Shown here piece by piece: positions 1-56,702 of a stretch of DNA of 56,702 nt. Location: UHGV virus genome UHGV-0213557; one strand, 5' to 3'. Origin of the DNA: a virus. The notes under the pieces are model-generated. The model saw only the letters and a list, made by a program, of their open reading frames with translations, made no database searches and was not told where the DNA came from. The position numbers and the translations under genes were made by a program. Within the stretch, counting starts at the first letter, position 1. The number at the start of each line of letters is the position of its first letter.

Positions 1-76
1 ATAATATCCAAGTGCTTTATCTATTTATTTAATTATTTTTCTCTAATTTTTTCTCAGAAAGTTTATATACTATTCT

Positions 77-187
77 TTCTATCTTATTATATATATATAT
101 CTATATCTGTTTCTCTTATTTTCAAAAGTTTAATTCTAAATTCTTCTTTTCTCTTTTCAATATCTATACTATCAAGTAAATTCTCAT
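77..187 (-). CDS. Small leader-adjacent ORF (~36 aa, MYENLLDSIDIEKRKEEF...), diverged paralog of 1881-2075
   Basis: Hand translation. The MYENLL/MCENLL N-termini and the flanking DNA are conserved between the two copies. Confidence 0.3.
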
Positions 188-217
188 ACATTGTATTACC
201 CCCCCAAAAACTAAAAT

Positions 218-1021
218 CTAATTATTTTTATACAATATATAGTAGTTTTTCTTGTCTCCTTTGATTGAGATAGGATTATTATTTTCTTTCAACCACACTT
301 TGACCTTTTCTGTAACCTTATTAGAATATTTTGTTACAGTACCAGTCCAATTGCCATTCGTTTCTAATACTGTTTTCATTTCATCTTCTTTAATATCAAG
401 CTTTCTTATAATTTGCTTAACTGCCATAAATGCTGGTTTATTAGACATTGTGTAAAGTCCTAATTTTTTTGCAATCTGCTTTGTATCATAAAAATGTTCT
501 TTTTCTTCAACTTCAAGAGGCAATTCAATACCTGCTCTTTCAAAAAAAGTCTTAGTTACAAGAAGTTTCATACTTTTATCAATGTTTAAATCATCAAAAA
601 TTGGAGTTATTAACCTAATTGACTCATTAACTGTTTCTAATTTTTCTAATGCTTTCATTTCTTTCTTTTCTTCTTTAACTCTAAAATAACTATTTACCAA
701 TTGTCTTTGTACTTTCCAAGCTAAATCATCTGTAAAAGATTTTACTAACATTAGATAACCTGTTTCAGTTAATAAGATTAATTCTCTTGCATTACTGCCA
801 ACGAAATTCGTTGTCTGTTTAATTGTTGATAATTCTTTTCCTTCTAAATAAAAATAGTCCTCATTTTTTATAAAGTGCTTCTTATTTTCTCTAAAATTTC
901 TACCTGCTGTTCCTTCTACTCTTTCATGTACTCTGTCAATTTCTTTAAATGTAACTACTCTTTGATTATTAAATTCCTTAACTTGCACTTCTTGATTGTT
1001 AATTAGTACTAAATTGTTCAT
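218..1021 (-). CDS. Phage antirepressor (ORF6N-like N-terminal domain + KilA-C C-terminal domain)
   Basis: N-terminus ..VTFKEIDRVHERVEGTAGRNFREN..; C-terminus ..FYDTKQIAKKLG..ETNGNWTGTVTKY.. is shared with 2120-2947. Confidence 0.65.
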   Translation of the reverse strand: MNNLVLINNQEVQVKEFNNQRVVTFKEIDRVHERVEGTAGRNFRENKKHFIKNEDYFYLEGKELSTIKQTTNFVGSNARELILLTETGYLMLVKSFTDDLAWKVQRQLVNSYFRVKEEKKEMKALEKLETVNESIRLITPIFDDLNIDKSMKLLVTKTFFERAGIELPLEVEEKEHFYDTKQIAKKLGLYTMSNKPAFMAVKQIIRKLDIKEDEMKTVLETNGNWTGTVTKYSNKVTEKVKVWLKENNNPISIKGDKKNYYILYKNN

Positions 1022-1159
1022 AAAAACACACTCCTTAATTGATTTTTTTTAAGGAATGACATATACTATAATTAATGTATATGTAGTATATGTCAATAAG
1101 AGTTACTCAAACTTGGTAGGGGCGAGTGGCTCTTATTTTTTATTCCTTAAGTATATTAT

Positions 1160-1262
1160 ATCGCACACATTATATAATGTCAACATTATATAATTATATT
1201 GTTTGCATATTATATATTGCAAACATTATATAATTGTTGTATAATATACTTAAGAGGTGAAA
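1160..1262. promoter_or_regulatory. Operator/promoter region: 24-bp perfect palindrome GTTTGCATATTATATATTGCAAAC plus three direct repeats ACATTATATAAT
   Basis: Palindrome at ~1201-1224; repeats at ~1168, 1184, 1224, immediately upstream of the HTH gene. Confidence 0.5.
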
Positions 1263-1264
1263 AA

Positions 1265-1468
1265 ATGTATTTTAACATTGATAAATTACTTGAATCCAAA
1301 GGTCGAACTAGATATTGGTTAGCTAAAGAAGTAGGTATAGCTTATCCTAACATGATGAAATTAGCTAACAATGAAACAAGTTCTATAAAATTAGATTTAT
1401 TCGAAAAGCTTTGTCTTGTTCTTGAATGTACACCTAATGAACTTGTTACTTTATCTAGCAAAGAATAA
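1265..1468 (+). CDS. XRE-family helix-turn-helix regulator (68 aa from the RBS-preceded ATG; the ORF track extends to a TTG at 1199)
   Basis: aagaggtgaaaaa-ATG; sequence ..YWLAKEVGIAYPNMMKLANNETSSIKLDLFEKLC.. is a Cro/CI-type HTH. Confidence 0.65.
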   Translation: MYFNIDKLLESKGRTRYWLAKEVGIAYPNMMKLANNETSSIKLDLFEKLCLVLECTPNELVTLSSKE

Positions 1469-1480
1469 CAAAAGCACCTA

Positions 1481-1512
1481 CTATTTAAGTAAGTGCTTCT
1501 TTTTTCTATTTA
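1481..1512 (-). terminator. Rho-independent terminator at the distal end of CRISPR array 1 (hairpin AAGCACTTAC..GTAGGTGCTT plus U-run on the minus strand)
   Basis: Inverted repeat aaaagcacctact atttaa gtaagtgcttctttttt; the same element recurs at 3361-3400 and 12282-12320. Confidence 0.6.
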
Positions 1513-1802
1513 ATTTTGAATCCACATAGTTAATATAAAACATAAACATTACTCCACAGCACATGTCAAATGTTGAAACATTTACATACCACTTAGTTAA
1601 TATAAACCTAAAAGCATCTTCTATTAGAAGGTTGAAGGAATTAACATTTACATACCACTTAGTTAATATAAAATCAAGAAATGAGTTCAGCATTATTGCA
1701 GTTAACGCACTTTACATACCACATAGTTAATATAAAATGACCAACGCAGAATTTGAGAAGATGCCTTATACATTCTTTACATACCACATAGTTAATATAA
1801 CT
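1513..1802 (-). CRISPR. CRISPR array 1: five 29-bp repeats (plus-strand reading ATTTACATACCAC[T/A]TAGTTAATATAAAAC), ~37-nt spacers; degenerate terminal repeat at 1513-1541; only a ~70-bp leader remnant at 1803-1875
   Basis: Repeats start ~1513, 1580, 1646, 1710, 1775. Reverse complement matches the C. difficile type I-B repeat GTTTTATATTAACTATGTGGTATGTAAAT. The leader-proximal repeat is at high coordinates, so transcription is leftward. Confidence 0.9.
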
Positions 1803-1880
1803 CTTATCTCTATTATACCATTTTATACCAAACAAAGCACTTGAAACTATGTAATATTCAAGTGCTTTATCTATATTATT

Positions 1881-2075
1881 TTACTTATTTTCTCTCTCTT
1901 GTTGTTCCCTAAGAATACCTCTCAATATCTCTGCATACTCTTGAAATTTTTCTTCATTGTCCTGTTTTAATTTATATAATAATGTAGCAAACTTTACAAA
2001 GTATTCTACATCTTCATCAGTTTTTAAATTATATTCATTAAGTAAATTCTCACACATTGTATTAATCCCCCTCAA
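1881..2075 (-). CDS. Small hypothetical protein (64 aa) between an antirepressor gene and the array 1 leader remnant
   Basis: ORF track; paralog of the 77-187 ORF. Confidence 0.35.
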   Translation of the reverse strand: MRGINTMCENLLNEYNLKTDEDVEYFVKFATLLYKLKQDNEEKFQEYAEILRGILREQQERENK

Positions 2076-2119
2076 AACTAAAATAAACTAAACTAAATTA
2101 TTTAATACAACTGATAAAT

Positions 2120-2947
2120 TTACTCAATCTTATAAACCACATGATAATTCTTCTTTTCACCTGCAATCTTAGCAGGTCTATTATTTTCCTCTATCCAATT
2201 TCTAACCTTATCTATTACACTCTTTGTATATTTATTTACAGTACCAGTCCAAGAACCATTAGTTTCCCAAACGCCTTTGACTTCGTTTTCTTCTAAATCA
2301 ATCTTTTTAATAATTTCACAAACAGCCAACTGTGCTGGTTTATTACTCTTAGAATATATTTTCAGTTTAGATGCTATTTGTTTTGTGTCAAAGAAAGATT
2401 CCTCTTCTTCAATTTCTATAGGTAAATCAATGCCTGCCTTTTTATATAATGTTTTAGCTGTTAATAGTTTGGATTTATTGTCAAATCCTGCACCATCTAG
2501 CAATTCTTTTAACATAGATGTGCTGTTATAGGCTAATTGTAACTTTTCAATCTCACTTGCTTTTTCTCTTAGTTTTTCGGGATTAGCATTGTTAGTTATG
2601 TATGCACCAGTTTGTCTTATTGATGGTAGTACATCTACTGCTAACCATGTTTGAAATTTTACTGCTATTTCATTTTTAGCTTTCATACCTAAAAGATAAA
2701 ATAATGATTCAGGTATATACTCATCTTTCCCCAACAAGTTGAGGAAACCAAATTCTTTACAGTATTTATTAATAGTTTCCCATCTAATTGATACATATTG
2801 CTTACCATTTTTATTCTGTGTCTGACACCATCCAAACCCTACAGCTGTATCCTCTGCATTAATTCCTATACTTCCATCTTCATATTTAATAGTTCTTATT
2901 TTTATTCCTAATTCATTATTTTCAAAATTCATCAGTTCATTATTCAT
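2120..2947 (-). CDS. Phage antirepressor (Bro-N-like N-terminus + KilA-C C-terminus)
   Basis: C-terminus FFDTKQIASKL...ETNGSWTGTVNKYT... is paralogous to 218-1021. Confidence 0.65.
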   Translation of the reverse strand: MNNELMNFENNELGIKIRTIKYEDGSIGINAEDTAVGFGWCQTQNKNGKQYVSIRWETINKYCKEFGFLNLLGKDEYIPESLFYLLGMKAKNEIAVKFQTWLAVDVLPSIRQTGAYITNNANPEKLREKASEIEKLQLAYNSTSMLKELLDGAGFDNKSKLLTAKTLYKKAGIDLPIEIEEEESFFDTKQIASKLKIYSKSNKPAQLAVCEIIKKIDLEENEVKGVWETNGSWTGTVNKYTKSVIDKVRNWIEENNRPAKIAGEKKNYHVVYKIE

Positions 2948-3070
2948 ACAAAAATCACCCTTTCGATTTATTATCTTGAAAGAGTTATCTTTACATGATA
3001 GAATATTTCATATAGAGATAACTCTAGGTTAAGTAGTCCAGTATGCTTTGGTCGGCGTTGGGCTACTTTT

Positions 3071-3244
3071 TTACTTATCTTCCTCCAAAAGTAAGTCTAC
3101 TCCTTTTCTTATTGCTTCTGTTCTAGTAAGATTTTCTTTCTCACAATAATCTAATAATTTTTTATGAGTATTTTCATCAAATCTTACTTTGACATCAATA
3201 TTTTTAGGATTATCAACTTTTGGTCTTCCCATTTTAGAACTCAT
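3071..3244 (-). CDS. Ribbon-helix-helix (CopG/Arc-like) regulator, 57 aa, not in the ORF track
   Basis: Hand translation MSSKMGRPKVDNPKNIDVKVRFDENTHKKLLDYCEKENLTRTEAIRKGVDLL; RBS GGTGA. Promoter region 3255-3305 has TTGTGTTCCA direct repeats flanking a TAATATAAT -10. Confidence 0.5.
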   Translation of the reverse strand: MSSKMGRPKVDNPKNIDVKVRFDENTHKKLLDYCEKENLTRTEAIRKGVDLLLEEDK

Positions 3245-3360
3245 TGTTTCACCTCACTTTTTGTGTTCCATAATATAATTATATTATTTGTGTTCCAAAA
3301 AGTCAATAACTTATCCCAATTTTTTCTAATTATTTTACTCAACCGACCAATTTTGAGCAA

Positions 3361-3400
3361 AACAAAAGCACCTACTATTTAAGTAAGTGCTTTCTTTTTT
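3361..3400 (-). terminator. Terminator hairpin at the distal end of CRISPR array 2
   Basis: Same aaaagcacctactatttaagtaagtgctttcttttt element as at 1481-1512. Confidence 0.55.
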
Positions 3401-3407
3401 CTATTTA

Positions 3408-3831
3408 ATTTTGAATCCACATAGTTAATATAAAACAATTATCCATACCTTTAAAAATTATCTTGCTTCCATTATTTACATACCACTTAGTTAATATAAA
3501 ACATTCAAGAAGTAACTGTAATTGTTCATCTGTAAAATAATTTACATTCCATATAGTTAATCTAAAACGATAGACAAAGCTAGTGCAGACGCTAAAGTAC
3601 AATCATTTACATTCCATATAGTTAATCTAAAACCTTTCATAACTGATGTTAAAGACTCATTATATGTACTATTTACATTCCATATAGTTAATCTAAAACA
3701 GAAAGATTAAAAAATAGAATGATACTTCTTACAACATTTACATTCCATATAGTTAATCTAAAACGAATAACAATAAGAATAACAACAACAATAAAAAGGT
3801 TAATTTACATTCCATATAGTTAATCTAAAAC
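3408..3831 (-). CRISPR. CRISPR array 2: seven repeats. Two distal repeats are the ...CCAC[A/T]TAGTTAATATAAAAC type; five leader-proximal repeats are the variant ATTTACATTCCATATAGTTAATCTAAAAC. Leader at 3832-~4030
   Basis: Repeats start ~3408, 3474, 3540, 3605, 3671, 3736, 3803. Variant reverse complement GTTTTAGATTAACTATATGGAATGTAAAT. Leader (ccccaaaataaac...ctcaaatttgcagtga...gtgcaattgataaca...) is paralogous to 56489-56702. Confidence 0.9.
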
Positions 3832-4029
3832 CCCAAAATAAACTTGGCATTTCCAATACCTACACATACGCATCTCTCTCAAATTTGCAGTGAACCATGA
3901 GTAGTGCAATTGATAACATTTATCACACACCCTCAATACCTTGTATTCCAATTGTTAAACTTCAATTTATCGCAAATATTGCTCACTGCAAAATCTCTAC
4001 ATTTTTATTATATCATAAAAATATTATTT

Positions 4030-4170
4030 TTGAATATCTGTACCAATTTGTGGTATAATAAAAGCAAGGAAATAATTTACTTTATACAAGAGTAGCTATT
4101 TCCATCAAAATTGATTTAAAGAATTATTTTTTTAAATCACCCTTATTGGCGTCTGGGTGATTTTTTATTT
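4030..4170 (+). ncRNA. Putative antisense antitoxin sRNA for toxin 4124-4228: promoter TTGAAT-N18-TGgTATAAT (4030-4059), TSS ~4067, terminator hairpin TCACCC..GGGTGA+T7 at 4137-4170
   Basis: Extended -10 and intrinsic terminator on the plus strand overlapping the toxin 3' end. Confidence 0.4.
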
Positions 4171-4228
4171 TGTCATAAATATAAGCTGATATAACACCAG
4201 CTAGTATGCTTAATAAAAAACCTATCAT
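4124..4228 (-). CDS. Type I toxin-like small membrane peptide (34 aa: MIGFLLSILAGVISAYIYDKIKNHPDANKGDLKK)
   Basis: Hand translation; GGAGGTGAAATTAT-ATG RBS; hydrophobic N-terminal helix plus charged tail; convergent antisense promoter and terminator (next feature). Confidence 0.55.
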   Translation of the reverse strand: MIGFLLSILAGVISAYIYDKIKNHPDANKGDLKK

Positions 4229-4494
4229 ATAATTTCACCTCCTTCCTTATTTGGAATTTGGCGTTTAATATGAAAATAATCACCCTTCGCACTTTCGATT
4301 ATTATCCTTGCTACAATTATTATAACATATAATTATTACATATTTTTCCATTTTTTTTATATAAACAATGAAATTCAAGTAAATAAATACCTACTTATTT
4401 ATATATATTTTATAAATTAATTGCTTTATAATCAAGTTTTCAATTTTTTAATAAAAATTTTTATTTTTTATTTTATATAAACAATATTTTTTCT

Positions 4495-4652
4495 AATTTG
4501 TGGTATAATAAAAGCAAGAAGAACTACAATCTATTTTGCGGTAGAGTGAAGTTCATAATTAAATGAATCTATTTGAACTTATGGAACTTGATTTTAAAAT
4601 CAAATTCCCAGCCACTTTTACTCTTGCCACGAGTTGAGTGGCTTTTTACTTT
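4495..4652 (+). ncRNA. Putative antisense antitoxin sRNA for toxin 4569-4730: TGgTATAAT at 4501-4509, terminator AGCCAC..GTGGCT+Ts at ~4609-4652
   Basis: Paralogous to the 4030-4170 unit (shared aatttgtggtataataaaagcaag). Confidence 0.4.
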
Positions 4653-4730
4653 TAGAAATACTTTACAAATTAAGCAAAATATTAAACTAGCAATAACGCC
4701 AGCTATTACATTAAGTAAAAAGTTATTCAT
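4569..4730 (-). CDS. Type I toxin-like peptide (53 aa: MNNFLLNVIAGVIASLIFCLICKVFLKVKSHSTRGKSKSGWEFDFKIKFHKFK)
   Basis: Hand translation; RBS GGAGGTGGGAAGT-ATG; TM helix plus Lys-rich C-terminus. Toxin promoters (TGTTATAAT, minus strand) at ~4318-4330 and ~4819-4831 give ~80-nt 5'UTRs. Confidence 0.6.
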   Translation of the reverse strand: MNNFLLNVIAGVIASLIFCLICKVFLKVKSHSTRGKSKSGWEFDFKIKFHKFK

Positions 4731-4877
4731 ACTTCCCACCTCCTTTCATTAGGAAGTAGGTTTTATCCCAGTATGAACTCCACTCTATAAATTGTAGATT
4801 ACATCTTCTTGCTAAAAATATTATAACATATAATTATTACATATTTTACCTATTCTATATTTATTTTTTTATTTTGC

Positions 4878-4996
4878 TATCTTCTTCGTCCCCTCTTTCT
4901 CTCTCTTTCAGCTTCTTTCATTGCTTCCTCTTCATCTTCTATCTTTATAAGTATTGAGGCGGCTGCTAACGCTCTCTCATTAACTTCTAAATTCAT
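4878..4996 (-). CDS. Small ORF (39 aa, MNLEVNERALAAASILIKIEDEEEAMKEAERERKRGRRR) downstream of the XkdN-like gene
   Basis: Hand translation; no strong RBS. Confidence 0.25.
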
Positions 4997-5070
4997 ATAT
5001 TCACTTGGCTTCCACTTTAATTTTTGAATACAATAATGAGTGATGCTAGCATCAAAATCGCCACCTCTGA

Positions 5071-5511
5071 TTAGTTTTTTGCTTCTTCTACTTTATCCTC
5101 AAAAGATGTATCAAATCCATTGACTTCATTCACTTTTACTGTATAATTGACATACTCACCTGCTGTAAGCATTGTCTTTAATAACTGAGCTTCTCCCATT
5201 ACTCCATAACTATTTTGGAGTTCGGCATCCTTTAAATCTGGAAATACTGTAGATGCTACACATAATTCAGCTACATAACTATTGTAGTCAATTTCACTTG
5301 TATATTGTCCAGTATGCTTACCATTGTTACCAATCACTTTTACTCTTTTAGTACACTTTCTTCTTAGTGCTTCGTCTTCTTCAGATGATAAAACTTTTAA
5401 TTCCCATTCAACTGGTTTCCCTTCTTTATCTAAAAATCTGTTACTCGCTACATATTTTACATTATCAACCTTTATTGCATTTTGACTTAAAAAAGCACTT
5501 AAATTACTCAT
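5071..5511 (-). CDS. XkdN-like tail assembly chaperone
   Basis: Position immediately after sheath and tube in a PBSX-like tail module; 146 aa, acidic. Confidence 0.45.
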   Translation of the reverse strand: MSNLSAFLSQNAIKVDNVKYVASNRFLDKEGKPVEWELKVLSSEEDEALRRKCTKRVKVIGNNGKHTGQYTSEIDYNSYVAELCVASTVFPDLKDAELQNSYGVMGEAQLLKTMLTAGEYVNYTVKVNEVNGFDTSFEDKVEEAKN

Positions 5512-5582
5512 ATTATTCTAATCTCCTTTTATTTTAATTTTTCATATAAAAAATACACATATATAATTTATAAATGTGTATT

Positions 5583-6053
5583 TTACTCCATTCCTGCCAA
5601 TAAATTAAATTTTTCTACTAATTCCCAATCCTCAAAAGTGAAATCCATATCTTCATCTAAATACTCACCATCAGCATCAAATTTAGTAATTATTCCACTG
5701 TCCATATTACAATCTTTAAGTACTACTGTCTGTCTTCCTACAGCAGATGTAGGGTCTTCATTTGTAACTTGTATGTCAAAATAAATATCCTCACCAGTTT
5801 CTTTATATCTGTAAAGTAATTCTCTAAAAATAGAAGTATTATAATGAAATGTTGCACTTCCAGTATTTGTACTCCCAGTTGTTTTATTTCCCTTTGTTGT
5901 TCTTCCTAGAATTGGAACTTCACTTTTATTTTTTTCCATTTTAGCCTCTAAATCTATAGCTTGCATAAAATTATATCTTTTACCTTCTATAGTTATAAAA
6001 CATTCAGCTTTCTTTGCACTAACTGTATCTTTAGCATTTATTGTTTGAGCCAT
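5583..6053 (-). CDS. Tail tube protein (XkdM-like)
   Basis: 156 aa directly downstream of the sheath gene. Confidence 0.65.
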   Translation of the reverse strand: MAQTINAKDTVSAKKAECFITIEGKRYNFMQAIDLEAKMEKNKSEVPILGRTTKGNKTTGSTNTGSATFHYNTSIFRELLYRYKETGEDIYFDIQVTNEDPTSAVGRQTVVLKDCNMDSGIITKFDADGEYLDEDMDFTFEDWELVEKFNLLAGME

Positions 6054-6069
6054 ATTATCACTCTCCTCT

Positions 6070-7380
6070 CTAATTAACTGAAACAGTCATATAAAGCTTA
6101 CTCATAGCATTTATTACCTTAACAGCATCAGATACTATGACAGTTTTCTTATCATTTCCAAGCTCTACACTAACATCATCAGTTTTAAAATCTTCTATTG
6201 CCCTTATATTCTCTAATTCTTTATGGTGTTTAACAACATCATTCCAGAAACTTATTCTTCCTGCCTTATCATTCGGAACTTTACCTAAATACTTTTCATT
6301 AAATAAAGTTGCAATATCATTAGCAATTTGGTCAAGTACTCTAACACTTTGGTTACTTGAAAAATCGTCATTTTTATCATCTGTAAATGATACAAAAGTA
6401 TTTATATCCTCTAACACATGAACTTCATCTCCCACCTTGTGGAATATAAATTTACCAGTTTTTAAAGCTTCTTCAAGTTGTATTTGTGTATAATTAACAT
6501 CAACATCAAACTCACCATCATACTTTTTATTAGTATTAGATTTATTTATATCGCATCCTGCTATAACTCCAGCCGCCCAATAAATTAAACTAGATTCTAC
6601 TAATCCAATATCTTTAATCTTATTTTCTACAGACACTACACCTTCATAATCTGCATCACTTTTCTTATATAGTACTGTTTGAAACTTAGCTCCTACCTTA
6701 TCTCTCATTCTCTTTGTAAATTCTACAAATAAACTTTTAATTTCTGTTGTTGTAGCCAAACATCCTAAAGCATTAAAGCTATAGCTTTCTATTTTATCCA
6801 AGAAAGCTTGGTACTCTGCTCCTGTCACAGCTTCGCCATTAGTTCCACCAGTAAATACAAGTCCTGCACTTGCTTCTAGTGTTGCATCCTTCTTCCAAGT
6901 GATATAGTCATTGTCTTGTAAGTCTGTAATAACCTTTGCTATTTGAGTATCTACCTTCTTATTATCTAAAAGTGTTACAACATCAAACTTAGCATTATCA
7001 TCTATATTTGTTGTAACTGTTACTTTTAAGTCATTTCCTCTGATACCACTATATTTTGCTGTGGCTATAGTACAACTGGCTTTAACGCCTTTATTTAATT
7101 TATAAAAATATCCCAACCTTATATTTTTGAATAAATCTCTCAAACCTTTCAGCTTCTCATGAGTATAATCATATCCAAAATACTTCACTGAATACTTCTC
7201 AAAATCATCACTGGTTACTTGAAATACGTCTTCATCTATGCCCCAATCTAACTCTAAAGGTATTGCAACAATACCTCTATCCGATAATGAACTGGTTGCC
7301 CTCTTAGCTGAGATAAAATTTATATAGCTACCTGGTAATATTTTATTCTGTGTTACAAATGTTCCTCCACCTAACGCCAA
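6070..7380 (-). CDS. Contractile tail sheath protein
   Basis: 436 aa; sheath-like N-terminus; synteny sheath-tube-chaperone. Confidence 0.8.
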   Translation of the reverse strand: MALGGGTFVTQNKILPGSYINFISAKRATSSLSDRGIVAIPLELDWGIDEDVFQVTSDDFEKYSVKYFGYDYTHEKLKGLRDLFKNIRLGYFYKLNKGVKASCTIATAKYSGIRGNDLKVTVTTNIDDNAKFDVVTLLDNKKVDTQIAKVITDLQDNDYITWKKDATLEASAGLVFTGGTNGEAVTGAEYQAFLDKIESYSFNALGCLATTTEIKSLFVEFTKRMRDKVGAKFQTVLYKKSDADYEGVVSVENKIKDIGLVESSLIYWAAGVIAGCDINKSNTNKKYDGEFDVDVNYTQIQLEEALKTGKFIFHKVGDEVHVLEDINTFVSFTDDKNDDFSSNQSVRVLDQIANDIATLFNEKYLGKVPNDKAGRISFWNDVVKHHKELENIRAIEDFKTDDVSVELGNDKKTVIVSDAVKVINAMSKLYMTVSVN

Positions 7381-7381
7381 A

Positions 7382-7567
7382 TTAACTCACTCCTTTCATA
7401 AAGCTATTTATTATTTCCTCTACCTCTGAGAAGGAATATAACTCATTTTCTTTTAAAATTGCATTTAATAAGTCTTTTCTATTTATATACTTCTTAGAAT
7501 TAACTATCTGCTCCTTAGTAAACTTGTAATCGGTTCCTTTACTTAATGTCTTACTCAAAATTATCAC
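7382..7567 (-). CDS. Hypothetical small protein
   Basis: ORF track only. Confidence 0.3.
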   Translation of the reverse strand: MIILSKTLSKGTDYKFTKEQIVNSKKYINRKDLLNAILKENELYSFSEVEEIINSFMKGVS

Positions 7568-7988
7568 CTCTCTTCAAACCACCGAATAACTCTACTGTAT
7601 CCATCTTATTGATATCATTATTTTTTATAGTAAAGTAGTTATAATCAACAAAGAAATGAAGTACATTATCTACAATTTCAAAGTTCATATTTGTACCTCT
7701 GACTAAATCTCCATCAATTTCTATATACTCTAATTCCTCCAGTAGCATCTCAGCTACCTCATCTATTTCAAATGATTTATCATTACTTTTTGGAAAATAA
7801 TGTACATCAAAAGAGTTCTTTTTTAATGTCCTGCCACTTGGATAGGATACTTTGCTTGGATTTAAAGGAACAATAAAAAAACAAGGTTCATTTATACCTT
7901 GCTCCACATCTTCACTATAAATTGTATAACTCTCTCCAAATGTTTTATCTAATTTAATAGATATTCCATCAATTATATTATTAAGCAT
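7551..7988 (-). CDS. Hypothetical structural protein (tail completion / sheath stabiliser position)
   Basis: AAAGGAG-N7-ATG RBS at ~7988; sits just before the sheath gene. Confidence 0.4.
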   Translation of the reverse strand: MLNNIIDGISIKLDKTFGESYTIYSEDVEQGINEPCFFIVPLNPSKVSYPSGRTLKKNSFDVHYFPKSNDKSFEIDEVAEMLLEELEYIEIDGDLVRGTNMNFEIVDNVLHFFVDYNYFTIKNNDINKMDTVELFGGLKRGDNFE

Positions 7989-8336
7989 CAAATACTCCTT
8001 TAAGCAATATTAATAGTTTTTTCTCTATAATCTTATCAACTTGGCTTTGTAGTTCCATCTCTGAAATTGTTAAGAAATGTTGTCCTTTAACCCAACCTTT
8101 TCCATCTTTAGTTCTATGGCCATATTCAACATATGCATTTTGTTATCCTAAAGGCTTTTTATCCTCTAGCTCTTATAGTTTCCTATAAGTTCGGCGTACA
8201 TCATCAACAAAATAAACTTTATTTAGTTGCCCAGCACTCTTGGAGAGATTATATTTATTCACTCTCTACGCTCTACGGAAACCTATAGCCTATTCGCAAT
8301 CTATAGGTTTTCCTCGGTATTGGCATATATAATTAA

Positions 8337-9164
8337 TTAAATATTTTTCCATGTTCTTCTATGGACTATATTTGATATAGATGAATATGTTACAGGATAT
8401 ATTTCACTTAGTTGTTTTATTGTATATCCATCAGAATACTTTTTTCTAATTTCTTTTACATCCTCAATAGATAACTTAGCTCTGCTTTCTTCAATAATCT
8501 TAACTTTTTCTATAAGATTATTTCCTACTAATCCCTTAGAATATCTACTTCTTAAGCAAGAATATGAAATACCTGTTTTTTCAGAAAGCTCTATCAATGT
8601 AATTTCTTTTTCTTCATGCTTTACTAATATATTTGTTGACCTATTTCTACATTGTGTCTTTATATCCACCCATCTACAATTGCTTGATTCATAATTTCCT
8701 TCATTATTTATTCTATCAATTGTAAGTTTCTCTGAATATCCATTACTCAATGCCCAATTTGCAAAATTATCATAGCAAAACCATTCATCACACACAATTA
8801 TATTCCTTTCACCATATCTATTGTATCTTTTATTATTTTTATCTGTACATCTAGATATTATACCCTTCCATATACTGTAAAGTCTTTTATTTTGAACCTT
8901 ATATTTCTTTTTAAATTGGTATTTGTCTGTTAAATTTAATTTATCTTGTTCTTTTTTTAAACATCCACAAGATTGTACTAAGCCACTAGTTAAAGAGTCA
9001 GTTCTTATTTCTTTGAAATTTCCACAATCACACTTACATAACCAATATTTTCTATTTCTTTTACCACTTTTTATCTCTTTAGAAAATTTAATGACTCTTA
9101 GCCTTCCAAATTTTTTTCCTGTAATATCTAAAAATTTTGCCATAAAATCACCTCTTTTATACAT
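8337..9164 (-). CDS. HNH homing endonuclease (N-terminal Cys-rich zinc module, central HNH_3-like domain, C-terminal HTH)
   Basis: ..KYWLCKCDCGN..LVQSCGC.., ..LTIDRINNEGNYESSNCRWV.., C-terminal ..YTIKQLSEIYPVTYSSISNIV.. Confidence 0.7.
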   Translation of the reverse strand: MYKRGDFMAKFLDITGKKFGRLRVIKFSKEIKSGKRNRKYWLCKCDCGNFKEIRTDSLTSGLVQSCGCLKKEQDKLNLTDKYQFKKKYKVQNKRLYSIWKGIISRCTDKNNKRYNRYGERNIIVCDEWFCYDNFANWALSNGYSEKLTIDRINNEGNYESSNCRWVDIKTQCRNRSTNILVKHEEKEITLIELSEKTGISYSCLRSRYSKGLVGNNLIEKVKIIEESRAKLSIEDVKEIRKKYSDGYTIKQLSEIYPVTYSSISNIVHRRTWKNI

Positions 9165-9252
9165 TATAAATCAAGAGTTATTCTATGTCCATATTCTACC
9201 TACTTTATAATGTAACACTATTACACTTAGCGTTTACCGATTTTGCTGGGTT

Positions 9253-9543
9253 TTATATGCCCCATTGTGTTAAGGCATATTCAGTCGGATTAACAACCTC
9301 TATAATATAATTATTTCCTTGTTTATACACAGGAAGCGACCTAGCATAAGCCACTCCATTCCATCCTTGTCGTAAGAATCCTGTATCAACTGGTGTTCTT
9401 CTAATTACTTTCCCAAGTAATCGTGCTGCTAATTCTCTTGCTGCATCCTTGCAAAACTTATCTAAATCAATCTTTGTAAGCTCCTCCATCTTTTTACAAA
9501 CTCTTTTAAACTCTCTAAAATCAACACTGCCCCATCTAGCCAT
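9253..9543 (-). CDS. Hypothetical head-tail joining protein
   Basis: Position between capsid and tail genes. Confidence 0.35.
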   Translation of the reverse strand: MARWGSVDFREFKRVCKKMEELTKIDLDKFCKDAARELAARLLGKVIRRTPVDTGFLRQGWNGVAYARSLPVYKQGNNYIIEVVNPTEYALTQWGI

Positions 9544-9899
9544 TATGCTTTATCCTTAAATAACTCAAGTATTATTTCTTGATGATTTGGATATATAGCT
9601 GATTCTCCACTTCTTACATACTCTTTATCATTTATAATAAGTTTTGAACCTGCTTTAATTTCTATATCTGGAGATATAAAGAGTTTAATAGTTTGCTCTA
9701 GCTTAGCTACTTTCCCTTCTGTAGCAGAAACTATATTTTTATATGAAAGTTTACATGGTTGATTTTCTAATACAATCACTTCTTTATTGTTAGTTCGTTT
9801 TGTTACAGGGTCTTTAATTGGCTGATACTCAACTATAGTACATTTATCTCTATATAACATTTCTATTGCTTTTCTAGTTTTACTTACCATCTTAAGCAC
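9543..9899 (-). CDS. Hypothetical head-tail joining protein
   Basis: Position; start/stop overlap with neighbours. Confidence 0.35.
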   Translation of the reverse strand: MLKMVSKTRKAIEMLYRDKCTIVEYQPIKDPVTKRTNNKEVIVLENQPCKLSYKNIVSATEGKVAKLEQTIKLFISPDIEIKAGSKLIINDKEYVRSGESAIYPNHQEIILELFKDKA

Positions 9900-10294
9900 C
9901 TAAAGGTTAATATCTTATTCTTGCCATAAGTAGTAAGATAAGCTATTAAGCTATCAAAGCGTTGTTCTGGTGTTTGAGAACCACTTCCTATAGCAAAATC
10001 TACCTTTGTATCACCTTCTGATATAGACTTTTCTACAGCTTCAAAGTTAATGCTTTCTATATCTAATTGACCCATATTTTTCTTGGTAAATAAGAACTCT
10101 CCAACTATCATATCAACTTCAATTTCTTTCAATTCAATTGGCATAGTTTTTATATTACAATCTAGTTTAATAATATTTTCTATTTTTTCTCTTACAAAAC
10201 CTATTAACCACTTATCTCCATCTTTTAATATATATCCAAAACTTTCAAGTCTTTTTTCTATTTCATCAATTATATTATTTTCCATAATTTTCAC
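9884..10294 (-). CDS. Hypothetical head-tail connector/adaptor
   Basis: Position. Confidence 0.35.
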   Translation of the reverse strand: MKIMENNIIDEIEKRLESFGYILKDGDKWLIGFVREKIENIIKLDCNIKTMPIELKEIEVDMIVGEFLFTKKNMGQLDIESINFEAVEKSISEGDTKVDFAIGSGSQTPEQRFDSLIAYLTTYGKNKILTFRCLRW

Positions 10295-10528
10295 CTACTT
10301 TTTAGTAAGTTTATTTTTCTCTTTAAGCTGCTTATTTTCTTCTTCTAAAGACTCAACTTTTGACCTTAAAATATTATTTTCAGCTATTAAATCTTTTACA
10401 CTTAATGACTTGCCATACTTTACTGCCTTACCAGTTTCATCTATCAAATCATATCCCATCTCTAAGAAATCATCTATTTTACATTCTTCTATGGTTAGTA
10501 TTCTATTTAGTTTTTTTACTTGTGGCAC
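10295..10528 (-). CDS. Small coiled-coil protein (capsid-associated)
   Basis: Position downstream of the major capsid gene; ..SKVESLEEENKQLKEKNK.. Confidence 0.3.
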   Translation of the reverse strand: MPQVKKLNRILTIEECKIDDFLEMGYDLIDETGKAVKYGKSLSVKDLIAENNILRSKVESLEEENKQLKEKNKLTKK

Positions 10529-10546
10529 TATATATCACTCCTTTTT

Positions 10547-11437
10547 CTATGCTTCAACAACAAATTGTATTGCATCAGCTTTTTTATTTAATATAAATAC
10601 ATCCTCAAAACTTTCTTCAAAGTAGAAGAATTTTCCCTCTGTAACTGCTGTTGGTTCGTCTAACTTAGAGAACTGATAAGAAACAGGTGTAATTATTGCA
10701 CTTGGGTGAACTAAGGACATAAAGATTTGTTTAGCTCCTGCTCCTACTTTCCATCCAGTTGTAAAATCATATGCAGTTTTCATTAGATTAGATGGTACTT
10801 TAATTATTTTAACTGTGTCAATATCAGTTGTTTGACGATTAAGAGAAGTTCCTGCATCCTTTATATTTACTGTTCTTTGTATCTCTTTTGCATTTTTGAT
10901 AAGTGTATTTACTACTGGAGTAACATACAATATTCTTCCATTTTCAGGTACTCTAGCTTCTGTCATTTTTTCCATTAACTTATCAAATACTTCTAATACG
11001 TTTGCTGTTGTAAGAACAGTTGTATCTGCTGTGTTACCTAATGCGGTCCAATCAGCATATATTTTAGATATACAGTAAGCATCCATCTCTGGAAACTTTT
11101 GTTCCTCATTATATACTTTTGTTATATTGCCTATTGAAGCCACATAATTAGTTTGGTTTATATCTGCTGGATGAACCAATGTAGACCATTTCCTTTGATT
11201 AGTTAATACCTTAGGTTCCCAAGCATTATCATAGTTTCTTTGAGCTACTGCTATTGTATCTCTGTTTGAATCTACTCTTCCAGTTGTAGATATAGTTGGT
11301 ATTTCTATTGTTTTAGAACCAGTCCATCTATATCTTCCATTATTTGGTGTTGCATACAAATCCCCGAAGTTTAAAGTATAAGGATATGCTTGTGCTAAAA
11401 CATTTGAATATTCTTTTGCATAATTTAGTGCTGCCAT
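10547..11437 (-). CDS. Major capsid protein
   Basis: 296 aa directly after the scaffold gene; strong RBS context. Confidence 0.7.
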   Translation of the reverse strand: MAALNYAKEYSNVLAQAYPYTLNFGDLYATPNNGRYRWTGSKTIEIPTISTTGRVDSNRDTIAVAQRNYDNAWEPKVLTNQRKWSTLVHPADINQTNYVASIGNITKVYNEEQKFPEMDAYCISKIYADWTALGNTADTTVLTTANVLEVFDKLMEKMTEARVPENGRILYVTPVVNTLIKNAKEIQRTVNIKDAGTSLNRQTTDIDTVKIIKVPSNLMKTAYDFTTGWKVGAGAKQIFMSLVHPSAIITPVSYQFSKLDEPTAVTEGKFFYFEESFEDVFILNKKADAIQFVVEA

Positions 11438-11448
11438 TTTATTTCCTC

Positions 11449-12012
11449 CTATTTATTATTATTTTCATGAGGTCTTACCCCAGTAAAATTAAAACCAAAA
11501 TCATTTATCTTAGGCTCTTGCCCTGGTGTTATAGTATCTATTTTAGGTTCTTCACCTTCTAGTGTTGCATTAAACAAATAATCTTTATCCTGTTTCAAAG
11601 GATTTATTTGCTCTTCAAAAGCTTTTTGTCTGTCTTTACTATTTCTTAGTGCTTCTATATCTAAATGAGCTTTTAATGCTATTTCATCTCTACATTTAAC
11701 AGATTTAAAAGCATCACCTAACCAGTAATTAAAATCTTTTTCTTCAATTTCTTTTTTGTAAGTTTCTTCCAAAGTTTTCTTATCAGTTTCATAAGTTGTT
11801 TTTAGATTCTCTACATCTTCTTTTGTCATACCTCCTTCAAACTTTTTAATAGTTTCATTAGCTGTATTAAGCTGTGTTTCAAGATTTGTATAATCTTCTT
11901 GAGTAATTGTAGTCTCTTTTATTTTCTTTTCTATAGATTTTTGAAGAGAAACTACATCAATTTTGTTATTTTCTATTTTTATTCCTTCTAGCAATTCTTT
12001 TAACCAATCCAT
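11449..12012 (-). CDS. Scaffolding protein (DUF4355-like, coiled-coil, acidic)
   Basis: MDWLKELLEGIKIENNKIDV...; position before the capsid gene. Confidence 0.55.
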   Translation of the reverse strand: MDWLKELLEGIKIENNKIDVVSLQKSIEKKIKETTITQEDYTNLETQLNTANETIKKFEGGMTKEDVENLKTTYETDKKTLEETYKKEIEEKDFNYWLGDAFKSVKCRDEIALKAHLDIEALRNSKDRQKAFEEQINPLKQDKDYLFNATLEGEEPKIDTITPGQEPKINDFGFNFTGVRPHENNNK

Positions 12013-12056
12013 CTTTTAAATATCTCCTTTCATTTTTTACACAATAAAAAAAGTCT

Positions 12057-12260
12057 TTAAAGACTTTTGTCTAGTGATTCATTTAATTCTTCTCCTACTC
12101 TCTTTAGAATTTCATCAGAAACTTTATCTATATTAGCTTCATTTTTTTCTTTTAATTTATTGCAAAGAATACCTACATTGACATTAGCAATACAATTAAT
12201 AAAGATTTGTACTACACAAACTACAGCTATAACTTGAGTTAATATATACATTAAAATCAC
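12057..12260 (-). CDS. Small membrane protein
   Basis: N-terminal TM segment ILTQVIAVVCVVQIFINCIANV. Confidence 0.3.
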   Translation of the reverse strand: MILMYILTQVIAVVCVVQIFINCIANVNVGILCNKLKEKNEANIDKVSDEILKRVGEELNESLDKSL

Positions 12261-12321
12261 CTACTTTTTTAAACTTTTACATAATAAAAGCACCTACTAA
12301 TTTATTGTTCAGTAAGTGCTT

Positions 12322-12573
12322 CTAACATTGATAACTCATTTCTTTTTTCAAATCGTTATTTTTAGCAGCTTTTATAAGTTTAGAAATAGCTTTTAACGTT
12401 GCTGATTTACTTATATGTTCATCTTTTGACTCTTTTATTATTTCATAATTATAAAAATCATCTAAATATATTTTTATTCTTCCATCAAGCTTATTTTCTT
12501 CATATCCATAACTATATATAACATATTCATTATTCTTTTCTAATAAGTTCATTAAGACAATCATCTTCTTCAA
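12322..12573 (-). CDS. Hypothetical protein
   Basis: ORF track; followed by a terminator hairpin at 12282-12320. Confidence 0.3.
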   Translation of the reverse strand: MKKMIVLMNLLEKNNEYVIYSYGYEENKLDGRIKIYLDDFYNYEIIKESKDEHISKSATLKAISKLIKAAKNNDLKKEMSYQC

Positions 12574-14023
12574 ACTCTCCTTTCTGTTTAATTAATTCTT
12601 TATACCAATCATGCTTTTTCTCAGTCATTCTATGGGCTTCTAAGTTACTTATATTATACTTTTTCTCAAATATACTTTCAAGGTATTCATGTTTTAATAA
12701 GAGAATATCAATATCTTCGTATGTACCATTTATAAGTCTTTGCCAAGCAACTGACATACTATAGTCAGAATCCAACATACGTCTAGTTCCATCTCTCATT
12801 ATATGAGTATTGTAGAAAATATGATTTTTAATTTGACCTATACTTTTTTCTGACCAATTTGTATTCTTTGATATTTTGGAAATATCATCTTTTCTATTTC
12901 TAATATTATCGTAATATAGTTCTGCTTCTTCTTCTCTTCTTATATTCCACTCGATATCACCTTTAGTATATTTTGCACCAGTTTGTTTACTATTATTTTT
13001 AACATACTTCTCATACCACTCATTATACTTCATACTAGATGGTACATAATATGTTTTTCCATCTTCTCCTCTTGCTGCTCTATAGCCTTCTTCATCCTCG
13101 AACCAAGGAGCTGTTGTTGTCCTACAACGACAATGAAATGGTGGAGCTGTTATTCCAACTTGATAATCTTTCATATCAAATATTTTTCCATCTAACTCTC
13201 TGCATATATTTGAAGTTCTTAAATCTAATGTAGCAATAATCTCATATTTCTCTACTTCTAAATCACTAAAACAATCTTTTCTACTTGCTGATGCAAAGAA
13301 AGCTGATTCAGTCATTATCAAATTCTTAGCTTGTGATTTAGATACATTAAATCTCTTAGCAAAGTCATTTACTAAATTTTTTGGATTTTCACCTCTAATA
13401 ATTGATTGAGTTAGCTTAGTATGTAGTTCATTTACTAAAGTAGGTCTATACTTACCCCAAATTCTTTCACTAAAGTTTAATCCATCTATTGCCCATGGTT
13501 TAGAGATAATTTTATTTATTCTATTAGTATCAAGACTCATTAAACTCCAACCAACGTTTACTCCTTGTTGAACATTAAAAGCTGTATGATAGTATCCACT
13601 TGTATAAATATCTCTCATTAGTTTATCAATACCATCAAGTTCATTTCCATATAAAACTTCTACTTGTTGCTGTATTTGTAACTTTAAAGCTTCAAGCCTT
13701 GTTATATGAACTCTTGCACTAGCATTTTCTAACTCTTTCATCCACTTTTGATTTATAGCATTTTCTTTACCATATTTAATATATTCTTCAACACTCCATT
13801 TAAACTCTTCTAGTTCTCTTGTATTTAGTAGTTTCTTAGCTTCTAATAAAGATATTCCTTCATTTTTGGCAAATCTGTTGTACCATGCTAATATATCTTT
13901 TTCTATACTATTTATAGCTAGTTTATATTGCTTTTCTAATTCAAGATAATATTTTACACTTTTGTTATTTTGAGCTTCTTCTAATTGTTCAAATCTCTTT
14001 CTCCAATAATCTTTATGTTTCAT
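12530..14023 (-). CDS. Head morphogenesis protein (SPP1 gp7 / Mu F family) with a ~140-aa C-terminal extension
   Basis: ..APPFHCRCRTTTAPW.. motif; position after the portal gene. Confidence 0.75.
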   Translation of the reverse strand: MKHKDYWRKRFEQLEEAQNNKSVKYYLELEKQYKLAINSIEKDILAWYNRFAKNEGISLLEAKKLLNTRELEEFKWSVEEYIKYGKENAINQKWMKELENASARVHITRLEALKLQIQQQVEVLYGNELDGIDKLMRDIYTSGYYHTAFNVQQGVNVGWSLMSLDTNRINKIISKPWAIDGLNFSERIWGKYRPTLVNELHTKLTQSIIRGENPKNLVNDFAKRFNVSKSQAKNLIMTESAFFASASRKDCFSDLEVEKYEIIATLDLRTSNICRELDGKIFDMKDYQVGITAPPFHCRCRTTTAPWFEDEEGYRAARGEDGKTYYVPSSMKYNEWYEKYVKNNSKQTGAKYTKGDIEWNIRREEEAELYYDNIRNRKDDISKISKNTNWSEKSIGQIKNHIFYNTHIMRDGTRRMLDSDYSMSVAWQRLINGTYEDIDILLLKHEYLESIFEKKYNISNLEAHRMTEKKHDWYKELIKQKGEFEEDDCLNELIRKE

Positions 14024-15452
14024 CTATAACACCATCTTGATTATTAGGAATTAAATCATCATACTCTTTTTGAGTATCTTCCTGTTTTTTAAGTCTCTCA
14101 AGTTCGTCATTAACATCCTCGACCCAAGGATGGTTAGAAACAATAGTTTCATCTGATACAATTCCAGTTGATTTAGCTGCCATATCTATCTTTTCAGCTT
14201 CATTTATTATCATAGAGTGATTAAAAGTAATTTGAACTGTTTTATAATCATAGCTCTTACTACCACTTATCTTTAAATACTCACACACAAACCATAAAAG
14301 CTCTCTAATTGCTTTTTTAAACTTCTTTTCAGTCTTAGAACATTTTAAGTCAAGTAGTGAATATAAAAATTTAAGTGCTACACCCGATTTGTCACCTGTG
14401 TTTTGAGATTCTGGATTAACTCCTTGACCAAAGATAATTATATTCTTTTCCAATCTATCAAGAAGCTCCTTTTTAGCTTCAACTGGTATATTTATCTCTA
14501 GTTTATCAACTCCACCTCCACCATCTACTTTAATTGATTTATAGTATCTTATATTATCTATAAACTCTTGTAGACTTGTTCCTGGATATTCTTTTAATAC
14601 ATAAATAACCTCTTGTATTTCATCTAAGTTATCTGCTAGTGTAGAAATATTATTGTCATATATATCTATTAATGATTTATAGAAAGTTAAATCTGAGACA
14701 CACTTTTCATTATTTTTAAAAGGTATAAATGGAACTTTACCCCATCCCTGTTCTTTGTTATTTATTCTAAAATGACCTTCTTGTATATCAGTCATTTTTC
14801 CATATTCATCATATAAAAATTCTTGAATAAAACTATTACCTCTTTCAATAAAGTAAGTTATGTCATTTTCTGTGTAGTACTCAACTCTTTTTATTTTATT
14901 TCCATCTATATCTTCAATATAATAAAACCTAATAAATGCAACTAATTCCCTCTGTCTTTTACTATCCCAAATAGGAATTGCTTCTTCAGCTGGAATTATT
15001 ACATATTTAAACTCACCTTTTCTATTAATATATGGATGTAACCATTCAACCCCTTTATTACTAGCATTGAGATATAGTTCTGTTATTGTATCGTCAAACT
15101 CTTCTCCTAGTAAGTCATTTAAAAGCTTAGTGAGATTATCATCATCTGCATTAAATACTATGGGATTTCCGACACTATAGCCTACCTTTTGGTCAACTAA
15201 AAGCTTATGGTAGTTGTTAATTGCTTTATTATTAACTTTAGTAAAATCATCAACCTTAGCTCCATCTAAGAGATAATATCTTCTCTTATTGTTTACATCA
15301 GTATTACCATAATAGTATTCTTCTCCTTGTTTATATTTTTCTGGTCTATGCTTTAAGATGTAGTGTTCTATGACTTTTACTAGGTTAATGGTGCTCTCTT
15401 TTTTTAACTGAACTTTTATTAAATCTGTTTCACTTATATAAATATTTAACAC
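14013..15452 (-). CDS. Portal protein
   Basis: 479 aa between the large terminase and the MuF-like gene. Confidence 0.75.
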   Translation of the reverse strand: MLNIYISETDLIKVQLKKESTINLVKVIEHYILKHRPEKYKQGEEYYYGNTDVNNKRRYYLLDGAKVDDFTKVNNKAINNYHKLLVDQKVGYSVGNPIVFNADDDNLTKLLNDLLGEEFDDTITELYLNASNKGVEWLHPYINRKGEFKYVIIPAEEAIPIWDSKRQRELVAFIRFYYIEDIDGNKIKRVEYYTENDITYFIERGNSFIQEFLYDEYGKMTDIQEGHFRINNKEQGWGKVPFIPFKNNEKCVSDLTFYKSLIDIYDNNISTLADNLDEIQEVIYVLKEYPGTSLQEFIDNIRYYKSIKVDGGGGVDKLEINIPVEAKKELLDRLEKNIIIFGQGVNPESQNTGDKSGVALKFLYSLLDLKCSKTEKKFKKAIRELLWFVCEYLKISGSKSYDYKTVQITFNHSMIINEAEKIDMAAKSTGIVSDETIVSNHPWVEDVNDELERLKKQEDTQKEYDDLIPNNQDGVIDET

Positions 15453-15457
15453 CTCCT

Positions 15458-16711
15458 TTACTTTAAGAAGCTTATTCCATTATTTTTAAGCTTATTATCT
15501 ATAGAATATCTAAGCGCAGCCATTGCATCATCCATAAACTCAACTGGTTCATCAAGATATAATCCAGTTCTTTCATCTTGTTTCCATTTCCATTGTTGTA
15601 TTTCTTTTATGGTATTAGTGCAACTAGGATGTACATGTATTCTTAATTGTTTCAAATAATCTATTTGAGCTTTAACACTTCCTGGTCCTTTTTTAACTCC
15701 TTTAGCTTTATATCCTGCACTCTTCCACATCTTAATTCTATCTGGTTCAGCACTATCACAGTACATAAATAGAGTCTTTTCTAAACCTATACTATTTGCA
15801 ATCTTTATGATTTCTGAGGTATCCATTTCATGTGCATATATTTCGTTACATATATATAACTCTCCATCCTTAAAGCCAATTCTAAGTACTACATTTGCAT
15901 GGTTAAATCCAAAGTCTTGTGATAACCTCATATTGTCAAAATACTCAGATTCTGTAGGAAATTCATGTATAACATAATTTTTAAGTATTGCTCCACCAGT
16001 TTCTCCCCATTCTCCAAGACCATAGACTTTGTACCCTTCTGGGTCTTGCTCTTTTCTCATTTGCATTCTTCTGTAGTAAGCCTCATCTATGAATCTATTT
16101 TGTAGATAAGTACTATGATGAGTAAATATATCATCATTTTTATAGTCAAAATACTTTCTTTTTATCCAATGAGTAGCTGAGACTGGATTAAATGTAAATG
16201 TCATTTGATAGTATAGGTTAGGATTAGTTAAAATACCTCTTAAACGGTCATCTAGTATGTCTATGTCACTTTCCATAAGTTCTGTAGCTTCTTCACACCA
16301 AACCCATGTTAATTTTCCTTTCGAGAAGTTAATTGATTTTAATTTTTCTCTTTGTTTTGCATCATTAACTCCTCTGAAAATTATAGAGTTACCAGTAACT
16401 TTACTCTTAATTTCTAAAGGATTTAAAGTAGTTTTCCAATACTTATCAGCTTGTTTACCATAAATACGATTTATAGCTCCTGTAAGCTCTGCATACGTTG
16501 AATACTTATGTGTAGCTTCTGACTTTCTAACTACTAATAGATTAGCTCCTTGATACTTCTTATCTCCTAACTTTAGTATATAGTCTTGTGCTACATTAAC
16601 AGATTTTCCACTCCCTGCTGAACCTTTCATTGCTCTGTATCTTTTTTTAGTAAAATTGGCTTCCTTGAAATCTGGATTAAAATCTATTCTAACTATCATT
16701 TCTATCACCAT
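15458..16711 (-). CDS. Terminase large subunit
   Basis: Walker A GSAGSGKS; 417 aa. Confidence 0.88.
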
Positions 16712-17372
16712 AATCTACACTTATTTTCAACTCATCATCTCCAATATCATCTTTACTTAGGTTATCAACTTCACATTTCAACTTCTCAACTCTTGTTTTC
16801 TGCTCCTCTGTAGCCAAATTCCAATCCTTATGAATCATTTCATCATACTGTTTAATTAAACTTCTAAGTTCACTCATTGCTCTACTCTGTGCATTAAGAA
16901 AAGATGCTTGCCTATCCCATGCAAATTGAAATTCATACTCTATCTTCTCACCATTTTCTGTGCTTTCATATTTCTTTAATTCCTTAATCATTTCTTCCTT
17001 GTCTTTAACATACATTATCTTTTGTGCTCTTATTATTGCTGCATATTGTATTGTTATCTGTTCCCAAAGAATATCAAATTTATCTTTATCCTTTATCTCA
17101 TTAATTAAGTCTTGGGTTTCTTCAGGTAAGTATTTTGAGAAGAAACCAAATTTTTCAGCATTCTTATTTCCAGGAGGACCAGTGGCATTTTTATTACCTA
17201 TGGGTGCACCTCTTTTATTTTTAGGTGCACCCTTCTTTTTCTCATTAGCCCAATTGTATCTTTTTATCCATGACTTTAAAGTATTTAAACTAATGTCATA
17301 CTTTGCTGATATTTCCTTTTGTTTCATACCTTTTAGGTAATCTTGTTTTACTTTTTCTTTCACATCTTGCAC
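16689..17372 (-). CDS. Terminase small subunit (N-terminal HTH)
   Basis: ..[24 protein letters not shown]..; overlaps the TerL start. Confidence 0.65.
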
Positions 17373-17404
17373 ACCACCACCTCGTTTGTTTGTCGTTTTG
17401 GGAA

Positions 17405-17432
17405 TAAAAAAAGAACTCGTTTGGAGTTCTCA
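17405..17432 (-). terminator. Rho-independent terminator between the nuclease cassette and terS (AGAACTC caaac GAGTTCT + T7 on the minus strand)
   Basis: Perfect 7-bp stem followed by a T-run. Confidence 0.6.
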
Positions 17433-18200
17433 GTTTACAATATCATATCTATGATTGATTCTTACTTTAATATTGTTATATTCAACTTCGGTTATTAAAC
17501 CCAACATTTTCAAAGATTCTATATTTTCATTTAAACAGTCTATAAATCCAAGTTCACTTTCTAATAATCTTAATTCTCCTCCAGCAAATTCCATCTCATC
17601 TATTAATGCTTGCATTTTACATTTTATCATAGTCAGAAGATTATACCTTTTATACTTTAATTTCGTTATTTCATCTACTGTAAACGATATTATTGGCATC
17701 TTATCTGATAAATATAATTTTCTTCTTTTTCCTTCAGCATATTGCCACCCCTTACCTGTCAATCCATTTAAAGAAATAAATATGCCCAATCCCGCATTAT
17801 TTTTATTGCATATTTCTGCTAGTTTAGATACCATTCCTACATCCACTTTTCTACTTTTCCAGTTTTTACATTCACATACTATTTTTGATTTTATATTACA
17901 TAAGAATGGTATTGGTATGTTGTCATTAAACTTAACAAAAACATCTAGCTCATTATCTGTTGTAGACTTATTTACAGATATATCACTTAATATTGTAAAT
18001 CTAGACATTATAAATCTTACTAATTGTTCTAAAATTTTTCCTTTCTCATGATTTTTAGATTTATTCCATTCCTTAGATAATTCTATTTCTTTTATATAAT
18101 TAGAGAATTCGTCTAATAGCATACTGTCATCATAAAAAGGCTCCCAAATTAAATTATCATCACATATGCTTAGATATTCTTTTAAGGTATCTAGACTCAC
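17430..18200 (-). CDS. Mrr-cat-like PD-(D/E)xK restriction-endonuclease-fold protein (256 aa)
   Basis: GKILEQLVRFIMSRF ... NELDVFVKF ... IVCECKNWKSRKVDVGMVSKLAEI ... GLGIFISLNGLTGKG. Confidence 0.6.
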   Translation of the reverse strand: MSLDTLKEYLSICDDNLIWEPFYDDSMLLDEFSNYIKEIELSKEWNKSKNHEKGKILEQLVRFIMSRFTILSDISVNKSTTDNELDVFVKFNDNIPIPFLCNIKSKIVCECKNWKSRKVDVGMVSKLAEICNKNNAGLGIFISLNGLTGKGWQYAEGKRRKLYLSDKMPIISFTVDEITKLKYKRYNLLTMIKCKMQALIDEMEFAGGELRLLESELGFIDCLNENIESLKMLGLITEVEYNNIKVRINHRYDIVN

Positions 18201-18204
18201 TGTA

Positions 18205-18591
18205 TCACTTCTCCAATCTTCTAAAGCCTATTTTTGTATCTTCAAAGTTGTATTTATAACCACATCCACATATTGGGCATTCTTGTCCTTTTGAAAAAGC
18301 ATTGAATTCTTTTATCGAAGTGAAGTATTTATAGTGACCTATTTCATTTTCATATACGCTATCTGGATTAGAACATTCAACAACAATAAAAAATTCTAAT
18401 TCATTTTCTTTAACTAAAAATTCAAGAACTCTTGTAGCCTCTAAAAGTGTAACTTTAGTTTTCCTGGCCAGCAATCTTGGTGTAATGATATCACTCTTCA
18501 TTAATTTCTCTAATTCTTCTATTATAGATTTTGCTTTACTCTGATTTCCTAAAAGTATACTTATATTCTCCAACTTTTCGTATAACATCAT
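18205..18591 (-). CDS. Hypothetical small protein with a C-terminal CPICGC motif
   Basis: ORF track; overlaps both neighbours, operon-like. Confidence 0.35.
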   Translation of the reverse strand: MMLYEKLENISILLGNQSKAKSIIEELEKLMKSDIITPRLLARKTKVTLLEATRVLEFLVKENELEFFIVVECSNPDSVYENEIGHYKYFTSIKEFNAFSKGQECPICGCGYKYNFEDTKIGFRRLEK

Positions 18592-19723
18592 AAATCACCC
18601 TCTCTTCTATAAATTTAGAAGTGTCTGTTCTTATTAAATATAATTCTTTATCTAAGACTTCAATTAAAAATCTGGATAAAGTTCCATTGAATGATTTCAT
18701 GACACCTAAATTCTTGACATCCTCATTGTTTCTAGATGTCTTGGCTATAGCATGTCCCTTTCCTGATTTTAGGGTTGCTGTTTTAGACCCAACTCTACAG
18801 TATGAATTTACTCCATCACCATTTTGCACAAAAGTACTGTATTGATTTTCATCCTCTACCACACCAAATTCGTCTATTAGAATATTCTCATAGAGTATTC
18901 CCACTCCCTCTTTGAAATTTTCTATTATAGCCTTATCAGTTATTCCAGAAGCAATAGCTATCTTTTTTGCGAATTCATCTATTTTATCAATATTTTCTTC
19001 ATATTTTTTGTTTATCTCAGGATTATTATGAGCACTGCCTTCCTCAGCAAGCTCATATGTAGCATCATATATCCAATCATTGTATTTTTCTATTTGTATA
19101 TTATAAGTAGTTAACAAATCTTCTAATTTTGATACATAATATTTTGCTATTTCTGAGAAATCTCTTGCTTTAGCCTCTATATTATCTATGCTTTTTATAC
19201 CTACAGTATGTGGTATAGAAACTATTATTTGTTTCAAACTTAAGTCTAGAAATAAAGTTGCAAAATAAAAAGTTTTTTCTAATCCAGATTCTATATTCCC
19301 ATTCTCATTTTCATTTTTACAGCTAATTAAAGCTGGAGAAATAAATCTTATAATCAATCTTTTGTTTATGACATCATTTTTTTTATATATGACCTTAGTT
19401 TCTTCTAAATCACTAGTATCAATCTCCAATAAATTTTCACTTACTATATCTTCTACTATGTTTTTTAAATCTTCCAATTCCAAGTCAGAATCATTGTAAT
19501 TAAAAACATAATAATTATTATGACCATCTATTGTAAAGATTGATATCCATTCCTTAAAATAATCTAGTTTTTCTCCATCATTTTGTATTATGTTTATCAA
19601 GCTATTTATAGCAGTTTCTTTTTTTCGTTTATTAATTCCCCAATTTTCAAAATCTTTAAGGTGTTTCATTTGTACCATTTGTAATATATTCTTTATGTTC
19701 TTTAGATTCTTTTCATTTAACAA
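18536..19723 (-). CDS. Hypothetical 395-aa protein, first gene of the cassette
   Basis: ORF track; no domain recognised. Confidence 0.35.
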   Translation of the reverse strand: MLNEKNLKNIKNILQMVQMKHLKDFENWGINKRKKETAINSLINIIQNDGEKLDYFKEWISIFTIDGHNNYYVFNYNDSDLELEDLKNIVEDIVSENLLEIDTSDLEETKVIYKKNDVINKRLIIRFISPALISCKNENENGNIESGLEKTFYFATLFLDLSLKQIIVSIPHTVGIKSIDNIEAKARDFSEIAKYYVSKLEDLLTTYNIQIEKYNDWIYDATYELAEEGSAHNNPEINKKYEENIDKIDEFAKKIAIASGITDKAIIENFKEGVGILYENILIDEFGVVEDENQYSTFVQNGDGVNSYCRVGSKTATLKSGKGHAIAKTSRNNEDVKNLGVMKSFNGTLSRFLIEVLDKELYLIRTDTSKFIEERVIYDVIRKVGEYKYTFRKSE

Positions 19724-19877
19724 ATTTATAATCCCCCTCTATTTATATATCTTTATGTAATTTATATTATCATATTTGTACATCATTTTAGCAATAAATA
19801 TTATTATCTACATTAATTATTAAAAAAAGACTTAGAATTTAATCTAAGCCTTTTTTTGGGGATACATATTATATTTA

Positions 19878-19955
19878 AGGGAGCAAGTTTTAGGAATCGA
19901 ACCTAAGATTACACACCAGTCCTTGCAAATTGAGTGAGGTTACCAAGCCCCACTC
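19878..19955 (-). other. tRNA-like element (T-arm GGTTCGATTCC on the minus strand); could not be folded by eye
   Basis: ggaatcgaacc at ~19892-19902; second T-arm-like motif (GTAAGTTCAATTCTTAC) at ~20030-20046. Confidence 0.2.
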
Positions 19956-20211
19956 TTTTAGACATTTGAATTAAATTCCGTTTTAATCCAGCATATCTAC
20001 ATATAGTGTATTAATAAGTTTGAACATAGTAAGAATTGAACTTACAGCATCCTCATGCCCTGCCTAGTTTGTTCATATAAGCTAGGCGAATCCCTTAACC
20101 TAGCCCACATATATTTAGTTTTGAGAGAGAAATATTCATTTCCACAATACTATTATCTCACATTTTAAATTGTAAAATCGGCAGAAAAGCGGCAATAAAA
20201 AGACCTAGAAT

Positions 20212-20436
20212 TTAATCTAGGTCTTTCATTATATTATTTAATTTTCCATATTCTCTTTCCATTGCTTCAATAGTTACTACCCAATCACGACCAAACTTTT
20301 TACAATCAATATTTTCAACTAATTTGCCTGTCGCAACTGCTTTTCTAAGTGTAGAATCTTTCAAATCCCATAATTTTGTTGCTTCTGCAAAGCTATAAAT
20401 ACCTTCAAATCGATTCATAAAATACCTCCTAATCAT
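20212..20436 (-). CDS. Small DNA-binding (HTH) protein
   Basis: 74 aa, ..ATKLWDLKDSTLRKAVATGKL..; terminator hairpin at 20196-20226. Confidence 0.35.
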   Translation of the reverse strand: MIRRYFMNRFEGIYSFAEATKLWDLKDSTLRKAVATGKLVENIDCKKFGRDWVVTIEAMEREYGKLNNIMKDLD

Positions 20437-20839
20437 TGCTAGAAAATTGAGTTAATAACATAATATAACAATATTGATGCTCCAATTAATTTAATAGTGT
20501 CATACAGTAGTTTCAATAATTCAAATGTTAACTCTCTATACTTATTCATTGTATTTTTAGTGACTATGTTTTATAATTTAGTTAAGAGGGAAGGTGCAAC
20601 TTCCACTCTTAACATTTTACTAATGTAGGCTATCTATTACCATTTTGATGACTGCTAATAGTGTGCCAACTTCGAGTACGAGTTCAGTTAATTCTTTTAT
20701 GAGTTTTCTGAACTCTTTTATTTTCTTAGCCACTTTCTTTTCGCCTCCTTTCTATACTTCAATAATATCACGTATGCGTGATATTGTCAATAACTTCCAT
20801 ATATCTTTTTCACAAAAAAAATAGACAGTTATTAACTGC

Positions 20840-21340
20840 CTATAAATCTAACATCTTAAATAATGGTTCTTGCTCTATTAATGCTTTTTTACCAAATAAG
20901 GCTATTGATATTGAACTAATGGCTTGATTAGCTCTTTCTCTTAATTGTCTTTCTTCTAAGTATACTTTATCAACTATTAAACTCCATTCTAAGCCTTCAA
21001 TATACCTATACCTTATAATTTGTTTATGTATAGGTTTTAAATTACTTATGGATACATCTATTGTATATTTTAGTGCTTCCATTTCATATAATTCTATCTG
21101 CTTTTCTATTATCTTTTCTTCAAGATTAATTAACTCATTTTCAACTTGATTACTTATTGAATTAGTCTTACTTATGGGAATGCTGTCATAGCTTAAACCT
21201 TGCATAAAATCACCTAAATGGAACTCTTTGAGATTTTTTATTTGAAGTTTTAGACTTTCAATATTAATATGTAGTTGTTTGTAGTTCTCAAGGTGTTTTT
21301 TAGTTGCCATAAAAAACTCCTTTTTAACTTTACTTGCCAT
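20840..21340 (-). CDS. ArpU-family late transcriptional regulator (sigma-like)
   Basis: ..IIRYRYIEGLEWSLIVDKVYLEERQLRERANQAI.. Confidence 0.5.
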   Translation of the reverse strand: MASKVKKEFFMATKKHLENYKQLHINIESLKLQIKNLKEFHLGDFMQGLSYDSIPISKTNSISNQVENELINLEEKIIEKQIELYEMEALKYTIDVSISNLKPIHKQIIRYRYIEGLEWSLIVDKVYLEERQLRERANQAISSISIALFGKKALIEQEPLFKMLDL

Positions 21341-21358
21341 AACATCACTCCTATTTAT

Positions 21359-21775
21359 TTAAGCTACCTTTTTCTTATTTTCTTTTCTCTTTTTCTTAAG
21401 TTCACTATATTCTATCCAACCATCTACCCCATATTTTTTGCTTTTAGCAATCCATATCAATTTTTTGTCCTGATATTTATAGTCAAAAAGCTTTTTTCTA
21501 AGTTCACCCTGCTGTGTACTATACCCTTTCACATCTATATAAACGACTTCACCATTCCATTTGTATATGGCAAAATCAATTGTATATGTAATAGCTCTAT
21601 AGCTTTTCCCATCTTTTTTAAATTTAGGTTGTAGTTCAAACTTTTGTTGAAGTCCAAAGTCTTTTATTTCTCCATTTTCCTTTTTTTCTTTTAAATATAA
21701 ATAATACTCTGACTCATCTTTACTATCAAATTTAATTCCATCTATTACAATTTTCTTATTATTGTATTTACTCAA
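21359..21775 (-). CDS. DUF1064-like phage protein
   Basis: MSKYNNKKIVIDGIKFDSKDESEYY...ITYTIDFAIY...YIDVKG. Confidence 0.4.
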   Translation of the reverse strand: MSKYNNKKIVIDGIKFDSKDESEYYLYLKEKKENGEIKDFGLQQKFELQPKFKKDGKSYRAITYTIDFAIYKWNGEVVYIDVKGYSTQQGELRKKLFDYKYQDKKLIWIAKSKKYGVDGWIEYSELKKKRKENKKKVA

Positions 21776-22315
21776 TCAAATACTTCCTTTATCACTTAAA
21801 GTTACTCATACTTATTAATATCGTTTATAAATTCATAAACCTCATGTACACTATATCCAAACTTTTCAAACCCTTTTACATATCTTCTTATGGAACTTGA
21901 TATACTTCTACCTACTATACAATTCTCATATCCTTGCAACAAGTTTTCTTTTTCCTCTTGCTTCACCATTTGAGAAACTGCTTTTTGAAACTTATTCATT
22001 GCTATTCCCCCATAGTTTTATTGTTTAAAATTAATTTTGCTGTTCTCTATTGCTTTTCTTAGCCTTTCTCTCACATCTTTTACAACAGTAAATTTTTTTA
22101 GACTGTTTTGGGATGTAAAATAATTTACCACACCAATTGCAAATTATTCTTTTATTCATAAAACCACTTCTTTCTCATTTTTCAGGATAGTTGTTATTAC
22201 AATTTTCACACTCTTTCAGATTCAATCTATACTCATAAACCCTACCAGCTATAAAACTTACTGCTACAAGTATCATGATAGCTAACCGCTTCAATAATAA
22301 TTTATATATAAAGAA

Positions 22316-23167
22316 CTAGTTAATATTTGATAAAATATGTGCTATCACATCTATTGTCCAACCATCACCTATGACATTTTGTGCTTGTCTTATACTCAAA
22401 CCTTTTGTATATCCAACTGGTAGCGTCTGCGCTAACTCTAATTCTCTAGTTGTTAAGTATCTGCAGAAAGACCCAAATTCTACTAAACCTGAATTACTAA
22501 ATCTATCTTGTTTTAATGTTACGCAGTTTATTTTGTCTTCATATGTTACATTCTTACAATTTCCATTTAAACCATTACCCCACATTTTTTCTCTACTTGG
22601 AGTTTTTTTAATTTCAAACTCTTTGCAATAATCAAAACTAGTATCTTTATAATCTTGAAAACTAATTTTTAAATCTTTAGGTTGTTGAACATTTAAAATA
22701 TTTGTCCAATATAATCTGTCTCTATTTTGATAACTAACTAAATTGCTATTTATCTTGATTGGTTCAACTCCTAACAATTGGCTTATCATGTTTTCATCTT
22801 TTTTGGGCATCACTACGTTTTCTAAAAGAAAATATTCTGGATTCAATTGTTTTAGAATTCTTATATATTCCCAAAACAAATTACTTTTATCTCCAGTTAA
22901 TCCATCCTGTATTTTATTAGCTATTAATCTTCCTTTACTTAAATTTTGGCATGGGCTTCCGCCAATAAGAATATCTACTTTAGGGATTTTACTTACATTT
23001 AGCTCTCTTACATCTCCAAGTTGTATTGTTTTTGGGTAATTATTCATTGCTACTTTAATCGCAATCTCTTTTATTTCACTTGCAAAATAATTTTCTACTT
23101 TTATTCTAGCTCTCTCAAAAGCAACTTGACCACAACTAATTCCATCGAATAGACTTAATACATTCAT
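22316..23167 (-). CDS. DNA (cytosine-5)-methyltransferase, orphan
   Basis: LSLFDGISCGQ (motif I), GGSPCQNLS (PC motif IV), ENV (motif VI). Confidence 0.85.
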   Translation of the reverse strand: MNVLSLFDGISCGQVAFERARIKVENYFASEIKEIAIKVAMNNYPKTIQLGDVRELNVSKIPKVDILIGGSPCQNLSKGRLIANKIQDGLTGDKSNLFWEYIRILKQLNPEYFLLENVVMPKKDENMISQLLGVEPIKINSNLVSYQNRDRLYWTNILNVQQPKDLKISFQDYKDTSFDYCKEFEIKKTPSREKMWGNGLNGNCKNVTYEDKINCVTLKQDRFSNSGLVEFGSFCRYLTTRELELAQTLPVGYTKGLSIRQAQNVIGDGWTIDVIAHILSNIN

Positions 23168-23400
23168 ATTTGCACCTTCTTATTATCACAATTTTCACAC
23201 CCTTTTAGGTTCAATCTATACTCATAAACTCTACCAGCTATAAAACTTCCTATTACTAATATCACACTAGCTAAGATATTCACTTTTAATCATCTCCTCA
23301 TATTTTTCTCTAGCCTTATCTATAGCAATAAATATATCCTCTCCATTGTCATATAACTCTTTTGCTCTTTTAATTGTATATTCTGTCCTTGAAACTTCCA

Positions 23401-23763
23401 TTATTCCTCCTTAATGTATTCAACTTTCCAGCCACTTCTTGTTTTAGTTTTCTTTTTAATAGCTTGATAAACTGCTTGATATTTTAATCTTAAAAAACAG
23501 GCTGCACCATCTATAGACTCAAATTCTTTTACTTCCCCTGTATTAACATTTCTAATTCTTACTGGTAACTCTTTTTTTATTTTTCTGTCCTTCTTTACTC
23601 CAAACTCAGCTAACATTTTTTCTGGCTTAGGATATATCTTTTTTCCATTTTTTGTAATTCCCAACAAACAACAATATAATGCTAAGTAGTTTCTACATGT
23701 AAGGTCATCTTCAATAAGGTTGTCCACTACTGAGCCACTAAAATACCTTTCTACTTTAAACAT
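23401..23763 (-). CDS. Hypothetical protein
   Basis: ORF track. Confidence 0.3.
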   Translation of the reverse strand: MFKVERYFSGSVVDNLIEDDLTCRNYLALYCCLLGITKNGKKIYPKPEKMLAEFGVKKDRKIKKELPVRIRNVNTGEVKEFESIDGAACFLRLKYQAVYQAIKKKTKTRSGWKVEYIKEE

Positions 23764-23792
23764 TTATTTCACCTCATATTTAATTTTTCAGA

Positions 23793-24212
23793 TTAAAATG
23801 GTAACTCATCATCATCTATAATTTCAAATCCTTGAGGGTCTAGTCCTATGGTTCCATCTTGTACACTCTCTTTATATGAATTACTCGATTTATTCTTGCT
23901 TTCTAATGATTGTACTGATTTTGTACTGACTTTTGTAAATATTCTTTTTTCACCTGATTGAGTTTGATAATTGTCAACTCTTATATTCCCTTCTAATGCT
24001 ACTAGCTTCCCTTTTGTTATGTAATTTGCACAGTATTCAGCTGATTTACCTATTACTTCTATTGGTATAAAATCAGTATCCCTTTTTCCTTCTTTATTTA
24101 TATAATTTCTGTCTACAGCTATTGTAAATGATGCTACTGCTGTACCTGTTCCTGGTATGTATTTGAGTTCTGGGTCTCTAGTTAATCTTCCAACTAATAC
24201 AACTTGATTCAT
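23793..24212 (-). CDS. ssb: Single-stranded DNA-binding protein
   Basis: OB-fold N-terminus MNQVVLVGRLTRDPELKY.., acidic tail DDELPF. Confidence 0.85.
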   Translation of the reverse strand: MNQVVLVGRLTRDPELKYIPGTGTAVASFTIAVDRNYINKEGKRDTDFIPIEVIGKSAEYCANYITKGKLVALEGNIRVDNYQTQSGEKRIFTKVSTKSVQSLESKNKSSNSYKESVQDGTIGLDPQGFEIIDDDELPF

Positions 24213-24231
24213 TTTAATACCTCCATCAATA

Positions 24232-24732
24232 TTATTTAAATTTAGCCTTTTGGCTTTTCTTTATAATTTCATCTAATTCTTTGTTACTGTATTGAGTAAA
24301 TGTTTGTTCAAAATTAGCAAACTTATTTTTGCTTACTACACTATTGGTTTTTTTTGACTTTTTATTTTCATGTTGTAATTTATATGATTCTAACTGTTCA
24401 TATGTAGTTATATTTGCATCCTTCCACTTTTTAAGGATTCCTTTTAAGTATGATAAATTCATATTCATTCTTTCAGCACATATCTCTATAGCTCTTTTAA
24501 ATACTCTTATATCTACTTCATTAGATACTTCTAATAACCATTCAGCTGTGACTGGATATACTACTCCTATATTTTCTTCATATAGCTTCTTAAATTCTTT
24601 TAAAGAGTTATCCACAGCTTGCTCTATATACATACTACTTTTAAAACTGTTATTTATAATACTGTTACTTATAGTGTCCGACTTTTCCATGTCCGGTTGA
24701 ACCATGTCCGGTAAATTCGGACATGGTTCCAT
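24232..24732 (-). CDS. DnaD-like replication protein (true start probably downstream of the iterons)
   Basis: ..NMNLSYLKGILKKWKDANITTYEQ.. is DnaD C-terminal-domain-like. Confidence 0.5.
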   Translation of the reverse strand: MEPCPNLPDMVQPDMEKSDTISNSIINNSFKSSMYIEQAVDNSLKEFKKLYEENIGVVYPVTAEWLLEVSNEVDIRVFKRAIEICAERMNMNLSYLKGILKKWKDANITTYEQLESYKLQHENKKSKKTNSVVSKNKFANFEQTFTQYSNKELDEIIKKSQKAKFK

Positions 24733-25136
24733 GTCTGCTTTTTTCGGACATGGTTTTTTTTATTTTCTTTCTTACATCTAATGGATATATGACTTTCTAT
24801 ATAGCTTCTATCAAATACTACCTCATATATATTATTTTGCATCCTTCCTTCCCTAGTTTTATTTTTATATACTTTTATATAACCACTCGTCTTTAGTTCA
24901 TTTAGGTATTTACTAAAAGTATCTTTATTTATACCAAGTTCATGAGTCATAATATCCCTAGATGGATAACATGTCCCACTTGCTCCTGCAAAACTGGATA
25001 GATAGAAATATAAAGCTCTTGCTCCTGTTGTTAGCCATGAATCTCTAGCTACCAATTGTGGTGAAAGACCATACCCATCACTAAGTATATTTCCTTTCTC
25101 TATAGTTGCTTTGTCTCTGTCCTTCAAGAAATTCAC
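24669..25136 (-). CDS. Replication initiator / replisome organiser (winged helix); 3' end overlaps the iterons
   Basis: ..CYPSRDIMTHELGINKDTFSKYLNELKTSGYIKV.. Confidence 0.5.
   Translation of the reverse strand: MNFLKDRDKATIEKGNILSDGYGLSPQLVARDSWLTTGARALYFYLSSFAGASGTCYPSRDIMTHELGINKDTFSKYLNELKTSGYIKVYKNKTREGRMQNNIYEVVFDRSYIESHISIRCKKENKKNHVRKKQTWNHVRIYRTWFNRTWKSRTL
24674..24790. repeat. Origin-of-replication-like iterons (CCATGTCCGG / CCGGACATGG, about six copies in both orientations) followed by an A/T-rich tract
   Basis: gtgtccgac, ccatgtccgg x2, cggacatgg x2, ccatgtctg within 24674-24753, then tttttttattttctttctt. Confidence 0.6.
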
Positions 25137-25778
25137 CTACTTAATTATTCCTTTTTCCCTTTGTAATTTCTCATATCCAACACATATCTGGTCATATTCC
25201 TGTTTACTTAAATCTTTAACTTCTTTATTAAACTTATAATACACTTCACTTTTTACTCTATCTGAATCTTTGCCTATTGTATTTCCTATTGAAAACAATC
25301 TTTTTATTTGATTTTGACTTATTTTTATTTGACCATTTTCACTTGCTTTAATAGAGGAGTTTGTTAAGTCATTTCTTTTATAATCTTCTTTTCCACTAGT
25401 AGCATCAAAAGTATCATTTTCTGTAATGTTTAATAACTGAATGTACAAATACCTTGTCTGATATGTTTCAATTCCTCCTAATGCTTGTAACTCATTAGAG
25501 CCTTTTAATTGTAATTCTCTCATTGGAGAAGTAAATATTATCTCTTCTGTTGGTTTCTCTCCATTAATCAATGTTAGAGTTGCATAATCATTTGTAAAGG
25601 TCACTATAGGGCATAATTTAGCTTCTTGTAACAGCTCTGTTGCTTGAGGTAAGAAGTCTGCTAACTCAAAATATTTAAAGTTAGCAAACTTGTTTTGACC
25701 ACTCTTTTTTATATCTAATTTGTTAAACTTAATTCTTACATCCATCAATTTTATGTAAATATTATTCACTTCCATCAA
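25137..25778 (-). CDS. ERF-family single-strand annealing protein
   Basis: ..KSGQNKFANFKYFELADFLPQATELLQEAKL.. Confidence 0.55.
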   Translation of the reverse strand: MMEVNNIYIKLMDVRIKFNKLDIKKSGQNKFANFKYFELADFLPQATELLQEAKLCPIVTFTNDYATLTLINGEKPTEEIIFTSPMRELQLKGSNELQALGGIETYQTRYLYIQLLNITENDTFDATSGKEDYKRNDLTNSSIKASENGQIKISQNQIKRLFSIGNTIGKDSDRVKSEVYYKFNKEVKDLSKQEYDQICVGYEKLQREKGIIK

Positions 25779-26043
25779 TTTCTCCCTCCATTTCTCTAAT
25801 ATTTCTTTCTAAAACTGACACAAAACCATCTATATAATCACCATAGTTCCCTTGTAATTTGTATTCGTCTAAATGTTCTTTGAATTGTTCCAAAGTGCAT
25901 CCTTTTCTATGTTTATCTATACAAAATTCTAATGCTGATATTTGTCCAAATTTTACATCCCAATCTACTTCATCTACTGTTGTAAATCTTAATAAAAATA
26001 ATCTATCTTCTAAACCCTTAATTATTTCATTTTTTGTTTTCAT
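25762..26043 (-). CDS. Hypothetical protein
   Basis: ORF track. Confidence 0.3.
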   Translation of the reverse strand: MKTKNEIIKGLEDRLFLLRFTTVDEVDWDVKFGQISALEFCIDKHRKGCTLEQFKEHLDEYKLQGNYGDYIDGFVSVLERNIREMEGEIDGSE

Positions 26044-26121
26044 TTATTCCCCCTTATGTTATAATATACCTATAATTTTTGTAACTTATTTTCACTTAGA
26101 GCCTGTGCGAAGGCTCTTTTT

Positions 26122-26364
26122 TTATATCTGGACATCTATTGGTCTATCTTTTTCAAGTTCTTCTTGATACATCATAGCTTCTCTAAACTCAATAGAAGCT
26201 TCTAACTCAATGTCATGTTCAAGACCCTCTAATATATTTTGACTAGCAAATTTTACGGCTTCCCACCACATTAAACTACTATTATTTTTTGTACCTTGTA
26301 ATTTACATATTTCTTTTTCTGCTTGTTTAATTTGACCTATTGCTATTAGTCTAGCTGCTTCCAT
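26122..26364 (-). CDS. Hypothetical protein
   Basis: ORF track. Confidence 0.3.
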   Translation of the reverse strand: MEAARLIAIGQIKQAEKEICKLQGTKNNSSLMWWEAVKFASQNILEGLEHDIELEASIEFREAMMYQEELEKDRPIDVQI

Positions 26365-26660
26365 TTAAATCCCTCCCAATTTATTACTATCTATATAAGC
26401 TACATTCTAAATTGTTACAATTATTACACATTAAACCTTTTAGAATGTTATATTACCTATTCTAAATCCATTCTTTTTGTGCTATAATTTGTTTGTGTTA
26501 TATTTTATTTTTTATTTTTTTGTGTGTTGGTTATTTGACCAGCACTTTTTTATTTAATACTCCAACCGATATTTTCTTACCAGTTTTAATATCTTTAAAT
26601 ACTATGTCTGCTATAGCTTTTCCATCTTTTTTAAGAGTTACTATATTATTCTTATTAGTA

Positions 26661-27053
26661 TTAAGGCTTAACAATTTCATCCCCCCTCTCTGCTACTTTT
26701 AAAAGTTCATCCAAATTTTTACCTTGATTTCTTTCAATAAAATCATCAACTTCATATCTTGAAATTTTTCTACCATCACCTCTAGCCAGTGATTTTATCA
26801 AACCTGTGCTCACTAACCTACGCATAAAAACTGTATCTAATTTTAAAATTCCCCTTGCTTCTTCTACTGTTATCAAATAATTTGGATAACCTCTTTTTAT
26901 TAAAACAACTATATCTTTAGGCTCCAGTACTTTTACCTTTTGTTCAACAGTTTGACTCTTAACTCTATCTGTTTCTTGTTTATTTATCTCTATTTCTATT
27001 AAACTTTTTAAACTATCACTAAATTGCTTTGTTATACTTTCAGAAATATCCAT
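26661..27053 (-). CDS. Putative DNA-binding protein (HTH)
   Basis: ..EEARGILKLDTVFMRRLVSTGLIKSLARGDGRKISRYEVDDFI.. Confidence 0.35.
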   Translation of the reverse strand: MDISESITKQFSDSLKSLIEIEINKQETDRVKSQTVEQKVKVLEPKDIVVLIKRGYPNYLITVEEARGILKLDTVFMRRLVSTGLIKSLARGDGRKISRYEVDDFIERNQGKNLDELLKVAERGDEIVKP

Positions 27054-27083
27054 GTTAAAATTCTCTCCCCTCTTTTCAAATAT

Positions 27084-27290
27084 TTATCTTCCAACTAATT
27101 CGTCTAATGTAATATCTAAATAATCAGCTAATTTTATTAGAGTATCTATAGTTGGATTAGAATTTTTATTCTTCAACAATTTATATAGACCACTTACATC
27201 TATATTTAATTCCTTTGCTAATTTATAAGGTTTTATATCTCTTTTTCTTAGTATTTGCTTTATATTGTCGCCTATTAACATTGTATTCAC
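27084..27290 (-). CDS. XRE-family HTH regulator (Cro-like)
   Basis: ..NIKQILRKRDIKPYKLAKELNIDVSGLYKLLKNK.. Confidence 0.65.
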   Translation of the reverse strand: MNTMLIGDNIKQILRKRDIKPYKLAKELNIDVSGLYKLLKNKNSNPTIDTLIKLADYLDITLDELVGR

Positions 27291-27356
27291 CTCAGTTCTA
27301 CATGGTATAATATAAACATGGAATAAATTCCAAAATTTTCAAAAGGATGGTGTATT

Positions 27357-27731
27357 ATGCAGTTTTCAAACAATATATCTAAAGAATTACAAGAAAGTAT
27401 AAGAAAGACAGTCTCTGATACTTCTAACACAGAGTATTTTTACTATGCTGAATTTCAATATAAAATTATTCTTAAATCTATAGAGGAATTTGAAAAAGAA
27501 CTTGATGATGAACATGAAATTGCACTAAAATTGACTAACTTTGGAAAAGATGTATTAATGATTGTTGAAGAAGTAGGTTATCATAACCCTTGTCTAATTC
27601 ACTACTACGGCATAGTAAATGGAGTTTATTCTGAAATTCTTCAACACACATCACAGATAAACTTTATGATAACTTCAGTAAAGAAAACTGACCCTTCAAA
27701 ACCTGCTAGAAGAATAGGTTTTATATTGTAA
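27357..27731 (+). CDS. Hypothetical protein, divergent from 27084-27290
   Basis: ORF track. Confidence 0.35.
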   Translation: MQFSNNISKELQESIRKTVSDTSNTEYFYYAEFQYKIILKSIEEFEKELDDEHEIALKLTNFGKDVLMIVEEVGYHNPCLIHYYGIVNGVYSEILQHTSQINFMITSVKKTDPSKPARRIGFIL

Positions 27732-27740
27732 TTATCATTC

Positions 27741-27992
27741 TTATTTTCTGATTCTTTCTTTAGTAATTTCACTAATTTTTCTTTTTTCACTTTTATTCAT
27801 CTCATGTAAATACAAAACTATACATTGGTACATATAATCTATAAAATCACTATTTGATTGAGCTGTTATCTGACTAAATAACTGTGCTTGCAATTGATTT
27901 TCAAGCATGGTTATTCTTTTCTCTATTTCTTCTATTTTCTTATTTTCCAATTCAATCTCTCCTTTCCAAAATATTCTGTATTTAGTTTTCAA
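27741..27992 (-). CDS. Hypothetical protein
   Basis: ORF track. Confidence 0.3.
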   Translation of the reverse strand: MKTKYRIFWKGEIELENKKIEEIEKRITMLENQLQAQLFSQITAQSNSDFIDYMYQCIVLYLHEMNKSEKRKISEITKERIRK

Positions 27993-28006
27993 GGTACTGT
28001 TATGAT

Positions 28007-28801
28007 TTAACTTAACATTGATAATTGTTTACTACTTTTAAACTTATTAACAAAATAAACTTGACCTTTTCCAGTTATTTTTACTGTTCTAGTTACTTTA
28101 GTACTTCCATCAGGATTATTAATTACTCTTTTTTTAACTTCCATTATTCTTAGATTCATACTTTTCTGTGTTGGAATATTATAATCTTCACCTTTACGCT
28201 TAATTAAATATCCATTTTCTCGCATCCAGGTAAATAATCTGTTTTGTCCTATATCTACTCCATTTTGTTTTATAAGTTTTGCAAGTTCTCCAACTAATAT
28301 AGAATTGTTTGAAGCTGAAACTGCATCAGCAAACAGTACTTTTGGTTGCTGTAACTGAATTACCTTATCTTTTTCTTGATTTTCTAATTGTAATTGTTCT
28401 TTTTCTTCAACTTCTACTAATAACTGTTGCAATGCTTCTTTATATGTAGTTGGTAGTTTAGGTTGTTGTTCTTTTAATACTCGTTCCATTTCATTAAATC
28501 TTCTTACATATCTAGCTGTAAAAATAATACCTTTTTCTCCAGTAAATTTATTTGCTAGAAAGTCACAACCTAATTTTGTTACATTATAGCAAGGTCTACT
28601 TTCATTTTTTGAATCCAAATATGTTGATTTTATAAAGTAATCAACCACAACAAAATTGTTGTCGTTAAGAATATCAATAATTCCTTTTGTTTTTTCTGTT
28701 CCTTCTAATTTCCTTAAGACTTCCCAGTGTCTGATTTCTAACATATCAGCAATTTCTAATGTTGTTATTGTATTTTTATTGTTAAGTTGCAAATTATTCA
28801 T
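28007..28801 (-). CDS. Antirepressor (Rha-like N-terminus + KilA-C/AntA-like C-terminus)
   Basis: ..LFTWMRENGYLIKRKGEDYNIPTQKSMNLRIMEV..; paralog of 31258-32070. Confidence 0.65.
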   Translation of the reverse strand: MNNLQLNNKNTITTLEIADMLEIRHWEVLRKLEGTEKTKGIIDILNDNNFVVVDYFIKSTYLDSKNESRPCYNVTKLGCDFLANKFTGEKGIIFTARYVRRFNEMERVLKEQQPKLPTTYKEALQQLLVEVEEKEQLQLENQEKDKVIQLQQPKVLFADAVSASNNSILVGELAKLIKQNGVDIGQNRLFTWMRENGYLIKRKGEDYNIPTQKSMNLRIMEVKKRVINNPDGSTKVTRTVKITGKGQVYFVNKFKSSKQLSMLS

Positions 28802-28842
28802 ATCTAAAGCTCCTTTCTTGTAATCTGAGTCCTTTTATGCTA

Positions 28843-29058
28843 TTATTCATTAAAGAGTTTTTCACAATTAGTATTTAAAATTATAGCTATCTTTAAAGCT
28901 GTACGAATGTTTGGGAGACGTTCGCCAGCTTCATAATATTGATAGCTTCTCTCTGTTATTTTGGCTTTTTGAGCAACCTCTAATTGTGTTAAGCCAATTT
29001 TTTCACGTTGTAGTTTTAAATTATTATTTATTTTCACCCTCTCCTTTTTATTTAACAC
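28843..29058 (-). CDS. XRE-family HTH regulator
   Basis: ..KIGLTQLEVAQKAKITERSYQYYEAGERLPN.. Confidence 0.7.
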   Translation of the reverse strand: MLNKKERVKINNNLKLQREKIGLTQLEVAQKAKITERSYQYYEAGERLPNIRTALKIAIILNTNCEKLFNE

Positions 29059-29110
29059 GCCAATATTGTTCGTGCTATGTTTTATATATTACACGCTAAT
29101 ATTGTTCGTG
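29055..29110. promoter_or_regulatory. Two 20-bp operator repeats ACACGC[C/T]AATATTGTTCGTG (each an internal palindrome CACG..AATATT..CGTG) between divergent XRE genes
   Basis: Copies at ~29055-29074 and ~29091-29110. Confidence 0.55.
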
Positions 29111-29149
29111 TCAAGAAATTTATTTATTTTTTTATTGGAGCGTGTAGTT

Positions 29150-29368
29150 ATGACTAAATTCAAAGATAATATTAAGCTAGTAAGAAAGCAAATGAATATG
29201 ACTCAAAAGCAATTTGCTAGTTTGTTTGGTATCTCAGAACGTGCATATCAGTATTATGAAGCTGGTTCAAGAGAACCAAATCTAGAAACTTTAATATTAA
29301 TTTCTAACAAACTTAATGTATCTACAGATTTTTTGTTAGGTCTTTCGCCTAACCAAAATAGAAATTAA
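29150..29368 (+). CDS. XRE-family HTH regulator (73 aa from the RBS-preceded ATG; the ORF track extends to 29066)
   Basis: ..MTQKQFASLFGISERAYQYYEAGSREPNLETL.. Confidence 0.65.
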   Translation: MTKFKDNIKLVRKQMNMTQKQFASLFGISERAYQYYEAGSREPNLETLILISNKLNVSTDFLLGLSPNQNRN

Positions 29369-29505
29369 TATTCAACTTTCGTCTGCTTTTTAGCAGGCGT
29401 ATTGTTGTTTGCTCTATTTCCATCTAATCACCTCTTTTGAATATTCTGTATCTATTTCTTAACACATTATCTCAGTACACCATGTTATAATTAACTTAAA
29501 TTCTA

Positions 29506-29718
29506 ATGAAAGTTGGTGTTATCATGAAGTTTGTTTATGTTAAGATATTTAATAACTGGATTGATATAACTGATATTGGCTCTATAAATGGCTGTAATGC
29601 AATTGAATATATTAATGAAAACCTTGATAAAATGTACTCTAGTAATTATGTTTCTATAAATTACAAAGATAAAAACTATTGCATTCATCCATCATGTATT
29701 CAAATAGTTACAAAATAA
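29506..29718 (+). CDS. Hypothetical protein
   Basis: ORF track. Confidence 0.25.
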   Translation: MKVGVIMKFVYVKIFNNWIDITDIGSINGCNAIEYINENLDKMYSSNYVSINYKDKNYCIHPSCIQIVTK

Positions 29719-29800
29719 AGTGTTTATCTCTCTTTAAAAAACTTTTAAGGGAGATATTTTTATTTTATATTTAGTTTTCAAAGTGCTGTTGTGATTTAAC

Positions 29801-30592
29801 TTAATTTTTGCTTAAATCACTTGATATTCCATATTTTAAAGCCATATCTTTTACAATAGCAACATACCCTTCTATGAGTTTCTTATCATCTTGTATTACA
29901 TCTAAATTGTTAACTTTCTCTCTTTTAGATTCAGATACACCTTCTTCTGCCATTTTTCTTCTTTTATTGATCAATCTTCTATGTAGGTCAACTCCAAATC
30001 TCTTATTTAATAATTCATAACTTTCTGTTCTAAGCATATTTATATGTTCAAAACCACCTTGTTTTTTTGCTATTCTTGCAATTAGTTGATGTGTATTTGT
30101 TCTCCAACTATTTGAGTCTAATGAAACTACATCTTTTATTGTTTCAACCTCTGTCTTTGCTTCTAAAGCAATGCTATTTGCTTGATTAACTTGAAGTCTT
30201 AAATCTTTCATTTCTTTTAAACTTTCTATTAATACATCTTCTATACAAGTTGGCTTATGTTGCTTAACTTTGAAATATGTTTCCTCTAAATTATCAAACT
30301 GTTCCCAAGCCTTATCTGTATCTAATATTTTGCAGTGTCTATTTGCTCCTCTTTCAGTCCAAAGATACATTTTTGAAGCAAATTTTAGGTTTTCATATTC
30401 TGTATGAATGCCTTTAAAATTCTTTAAATCATCACCTTGCAATAAAAAATAATGTTTACCTTCAATAAACTTATCTTTGTTATTGTTGAAATTGTTACTT
30501 ATATTTCTTGAGTCAGTTTCATATACATCTGCTAATTGTTGTGTAGTTAGAACTCTCTCATTATTTCTTTCTATTACTTGTAAGTTATTCAT
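29801..30592 (-). CDS. Antirepressor (ORF6N-like)
   Basis: ..RVLTTQQLADVYETDSRNISNNFNNNKDKFIEGKHYF.. Confidence 0.6.
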   Translation of the reverse strand: MNNLQVIERNNERVLTTQQLADVYETDSRNISNNFNNNKDKFIEGKHYFLLQGDDLKNFKGIHTEYENLKFASKMYLWTERGANRHCKILDTDKAWEQFDNLEETYFKVKQHKPTCIEDVLIESLKEMKDLRLQVNQANSIALEAKTEVETIKDVVSLDSNSWRTNTHQLIARIAKKQGGFEHINMLRTESYELLNKRFGVDLHRRLINKRRKMAEEGVSESKREKVNNLDVIQDDKKLIEGYVAIVKDMALKYGISSDLSKN

Positions 30593-30764
30593 GTTTATCT
30601 ACCTCCTTTTTATAACTTCTATATTCTAATAACTCAAATTCCTTCCATAGTATATCTAATATAAATGAGTTCTTAGTTAACCCTAAGTATTTTGATTTTT
30701 TCGTTATTTCTTCATTTAATTTTTCTGGCATCCTAACAGTTATTCTCTTTTTATTTGAGTTCAT
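30585..30764 (-). CDS. RHH (CopG/Arc-like) protein, 59 aa; its stop overlaps the start of the antirepressor
   Basis: Hand translation MNSNKKRITVRMPEKLNEEITKKSKYLGLTKNSFILDILW... Confidence 0.45.
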   Translation of the reverse strand: MNSNKKRITVRMPEKLNEEITKKSKYLGLTKNSFILDILWKEFELLEYRSYKKEVDKHE

Positions 30765-30899
30765 TTTGCCGTCAACCCCTTTCTTGTTTTAATAATATCA
30801 CGCCGTCTTTATGCCGTCAATATATTTTATAGATTTTCTATAAATTATTTTTATGATATAATTATGACATCATTTAGACTTTAAAAAGGAGGTATTATT

Positions 30900-31079
30900 A
30901 TGTCAACTTCACTACCTAAATACACTTTAAGAATAAACAGAGTTCTGCTTGAAAAAATTAAATATATAGCTGAAAGCGAAGGTCGTTCTGCTAATAAGGA
31001 AATTGAACAAATAATAAAAAAACATATTGAAGATTATGAGCAAAGAAAAGGAGAAATTAAAATTAATATTGAAGAATAA
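30900..31079 (+). CDS. Arc/Mnt-like RHH regulator, 59 aa
   Basis: Hand translation MSTSLPKYTLRINRVLLEKIKYIAESEGRSANKEIEQIIKKHIE; AAAGGAGG RBS. Confidence 0.5.
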   Translation: MSTSLPKYTLRINRVLLEKIKYIAESEGRSANKEIEQIIKKHIEDYEQRKGEIKINIEE

Positions 31080-31257
31080 TTTATATACTCTTGCTAATCA
31101 CTGATAGTATGTAATCATTCACTGACATACCTCTTTGATTAGCTTTTTCTTTACATTTATTGTATAATTCTTTCGTAATACTCAAGGTATACTTCTTTCT
31201 ATTACTCAACCTTTAAATCACCTCTTTTTGAATATTCTGTATTTATTTTTCAAAGTA

Positions 31258-32070
31258 CTAACATAACATTGAAGTTTGATAACTATACTCTTTTTCTATA
31301 TCTGGTAATATGTTATTTACTTTTAATAAGTCATATAAAAACAATCTTCCCTTTTGAGTCCACTTAGTTGTCATTTTTACATCAGTCATTCCATCACTTC
31401 TAGTTATGTCTATTGTTTCTGAATGAGTGTATCCCTTCCCTTGGTGTTGTTTATATAAAAGCCATTGTCCACTTTGTTTATATTGAATCCCTCTTTCATG
31501 AAGTATTTTATTCATTTCTTTTCCACTCATTCCATAGTCTTTTGCTATTTGAGTTATTGTGACAAGTCCTTTGTTTTTAAGTATCATATCTGTATAATCT
31601 GCCTTTGGTTTTAGTTCTTTTATTACTTGGTCTTTCATTTTTCCTTCTAGTTGTAATTTCTCATTTACTTCTACTTGCTCTATAAGATGTTGTAATGCTT
31701 CTTTATATGTAGTTGGTAGTTTAGGTTGTTCATTTTTTAATACTTGCTCCATTTCTTCAAATTTTTTTGTATATATTCCTGTAAATGCCGTACCTTTTAT
31801 GCCTGTCATTTTATTTGCTATGAAGTCACAACCTATCTTTGTTATTGCATAGCATGGCTTCTCTCTTTTATAATCATCTAAATAAGTATTTTCAATAAAA
31901 TAATCAGATGGGTACAAATCTGTACTCATGTTTTTATTGGCTTCTTCCATTTGGTTTATATAATTTCTTATATCCCTTAGTAAAATCTTGTGTTCTTTTT
32001 CAACCATTAGAGCTATATCTCTACTGTCAGTTGTTAGTTTATTATTAACTTTTACTATTTTTAAATCTTT
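31258..32070 (-). CDS. Antirepressor (Rha-like + AntA/KilA-C); the ORF track's upstream extension to 32151 is unlikely
   Basis: ..TTYKEALQHL.. paralog of 28007-28801. Confidence 0.6.
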   Translation of the reverse strand, partial: KDLKIVKVNNKLTTDSRDIALMVEKEHKILLRDIRNYINQMEEANKNMSTDLYPSDYFIENTYLDDYKREKPCYAITKIGCDFIANKMTGIKGTAFTGIYTKKFEEMEQVLKNEQPKLPTTYKEALQHLIEQVEVNEKLQLEGKMKDQVIKELKPKADYTDMILKNKGLVTITQIAKDYGMSGKEMNKILHERGIQYKQSGQWLLYKQHQGKGYTHSETIDITRSDGMTDVKMTTKWTQKGRLFLYDLLKVNNILPDIEKEYSYQTSMLC

Positions 32071-32075
32071 CATAT

Positions 32076-32297
32076 TTAACTCCTCTCTTTTAAACAACAT
32101 CTTGTTGTATTTGTATTTAAAAAAATTTTTTCTATTGATACTCCAAAACATTTAGATAATTTTATTGCTATTGCTAAACTTGGTACTCTTGTTCCACTTT
32201 CAATCATTCCATAATAACTAGTAGTTATACCTACTTTTAATGCAACATCTTTTTGCTTTAAATTCCTTTCTGTCCTAAGTTCCTTTAGATTGTTCAA
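32076..32297 (-). CDS. XRE-family HTH regulator (Cro-like)
   Basis: ..LKQKDVALKVGITTSYYGMIESGTRVPS.. Confidence 0.7.
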   Translation of the reverse strand: MNNLKELRTERNLKQKDVALKVGITTSYYGMIESGTRVPSLAIAIKLSKCFGVSIEKIFLNTNTTRCCLKERS

Positions 32298-32449
32298 GCT
32301 ATATCCTCCTTACCAACATTTTGTTGTTTATACTTATATAATACACAACTATATGTTGTTTGTAAATAGTTTTTTTATTTTTTTATTTCATTTTACAACT
32401 ATTTGTTGTATTATTTAATAAAGGCAACTTTATTAAGAGGAGTGATTAT

Positions 32450-33013
32450 ATGAGCATTTTATCAGATAGATTGAAATTTCTTAGGAAAGAAAAAGGTGTA
32501 ATGCAAAAAGAAATTGCCAACTATCTTAACATAACTACTAGTGCATATGGATTTTATGAACAAGGTAAAAGAACACCTACCCCAGAAATGTTATCTAGTT
32601 TAGCTGAATATTTTGGCACTACTGTTGATTATTTAATAGGTAGGTATGATAATAAAGCAAGCAATATTTCTAGCAAAACTTCTTGTAATAATACATTATT
32701 TCAAAAAAGACTAAAAGAACTTAGAGCTGAAAAAAATATGACTCAAGAAGATGTTGCAAATAAATTAAACTTAACCAAAAGCGCTTATGGTTATTATGAA
32801 CAAGGAAAGACAGTTCCTGATGCTTATATGCTATCTAGCCTTGCTGAAATATTTAATGTGACTACTGATTATTTATTAGGTAGGTCTATTGTAAAAAATG
32901 ATATAGACACTGTAGCTGCACATAGAGTTAATCCTCACAAAGATTTACCAGAGGAAGCTCAAGAACAACTCAATGATTATATTGAATTTTTAATAAATAA
33001 GTATAAAAAATAA
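32450..33013 (+). CDS. Tandem double XRE-HTH protein; likely lysogeny repressor (ImmR/CI-like)
   Basis: Two HTH_XRE units (..MQKEIANYLNITTSAYGFYEQGKRTP.. and ..TQEDVANKLNLTKSAYGYYEQGKTVP..); divergent from the Cro-like 32076-32297. Confidence 0.65.
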   Translation: MSILSDRLKFLRKEKGVMQKEIANYLNITTSAYGFYEQGKRTPTPEMLSSLAEYFGTTVDYLIGRYDNKASNISSKTSCNNTLFQKRLKELRAEKNMTQEDVANKLNLTKSAYGYYEQGKTVPDAYMLSSLAEIFNVTTDYLLGRSIVKNDIDTVAAHRVNPHKDLPEEAQEQLNDYIEFLINKYKK

Positions 33014-33036
33014 ATTAAAAGTAGGTGATAAATTAT

Positions 33037-34626
33037 ATGAAATCTATAATATCAGATGTCATAAACCGATTTAATGCTACACCATTTTTATTTGTTGGTT
33101 CTGGTTTAACTAGAAGATACTATAATCTTCCAAATTGGGAGGATTTACTAAAAGTCTTTGCAGAAAAAATTAGTAATGATGACTTTATATATACAAGTTA
33201 TAAAAATAAAGCAAAATCAGAGAACCCAAAAATGGGTATAAATCCTAGAATTGCAGAACTTATTGAAAATGATTTTAATAAAAAATGGTTTTCAGATTCT
33301 TCTATACGAAGCTTAGACTCTAAGTATTTAGATATTGTTAAATCAGGAGTTTCTCCATTTAAGGCAGAAATTGCTATGTATATTAAAAATAATTCTAAAA
33401 TAGTAGATAAATATCAAGATGAAGTTGAAAAACTTAGTAATATCTCTAAAAAAAGTTTATCAGGATTTATTACAACAAATTATGATTGTTTTTTGGAAAC
33501 TATCGTTGATAATTATACAACATATATAGGTCAAGAAAATTTAGTTTTTTCATCTATACAAGGTATTGCAGAAATTTATAAAATTCATGGATGTGTTTCT
33601 TCTCCAAATAGTATTGTAATAAATGAAGCTGATTATATAGACTTTGACAGCAAAAGTGCCTACTTGGCAGCTAAGCTAATGACTATATTTGTTGAGTTTC
33701 CTATCATATTTATTGGTTACTCTGTTACAGATGTAAATATAAAAAAAATACTTAATGCTATAGTTAATTGTCTATCTAATGAAAATGCTAAAAAACTCGA
33801 GGAACGTTTCATATTCATTGAGTATGAAAAAAACTTTAATGATATAGAAATATCAAGTCATACAATTGTTTTTGATAATAAAATGATTACTATGACTAAA
33901 ATTAAACTGGAGGATTTTAATTTACTCTATGAGGCATTATCTGAAAAAAAATCAAAATTACCAGTTAGAATATTAAGAATGTTCAAACAAGAATTTTACG
34001 ATTTCACAATTACTAACAAACCTACTGCTAAAATTCGGGTTGGTAGTGTTGATGATACAAGAATAAAAGATGAAGATTTAGTTTTAGCAGTTGGCAAGGC
34101 AAGTGATTTTGGTCTTAAAGGATTAAAAGGATTAAGTTTTGATGAATGGTATCGTGATATAGTCATGAATGACTTAGAATTTTCATCAGATGAATTACTT
34201 GAATATGCTTATCCATCTTTAATTAAGCAATATAATAAATTACCATTAAATAAACATCTTTTTAATAGCACACTTGAATTTCCAGATTATAGGACAATTG
34301 CACTAGAAAGTGACTTTGAAAATATTATTAGCAATAGTATTAAAAAAAATAGAAATAATACTTACATAAAAAATAGAAGTGTTTATGGTATTTGGAATGA
34401 TGAACATCAATCATTTGAAAAAGCTACAAGACTTATTGCTTTTTTAGAAGAAAAAGAAATTGACACTGAACAGTTAGAAAATCTACTTAAGAAAATATTT
34501 GAGGAAAATCCTAATATTTTAGAGTCTGCAAAAACAAGCGAAAAAACAAATTTAAGAAGGCTTATTAGAATATATGACTACATGAAATACTCTAATATGC
34601 AAAAGAGTCTTGGTTATAGTGAGTAA
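33037..34626 (+). CDS. SIR2_2-family NADase-like domain protein with a ~250-aa C-terminal domain of unknown function
   Basis: PFLFVGSGLTRRYYNLPNWEDLL (as in ThsA AIFAGAGLS...W..LL), ITTNYDCFLE (TTNYD), IYKIHGC (His motif). Start placed at the ATG after GTAGGTGA. Confidence 0.7.
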   Translation: MKSIISDVINRFNATPFLFVGSGLTRRYYNLPNWEDLLKVFAEKISNDDFIYTSYKNKAKSENPKMGINPRIAELIENDFNKKWFSDSSIRSLDSKYLDIVKSGVSPFKAEIAMYIKNNSKIVDKYQDEVEKLSNISKKSLSGFITTNYDCFLETIVDNYTTYIGQENLVFSSIQGIAEIYKIHGCVSSPNSIVINEADYIDFDSKSAYLAAKLMTIFVEFPIIFIGYSVTDVNIKKILNAIVNCLSNENAKKLEERFIFIEYEKNFNDIEISSHTIVFDNKMITMTKIKLEDFNLLYEALSEKKSKLPVRILRMFKQEFYDFTITNKPTAKIRVGSVDDTRIKDEDLVLAVGKASDFGLKGLKGLSFDEWYRDIVMNDLEFSSDELLEYAYPSLIKQYNKLPLNKHLFNSTLEFPDYRTIALESDFENIISNSIKKNRNNTYIKNRSVYGIWNDEHQSFEKATRLIAFLEEKEIDTEQLENLLKKIFEENPNILESAKTSEKTNLRRLIRIYDYMKYSNMQKSLGYSE

Positions 34627-34817
34627 AACTCTACCCACCGCTCCAAAACTCCTTTAATCGCTTTAAGCACAAATACAAATTTAGTGCTAACTATACTAAC
34701 ACACATTTGTAAGTGCTTACATATATTATATGTAATTATATTATAATCATATACTATAATCCATATTTTGTCTACAGCTAAAATTATCCAATCTTTTTTG
34801 GATAAAAAATGAATATT

Positions 34818-34850
34818 TAGAGCAGTTCACACCTGCTCTTTATATATAAC
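34818..34850 (+). terminator. Terminator AGAGCAG ttcacac CTGCTCT + T-rich after the SIR2 gene
   Basis: Perfect 7-bp stem; paralogous hairpin at 35566-35595. Confidence 0.5.
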
Positions 34851-34888
34851 AAAAATCAAAAATACATTCTTTTTATAGGGGGATTTCA

Positions 34889-35395
34889 ATGAACAAACTA
34901 GACGCACTTTTAGACTTAGCAAATAATGAAGAGATAGAAATTTACTACACTGACAAAATAGCAGATGACATAAAAGGATTGTATATAAACAGACAAGGAC
35001 TAAAAATTATATCATTACTTAATTCATTAAAACAAAACAATGCTAAACTAATAGAAATCTTAGCAGAAGAATTAGGACATCATTTTACCAGTGTTGGAAA
35101 CTATGTATCTTCAAAAAACAGTTACAAAAATAAAATCTTGATAGACAAAACTGAAAACAAAGCACTAAAATGGGCATGTGAATTTCTTATAACAGAAGAA
35201 GAAATAATACATGTTATTAATTCACACGCTACAAGTGTATACGAAATAGCTGAAGAATTACAAGTTAGCATCAACTTCTTACTAAAAAGATTAGAATTTC
35301 TATCAAAAAAGAAAAGCATGTTGGACTTAGGAAATAATAGATTTTTAGTATTAACTAATTTGCCAAATTTCTACATATATGAGGATATTTTTTAA
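34889..35395 (+). CDS. ImmA/IrrE-like metallopeptidase (atypical EELGHH motif)
   Basis: ..ILAEELGHHFTSVG..; position between repressor and integrase. Confidence 0.45.
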   Translation: MNKLDALLDLANNEEIEIYYTDKIADDIKGLYINRQGLKIISLLNSLKQNNAKLIEILAEELGHHFTSVGNYVSSKNSYKNKILIDKTENKALKWACEFLITEEEIIHVINSHATSVYEIAEELQVSINFLLKRLEFLSKKKSMLDLGNNRFLVLTNLPNFYIYEDIF

Positions 35396-35634
35396 ACTCA
35401 TTTATTCTACTTTTATAGATTTTTTACTTAATAAATATATATTTCAATATTATTATAATAAACTACACATAAAAGCTAAAAAATTGTAAGAATATTAAGA
35501 AAATAATTAAGTAAAAACCAAATAAACAAAATTAAGATAATATTGTACATAACAAAAGTATATAAAGAGCAGTTAATCTGCTCTTTTATATAAACACCAA
35601 ACAAACATACATTCTAAAAGGGAGGGATACTATT

Positions 35635-36765
35635 ATGAAAGGTGGAGTAAGAAAAAGAAGTAACAAATGGTATTACTACTTTGACCTAGGCATAGTAGAA
35701 GGAAAAAGAAAAAAAGTAGAAAGAGTTGGAGGCAATACTAAAAAAGAAGCAGAAAAAGCCTTAAGAGAAGCACTAAATGAATATGAAAACTCTGGCATAG
35801 TATTTGAAGAAAGCAATATCAGTTTATCAGACTACTTAGACTTTTGGTACAAAGAATATGTCTTACTTAACTGTAAATACAACACTCAAGAAAGCTACCG
35901 AATAAACATAGAAAAACATATAAAGCCAAAACTAGGAGCTTACAAAGTAAAAGCTTTAACTCCTGCAATACTACAAAACTTCATAAACAGAAAGTACAAA
36001 GAGGATTACTCTCAAAATACATTACAAGTATTAAAAGCCATATTACATAGGTCATTAAAATCAGCAGTCCATCCTTACAAACATATACGAGAAAACCCTA
36101 TGCAATATGTGAGCATACCAAAAACTAAATCTAAAACAGAAACTAATAAAATTAAAACTATTACATTAGAAGAATTTAATCAAATACTAAATATATTTCC
36201 TCAAGATTCATTTCAACGTATAGTTTTACTAATTGGATTTCATACTGGTATGCGAAGAGGTGAAATTATTGCACTAAAATGGGATAATATAGACCTTGAT
36301 AATAAAACTATCACAGTAAGACATACTTTGATTAAAAAACCAAATGGAATGTTTGAATTAGGGCAACCAAAAACAGAAAGCTCTTGCAGAACTATATTTA
36401 CAGGTGACACTTTAATAAAGGCATTAAAAGAACATAAATTATATCAAAAGAAAATGAAATTAAAATATGGAGAATTTTACTTTGATAGTGACTGGGTATG
36501 TACCAAAGAAAATGGTCAACAAGTGAATACTCACACTTTAGACACTATAGTAAGACAAATTCGAGTAGCTTTAAACAATGACTTCCATTTTCATTCTTTA
36601 AGACATGCACATGCTACTCTATTATTAGAAAATGGTGCTAACATTAAAGACATACAAAACCGTTTGGGCCATAGCCAACTATCAACTACAATGGATACCT
36701 ATTCACATGTAACTGATAAAATGAAAAATGAAACTGTAGATATATTTGAAAAAATTACAAATTAG
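35635..36765 (+). CDS. int: Tyrosine integrase (site-specific recombinase)
   Basis: ..LIGFHTGMRRGEIIALKWDNID.. / ..HSLRHAHATLLLENGANIKDIQNRLGHSQLSTTMDTYSHV.. (R..HxxR..Y). Confidence 0.9.
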   Translation: MKGGVRKRSNKWYYYFDLGIVEGKRKKVERVGGNTKKEAEKALREALNEYENSGIVFEESNISLSDYLDFWYKEYVLLNCKYNTQESYRINIEKHIKPKLGAYKVKALTPAILQNFINRKYKEDYSQNTLQVLKAILHRSLKSAVHPYKHIRENPMQYVSIPKTKSKTETNKIKTITLEEFNQILNIFPQDSFQRIVLLIGFHTGMRRGEIIALKWDNIDLDNKTITVRHTLIKKPNGMFELGQPKTESSCRTIFTGDTLIKALKEHKLYQKKMKLKYGEFYFDSDWVCTKENGQQVNTHTLDTIVRQIRVALNNDFHFHSLRHAHATLLLENGANIKDIQNRLGHSQLSTTMDTYSHVTDKMKNETVDIFEKITN

Positions 36766-37140
36766 AGTTTGCCACCCAAAAATATAATACGGTGGCAAAT
36801 GGGTGGCAAAATCTAATTTATCTATTTTAAAAGCTAAAATTATCAAATTTATATAATCATCTATATACTTGTAATTTCAAGGCTTTAGAGTATATAACAA
36901 CCATAACTAATATAAGGTATTAATAATAAATCTAACAAATAAAACTTAATATTTACTTAAGTTGTAATATTATTCTAGGTTATTTGTTTATTGTTGTTAT
37001 TTTTTACAAGTGTTGGTATTTCAATGTTTTATTAAGGTCAGTTTTGTTGTTTATGTTTTATTATGTTTAATTTAAATTTATTCTATTATTTATTTTCGGT
37101 GGCAAAAGGGTGGCAAGTTTGGTTTTGCCACCCTTATTTT
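36766..37140. other. attP-like region with integrase arm-type repeats GGTGGCAAA / TTTGCCACCC
   Basis: tttgccaccc 36770; cggtggcaaatgggtggcaaa 36791-36811; cggtggcaaaagggtggcaag 37097-37118; ttttgccaccc 37125-37135. Confidence 0.45.
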
Positions 37141-37257
37141 TATTTGTAAAAAAATATAGTTTGTCAATATAACTTTATTGAAAAATATGGAAATAAATAT
37201 CGCTTTTGCCGGTTCGGCATATTATAATATAAATATAGAAAGGGGGTGAAAAGGAAA

Positions 37258-37386
37258 ATGAGTAGAATAGAAAGAAGAAAAAAAGATAGAGAAAGCAAAC
37301 TCGCCAAAGTTAAAACTGCTCTCTCTATCTTACCCATTTTAATAAATTTAATTGATAAACTAATTAAATTATTAAAAGATTTATAG
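37258..37386 (+). CDS. Small peptide (42 aa: basic N-terminus, amphipathic/hydrophobic C-terminus)
   Basis: AAAGGGGGTGA RBS; MSRIERRKKDRESKLAKVKTALSILPILINLIDKLIKLLKDL; hairpin ctaggaagaa..ttcttcctag follows. Confidence 0.4.
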   Translation: MSRIERRKKDRESKLAKVKTALSILPILINLIDKLIKLLKDL

Positions 37387-37462
37387 TTTTGTAAGCTAGG
37401 AAGAATTTAATCTTCTTCCTAGTGACTTCTTTCTAAATATTATAACACATTTTCTATAAAAT

Positions 37463-37630
37463 ATGAGTGATAAAGTTTATAAATTCTGTCTTATTATAGT
37501 TGCTATAACTATAGTAATAGACATAATACTTTTATTTTTACATTTTAATATCAACAATATAATAGGATTAATAGTAAGCATTTTATTGTTAATATTTGTT
37601 ACATTACAATATAAAAAAGGAGGAAAATAG
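37463..37630 (+). CDS. Small two-TM membrane protein (55 aa)
   Basis: MSDKVYKFCLIIVAITIVIDIILLFLHFNINNIIGLIVSILLLIFVTLQYKKGGK. Confidence 0.4.
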   Translation: MSDKVYKFCLIIVAITIVIDIILLFLHFNINNIIGLIVSILLLIFVTLQYKKGGK

Positions 37631-37631
37631 T

Positions 37632-56702: not shown

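Follow-up and report, generated by a model that had tools for sequence, protein, structure and literature searches.

Three CRISPR arrays without cas genes, one of them with a short leader, between the tail chaperone and tape measure genes of a phiC2-like C. difficile phage

The CRISPR island and its surroundings

The window analyzed here, the whole 56,702-nucleotide stretch of UHGV virus genome UHGV-0213557, carries three CRISPR arrays that are all read on the minus strand: A1 (1513-1803), A2 (3408-3831) and A3 (55603-56488). The joined end and start of the window match prophage loci that have no interruption (99.9% over 779 nt), so that the window is circularly contiguous. Because its ends are contiguous, all three arrays lie between the gene of an XkdN-like tail assembly chaperone (5071-5511, minus strand), which forms the upstream boundary of the island, and the gene of the tape measure protein (TMP; 52500-54893, minus strand), which forms the downstream one. 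An initial annotation of the window had placed the arrays between these two genes, and this is true only by way of the circular contiguity. A Zn-ribbon ORF (54958-55482, minus strand) is found between the TMP gene and A3.

The arrays are separated by two anti-repressor cassettes. The cassette between A2 and A1 (2120-3244, minus strand) consists of a 57-aa repressor-like ORF (3071-3244) and a Bro-N anti-repressor gene (2120-2947), the Bro protein being found in 1659 collection blocks. Its last member is a small ORF, phrog_2435 (1881-2075, minus strand), followed by a hairpin before A1. The cassette between A1 and A3 (218-1468) has genes on both strands, encoding an HTH_26 protein (1265-1468, plus strand) and an ORF6N anti-repressor (218-1021, minus strand). 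Comparison of the 57-aa ORF, which precedes the Bro gene, with the annotated 'virulence factor Srl' gave a weak similarity (31% over 36 aa), and this identification was rejected.

The structural module is 95-97% identical to those of phiCDKH02, CDMH1 and phiC2. An identical phage is absent from the deposited phage and plasmid collections, where phiCDKH02 and a 57-kb plasmid matched the island best, covering 27% and 47% of the query, respectively, the plasmid at 82% identity. Profile scans of the 79 ORFs (PADLOC, Pfam and NCBIfam) showed no cas family among the best 25 matches listed per library, which in PADLOC and NCBIfam reach down to about 1e-16 to 1e-18; within this scope, with no strong cas match, the earlier statement that the window is devoid of cas genes holds. 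The same profile scans returned Abi_2/AbiD matches. With high confidence, we describe the window as a phiC2-like temperate C. difficile myophage whose CRISPR island, set between the TMP gene and that of the tail chaperone, comprises three orphan arrays of type I-B. The arrangement of cas-less arrays at the xkdN-TMP site is already well described, and the observation, correct as it is, is an ordinary one. In Hargreaves 2014 (PMC4173771), all phiC2-like prophages had this layout, with two to four cas-less arrays at the xkdN-TMP site that together bore 7-24 spacers, often aimed at the TMP genes of other C. difficile phages. The present phage shares their site, their lack of cas genes and their repeat family and differs in nothing of substance; what sets it apart is its own spacer set and its absence from deposited phage records.

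Array architecture and repeat types

Exact counting over the window gave 26 repeats of 29 nt, with 5 repeats in A1, 7 in A2 and 14 in A3. The array sizes and the minus-strand orientation thus agree with the initial annotation, and its figure of 24 spacers is corrected to 23 (4, 6 and 13, respectively). The expected periodicity was upheld as well, with start-to-start distances of 64-67 nt and spacer lengths of 35-38 nt across A1, A2 and A3. All 23 spacers are distinct; A1_s1 and A3_s12 form the sole related pair.

The gathering score of Rfam RF01327 (CRISPR-DR14) was reached by 18 of the 26 repeats, and the proximal repeat of A2 is exactly the native repeat of Selle 2020 and Rashid 2016. Taken with the CCW PAM described below, these matches place the repeats in the C. 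difficile type I-B family, as had been proposed. The reading direction is supported by a leader and promoter at the high-coordinate side of the arrays, a terminator hairpin beside a degenerate last repeat at the low-coordinate side, a 5' CCW PAM at 10/12 database protospacers under the minus-strand reading, and the same direction in a published leader-repeat sequence.

The repeats are not uniform along the arrays. The final, degenerate repeat of every array is of the CCACATAG type, the one or two repeats before it are CCACTTAG, and the remaining units are CCACATAG in A1 and A3 and, in the five units of A2 nearest the leader, ATTTACATTCCATATAGTTAATCTAAAAC. Read from the leader, A2 comprises five GTTTTAGATTAACTATATGGAATGTAAAT repeats, one AAGTGG-type repeat and the degenerate terminal repeat, and A3 comprises 11 identical GTTTTATATTAACTATGTGGTATGTAAAT repeats, two of the AAGTGG type (one of them changed at both ends as well) and the degenerate terminal repeat. 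The repeats of A1 are heterogeneous, and its repeat 1 begins with GAG instead of GTT. The switch of A2 to another repeat in its five newest units had been recognized correctly. The accompanying rule, one repeat type for distal and another for proximal units, is broadly right and is broken by the terminal repeat of each array.

The layering of repeat types would follow from the copying of repeat 1 into each new unit, by which any leader-end change or recombinational swap passes to all units added afterwards. We infer that A2 is a recombinational hybrid. Its proximal repeat was also considered as a sign of chromosomal origin; this reading was dropped because the same repeat has been reported for the prophage arrays of strain 630.

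Leaders, promoters and terminators

The full leader of A2 (3832-4034, minus strand) starts with a sigma-A-like promoter at 4034-4007 (TTCAAA, 16 nt, TATAAT, with an upstream TG) and ends with a conserved 3' motif, TTTATTTTGGG, that directly abuts repeat 1. It is 80% identical to the full leader of A3 (56489-56702, minus strand), in which the extended -10 element TGGTATAAT lies at 56672-56664 and the upstream hairpin crosses the window junction (56686-56702 plus 1-18). Both leaders are ~165-170 nt long with a -10 box and the TTTATTTTGGG motif, and A1 has the promoter only. The short leader of A1 (1804-1868, minus strand) consists of a hairpin (1834-1868) and an extended -10 element, TGGTATAAT, at 1820-1812, 8 nt from repeat 1. 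In the leader alignment, the transcribed part (~165 nt), with the conserved 3' motif TTTATTTTGGG, is missing from it, and repeat 1 lacks its first 3 nt.

It had been proposed that A1 keeps only the distal ~70 bp of its leader. The leader comparison bears out the loss of the transcribed part, but the remnant is not inert: its hairpin, with a folding energy of -20.2 kcal/mol (z = -6.2), serves as terminator to the Ant operon upstream, and the rest carries the array's own extended -10 promoter. Since that promoter is retained, A1 is probably still expressed.

Signal and fold analysis located a terminator hairpin directly 3' of A2 (3364-3394, minus strand) and of A3 (55561-55590, minus strand); the one directly 3' of A1 (1470-1500, minus strand) is common to the convergent HTH gene. 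The distal flanks of A1 (1462-1542) and A2 (3356-3437) are nearly identical. Each array has a sigma-A promoter and a downstream terminator of its own, so that its transcription in the lysogen could be uncoupled from the late operon.

Spacer targets

Matches in C. difficile phages, prophages or plasmids were found for 14 of the 23 spacers, in line with the proposal that the arrays can target competitors; the other nine had no match. In 10 of the 12 database matches, CCA or CCT (CCW) directly precedes the protospacer on its 5' side; the same is true of most of the matches in related prophages. The enrichment of CCW (P ~3e-17) is overstated, as the calculation treats the 12 protospacers as independent.

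Six spacers have perfect, CCW-flanked targets. That of A3_s1, the newest spacer of A3, lies in 48-kb plasmids, that of A3_s4 in 45-kb plasmids, and that of A2_s2 in a 136-kb plasmid, with a further match in phage AR1086-1 at one mismatch; A2_s3, A3_s6 and A3_s8 match related prophages. Spacers s2-s5 of A2 are held in common with phage phiCDKH02. The targeted TMP alleles are only ~40% identical in protein to the phage's own TMP, and comparison of the spacers with the phage's own genome gave no full self-target, the sole partial one matching at 27/37 positions.

Short-leader arrays among related prophages

We compared the island with those of 7 chromosomal and 30+ IMG/VR relatives. The truncation seen in A1 recurs among them and, by sequence comparison, is an old, widespread and conserved short-leader configuration, not a private deletion or a peculiarity of this phage. 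Among its members are the arrays of strain 630 reported to have the highest expression (CRISPR 4/15): through the primer table of Maikova 2021, spacer 1 of CRISPR 4/15 was found to equal the spacer that opens a short-leader array whose junction is exactly that of A1. We did not find the short-leader class singled out in the searched literature. A search with a 20-base short-leader pattern over one genome per species returned the C. difficile representative as the only real instance; the other 25 look like chance.

The suggestion that A1 may be inactive for acquisition gained support from this comparison. The spacer set of A1 is unchanged in nine closely related loci, save for one internal loss, whereas A2 and A3 vary at their leader ends in the same genomes: A2 has an extra leader-end spacer in L008 and L009, and A3 of L009 equals that of L008 plus one new leader-end spacer. 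Among the relatives, retrieved with a pattern that favors short-leader arrays and thus not a random sample, repeat 1 was identical to repeat 2 in 0/24 short-leader arrays versus 26/28 full-leader arrays, and adjacent internal repeats were identical in 18/74 versus 126/161 pairs. The first of these contrasts fits short-leader arrays that are expressed yet no longer acquire spacers, and A1 itself appears unable to acquire them. Signs of recombination are plain in two relatives: the short-leader array of L024 holds spacers s9, s11 and s13 of the window's A3 together with the A3 terminal flank, and L060 has a short-leader first repeat joined to an A2-type body.

On this basis we propose, at about even odds in our own judgment, that phiC2-like phages keep two kinds of array. 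Full-leader arrays would learn; short-leader arrays, with a strong extended -10 promoter 8-10 nt from a 5'-altered repeat 1, would serve as an expression-only, fixed memory that changes only by recombination with neighboring arrays, a process that would also delete or reshuffle the anti-repressor cassettes.

It may instead be that A1 and the other short-leader arrays still acquire spacers, slowly, with integration guided by the repeat as such or by sequence in the promoter region upstream. Across lineages these arrays hold 86 distinct spacers in many different sets, up to 11 spacers each, 7/19 related pairs differ at the leader end, and in L074 spacer 209 stands upstream of the first spacer of L073, all of which would be expected of arrays that still grow. 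The clear recombinant arrays, however, account for differences in spacer content among short-leader arrays. The altered 5' end of repeat 1 never occurs in repeat 2, and the internal repeats of short-leader arrays form a mosaic with no homogeneous run. Given also the lost leader 3' motif of A1 and the constancy of its spacers beside the variable A2 and A3, we consider slow acquisition unlikely. In the only adaptation experiment (PMC8406132), most full-leader arrays likewise gained no spacers, and the lack of acquisition in CRISPR 3-4 is therefore not diagnostic.

Two further readings concern the island as a whole. RNA anti-CRISPRs built of phage-borne repeats are known, and the arrays might similarly be RNA decoys or repeat mimics that absorb host Cas to protect the phage, not guides against competitors; the phage would gain if host Cas complexes carried phage-chosen guides, and a short-leader array directly behind a strong promoter would suit such a use. 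We find this scarcely credible, as A1-A3 are made up of full repeat-spacer-repeat units with spacers against PAM-flanked sequences of rival elements, not of solitary repeats without target-matching spacers, and the homologous short-leader array CRISPR 4/15 gives full interference. The arrays could also be inert remnants, fossil or hitch-hiking DNA from the host chromosome that is neither expressed nor used. The degenerate distal repeats, the nine unmatched spacers and the lack of a cas match among the best 25 listed per library speak for such decay, which is nevertheless very improbable: promoter and terminator signals are intact at every array, the six perfect PAM-flanked targets include that of the newest A3 spacer, and leader ends turn over between near-identical prophages. 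Moreover, the homologous prophage arrays rank with the most abundant transcripts in strains 630 and R20291 (Boudry 2015, PMC4556805), and those of strain 630 block conjugation.

Comparison with known systems and proposed function

Similar type I-B arrays inside prophages, with a 5' CCW PAM, are CRISPR 3/4 and 16/15 of strain 630 and CRISPR 13/14 of phi027, the spacers of which differ from those of this phage. CRISPR 4/15 of strain 630 (three spacers) has the same short-leader junction as A1 and is reported to be highly expressed and interference-proficient. In strain 630 ~145 bp separate the arrays, whereas A1 is parted from its upstream array by a 1.3-kb anti-repressor cassette. Boudry 2015 described transcribed leaders of 170-200 nt, the CCW PAM and reliance on host Cas, and in Maikova 2021 (PMC8406132) the targets of prophage arrays CRISPR 3/16 and 4/15 yielded no transconjugants; both papers regard CRISPR 3 and 4 as a single co-transcribed array and draw no special attention to the truncated leader. 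Among free phages, CDKM15 (Rashid 2016, PMC5127024) and phiCDKH02 (PP767789) have cas-less DR14 arrays that adjoin a Bro-N gene. CDKM15 carries a single array, after the TMP gene. The island of phiCDKH02 has the same position as the one described here and shares the four A2 spacers; it contains two arrays, unannotated in PP767789, and none of the A1 type with a short leader.

In the working model that we favor, the anatomy, targets, PAM and comparative dynamics were computed here, and expression, interference and host-Cas dependence rest on the literature. Host type I-B Cas proteins would process the transcripts and deploy them on incoming DNA with a 5' CCW protospacer, the main targets being TMP and tail genes of rival phiC2-like phages, a siphophage, phiCD211-like large phages and 45-48 kb plasmids. 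A2 and A3, with full leaders of ~165-170 nt, would continue to grow at the leader end. A1, with a promoter and no transcribed leader or leader-repeat junction, would be a fixed memory altered only by spacer loss or recombination between arrays.

It is an established principle that a temperate phage can, by way of prophage-borne arrays, equip its host to resist rival phages and plasmids; in C. difficile such arrays shape phage host range, which bears on phage therapy and on native I-B CRISPR antimicrobials. The window adds a further instance with a spacer set of its own. What is new, in a modest way, is that the short-leader arrays of many prophages appear to be transcribed yet closed to further spacers. 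Should this be confirmed, they would represent a natural separation of CRISPR expression from adaptation and would offer a compact native promoter-repeat cassette for engineering.

Toxin genes next to the island

Two putative type I toxin genes lie upstream of the A2 leader on the minus strand. The full-length copy (4569-4730, in the ORF 4569-4739) scores 97.2 bits against NF047374 (cut-off 60), and a truncated copy of 34 aa (4124-4228) scores 53.6 bits, below the cut-off. Each faces a convergent plus-strand promoter and terminator, which delimit a candidate antitoxin RNA predicted from consensus signals. Co-localization of toxin-antitoxin modules and arrays within a prophage was described for strain 630 by Maikova 2018 (PMC5961336), with phi027 as the only case among known phages. 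The present locus resembles those modules in its small hydrophobic toxin ORF above the NF047374 cut-off, the convergent signals on the opposite strand and its place directly upstream of an array leader in a prophage; it differs in that the antitoxin RNA is a candidate drawn from consensus signals and that the second toxin copy, of 34 aa, falls below the cut-off. Modules of this kind are reported to help maintain such mobile elements and may do so for the island that they adjoin here.

Three CRISPR arrays form one island of a phiC2-like genome

A repeat search of the window with mismatches allowed found 26 copies of a 29-nt repeat in three clusters, all on the minus strand: A1 (1513-1803; 5 repeats, 4 spacers), A2 (3408-3831; 7 repeats, 6 spacers), and A3 (55603-56488; 14 repeats, 13 spacers). 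The initial annotation had given the same repeat numbers, but its total of 24 spacers is corrected to 23 (4 + 6 + 13). Repeats are spaced at 64-67 nt, spacers are 35-38 nt long, and 18 of the 26 repeats score at or above the gathering score of Rfam RF01327 (CRISPR-DR14), the remainder being mutated or terminal copies.

The genome is that of a phiC2-like myophage, its structural module being 95-97% identical to those of phiCDKH02, CDMH1, and phiC2. Joined end to start, its last 400 nt and first 400 nt align at 99.9% over 779 nt with prophage loci that run without a break in complete C. difficile chromosomes, so that the window closes on itself as a circle and A1-A3 belong to one island. Read along the minus strand, the genes for sheath, tube, and XkdN-like chaperone (5511-5071) are followed by two type I toxin genes, the A2 leader, and A2; then by a repressor-like ORF, a Bro-N anti-repressor, a small ORF, and A1; then by a convergent HTH gene, an ORF6N anti-repressor, the A3 leader, and A3; and finally by a Zn-ribbon ORF and the gene encoding the tape measure protein (TMP; 54893-52500). 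The arrays had been described as cas-less, and indeed no cas family occurred among the 25 matches listed per library when the 79 window ORFs were compared with PADLOC, Pfam, and NCBIfam. This prophage type is very common, to judge by the Bro protein of the A2-A1 gap, which was present in 1659 assembly-collection blocks.

Two to four cas-less arrays with 7-24 spacers, many of them targeting TMP genes, were reported in the xkdN-TMP gap of all phiC2-like prophages by Hargreaves 2014 (PMC4173771). Boudry 2015 (PMC4556805) and Maikova 2021 (PMC8406132) established the CCW/YCN PAM, that the arrays are expressed, and that their interference depends on host Cas; type I toxin-antitoxin modules beside arrays, including those of phi027, were described by Maikova 2018 (PMC5961336), and a free-phage array linked to Bro by Rashid 2016 (PMC5127024). 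The initial observation is confirmed and its interpretation supported; given these precedents, it correctly reads an already known arrangement. The phiCDKH02 record (PP767789) leaves two CRISPR arrays of this island unannotated (6899-7255 and 9120-9409) and labels the XkdN-like chaperone 'portal protein'.

Orientation and spacer targets

The proposed minus-strand orientation, in which the repeat of A1-A3 reads GTTTTATATTAACTATGTGGTATGTAAAT, is borne out by several features. On their high-coordinate side, A2 and A3 have a conserved leader carrying a sigma-A-type promoter, and on the low-coordinate side of all three arrays a degenerate last repeat is followed by a strong hairpin and U-tract (fold energy -12.8 to -18.1 kcal/mol, z between -5 and -6). 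A native leader-repeat construct of identical polarity has already been published (PMC7064742). In this orientation, CCA or CCT lies 5' of 10 of the 12 database protospacers; with a chance of ~0.015 per single site at 28.5% G+C, P is ~3e-17 if the 12 sites are taken as independent, a value that is overstated because several protospacers are one site in related elements.

Six spacers (numbered from the leader end) have perfect matches with the CCW motif. A3_s1, the newest in A3, targets 48-kb C. difficile plasmids, A3_s4 a GIY-YIG nuclease gene of 45-kb plasmids, A2_s2 a 136-kb plasmid, A2_s3 and A3_s8 the TMP genes of related prophages, and A3_s6 a LysM tail gene. A further eight match at 1-5 mismatches: A1_s1, A1_s2, A3_s9, and A3_s12 (TMP genes), A3_s10 (the phiCD6356 TMP gene), A1_s3 (a Zn-ribbon ORF), A2_s4 (the tail sheath gene of phiCD119 and phiCDHM19), and, weakly, A2_s1 (phiCD505; low-complexity sequence, CCG motif). 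The targeted TMP alleles share only ~40% protein identity with the phage's own TMP. The arrays are aimed at competitors, as had been suggested. The check for self-targets called for in the initial annotation gave no full self-target in the window for any spacer.

A3_s6 partially matches the phage's own LysM tail gene (52123-52162, plus strand; PAM CCA), with the first 15 nt and 27 of 37 positions in all identical, which is probably too mismatched for interference; the perfect target occurs in the related prophage L069, where LysM protein identity is 95%. A1_s1 (1739-1774) and A3_s12 (55698-55734) are different spacers, identical at 28 of 33 positions, that target one TMP gene site in different phage alleles; this site was therefore sampled twice, independently.

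A1 belongs to a class of short-leader arrays

In A2 and A3, ~165-170 nt separate the -10 box from repeat 1, and the leader ends in TTTATTTTGGG, in agreement with the transcribed leaders of 170-200 nt mapped in strain 630 (PMC4556805). The alignment of A1 with the A3 leader spans the upstream hairpin and reaches the extended -10 TGGTATAAT (1820-1812), which is separated by 8 nt from a repeat 1 beginning GAG, not GTT. The alignment upholds the proposal of a truncated A1 leader and resolves the retained '70 bp' into A1's own promoter and the terminator (-20.2 kcal/mol) that closes the anti-repressor operon before it, leaving A1 with neither a transcribed leader nor a leader-repeat junction.

We then asked what such short-leader arrays, with the promoter right before repeat 1, reveal about acquisition. 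Throughout the same-island set (seven loci on chromosomes, two on IMG/VR contigs), A1 keeps the same four spacers, except that a single locus shows an internal loss. Two loci (L008, L009) carry a new spacer at the leader end of A2, and A3 varies at its leader end: A3 of L009 is that of L008 with one new first spacer added, and these two have only distal spacers in common with A3 of the window. An identical copy of the A1 junction also precedes different spacer sets in other prophage lineages, and variants of it begin GAT, AGA, or AAA. Standard acquisition duplicates the first repeat. Repeats 1 and 2 were identical in 0 of 24 distinct short-leader arrays, from relatives retrieved with a pattern selecting for such arrays, and in 26 of 28 full-leader arrays; for adjacent internal repeats the figures were 18/74 and 126/161. 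This argues against canonical acquisition since the truncation and, with the invariant A1 spacers, supports the earlier suggestion that A1 is perhaps acquisition-inactive. As a caveat to this, 7 of 19 related short-leader pairs do show a leader-end difference. Differences in spacer content among these arrays are explained by recombination between arrays. The short-leader array of L024 runs on into window A3 spacers s9, s11, and s13 and the A3 terminal flank, and in L060 an A2-type body is joined to a short-leader first repeat.

The repeat types are layered. The terminal repeat of each array is of the ATGTGG type and the preceding one or two are AAGTGG; the others are ATGTGG in A1 and A3 and GTTTTAGATTAACTATATGGAATGTAAAT in A2. 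The A2 switch comprises three dispersed substitutions with no intermediate form in the array, and the A2 leader is only 80% identical to that of A3. phiCDKH02 has the same A2 body, and its second array an intermediate repeat type. On the simplest reading, the A2 leader end would have been swapped by recombination and the new first repeat then copied into later units. The distal ends of A1 (1462-1542) and A2 (3356-3437) are almost the same, indicating that the arrays are paralogous duplicates.

The strain 630 spacer sp1 CRISPR4/15 (Maikova 2021 primer table) is the first spacer of a three-spacer short-leader array found in six loci (L021-L025 and L027). CRISPR 4 and 15 were the most highly expressed arrays (Boudry 2015, PMC4556805); the sp1 CRISPR4/15 protospacer gave no transconjugants, and the new spacers seen were all in two chromosomal arrays, CRISPR 8 and 9 (Maikova 2021, PMC8406132). 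By homology, A1 of the window phage is probably expressed and interference-proficient. What may be new, and of interest mostly to specialists, is that short-leader arrays form a conserved class, expressed and probably closed to adaptation.

Neighboring cassettes and other genes

Two putative type I toxin-antitoxin modules (4040-4740) lie just upstream of the A2 leader. One minus-strand toxin ORF is full length (4569-4730; NF047374, 97 bits); the other (4124-4228) is truncated to 34 aa and scores 53.6 bits, below the NF047374 cut-off. Convergent plus-strand extended -10 promoters TGTGGTATAAT (4049-4059, 4499-4509) and terminators (4135-4162, 4626-4642) would yield putative antisense RNAs of ~100-140 nt. 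Each inter-array gap (218-3244) holds a small DNA-binding protein, an anti-repressor with a Bro-N or ORF6N N-terminus and a shared C-terminal domain, a small ORF beginning M(C/Y)ENLL, and then a hairpin. Further anti-repressor paralogues are two KilAC/Rha proteins sharing a 254-nt repeat (28007-28801, 31258-32151) and an ORF6N protein (29801-30592).

Three proteins are encoded beside the integrase (35635-36765): one of 533 aa with a SIR2_2 domain (33025-34626), one with a double HTH (32450-33013), and one resembling M78 peptidases (34889-35395). Together with the PADLOC matches within the window, which are to ThsA-like STALD, AbiD/Abi_2 (two ORFs), and PDC-S25 (3e-154), they are candidates for defence genes carried by the prophage. 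The endolysin (amidase, 41075-41887) has as its neighbor a 799-aa protein (38582-40981) that combines leucine-rich repeats with three CWB2 cell-wall-binding domains and may be a surface protein of lysogenic conversion. An Mrr_cat restriction-endonuclease-like ORF (17430-18200) lies right before the terminase genes, and 111-nt direct repeats (22191-22301, 23180-23290) flank a C-5 cytosine methylase ORF (22316-23167) in which the Pfam match is confined to the model's N-terminal half. On the 57-kb circular phiC2-like plasmid NZ_CP149754, a small ORF upstream of the Bro gene (2776-2964) is annotated 'virulence factor Srl'; its positional counterpart in the window (3071-3244) shows only weak similarity to it (31% over 36 aa).

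Follow-up and report, generated by a model that had tools for sequence, protein, structure and literature searches.

Two tandem predicted type I toxin–antitoxin modules beside a CRISPR leader in a temperate C. difficile phage, identical in sequence to CD0956.2-RCd10 and CD0956.3-RCd14

Organization of the locus

The stretch of DNA analysed here (the window; 56,702 nucleotides) comes from a phiC2/CDMH1/phiCDKH02-type temperate myophage. Position 56702 of the window continues directly into position 1 in two C. difficile chromosomes (L012/L013, 5021|5022); this identifies the window as a circularly permuted, complete 56.7-kb phage genome with an arbitrary cut. The 56702/1 junction is spanned by a 10-bp hairpin (AAAGCACTTG/CAAGTGCTTT). 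The locus is situated in the tail-gene region, where it is flanked by the tail-assembly chaperone gene (5071-5511) on one side and by the genes that lead up to the tape measure on the other. It consists of two small minus-strand genes, each faced by a predicted convergent plus-strand RNA, and of a CRISPR array whose leader end faces the two modules and which is separated from the nearer, 34-aa gene by 293 nt. The features are given below with coordinates, strand and basis.

3408..3831, minus strand: CRISPR array A, 7 repeats of 29 nt (GTTTTAGATTAACTATATGGAATGTAAAT on the minus strand); Rfam RF01327 CRISPR-DR14
3832..4034, minus strand: leader A with promoter; promoter scan, 10/12 matches with TG
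4034..4007, minus strand: leader A promoter, -35 TTCAAA 4029-4034, 16 nt spacing, extended -10 TGATATAAT 4007-4015
4030..4059, plus strand: promoter of antitoxin RNA 1 (RCd14/RCd15 equivalent), TTGAAT-18 nt-TATAAT with TG extension, extended -10 TGGTATAAT 4051-4059; promoter scan and repeat family D2
4066..4168, plus strand: antitoxin RNA 1 (RCd14/RCd15 equivalent), predicted, about 103 nt; dG -24.1, z -4.2
4066..4312, minus strand: toxin-1 mRNA, predicted, 247 nt, start 4312, 84-nt 5'UTR; fold z -4.0
4124..4228, minus strand: toxin gene 1, 34 aa (CD0956.3 / CD2907.2), MIGFLLSILAGVISAYIYDKIKNHPDANKGDLKK; ORF and primers JP694/JP574
4137-4168, plus strand: terminator 1, stem 4137-4143/4156-4162, 7-8 bp G+C, then U run TTTTTTATTTT; fold
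4319..4327, minus strand: toxin-1 promoter, extended -10 TGTTATAAT; repeat family D3
4501..4509, plus strand: promoter of antitoxin RNA 2 (RCd10/RCd9 equivalent), extended -10 TGGTATAAT
4516..4649, plus strand: antitoxin RNA 2 (RCd10/RCd9), 134-nt short form; dG -34.9, z -4.35, length as by RACE (PMC5961336, Table 1)
4516..4813, minus strand: toxin-2 mRNA, 298 nt, start 4813, 83-nt 5'UTR; dG -96.9, z -8.3
4569..4730, minus strand: toxin gene 2, 53 aa (CD0956.2 / CD2907.1), MNNFLLNVIAGVIASLIFCLICKVFLKVKSHSTRGKSKSGWEFDFKIKFHKFK; ORF, UniProt and NCBIfam
4609-4652, plus strand: terminator 2, outer stem 4610-4643, inner stem 4626-4642 followed by TTTTT; terminator scan and fold
4820..4828, minus strand: toxin-2 promoter, extended -10 TGTTATAAT; repeat family D3
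about 55600-56488: second CRISPR array, repeat variant GTTTTATATTAACTATGTGGTATGTAAAT, 12 repeats at or over the Rfam gathering score

Two further regions of the phage genome were recorded. The lysogeny module (32450-34626) contains a double-HTH repressor-like gene (187 aa) directly before the gene of a 533-aa SIR2_2-domain protein, which is a candidate prophage-encoded anti-phage defence gene. Between the integrase gene (35635-36765) and the amidase endolysin gene (41075-41887), positions 38582-40981 encode a protein of 799 aa in which three CWB2 cell-wall-binding repeats are combined with LRR repeats and which appears to be a phage-borne surface protein.

The toxin genes and their peptides

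The initial annotation had described minus-strand peptides of 34 and 53 aa with good ribosome binding sites, each composed of a hydrophobic helix and a Lys-rich tail. Both ORFs were present as quoted, with an AGGAGG at 4238-4243, 9 nt before the ATG at 4228, for toxin gene 1 and at 4739-4744, 8 nt before the ATG at 4730, for toxin gene 2. The ORF listing runs toxin 2 out to a GTG at 4739; the AGGAGG precedes the ATG at 4730. The description of the peptides was likewise borne out: the N-terminal halves are hydrophobic, with mean Kyte-Doolittle values of about +2 (+2.05 for residues 1-18, +1.81 for residues 1-27), and the Lys/Arg-rich tails carry 5 and 8 Lys/Arg. Both peptides thus have the features of type I toxins, being shorter than 60 aa and hydrophobic, with a predicted transmembrane helix and a charged C-terminus.

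A comparison with the type I toxins of C. difficile, which had been suggested as a check, gave an exact match for the longer peptide. The 53-aa sequence is that of UniProt Q183Z5 (Q183Z5_CLOD6, strain 630) and is present on about 1,000 contigs; its close cluster relatives bear the NCBI name 'type I toxin-antitoxin system toxin'. Against the NCBIfam model NF047374 (CD_typeI_toxin), for which the curated HMM cutoff is 60 bits, it scored 97.5 bits (E 4e-28) over the full length. The 34-aa peptide scored 53.6 bits (E 2e-14), which is under this cutoff because it is a short variant that lacks the C-terminal third of the model; it shares 36% identity with the 53-aa peptide over the N-terminal part. 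By the identity of its locus, the 34-aa peptide is CD0956.3/CD2907.2, and its membership of the family rests on this identity.

Promoters, transcripts and terminators

Four promoters had been proposed from the sequence, namely plus-strand extended -10 promoters at 4051-4059 and 4501-4509 and toxin promoters at ~4318-4330 and ~4819-4831, the latter with 5'UTRs of ~80 nt. We found TGGTATAAT at both plus-strand positions and TGTTATAAT within both minus-strand ranges, and the leaders came to 84 and 83 nt. The promoters belong to conserved blocks that occur in two pairs and make up repeat families D2 and D3 (89-93% identity); in D2, the block of the RCd14-type promoter is 89% identical to that of the RCd10 promoter. 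The motif TATAAT-N3-6-AGCAAG occurs four times in the 56.7 kb (0.15 expected), exclusively at these four promoters.

Start sites were predicted from the -10 boxes alone, as the A located 7 nt after each box. For module 2, this could be compared with published RACE data, in which the CD0956.2 mRNA measures 298 nt, ends 3' at the RCd10 start and has a 5'UTR of 83 nt, and RCd10 occurs in an abundant form of 134 nt and a form of 283 nt (Maikova et al. 2018, PMC5961336, Table 1). The predicted mRNA extends from 4813 to 4516 (298 nt) and leaves 83 nt between 4813 and the ATG at 4730; the end of the 134-nt RCd10 falls on 4649 (4516 + 133), 7 nt beyond the terminator stem. All three predicted lengths (298, 83 and 134 nt) hence equal the RACE values, and the published long form of RCd10 corresponds to run-on until about 4798. 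For module 1, the start of antitoxin RNA 1 at 4066 is a prediction by analogy with RCd10; in the literature, too, the promoter and start of RCd14 were 'deduced from the alignment' (PMC7699646).

All four predicted transcripts folded better than 200/200 shuffled sequences, with z from -4.0 to -8.3. Antitoxin RNA 2 folds into four hairpins, the last of which is the terminator. Each antisense RNA (roughly 100-134 nt) has its own promoter and terminator and is complementary to the toxin 3'UTR and to the final third of the coding sequence, the positions in module 1 being predictions. Plus-strand terminators at both toxin 3' ends (4137-4170 and 4609-4652) had also been claimed, and both were recovered, the second by the terminator scan and the first by folding; the scan missed terminator 1 because its 12-nt loop is longer than 8 nt. 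The minus-strand 'terminators' that the scan returned within the toxin ORFs, at 4704-4685 and 4202-4184, were rejected as conserved AGCTGG...CCAGCT-like coding hairpins without real U runs. Rfam searches (the region at E ≤ 1, the whole window at the gathering threshold) returned CRISPR-DR14 repeats only, and neither an antitoxin RNA family nor a c-di-GMP riboswitch. The absence of this riboswitch indicates that there is no module of the CD0977.1-RCd11 type here.

An apparently perfect palindrome at 4583-4608 (GGAACTTGATTTTAAAATCAAATTCC) lies in the codons of the highly conserved C-terminal motif WEFDFKIKF and forms a hairpin in toxin mRNA and antitoxin alike, with compensatory changes among relatives. 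As it both codes and pairs, the same bases are under coding and RNA-structure constraint.

Identity with the published cassette

Positions 4030-4860 of the window are identical, base for base, to both prophage copies in C. difficile 630Δerm (LN614756.1; L009, L010), which were retrieved in the contig look-up among those encoding the 53-aa peptide. The larger segment 3001-5600 shows 100% identity to a C. difficile assembly (L007, GCA_029356455.1). We further placed the published cloning primers for CD0956.2-RCd10 and CD0956.3-RCd14 (Supplementary Data 2, Peltier et al. 2020, PMC7699646) on the window. All seven gave a single exact match each, in the expected order and orientation, and the matched sets bracket both modules: JP694/JP574 bracket CD0956.3, the 34-aa gene, exactly, JP663/JP664 enclose P-CD0956.3-RCd14-P and JP659/JP660 P-CD0956.2-RCd10-P, with JP695 of the same primer set also matching. 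For CD0904.1 and CD0977.1, the two remaining modules of phiCD630-1, the published primers had zero matches in the window, and tblastn with both toxins as queries found no further toxin copies in the 56.7 kb, from which it follows that this phage carries the two-module cassette only. In strain 630, the CD0956.2-RCd10 / CD0956.3-RCd14 cassette of phiCD630-1 is duplicated in phiCD630-2 as CD2907.1-RCd9 / CD2907.2-RCd15 (PMC5961336, PMC7699646).

We are therefore highly confident, from this identity, that the region represents a pair of paralogous type I toxin-antitoxin modules from a phiC2/phiCDKH02-type temperate C. difficile myophage, which are identical in sequence to CD0956.2-RCd10 and CD0956.3-RCd14 of strain 630. 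The initial annotation had placed two tandem type I loci of the CD0956.2 family beside a CRISPR leader, in agreement with the identical DNA; its statement that the architecture matches toxin-antitoxin pairs of C. difficile prophages was right as to the match and too cautious as to its extent, the DNA being that of the published system itself. Judged by sequence, the feature is already known; it is the CD0956.2-RCd10 / CD0956.3-RCd14 cassette described in the literature, carried here by a different phage backbone. The value as a discovery is accordingly small. The practical gain is that the 34-aa gene and both antisense RNAs usually go unannotated, so that a real, unannotated system had been recovered from raw sequence. 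The annotation of phiCDKH02, for instance, gives 'hypothetical protein' only. (Five rows were used in alignment A1; that of phiCDKH02 was left out.)

Conservation among related phages

An IMG/VR scan with the 53-aa peptide yielded 77 loci, which reduced to 37 distinct segments with identities from 100% down to about 50%. Every one of the 37 segments has an intact ORF of 49-53 aa with indels in multiples of three, a toxin promoter 97-103 nt upstream of the ATG, and an antitoxin promoter 209-227 nt past the ATG on the opposite strand. Base pairing has been maintained as well. Among 22 distinct mRNAs, a pair in the antitoxin terminator stem alternates in a compensatory manner between GC (14) and AU (8), and one in the neighbouring hairpin between UA (10), UG (7) and CG (5).

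These data bear on the trivial explanation that the locus comprises chance small ORFs and promoter-like AT-rich intergenic sequence without gene products. TATAAT-like strings and short ORFs are indeed common in such an AT-rich region, and the promoter scan gave fewer sites in it than in shuffles (5 vs 8.4). Against this stand the uniqueness of the four-promoter motif in the window, the retention of ORFs and promoters with in-frame indels only in the 37 distinct relatives, and the identity with loci that have been characterised experimentally. Together with the published experiments, these findings refute the explanation, to which we assign a practically negligible probability.

In some related phages, a mini-array of 2-3 repeats is followed by a third short toxin gene (L015 2832-2933 and L020 2764-2865; also L004 and L005), whose product shares 73.5% identity with the 34-aa peptide. 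The cassette can thus be iterated.

Predicted folding of the toxin mRNAs

In the predicted fold of the 53-aa mRNA, the Shine-Dalgarno sequence is enclosed in a 10-bp anti-SD hairpin (CCUACUUCCU/AGGAGGUGGG). At the corresponding place, other C/U-rich anti-SD elements are predicted for the 34-aa mRNA and for the more distant relatives. When representatives were folded separately, a C/U-rich element was seen in each 5'UTR class, with modest z of -0.9 to -2.8; RNAalifold retained only 4 anti-SD pairs because MAFFT misaligns the two 5'UTR classes.

Both toxin mRNAs are further predicted to be closed by long pairing of their 5' and 3' ends, with a 30-bp clamp in the toxin-2 mRNA. The clamp arises because one and the same promoter-plus-leader block (TATAAT-N-AGCAAGAAGA...GAGTGGAGTTCAT) stands in inverted orientation at the two ends of each module, 4516-4560 with 4770-4828 and 4066-4105 with 4275-4327; the toxin 5'UTR is a near-copy of the antitoxin 5' domain. 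Over the 30-bp clamp, 658/658 cells were paired among 22 distinct relatives, and the variation consisted of six one-sided, wobble-compatible changes and zero compensatory ones. As the 3' arm of the clamp is also the 5' hairpin of the antitoxin, conservation alone does not prove the clamp, which we regard as conserved and consistent, not proven. Neither the clamp with its inverted blocks nor overlapping divergent -35 hexamers (see below) figure in the available sections of PMC5961336, PMC7699646 and PMC6563280.

The CRISPR arrays and their leaders

The two leader-distal repeats of array A are degenerate. Their position at the far end places the leader at 3832 to about 4000 and indicates that the array is read on the minus strand. 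The modules are found directly beside a type I-B array in a prophage, as is characteristic of the CRISPR-associated type I systems of C. difficile. The promoters of the RCd14-type RNA (plus strand) and the pre-crRNA (minus strand) are divergent, and their -35 hexamers, TTGAAT at 4030-4035 and TTCAAA at 4034-4029, overlap by 5 bp, so that transcription of antitoxin and crRNA could be coupled or mutually exclusive. A possibly new, and in our estimate doubtful, proposal from these models is that the antitoxin 5' domain would compete with the inverted-repeat clamp and that the RCd14-type and pre-crRNA promoters could be mechanically coupled or exclusive. Both points, the mRNA clamp predicted here and the CRISPR and antitoxin promoters placed back to back, add modestly to the published picture; they are computational only and open to testing.

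The second array has degenerate distal repeats besides the 12. Its leader shows 86% mean column identity to leader A, with a conserved -10 box, TGGTATAAT on the minus strand. A search of its leader side across the circular junction revealed no toxin-antitoxin module, only a charged ORF of 34 aa and a hairpin. This highly charged ORF (MYENLLDSIDIEKRKEEFRIKLLKIRETDIDIYI; 87-191, minus strand) follows the ORF6N gene, is called as a gene in the L012 annotation and is not toxin-like.

The arrangement at array A raises the question of whether the modules are chiefly functional partners of the adjacent array instead of addiction elements, acting through dormancy during interference or adaptation or through co-control with the pre-crRNA. 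At all 24 loci with a 53-aa toxin of 98-100% identity and at least 1.2 kb of downstream sequence, the 34-aa gene follows about 340 nt downstream and CRISPR repeats come next, which shows that the tandem cassette at the leader end is fixed in this phage lineage. Such a partnership would also fit the overlapping divergent promoters, the reported co-regulation by Sigma B and in biofilms, and the co-localisation in most of about 2,500 genomes (PMC5961336). The second array, however, has its homologous leader without an adjoining module, and toxin variants of 84% and 66% identity mostly stand alone and mostly have no CRISPR repeats within 1.5 kb. Moreover, plasmid stabilisation needs no array (PMC7699646), and no experiment links toxin activity with CRISPR function. 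We consider a primary role in CRISPR function unlikely and favour the modules as addiction elements.

Published function and proposed mechanism

The functional data come from the identical modules of strain 630. Induction of CD0956.2/CD2907.1 (PMC5961336) and of CD0956.3 (PMC7699646) arrests growth of C. difficile, and in both cases the cognate antisense RNA reverses the arrest; for CD2907.1/CD0956.2, rescue was reported in cis and in trans and by the cognate antitoxin only (PMC5961336). In vitro, the toxin mRNA pairs with the antitoxin RNA, and E. coli RNase III cleaves the resulting duplex; the half-lives of the two RNAs differ, with about 35 min for the CD2907.1/CD0956.2 mRNA and about 13 min for RCd9/RCd10 (PMC5961336). 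The toxin peptides are membrane-associated (PMC5961336, PMC7699646). Each module stabilises an unstable plasmid, with 22-64% retention compared with 1% for the empty vector, and after excisionase induction a prophage lacking four toxin genes was found in <10% of cells, compared with >90% for the wild type (PMC7699646).

As small membrane peptides with a single helix, whose genes lie as morons between those for the tail-assembly chaperone and the tape measure, the toxins might also be phage membrane proteins for the lytic cycle or for exclusion (holin-like, superinfection exclusion or abortive infection), with antisense RNAs timing their expression; type I toxins have often been likened to holins (PMC6563280). 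Yet the phage already possesses a lysis module, which includes the amidase at 41075-41887; moreover, lysogens express the toxin genes, and toxin-gene deletions alter prophage retention (PMC7699646). The available sections of PMC5961336, PMC7699646 and PMC6563280 describe no phage-infection phenotype. A lytic or exclusion role thus appears improbable, even more so than a partnership with the CRISPR array.

The published results on identical DNA point instead to post-segregational killing by a 3'-overlapping antisense pair. According to this mechanism, each small membrane peptide would be expressed on the minus strand from a TGTTATAAT promoter and opposed by a convergent plus-strand antisense RNA, which would form a duplex with the toxin mRNA that is then cut by RNase III. 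Folding and comparison suggest that the anti-Shine-Dalgarno hairpin and the 30-bp 5'-3' clamp would keep the primary toxin transcript untranslated. Since the toxin mRNA is stable and the antitoxin labile, cells that lose the element would be poisoned, and plasmids and the excised prophage would in this way be stabilised.

Comparison with known systems

The hok/sok system of plasmid R1 also acts by post-segregational killing with a long-lived toxin mRNA and a short-lived antisense RNA, as proposed for the modules of the window. In the hok mRNA, too, the 5' end pairs with the 3' end to close the molecule; in the window, the corresponding clamp is a prediction. Sok, however, pairs at the 5' end (mok leader), whereas the overlap is at the 3' end in the window modules; hok/sok is moreover a Gram-negative system with a peptide unrelated to the toxins described here.

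The B. subtilis prophage pairs txpA/RatA and bsrG/SR4 have, to our knowledge, no CRISPR neighbourhood, and they share no sequence similarity with the window modules. In organization they are alike: they too reside in prophages and consist of convergently transcribed genes with overlapping 3' ends, of which one encodes a small membrane toxin; RNase III attacks the RNA duplex, and the ribosome binding site is masked by the structure of the mRNA (PMC6563280).

The closest systems are those of C. difficile itself. CD0956.3-RCd14 / CD2907.2-RCd15 (Peltier et al. 2020, PMC7699646) has identical DNA and encodes the same 34-aa toxin, with no sequence difference. CD0956.2-RCd10 / CD2907.1-RCd9 (PMC5961336) agrees with the window in the DNA of the whole module, the 53-aa toxin, the 298-nt mRNA, the 83-nt 5'UTR and the 134-nt antitoxin, and is also found beside a prophage CRISPR array, so that the host phage is the sole difference. 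Past the array, the phage described here has a 57-aa ribbon-helix-helix-like ORF, Bro-N and ORF6N genes and the second array, whereas in 630Δerm the array is directly followed by genes of 186 and 189 aa and then by the tape-measure gene.

Follow-up and report, generated by a model that had tools for sequence, protein, structure and literature searches.

A short conserved element at early-operon junctions of C. difficile phages as a candidate homology patch for cassette exchange

A temperate phage of C. difficile, phiCD119/phiC2 in type, carries in its early region four copies of a repeat, here called E, that probably acts as a short homology patch for the recombinational exchange of gene cassettes and covers the translation start region of the following gene. 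E has a defined anatomy and is restricted to one phage lineage, its flanks occur in many combinations, and homology between related phages breaks off inside it. The phage is represented by the window, that is, the complete stretch of 56,702 nt analysed here (UHGV-0213557), whose relevant features are collected in Table 1.

Antirepressor-like modules of the window

The window contains five Ant-like genes, as a preliminary description had proposed, and both Pfam and PHROGs confirmed them; all are full-length. Matches to PHROG anti-repressor families reached 2e-149, while the Pfam matches of the set comprised ANT (1e-36 and 3.6e-39), Phage_pRha (2e-23 and 4e-21) and ORF6N (1.4e-23 and 1.6e-16), the family domain models giving significant matches over most of the length of each protein. 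The name antirepressor is given to these proteins by homology, and their activity is putative. As first suggested, having several of them might serve separate induction inputs or anti-immunity against related prophages. Identity between Ant1 and Ant3 is as low as 35%, and the C-domain of the gene at 2120-2947 shares 51% of its residues with that of the gene at 218-1021. Since the paralogs show 34-51% identity, a value that in two of three pairs covers a single domain only, the set represents accumulated diverged cassettes; the expansion described at first is not one by duplication.

Beside each of the five genes lies a gene for a small regulator of the XRE or Arc-like kind. The regulators upstream of Ant1, Ant2 and Ant3 had already been recognised, and the Arc-like gene indeed overlaps the start of Ant2 by 8 nt (ATGAATAA). 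The two-copy operator at 29055-29110 and two further ribbon-helix-helix genes, the divergent one at 30900 and the 42-aa one, first placed at about 31083-31211, had been noticed as well and are confirmed. The divergent XRE genes at 29151-29368 and 1265-1468 are additions to that list. The operator copies overlap divergent promoter-like sites (TTGACA-17-TAATAT on the - strand and TTAACA-18-TATGTT on the + strand), and the GCCGTC repeats overlap a promoter-like TTGACG-17-TATTAT on the - strand. A fourth operator of the main type is located at 32094-32108, in the 3′ end of the cro-like XRE gene, whose last codons also contain the ribosome-binding site of Ant3. An Ant3 start at 32151 was rejected in favour of the ATG at 32073.

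Table 1. Coordinates of the genes, control sites and E copies discussed in the text.
Feature	Position	Strand	Remarks
Distal Ant-like gene	218-1021	-	ORF6N N-domain; no E copy
Divergent XRE gene	1265-1468	+	beside Ant-like gene 218-1021
Distal Ant-like gene	2120-2947	-	Bro-N N-domain, 1.6e-5, just over the Pfam cut-off; no E copy
Repressor-like gene	3071-3244	-	phrog_876, 2.5e-18; upstream of Ant-like gene 2120-2947
ERF-family single-strand annealing protein gene	25137-25778	-	the phage's own recombinase
orf69	27741-27950	-	phrog_3385, function unknown; next gene after c1
E copy c1	27957-28015	-	TTAAGTTAAATCATAACAGTACC / TTGAAAACTAAATACAGAATA / TTTTGGAAAGGAGAG; nhmmer 45 bits
Ant1, 264 aa	28007-28801	-	Rha-N + KilAC/ANT, Pfam 1e-36; antirepressor-like by homology
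Small XRE regulator gene	28843-29058	-	opens the Ant1 operon; Pfam
Putative operator, two near-palindromic copies	29056-29074, 29092-29110		CACGCYAATATTGTTCGTG
Divergent XRE regulator gene	29151-29368	+	Pfam
Intrinsic terminator	29380-29399		just after XRE gene 29151-29368
E copy c4	29427-29499	-	diverged, insertion of ~14 nt; nhmmer 13 bits, E-value 0.008
E copy c2	29761-29804	-	3′ of Ant2 (stop 29801-29803)
Ant2, 263 aa	29801-30592	-	ORF6N domain, 1.4e-23; antirepressor-like by homology
Arc-like ribbon-helix-helix gene	30585-30764	-	phrog_582 'Arc-like repressor', 3.5e-10
GCCGTC repeats, three	30768-30818		divergent control region; putative operator
Divergent Arc-like repressor gene	30900-31079	+	PF03869, 5e-8
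Arc-like gene, 42 aa	31081-31209	-	TTG start at 31209; phrog_582, 5e-8; directly after c3
E copy c3	31217-31262	-	3′ of Ant3 (stop 31258-31260)
Ant3, 271 aa	31258-32073	-	Rha-N + KilAC, 3.6e-39; gene 2 of the main early (cro-like) operon
cro-like XRE gene	32076-32297	-	gene 1 of the early operon; Pfam
Main genetic switch	32313-32409		three ACAAC-N5-GTTGT operators between cro-like gene and repressor gene
Two-HTH repressor gene	32450-33013	+

Anatomy of the E element

E is a non-coding, unstructured and orientation-fixed junction of about 45-60 nt between cistrons of the early operon. It had first been noticed as a repeat 3′ of the Ant genes; the repeat is real, but it follows only three of the five Ant-like genes and is not specific to them. 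All four copies lie on the - strand, and three of them have at most two mismatches to a 27-mer, with none expected in 100 shuffles. The consensus on the gene strand reads TTARGTTAAA-N10-AGYACY-TTGAAAACTAAATACAGAATA-TTYWRAAARGAG. Copies c1 and c2 share 89% identity over 44 nt behind unrelated proteins, and E is by this measure much better conserved than the genes upstream of it. Exact runs common to the copies of the window are only 10-15 nt long.

Copy c1 contains the Ant1 stop codon (28007-28009) and then leads into the ribosome-binding site of orf69, and c3 similarly leads into the ribosome-binding site AGAGGTGAT and the start codon of the 42-aa Arc-like gene. No gene follows c2, where a stem-loop (29726-29755) takes the place of the 3′ third of the element; read from the sequence and unlisted by the terminator scan, it resembles a terminator for the convergent + strand ORF 29506-29718. 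Upstream of c4 there is no Ant gene. On its downstream side comes a ribosome-binding site and then an ORF of 24 codons (29349-29423) overlapping the convergent XRE gene's terminator, an arrangement also found in phiCD119 and in a further locus (L012).

Within the shared TTAAGTTAAATCA, the stop codons of Ant1 and Ant2 occupy different frames at a distance of 4 nt, the Ant3 stop is at a third place, and in other phages an Ant ORF terminates within the E core. Since neither the position nor the frame of the stop within E is constant from one Ant gene to another, the element is non-coding, which contradicts the possibility, raised at the outset, that the motif is conserved coding sequence of the C-termini. 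All copies of E are oriented with transcription, and the element is confined to the early region. Neither the terminator scan of the window nor Rfam returned a terminator or an RNA family match for E, and no RNA fold was found in it, gene-strand z values being +0.46 to +0.88, that is, worse than shuffled sequences.

E across phages and the breakpoints at its copies

Results of database searches indicated that E belongs to the phages of one host species. The core had 75 exact matches across 185,579 species genomes, and the extended element was present only in the two C. difficile-phage sequences among them; a 50-nt E query matched 25 of 50,697 phage records, all of them C. difficile phages and mostly in unannotated intergenic DNA. 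We found no published mention of the core sequence. The exact core occurs 145 times in IMG/VR, in 107 loci, and a profile search of a set made up of the IMG/VR loci, fetched reference-phage regions and this window retrieved 198 copies in 115 loci, with one to three copies per locus. Across these copies and across phage genera, the core TAAATACAGAATA is nearly invariant.

Sequence clustering divided the flanks of E into at least 13 kinds upstream and 26 kinds downstream, which were joined in 44 combinations. About 117 of the 138 genes upstream of E are Ant-like, with unrelated domain sets, and the remaining upstream neighbours are small cro-like XRE genes, remnants or non-coding sequence; E is not strictly a 3′ flank of Ant genes, as it had been described. 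In most downstream clusters a start codon follows 18-25 nt past the core and the conserved part reaches the ribosome-binding site, while in 21 instances the ribosome-binding site is 48 nt from E, past unrelated sequence. The linkage of E to the downstream gene start is at least as tight as that to the upstream Ant gene. In same-pair comparisons, E showed 81% identity over 37 nt, compared with 31% in the flanks; among homologous contexts, E was no better conserved than neighbouring coding sequence. With 245 nodes, against 48 in the next family, E forms the largest family of short homology islands found at these loci.

Homology with phiCDKH02, phiCD119 and CDMH1 begins or ends inside E copies. 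Two stretches of the window, 26459-27998 and 31231-31728, both border on one and the same 29-nt piece of phiCDKH02 (locus 4471-4499), and parentage switches inside TTGAAAA. Relative to phiCDKH02 the window has an extra block of 3.26 kb, which holds two Ant modules and lies exactly between two E copies. The segment 27964-29457, 93% identical to phiCD119, extends exactly from c1 to c4, and the segment 29761-30611, 95.5% identical to CDMH1 gp45, begins at c2. In phiCDKH02 and in more than ten further loci, orf69 stands directly after an Ant3-type gene and E.

We then counted the ends of homology blocks, defined as HSPs of at least 200 nt and at least 85% identity. Their enrichment within 25 nt of E was 7.3-fold, a value that is biased upward because the compared loci were ascertained by searching for E. 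A breakpoint was present at 98.7% of E junctions, and other same-strand junctions in these very mosaic early regions are also rich in breakpoints (65.8%). The crossover positions vary within and around E, as expected under homologous exchange. Together with the 44 flank combinations, these breakpoints support the earlier suggestion of a shuffling of modules by recombination at E.

Explanations of E and known systems

The 5′ part of E offers stop codons to any upstream gene and its 3′ part leads into the ribosome-binding site of any downstream gene, which would be translated from that E-linked site. Because nearly the same sequence stands at many junctions in many phages, E would, in the exchange that we consider probable, act as a homology patch at which co-infecting or co-resident phages recombine, presumably through host RecA or a phage ERF-type protein; the ERF protein of this phage is a candidate agent. 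Allelic exchange at E would swap one cassette for another, and exchange between E copies at different positions would insert or delete whole modules. The three early Ant modules of the window fit such a process, with a common 'cro-Ant3-E-orf69' backbone that holds the two-module block between two E copies. One module of the block is the divergent Arc gene with Arc-Ant2, wired like P22 immI and with an Ant2 gene close to CDMH1 gp45; the other is the divergent XRE gene with XRE-Ant1, shared with phiCD119 as a block. The minimal efficient pairing length is 23-27 bp for Rad52-like phage recombinases, which work on short and diverged homology, and 31-34 bp for RecA (PMC3945230). Exchange between the window's own copies would therefore be inefficient, as their exact runs of 10-15 nt fall below the published minimum.

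The near-invariance of E across several phage genera is not explained by recombination alone, and selection for some function could be the main cause of its conservation, with recombination as a by-product. A mainly cis-regulatory E, kept by selection and recombining as a side effect, is compatible with the homology patch, and we hold it as a tentative possibility; the element might be a start-associated site to which a protein or an RNA of host or phage binds, or a leader, A/U-rich and unstructured, that governs translation of the gene behind each cassette. It fits with the regular distance to the start codon and the conserved reach into the ribosome-binding site in most clusters, with the fixed orientation, with the confinement to the early region and with the almost unchanged core, and poor folding is expected of an open ribosome landing site. 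The SAS elements of Cluster K mycobacteriophages behave alike (PMC3203893). The instances with a distant ribosome-binding site and the absence of a gene after c2 speak against such a role, as does the fact that E resembles no operator in the window and that no candidate binding factor was found for it. Coding sequence, either the Ant C-termini or a leader peptide (TTG AAA ACT AAA TAC AGA ATA = MKTKYRI...), is so improbable that we practically discount it: upstream genes stop at at least four positions in different frames, which already contradicts it, the TTG is missing in 20 of 198 copies and has no ribosome-binding site ahead of it, and variation is independent of codon positions, even if the last codons of Ant1 (SMLS*) and Ant3 (SMLC*) lie at the 5′ edge of E and many copies have a short frame from the TTG.

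Antirepressors are classically restrained by antisense RNAs, such as sar in P22 and c4 in P1. A promoter in E, used by a non-sigma-A or phage-directed polymerase for the downstream small genes or for an antisense RNA on the ant 3′ end, would fit this pattern, and the core contains TTGAAA, one core variant has TATAAAAT and the + strand of c1 reads, by eye, as an extended -10-like string (TGTTATGAT). We nevertheless regard a promoter as improbable, since only 8-10 nt separate TTGAAA from any -10-like hexamer, against the 16-18 nt of a sigma-A promoter, no position on either strand is sigma-A-like in 15% or more of 73 distinct contexts, the window scan was empty at every E copy, the + strand string is lost in c2 and c3, and resemblances to SigH, SigE and CodY sites are partial, seen by eye and broken in common variants. 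That E is the site of a dedicated site-specific recombinase, with Ant modules as integron-like cassettes, is very improbable. In its favour, the copies are all direct repeats that bracket whole modules, but they lack inverted repeats or dyad symmetry, nothing E-like lies near the integrase or attP region, the recombinase genes among the selected ORFs scanned are those for the integrase and ERF only, and the variable crossover positions also count against it.

The idea of modular phage evolution is reportedly due to Susskind and Botstein, and lambdoid and dairy phages are reported to have boundary sequences between their genes. Like these module linkers, E is short, conserved and non-coding, lies at gene boundaries between non-homologous flanks and contains breakpoints, and for both the mosaicism is attributed to homologous rather than illegitimate recombination. 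Unlike them, E is one defined element that is reused one to three times (four here) in a single operon, and it occurs only in phages of one host species, mostly after Ant-like genes.

The stoperators of Cluster A phages are multiple asymmetric intergenic sites, oriented with transcription, that match the operator of the repressor at its early promoter. E shares with them the multiple asymmetric sites in short intergenic gaps and the orientation with transcription, but its sequence is unrelated to the ACAAC-N5-GTTGT operators of the main switch; the stoperator-like feature of the window is the operator at 32094-32108. Stoperators are contrasted with SAS in the SAS report, which describes the latter as 13-bp elements with 11-19 copies per genome, a Shine-Dalgarno core and an unknown function (PMC3203893). 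According to the same report, SAS are, like E, asymmetric, in a single orientation, a few nucleotides upstream of the starts of unrelated genes and specific to a phage group; they too lie in the non-structural half of the genome, overlap the ribosome-binding site and sometimes hold the upstream stop (PMC3203893). Compared with SAS as described there, E has a longer core, of 21-30 nt, which ends before the ribosome-binding site is reached; it is present in one to four copies and coincides with cassette breakpoints, and the consulted part of that report describes no comparable role in recombination (PMC3203893). The likeness is one of behaviour only, as the sequences are unrelated.

By analogy, the multi-Ant layout resembles P22 immI, in which mnt is divergent from arc-ant and sar encodes an antisense RNA. 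The Arc-like gene 30585-30764 precedes Ant2 in its operon in the position of arc, the divergent Arc-like gene 30900-31079 stands in that of mnt, and the GCCGTC repeats over the promoter-like site would correspond to the operator. The Ant1 module shows the same wiring built from XRE proteins, with the gene 29151-29368 in the position of Mnt and the two-copy putative operator. Unlike P22 arc, the gene upstream of Ant1 and Ant3 encodes an XRE and not a ribbon-helix-helix protein; moreover, several such modules occur in one phage, Ant3 lies directly in the cro operon, and the Ant proteins are of other families (Rha/ORF6N/Bro-N + KilAC). A sar-like RNA was not found, the Rfam search being empty and no antisense promoter recurring near the Ant genes or E. 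In phiCDKH01, a member of the same phage group whose lysogeny region is 85% identical to window positions 30581-32175, an XRE repressor controls the promoter of two KilAC antirepressor genes, and a term search of that report turned up nothing on a conserved element at junctions (PMC11172241). Unlike phiCDKH01, the window has three early and two distal Ant modules.

Antirepressor modules of the early region

The window has a G+C content of 28.5%, and its 26.5-33.1 kb region is made up of blocks with 75-98% identity to temperate phages of Clostridioides difficile (among them phiCDKH02, phiCD119, phiMMP02, phiC2, CDMH1 and phiCDKH01), any single one of which covers at most about one third of the region. 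The early genes lie on the - strand and run leftward from 32297 into a replication/recombination block, while the lysogeny genes occupy the + strand. To our knowledge, C. difficile phages are exclusively temperate. It is common for a C. difficile strain to carry several prophages, and the control of lysogeny in these phages is poorly understood.

Coordinates of the features discussed (E, repeat of about 45-60 nt; Ant, antirepressor-like gene)
Feature	Coordinates	Strand	Remarks
E copy c1	27957-28015	-	gene strand; followed by orf69
E copy c2	29761-29804	-	gene strand; 3' part replaced by a stem-loop
E copy c3	31217-31262	-	gene strand; followed by a 42-aa Arc-like gene
E copy c4	29427-29499	-	gene strand; followed by a 24-codon ORF
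Ant1	28007-28801	-	Rha-N + KilAC
Ant2	29801-30592	-	ORF6N
Ant3	31258-32073	-	Rha-N + KilAC
Distal Ant-like gene	218-1021	-	ORF6N
Distal Ant-like gene	2120-2947	-	Bro-N
XRE	28843-29058		before Ant1
cro-like XRE	32076-32297	-	before Ant3; Ant3 ribosome-binding site within its last codons
Arc-like gene	30585-30764		8-nt overlap with Ant2 start
Repressor-like gene	3071-3244		before the Bro-N gene 2120-2947
XRE	1265-1468		divergent, beside gene 218-1021
XRE	29151-29368		divergent second regulator, opposite Ant1 operon
Arc-like gene	30900-31079	+	divergent second regulator, opposite Ant2 operon
Motif CACGCYAATATTGTTCGTG, 2 copies	29056-29110		over promoter-like sites, Ant1 module
Motif GCCGTC, 3 copies	30768-30818		over promoter-like sites, Ant2 module
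ERF-family annealing protein	25137-25778		in replication/recombination block
Two-HTH repressor	32450-33013	+	lysogeny gene
SIR2-like protein	33025-34626	+	lysogeny-side gene
ImmA-like peptidase	34889-35395	+	lysogeny-side gene
Integrase	35635-36765	+	lysogeny gene

The preliminary description had listed five Ant-like genes, and the expected domains were found in all five; a small DNA-binding gene adjoins each of them. Its description of the set as an expansion does not hold in the sense of recent duplication, as the paralogs are only 34-51% identical, two pairs over a single domain (Ant1 and Ant3, 35%; Ant2 and gene 218-1021, 34%, N-domain only; genes 2120-2947 and 218-1021, 51%, C-domain only). 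Judged by this low, domain-limited identity, the paralogs are old and represent an accumulation of diverged, domain-shuffled cassettes.

In phage P22, immI consists of a divergent repressor gene, repeats over the promoter, and arc coupled to ant. The Ant2 module resembles this plan, having a divergent Arc-like repressor gene, repeats over a promoter-like site and an Arc-like gene coupled to the Ant gene, and the Ant1 module follows it with XRE proteins in place of the Arc-like ones. Ant3 departs from this plan and lies second in the cro operon. A fourth operator of the main switch, ACAACATCTTGTTGT, is located at 32094-32108, in the 3' end of the cro-like gene and 21 nt before the Ant3 start, where the repressor or Cro could block read-through into Ant3 in the manner of a stoperator. 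The 42-aa Arc-like gene (-) and the Arc-like gene of the divergent module (+) converge with a 1-nt gap and without a terminator (31079-31081), so that transcripts reading through from the early operon would cross the + strand repressor gene in antisense and continue into the Ant2 operon. The idea in the preliminary description that the Ants would provide several induction inputs, or act as anti-immunity functions against other prophages, is plausible. Multi-Ant regions of C. difficile phages are already present in the literature (PMC11172241).

A non-coding repeat at early-operon junctions

The repeat that had been noticed near the Ant genes, here called E, is real: three copies lie within 2 mismatches of a 27-mer, against none in 100 shuffles, and a diverged fourth copy was picked up by a profile search of the window. 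The extent of E was taken from per-position conservation; indels adjoining the core defeat ungapped extension. Ant1 and Ant2 both end in a common TTAAGTTAAATCA, with their stop codons offset by 4 nt and in different frames; Ant3 stops elsewhere, and in other phages an Ant ORF ends within the E core at AACTAA. Because the stops of the upstream Ant genes vary in position and frame, E is non-coding, which rules out that it is C-terminal coding sequence of the Ants, an explanation that the preliminary description had itself named. At the other end, in most downstream clusters the start codon of the small downstream gene is 18-25 nt past the core, and the conserved stretch takes in the ribosome-binding site of that gene. 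As read from its sequence, the stem-loop of c2 resembles a terminator, that of a gene converging from the + strand.

We then examined the distribution of E. IMG/VR contains 145 exact copies of the 21-nt core, spread over 107 contigs, and 75 exact matches were obtained among 185,579 species represented by one genome each. Within this species set, extended E is present in two sequences, a C. difficile chromosome and a contig binned as a Veillonella MAG that carries the same C. difficile-phage sequence; the remaining matches are chance A/T-rich hits. A 50-nt E query matched 25 of 50,697 phage records, all of them C. difficile phages from several genera, with 1-3 copies per record, usually in unannotated DNA. 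A profile search of IMG/VR loci, reference-phage regions and the window itself yielded 198 copies, distributed over 115 loci. Among linker-type sequences, E is a clear example of one restricted to a lineage. Literature searches with the core sequence returned unrelated hits only, those on C. difficile phage mosaicism and antirepressors gave nothing on E, and a term search of the one experimental paper on this region, in phiCDKH01, found no mention of it; E appears undescribed in the literature searched.

The 138 copies with full flanks (300 nt each side) fell into 13 upstream and 26 downstream clusters, in 44 combinations. About 117 of the 138 upstream genes encode Ant-like proteins with differing N- and C-domains; the other upstream flanks are small cro-like XRE genes, remnants and non-coding sequence. 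The assignment of the repeat to the 3' flank of Ant genes is therefore right for most copies but too narrow, as E also follows cro-like XRE genes: it is an early-operon junction that is mostly, though not always, placed after an Ant cassette. Downstream of E, the genes are small and of diverse kinds, their products including Arc-like and HTH_17/excisionase-like proteins, a hydrophobic peptide of 31 aa, a cysteine-rich protein and several unknowns.

In the IMG/VR loci, 13 E copies (e.g. in locus L006, 2566-2700) precede a 31-aa ORF whose product is charged at the N-terminus and ends in a hydrophobic tail (MKNKEKEIIIRGILIGIFYFLGIVFSNTFFK); possibly a small membrane peptide or toxin, it is absent from the window. 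In locus L003 (- strand), an internal deletion has reduced an ORF6N Ant gene to a 70-aa remnant about 330 nt upstream of E; the remnant runs into the gene's usual final codons at a GGAATAT microhomology, and E was not affected. The phiCDKH02 early region (locus L108) contains an annotated sigma-70-family protein (371-943, phiCDKH02_17), and the window has no DNA homology to this part.

Homology switches at E and its proposed role

phiCDKH02 has a single E copy, and an identical stretch of 29 nt in this copy takes part in both of its alignments to the window (26459-27998 and 31231-31728). The window thus corresponds to the common Ant3-E-orf69 arrangement, which phiCDKH02 shares with more than ten other loci, plus a block of 3.26 kb with an E copy on either side; in a three-way alignment, the parentage switch falls within TTGAAAA. 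The block shared with phiCD119 (93% identity) spans exactly c1 to c4; that shared with CDMH1 (95.5%) extends from c2 to 19 nt before the Ant2 start, the 5' boundary of Ant2, at which phiCDKH01 homology begins. These switches at E copies support the earlier suggestion that modules were shuffled by recombination at the repeat.

Over all loci, ends of homology blocks (at least 200 nt, at least 85% identity) were enriched 7.3-fold within 25 nt of E, and 98.7% of the E junctions had a breakpoint compared with 65.8% of other same-strand junctions, figures that are upper estimates because all loci were collected through E. Among short homology islands between non-homologous flanks, E is by far the largest family. 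To see whether selection keeps the E copies of one genome dissimilar, exact shared runs of E pairs were compared; they had a median of 17 nt within a locus and 20 nt between loci (P = 0.001), a comparison confounded by shared flanks. Smaller island families occur in related early regions, among them one that contains the palindrome TTAACTTCTAGGAAGTTAA (48 sites) and one, with 20 sites, in which a ribosome-binding site is combined with ATGAATAATCTACAGATATTTGAA at the start of Bro-N genes, the latter a possible 5' junction for Ant cassettes; example sites are L186 2083-2134 and L029 1417-1459, and neither family is present in the window.

We propose that E stops the upstream gene and would give the next one an open leader with a ribosome-binding site. 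Since it is nearly identical everywhere, it would also form a patch of homology at which phages in the same cell recombine. Exchange at equivalent E positions would swap a cassette, and exchange between copies at different positions would add or remove whole modules, which would explain how one phage gathered three early Ant modules. The ERF protein, a member of the Rad52-like recombinases, is a candidate enzyme. Such recombinases tolerate short, diverged homology, needing a minimal pairing segment of 23-27 bp where RecA needs 31-34 bp (PMC3945230), and the between-genome runs of the commonest E variant are about the length of the 23-27 bp class. Both the enzymes and the direction of events (module addition or removal) are what we infer; recombination at E is supported by the comparative evidence.

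Several other identities of E were considered. A sigma-A promoter was rejected because the window scan gave no site at E and 73 distinct contexts no recurrent position on either strand, and a terminator because no terminator-like site was obtained. E folds less well than shuffled sequence, which speaks against a structured RNA, and matches no Rfam family at the gathering threshold or at an E-value of up to 5. A leader-peptide mini-ORF (MKTKYRIF..., TTG start) lacks its start codon in 20 of the 198 copies, has no ribosome-binding site and does not vary in a codon-like way. No likeness was seen to the phage operators (ACAAC-N5-GTTGT, CACGCYAATATTGTTCGTG, GCCGTC), nor did an E-like sequence turn up around the integrase or attP region or among the window's CRISPR spacers. 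Compared by eye with SigH, SigE/SigK, CodY, Spo0A, LexA and MazF (UACAU) motifs, E showed at most partial resemblance, broken in common variants. The strain 630 transcription start data (PMC3649979 supplements) contain nothing on antirepressor genes and no full start-site table.

A regulatory role has been proposed, but never settled, for the start-associated sequences that Cluster K mycobacteriophages carry (PMC3203893); E may have a regulatory role too, and this may be the reason why its sequence has been kept. It is improbable, in our estimate, that a conserved host or phage factor (a protein or a small RNA) recognizes E and coordinates expression of whichever gene comes after each antirepressor cassette, or actively promotes cassette capture, which would make the early operon of C. 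difficile phages a dedicated integron-like platform that collects anti-immunity genes; factor binding at E, if it occurs, would add a new point of control to the lysis-lysogeny decision. With recombination at E, one defined junction for the exchange of regulator/antirepressor cassettes would give the old 'linker' model of phage modular evolution a concrete form that can be tested. E could serve in annotation as a marker of cassette boundaries, would predict where engineered phages recombine with resident prophages, and offers a natural insertion point for cargo.

Additional features of the window

The SIR2-like protein (533 aa) matched the PADLOC candidate defence family PDC-S25 (E-value 3e-154); its gene, flanked by those of the main repressor and the ImmA-like peptidase, probably serves in anti-phage defence and is prophage-borne. 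The window also carries three CRISPR arrays with one common 29-nt repeat (Rfam CRISPR-DR14), all oriented for - strand transcription: 1513-1803 (5 repeats, below the Rfam gathering threshold), 3408-3831 and 55603-56488. The first two arrays alternate with the two distal Ant-like genes, and a similar degenerate terminal repeat closes each of the three.

What the first reader, a model, noticed from the sequence alone, without database searches (positions are those of the whole stretch)
32450..35600. Double-HTH repressor - SIR2-domain protein - ImmA-like peptidase in the lysogeny operon; candidate defense/abortive-infection module
The plus-strand lysogeny transcript encodes (i) an unusual tandem-HTH_XRE protein, (ii) a 529-aa protein whose N-terminal ~280 aa carry SIR2_2 (ThsA-like) NADase motifs (GSGLT..NLPNWEDLL, TTNYD, IYKIHGC) with an unclassified ~250-aa C-terminal domain, then a hairpin terminator, (iii) an ImmA-like metallopeptidase with an atypical EELGHH motif, and then int. 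SIR2 NADases are effectors in Thoeris, DSR and SIR2-HerA defenses, but there is no TIR, HerA or pAgo partner here. That leaves either a single-gene SIR2-sensor fusion or one controlled by the HTH/ImmA pair. The intergenic regions upstream of immA and int are paralogous (agagcag..ctgctctttatata.aac..catacattct..), pointing to a cassette insertion.
Basis: partly seen in the sequence, partly recalled or inferred. Interest (0 to 1): 0.8.

Follow-up and report, generated by a model that had tools for sequence, protein, structure and literature searches.

The report
Prophage SIR2 defence-candidate gene cassette
A Clostridioides difficile phage carries, wedged into its lysogeny operon, a stand-alone SIR2 (NAD-degrading type) gene of a widespread but untested candidate anti-phage family (PADLOC PDC-S25); the neighbouring repressor, ImmA-like protease and integrase are the phage's own switch, not partners of the SIR2 gene.

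Summary
On the + strand lie a tandem-HTH repressor (32450-33013), a 529-aa SIR2 protein (33037-34626), an ImmA-like M78 peptidase with EELGHH (34889-35395) and a tyrosine integrase (35635-36765). The paralogous hairpin leaders before immA and int are real.

The SIR2 protein is not new. It matches PADLOC candidate family PDC-S25 (E 3e-154) and PHROG 2695 (E 2e-201) over its full length, and is 99% identical to an annotated C. difficile protein.

Phage comparison shows a 1.79-kb cargo cassette (33014-34801). phiCD24-1, phiCDKH01 and phiCDKH02 lack it but keep immA-int at about 98% identity. Relatives in genomes have no recurrent neighbour. Relatives in viral contigs usually sit just upstream of a recombinase. 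This favours the single-gene reading and argues against a dedicated HTH/ImmA/SIR2 system.

The catalytic Asn and His are invariant. The C-terminal ~230 aa form a family-specific all-helical domain, neither SLOG nor Macro.

The most likely function is an NAD+-depleting abortive-infection protein expressed from the lysogenic transcript. That is inferred: I found no experimental test of the family.

Verdict: new member of a known but unvalidated kind; moderate-to-low interest.

The parts
31258..32297 (-). Start of the lytic operon: Cro-like single-HTH gene (32297-32076) and Rha/KilAC antirepressor (32151-31258)
   Evidence: Pfam HTH_3 E 1.7e-17; ANT E 3.6e-39 and Phage_pRha E 4.2e-21
32298..32449 (.). 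Divergent switch region with operator-like palindromes ACAAC-N5-GTTGT at 32313, 32345 and 32395 (a fourth lies at 32094)
   Evidence: 7 matches in the window against 1.5 expected; 0 of 100 shuffles reach 7; 4 of the 7 cluster here
32450..33013 (+). Tandem-HTH (XRE/RstR-type) repressor, 187 aa; an internally duplicated HTH plus a conserved C-terminal tail
   Evidence: Pfam HTH_3 in two stretches; NCBIfam phage_RstR 127 bits against cut-off 80; halves 58% identical; tail shared with the single- and double-HTH paralogues of phiCD24-1, phiCDKH01 and L004
32852..33013 (+). Repressor-tail repeat: left recombination boundary of the cargo slot
   Evidence: Matches the 3' ends of the repressor-type HTH genes in L001, L002 and L003. 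Present twice in L004, flanking its second HTH gene, so the window equals L004 minus that gene
33014..34801 (+). SIR2 cargo cassette (1.79 kb: gene plus 175-nt 3' region), absent from phiCD24-1, phiCDKH01 and phiCDKH02
   Evidence: blastn finds no counterpart in L001-L003, while the flanks match at 86-99%. The same cassette is 97-98% identical in L004-L006 and encodes an identical protein in six IMG/VR contigs
33037..34626 (+). SIR2 protein, 529 aa, PADLOC PDC-S25 / PHROG 2695. SIR2 domain is about residues 1-295 (33037-33921). Catalytic Asn148 is at 33478-33480 and His184 at 33586-33588
   Evidence: PDC-S25 E 3.1e-154 over residues 5-523; phrog_2695 E 2e-201; SIR2_2 E 1.6e-22; G21, G23, N148, D150, H184 invariant in 41 sequences; His184 aligns with KomC His146; Foldseek finds KomC, ThsA and DSR2 SIR2 domains
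34024..34116 (+). Residues 330-360: conserved segment that AlphaFold cannot place
   Evidence: pLDDT 41-53 but 62% mean identity, followed by invariant L360, G362, L363, G365, W371
34117..34623 (+). Family-specific all-helical C-terminal domain (residues ~361-529), the presumed sensor or regulatory domain
34802..34888 (+). immA leader with terminator-like palindrome 34819-34839; right boundary of the cargo slot
   Evidence: Homology with phiCD24-1 resumes at 34802; terminator scan; -12.1 kcal/mol, z -5.6; alignment A7
34889..35395 (+). ImmA/IrrE-like M78 peptidase, 168 aa, motif EELGHH at 35066-35083
   Evidence: Peptidase_M78; phrog_87. In 32 homologues E61, G63, H64, T67, E89, A92 and W95 are invariant; position 60 is Glu in most and His (canonical HELGH) in a minority
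35549..35634 (+). int leader, paralogue of the immA leader, palindrome 35566-35584
   Evidence: -14.5 kcal/mol, z -5.9. In phiCDKH02 a ~113-nt copy of 35584-35697 flanks a HipA+HIRAN cassette
35635..36765 (+). Tyrosine integrase, 376 aa
   Evidence: Phage_integrase E 2e-31, Phage_int_SAM_3, Arm-DNA-bind_4; phrog_1

Best explanation
The window is a phiC2/phiCDKH02-like temperate C. difficile phage genome. Its lysogeny operon is the usual Firmicute ImmR-ImmA-Int type: a repressor (here a tandem HTH), an M78 anti-repressor protease, and an integrase.

Between the repressor and immA lies a variable cargo slot. In this phage the slot holds one self-contained 1.79-kb cassette encoding a 529-aa SIR2 protein of the PDC-S25 / PHROG 2695 family. 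The protein works alone.

Proposed mechanism, in order:
1. The gene starts 23 nt after the repressor stop, with its own ribosome-binding site and no terminator in between. It is therefore made in the lysogen from the lysogenic transcript (inferred).
2. The N-terminal SIRim-type SIR2 domain is held inactive.
3. The conserved 330-360 segment plus the helical C-terminal domain detect a cue from an infecting phage, most likely a phage protein, as in DSR2 (inferred by analogy).
4. Activation lets Asn148 and His184 hydrolyse NAD+. This starves the infected cell and aborts the superinfection, protecting the lysogen population and hence the prophage (inferred).
5. The terminator-like hairpins in the paralogous immA and int leaders probably limit read-through into immA and int. 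Together with the repeated repressor tail, they are the homologous junctions at which cargo cassettes are swapped.

Shown: the identities of the genes, family membership, cassette boundaries, lack of a conserved partner, and the position preference next to recombinases. Inferred: NADase activity, the trigger, the abortive-infection outcome, co-transcription, and the role of the hairpins.
For: **Family and catalytic residues**
- Full-length matches to PDC-S25 and PHROG 2695.
- More than 1,500 homologues, the best 120 mostly about 515-545 aa.
- The catalytic N and H and the GxG motif are invariant.
- His184 aligns with the KomC His that was mutated to Asn in the NADase-dead structure 9xvc.
- The nearest folds are the defence NADases KomC, ThsA and DSR2.
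- Only 3 Cys, so no sirtuin zinc tetrad. This fits the immune 'SIRim' clade described in 10.1101/2024.09.18.613514.

**Cassette**
- immA-int is about 98% identical in three phages without SIR2.
- a second C. difficile prophage has HTH-HTH-SIR2-ImmA.

**No conserved partner**
- Four genomic contexts all differ. Three sit beside defence-type genes: a DUF1156 methylase with a PLD/SNF2 helicase, ThsB-TIR with a ThsA-Macro protein, and an HD dGTPase-like protein with AAA_21.
- Among 140 neighbours in 35 genomes, no family recurs more than 6 times. The hits include type I and type IV restriction enzymes, Cas3, McrBC, Mza, mad and PbeA models.

**Prophage position**
- 139 viral loci encode relatives.
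- In 48 of 80 the viral contig ends less than 5 kb downstream, most often 1.4-2.5 kb.
- The first two downstream ORFs include 29 tyrosine and 10 serine recombinases. The first two upstream ORFs include 21 HTH_3, 20 M78 and 6 S24.

**Fixed architecture**
- The C-terminal domain was seen only in this architecture among the best 150 of 699 clusters.
Against: - I found no experimental evidence for any member. 'PDC-S25' occurs in only two held papers; the one I read mentions it only as a PADLOC prediction.
- NADase activity, the trigger and the abortive-infection phenotype are all inferred from relatives that share only the ~125-residue SIR2 core.
- The C-terminal domain has no informative structural match, so its sensor role is a guess.
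- The 330-360 segment is unmodelled.
- Co-transcription with the repressor is not shown.
- It is unknown how the phage would avoid triggering its own SIR2 protein on induction.
- About a quarter of viral loci do have HTH/M78 genes upstream, which alone cannot separate 'lysogeny-module position' from 'functional coupling'.
Confidence: 0.65

Rival explanations
1. A dedicated three-gene system: the tandem-HTH protein and the ImmA-like peptidase are regulators of the SIR2 effector, as CapH/CapP are for CBASS. A damage or infection signal would make ImmA cleave the HTH protein and unleash SIR2.
For: The three genes are adjacent and co-oriented. The HTH protein scores on the PADLOC capH model, E 2.3e-25. 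In other phages HTH and M78 genes are common within two ORFs upstream of SIR2 relatives (21 and 20 of 144 ORFs). A weak form, in which SIR2 level simply follows the activity of the lysogenic promoter, is compatible with the best explanation.
Against: HTH-ImmA-Int exists at about 98% identity without SIR2 in phiCD24-1 and phiCDKH02. The slot holds unrelated cargo in phiCDKH01. The HTH protein matches the phage repressor family RstR above cut-off, and operator-like palindromes sit in the divergent region facing a Cro-like gene. The capH hit is generic XRE-HTH similarity, and the ImmA-like protein has no CapP hit. Genomic relatives lack both genes: 2 M78 and 3 HTH_3 among 140 neighbours. Gene order and repressor/recombinase type vary among phages.
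Confidence: 0.1
2. The SIR2 protein serves the phage's own life cycle rather than defence. Examples: an NAD+-sensing or protein-modifying (deacylase or ADP-ribosyltransferase) regulator of the lysis-lysogeny decision, or a toxin that stabilises the prophage.
For: It lies inside the lysogeny operon, next to the switch. The same position recurs in many temperate phages. Classical sirtuins modify proteins.
Against: It lacks the zinc-binding Cys tetrad of protein-deacylating sirtuins (criterion from 10.1101/2024.09.18.613514). Close relatives are frequent outside prophages, beside restriction, Cas3, Thoeris-like and other defence genes. Sister phages do without it, so it is accessory to the switch. 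By established knowledge, the repressor-integrase interval is a classic site for superinfection-exclusion and defence cargo in Firmicute phages.
Confidence: 0.1
3. An anti-defence or counter-signalling enzyme: the phage uses the SIR2 fold to destroy a host immune nucleotide signal or otherwise blunt host immunity.
For: Phages do encode enzymes against NAD-derived immune signals (established knowledge). The protein is phage-borne and the ligand of its C-terminal domain is unknown.
Against: It would be expressed from the lysogenic rather than the early lytic operon. The same architecture is common in chromosomal defence-type neighbourhoods. PADLOC lists it as a defence candidate. No similarity to known anti-defence folds was seen.
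Confidence: 0.05
4. A decaying or inactive passenger gene with no current function.
For: It is accessory and absent from sister phages. A truncated 312-aa version exists in some C. difficile records (P0021).
Against: The ORF is intact with a good ribosome-binding site. The encoded protein is identical in six viral contigs and 99% identical in a cluster of 82 sequences. There are 88 invariant columns, including all catalytic residues, across sequences down to 53% identity.
Confidence: 0.03

Closest known systems
PADLOC phage-defence-candidate family PDC-S25 (= PHROG 2695, 'unknown function')
   Same: Full-length profile match (E 3.1e-154 over 5-523 of 529 aa; PHROG E 2e-201). Same size, same single-gene architecture, same kind of neighbourhood.
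   Different: Nothing structural: this is a member. The family is only a computational candidate, and I found no test of it.
DSR2 (defence-associated sirtuin 2, Bacillus subtilis)
   Same: A single polypeptide with an N-terminal SIRim-type SIR2 NADase domain and an all-helical C-terminal region. Conserved catalytic Asn and His. Foldseek and HMM matches to the DSR2 SIR2 domain. DSR2's C-terminal region binds the phage tail tube, according to the titles of PDB entries 8wya and 8xff listed.
Thoeris ThsA
   Same: SIR2 core similarity (PADLOC ThsA1 E 9e-17 over residues 125-255; PDB 6lhx and 8bto).
   Different: No SLOG or Macro ligand-binding domain. No ThsB/TIR gene in the window and none recurring next to relatives.
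KomC, SIR2 NADase of the KomABC (Kongming) system
   Same: Best sequence and fold match among solved structures (E 3.3e-15; Foldseek E 4e-8, TM 0.66 on the target). His184 aligns with catalytic His146.
   Different: KomC is a bare 264-aa SIR2 domain that works in a complex with KomB and dITP, according to the PDB titles. Here there is an extra C-terminal domain and no partner genes.
ImmR/ImmA/Int lysogeny module (ICEBs1, phi105-type) and its defence-regulating cousins CapH/CapP
   Same: Co-oriented XRE-HTH repressor, M78 peptidase and integrase facing a Cro-like gene and an antirepressor.
   Different: The repressor is a tandem HTH. The peptidase clade has EExxH instead of HExxH. A cargo gene separates repressor and peptidase. 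Cleavage was not tested.
Cargo ('moron') hot spots between repressor and integrase in temperate Firmicute phages (for example the Tha system of S. aureus prophages, PMC11087260; lactococcal and streptococcal sie/ltp genes, from established knowledge)
   Same: An accessory gene expressed in the lysogen, in a variable slot bounded by conserved sequence, with different cargo in sister phages.
   Different: Here the junctions can be named: a 162-nt repressor-tail repeat and about 90-nt paralogous hairpin leaders.

Membership tests
PADLOC PDC-S25 / PHROG 2695 | Full-length match to the family profile | tested here: met
   PDLC04968 E 3.1e-154, residues 5-523 on profile 8-515 of 517; phrog_2695 E 2e-201, 4-523 on 2-530 of 531
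PADLOC PDC-S25 / PHROG 2695 | Single-gene system with no obligatory partner | tested here: met
   No neighbour family recurs in more than 6 of 140 flanking ORFs in 35 genomes. Four individually inspected contexts all differ.
PADLOC PDC-S25 / PHROG 2695 | Demonstrated anti-phage activity | not testable with these tools
   No experimental report in the held literature
SIR2_2 / 'SIRim' immune NADase domain | Pfam SIR2_2 above the gathering score | tested here: met
   80.6 bits against 24.5
SIR2_2 / 'SIRim' immune NADase domain | Catalytic Asn (TTNYD) and His (KIHG) plus the GxG NAD-binding loop conserved | tested here: met
   G21, G23, N148, D150, H184 invariant in 41 sequences. H184 aligns with KomC H146.
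SIR2_2 / 'SIRim' immune NADase domain | No sirtuin zinc-binding Cys tetrad | tested here: met
   Only Cys151, Cys186 and Cys245; criterion from 10.1101/2024.09.18.613514
SIR2_2 / 'SIRim' immune NADase domain | NAD+ hydrolysis | not testable with these tools
   Needs an enzyme assay
Thoeris (ThsA + ThsB) | SLOG or Macro signal-binding domain fused to SIR2 | tested here: not met
   No Pfam domain beyond SIR2_2. The C-terminal model matches only generic helical solenoids.
Thoeris (ThsA + ThsB) | Adjacent TIR-domain ThsB gene | tested here: not met
   The neighbours are HTH, M78 and integrase genes. No TIR model appears among the 25 families listed (47 matched at E <= 1e-6) for the other 62 ORFs of the window, so a single weak hit cannot be excluded.
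DSR1 / DSR2 | Match to DSR profiles; protein of about 1000 aa with a long C-terminal sensor region | tested here: not met
   No DSR model among the PADLOC hits at E <= 0.01. The protein is 529 aa. PDB DSR2 similarity is limited to residues 141-241.
SIR2-HerA and SIR2-pAgo systems | HerA helicase or short pAgo/APAZ partner gene | tested here: not met
   Absent from the flanks, from the families listed for the rest of the window, and from the recurrent neighbours of relatives
AbiH (sirtuin-like lactococcal Abi) | Match to the AbiH profile | tested here: not met
   No AbiH model among the PADLOC hits. The sirtuin-like nature of AbiH comes from PMC13064643.
ImmR/ImmA/Int lysogeny module | Co-oriented XRE-HTH repressor, M78 peptidase and integrase, divergent from a Cro-like gene | tested here: met
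   the same module occurs in phiCD24-1 and phiCDKH02
ImmR/ImmA/Int lysogeny module | HEXXH zinc site in the peptidase | tested here: inconclusive
   E60-E61-x-x-H64. Glu61, His64 and Glu89 are invariant, but the first His is Glu in most clade members and His in a minority.
ImmR/ImmA/Int lysogeny module | Peptidase cleaves the repressor on induction | not testable with these tools
   Needs biochemistry or genetics
CapH/CapP defence regulators | HTH plus M78 pair dedicated to a defence operon, found with it across genomes | tested here: not met
   The capH hit is generic HTH similarity, and the ImmA-like protein has no CapP hit. The pair is absent from genomic relatives and present in SIR2-less phages.

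The most novel reading that the evidence does not exclude
PDC-S25 may be a compact, DSR2-like one-protein sensor-effector. In this reading the family-specific helical C-terminal domain, with the conserved but unmodelled 330-360 segment, binds a conserved phage structural or replication protein and switches on NAD+ hydrolysis. In temperate phages the gene is repeatedly wired into the lysogenic transcript just upstream of int. Its dose would then be tied to repressor status, which could be how the prophage avoids killing itself on induction.
Probability: 0.3. Interest if true: 0.55.

Novelty: new member of a known kind. Interest (0 to 1): 0.33.

Why it matters
- **The family is widespread but untested.** PDC-S25 relatives appear in at least 333 species-representative genomes and 139 viral contigs in pattern-limited scans. 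They occur in gut Bacillota, a methanogen and Bilophila.
- **It could add a compact SIR2 architecture.** If the family is a real NAD+-depleting defence, it adds a roughly 520-aa single-protein form with a new sensor domain.
- **It bears on C. difficile phage work.** A prophage-borne abortive-infection gene would affect superinfection, phage typing and phage therapy.
- **The locus makes cargo exchange visible.** The conserved junctions at which sister phages swap cargo can be named: a repeated repressor tail and paralogous hairpin leaders. This gives a practical way to mine C. difficile phages for further cargo genes.
- **It is not a new kind of system.** The gene is already annotated as a SIR2 family protein and catalogued as a defence candidate.

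Tried and rejected
1. **SLOG, Macro or another known sensor in the C-terminal half: rejected.**
   - Pfam has no hit there.
   - A PDB profile search finds only SIR2 cores.
   - BFVD gives E >= 0.4.
2. **C-terminal domain shuffled onto other effectors: not seen.** That would have argued for a modular sensor. Among the best 150 of 699 clusters it occupies the same position of ~520-540-aa proteins or occurs in shorter proteins consistent with fragments. The 654-aa outlier still has SIR2_2; a 617-aa outlier (P0250) has no Pfam hit.
3. **afdb50 fold library:** not available.
4. **Structured RNA in the intergenic regions:** Rfam gives nothing credible.
5. **Solved relatives of the ImmA-like protein:** the sequence search gives only spurious I-CreI matches at E > 0.006.
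6. **Literature on PDC-S25, prophage SIR2 genes and C. difficile defence:** no functional study of the family found.
7. **Leader paralogy as a footprint of the SIR2 insertion: rejected.** Both leaders are present in SIR2-less phiCD24-1.
8. **GTG 33025 as start codon: rejected in favour of ATG 33037.** The GTG lies inside the ribosome-binding site.
9. **The window as an integrated prophage with host flanks: rejected.** 38582-56702 encodes tail and lysis genes 95% identical to phiCDKH02, so the window is a whole phage genome.

Full report
**1. What is in the sequence**

Four co-oriented + strand ORFs occupy 32450-36765.

- **Repressor, 32450-33013 (187 aa).** It has two XRE-type HTH domains (Pfam HTH_3 E 2.2e-30, two stretches). 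The halves are 58% identical to each other, so this is an internal duplication. It exceeds the NCBIfam cut-off for the phage repressor family RstR (127 bits against 80).
- **Switch region.** The repressor faces a Cro-like HTH gene (32297-32076) and a Rha/KilAC antirepressor on the other strand. The interval and its edge hold four ACAAC-N5-GTTGT palindromes. The window has 7 matches against 1.5 expected, and none of 100 shuffles reaches 7.
- **SIR2 ORF.** It is listed from GTG 33025. That GTG lies inside an AGGTGA ribosome-binding site that serves ATG 33037.
- **Quoted motifs.** All are present. Pfam SIR2_2 scores 80.6 bits against a cut-off of 24.5.
- **Peptidase, 34889-35395.** An M78 (ImmA/IrrE) peptidase (PHROG 87, E 1e-33).
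- **Integrase, 35635-36765.** A tyrosine integrase with arm-binding and SAM-like domains.

The window as a whole is a phage genome, not a prophage with host flanks. Positions 38582-56702 encode tape measure, baseplate, tail fibre and endolysin genes 95% identical to phiCDKH02.

**2. The SIR2 protein belongs to a catalogued but untested family**

It matches the PADLOC 'phage defence candidate' model PDC-S25 end to end (E 3.1e-154). It also matches PHROG 2695, 'unknown function' (E 2e-201).

ThsA models match only the SIR2 core, residues 125-255 (E 9e-17). No DSR, HerA-associated, pAgo-associated or AbiH model appears.

The family is large:

| Search | Result |
|---|---|
| Protein homologues at E <= 1e-3 | more than 1,500 (best 120 mostly ~515-545 aa) |
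| Species-representative genomes (pattern-limited scan) | 333 |
| Viral contigs (pattern-limited scan) | 139 |

Hosts are mostly gut Bacillota, plus a Methanosarcinaceae archaeon, Bilophila and others.

In 41 aligned members (53-69% identical to the query), 88 columns are invariant. They include G21, G23, R27, T146-T147-N148, D150, H184-G185 and G227-Y228-S229.

- His184 aligns with KomC His146. That residue is changed to Asn in the KomC(H146N) complex structure with NAD fragments (9xvc).
- The protein has only three cysteines, so it has no sirtuin zinc site.
- These features place it in the immune 'SIRim' branch of SIR2 proteins as defined by Bonhomme et al. (10.1101/2024.09.18.613514).

'PDC-S25' occurs in only two held papers. 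The one I read mentions it only as a PADLOC prediction in an E. coli O157 strain. Other searches found no functional study.

**3. Structure**

An AlphaFold2 model built with the 41-sequence alignment has mean pLDDT 83. It has three parts:

- a SIR2 Rossmann domain with a helical insertion, residues about 1-295, then helices to about 326;
- a segment at 330-360 with pLDDT 41-53;
- an all-helical domain from about 361 to 529, pLDDT 85-95.

Foldseek against the PDB returns only SIR2 domains of defence NADases: KomC, ThsA and DSR2.

I modelled residues 296-529 separately (pLDDT 80).

- BFVD gives nothing.
- The domain is therefore neither SLOG nor Macro. It is a small helical-repeat-like domain specific to this family.

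A profile of this half, run against 1.84 billion cluster representatives, finds 699 clusters. In the best 150 listed, the domain occupies residues about 295-525 of proteins of about 520-540 aa or occurs in shorter proteins consistent with fragments. A 654-aa outlier still carries SIR2_2, while a 617-aa outlier (P0250) has no Pfam hit. The architecture looks fixed, not modular.

The 330-360 segment is puzzling. It is as conserved as the catalytic core (62% mean identity) and is followed by invariant L360, G362, L363, G365 and W371. It is not a floppy linker, and it may fold only in an oligomer or on binding a trigger.

**4. It is a cargo cassette, and its neighbours are the phage's own switch**

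Megablast finds three C. difficile phages about 98% identical over immA-int but covering only 45-49% of the 5.2-kb query. Their annotations and a blastn map define the gap.

- Window 33014-34801 has no counterpart in any of the three.
- Homology to the left ends at the 3' end of the repressor gene, 32852-33013.
- Homology to the right resumes at 34802, 87 nt before immA.

The same slot holds different cargo in each relative:

| Phage or locus | Content of the repressor-immA slot |
|---|---|
| Window | SIR2 cassette |
| phiCD24-1, phiCDKH02 | a second, 182-aa tandem-HTH gene |
| phiCDKH01 | three small hypothetical genes |
| L004 (another C. difficile genome) | second tandem-HTH gene, then SIR2 (order HTH-HTH-SIR2-ImmA) |

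In L004 the 162-nt repressor tail occurs twice, flanking the second HTH gene. The window equals L004 minus that gene.

All these repressor paralogues, whether single- or double-HTH, share the same C-terminal tail. That tail is therefore a ready substrate for homologous recombination.

phiCDKH02 has a second slot, between immA and int, carrying HipA-domain and HIRAN genes. A direct duplication of about 113 nt, corresponding to window 35584-35697, flanks that cassette.

**5. Is there a partner?**

*Genomic relatives.* Four relatives inspected individually lie in four different neighbourhoods:

- beside a DUF1156 methylase and a PLD/SNF2 helicase;
- beside ThsB-TIR, ThsA-Macro and DUF4062 genes;
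- beside an HD dGTPase-like gene and an AAA_21 gene;
- among housekeeping genes in the archaeon.

I then took the two ORFs on each side (each at least 100 aa) in 35 genomes, 140 ORFs in all.

- No PADLOC or Pfam family occurs more than six times.
- The hits include PbeA, mad3/8, type IV and type I restriction enzymes, Cas3, McrBC, MzaA and PDC-S07.
- Only 2 are Peptidase_M78, 3 are HTH_3 and 2 are integrases.
- I had no matched control, so this shows the absence of a conserved partner and the presence of defence-type neighbours. It is not a formal enrichment test.

*Viral relatives.*

- In 48 of 80 loci the viral contig ends less than 5 kb downstream of the gene, most often 1.4-2.5 kb. Only 13 end that close upstream.
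- The first two downstream ORFs in 68 non-redundant loci include 29 tyrosine integrases and 10 serine recombinases, but only 3 M78 peptidases.
- The first two upstream ORFs include 21 HTH_3, 20 M78 and 6 S24 (LexA/CI-type) proteins.

The family is therefore a recurrent passenger of lysogeny modules. It usually sits between ImmA, or a CI-like repressor, and the recombinase. Here it sits between repressor and ImmA. Variable order, variable repressor type and absence of these genes around chromosomal copies all argue against a dedicated HTH/ImmA/SIR2 system.

Among the other 62 ORFs of the window, no TIR, HerA or pAgo model appears among the 25 PADLOC families listed (47 matched at E <= 1e-6), so weak single hits cannot be excluded.

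**6. The ImmA-like peptidase and the leaders**

*Peptidase.* In 32 homologues E61, G63, H64, T67, E89, A92 and W95 are invariant. Position 60, the first His of HEXXH, is Glu in most and His (HELGHY) in a minority. EExxH is thus a conserved clade variant rather than decay. Whether Glu60 or His65 binds the metal is open.

*Leaders.* The ~90-nt leaders of immA (34802-34888) and int (35549-34) are paralogous in every relative that has them (alignment A7; pattern search).

- Each has an extended palindrome. In the int copy it reads TATATAAAGAGCAG-loop-CTGCTCTTTTATATA.
- The terminator scan flagged the immA copy on the + strand and the int copy on the - strand.
- They fold at -12.1 and -14.5 kcal/mol, z about -5.7.

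Because the paralogy exists in SIR2-less phiCD24-1, it is not a footprint of the SIR2 insertion. I read the hairpins as read-through attenuators that keep immA and int low in lysogens. Together with the repressor tail, they are the conserved junctions where cargo is exchanged. Both roles are inferred.

**7. Most likely mechanism**

- *Shown:* gene identities, family membership, catalytic-residue conservation, cassette boundaries, lack of a conserved partner, and position bias next to recombinases.
- *Inferred:*
  1. The gene is co-transcribed with the repressor (23-nt gap, own ribosome-binding site, no terminator) and so is present in lysogens.
  2. The SIR2 domain is latent until the conserved 330-360 segment and helical C-terminal domain sense an infection cue, probably a phage protein, by analogy with DSR2.
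  3. Asn148 and His184 then hydrolyse NAD+ and abort the superinfection.

I put this at 0.65. The rivals are:

| Rival | Confidence |
|---|---|
| Dedicated three-gene regulated system | 0.10 |
| Role in the phage's own switch or maintenance | 0.10 |
| Anti-defence enzyme | 0.05 |
| Inactive passenger | 0.03 |

**8. Comparison and verdict**

- *Membership.* The protein is a member of PDC-S25 / PHROG 2695 and of the SIRim-type SIR2_2 domain family.
- *Analogy.* It works, by inference, like DSR2: one protein, with a SIR2 effector and a helical sensor.
- *Not a DSR2.* It is half the size, has no DSR profile hit, and its C-terminal domain is unrelated at detectable level.
- *Not Thoeris, SIR2-HerA, SIR2-pAgo or AbiH.*
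- *The surrounding genes.* They form an ImmR/ImmA/Int-type module with two local peculiarities: a tandem HTH and an EExxH site.

The finding is a correct and careful annotation of a plausible defence cargo gene. The gene and its family are already catalogued and the architecture is simple. It is a new member of a known, still unvalidated kind. Interest is 0.33. It would rise if the family were shown to be a compact DSR2-like sensor-effector with a new trigger domain.

Noticed in passing
window 41966-42838 (- strand): An AbiD/AbiF-like abortive-infection gene is split into two ORFs. 42838-42503 matches PADLOC AbiD profile positions 3-105 (E 3e-36) and 42319-41966 matches positions 169-275 (E 6e-31). 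About 60 profile positions are missing between them. Relatives annotate 'AbiF-like protein (x2)'.
   Followed up: partly
window 38582-40981 (- strand): A 799-aa protein with three CWB2 cell-wall-binding repeats and leucine-rich repeats lies next to the endolysin (41075-41887). It is a candidate lysogenic-conversion surface protein carried by the phage.
   Followed up: partly
window 22316-23167 (- strand): An orphan C5 cytosine DNA methyltransferase, 283 aa. PDB matches to DNMT3A and M.HaeIII reach E 2e-22, and PADLOC MTase models reach E 2.4e-29. It probably protects the phage against restriction.
   Followed up: partly
window 37246-37808 and 37999-38541 (+ strand): A tandemly duplicated triplet of tiny genes lies just after int. 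Each copy has a K/R-rich peptide with a hydrophobic tail (42-46 aa), a two-TM-like peptide (51-55 aa), and an AbrB/MazE-like protein (61-70 aa; MazE_antitoxin E 5.6e-4). Similar copies occur in phiCD24-1 and phiCDKH01. Function unknown.
   Followed up: no
window 36750-37140: A cluster of direct and inverted GGGTGGCAAA-type repeats starts at the int stop codon and ends in a strong terminator-like hairpin (37106-37135, 12 pairs). These may be attP or arm sites.
   Followed up: no
L003 (phiCDKH02) 3980-6140: A second cargo slot lies between immA and int. It carries HipA-domain and HIRAN-domain genes and is flanked by a direct duplication of about 113 nt that includes the first 63 nt of int (window 35584-35697).
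   Followed up: partly
window 34024-34116 (SIR2 residues 330-360): This segment has very low AlphaFold confidence in two independent models, yet its conservation equals that of the catalytic core. It is followed by the invariant motif L-x-G-L-x-G...W. It may be an oligomerisation or trigger-binding element.
   Followed up: partly
window 35066-35083 (ImmA-like residues 60-65): The whole clade of this M78 peptidase has E-E-L-G-H, with Glu in place of the first zinc-binding His. A minority of homologues keep H-E-L-G-H-Y.
   Followed up: partly
L009-L012, about 5177-5995 (locus coordinates of L009): In one gut lineage a 272-aa ORF with no Pfam hit ends 6 nt before the SIR2 relative. The pair lies next to ThsB-TIR, ThsA-Macro and DUF4062 genes. 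This may be a lineage-specific partner or simply a packed defence island.
   Followed up: no
window 29801-30592 (- strand): A 263-aa early-region protein gives weak hits to PADLOC candidate PDC-S05 (E 2.6e-8). This is probably generic similarity of an antirepressor or ORF6N-like domain.
   Followed up: no
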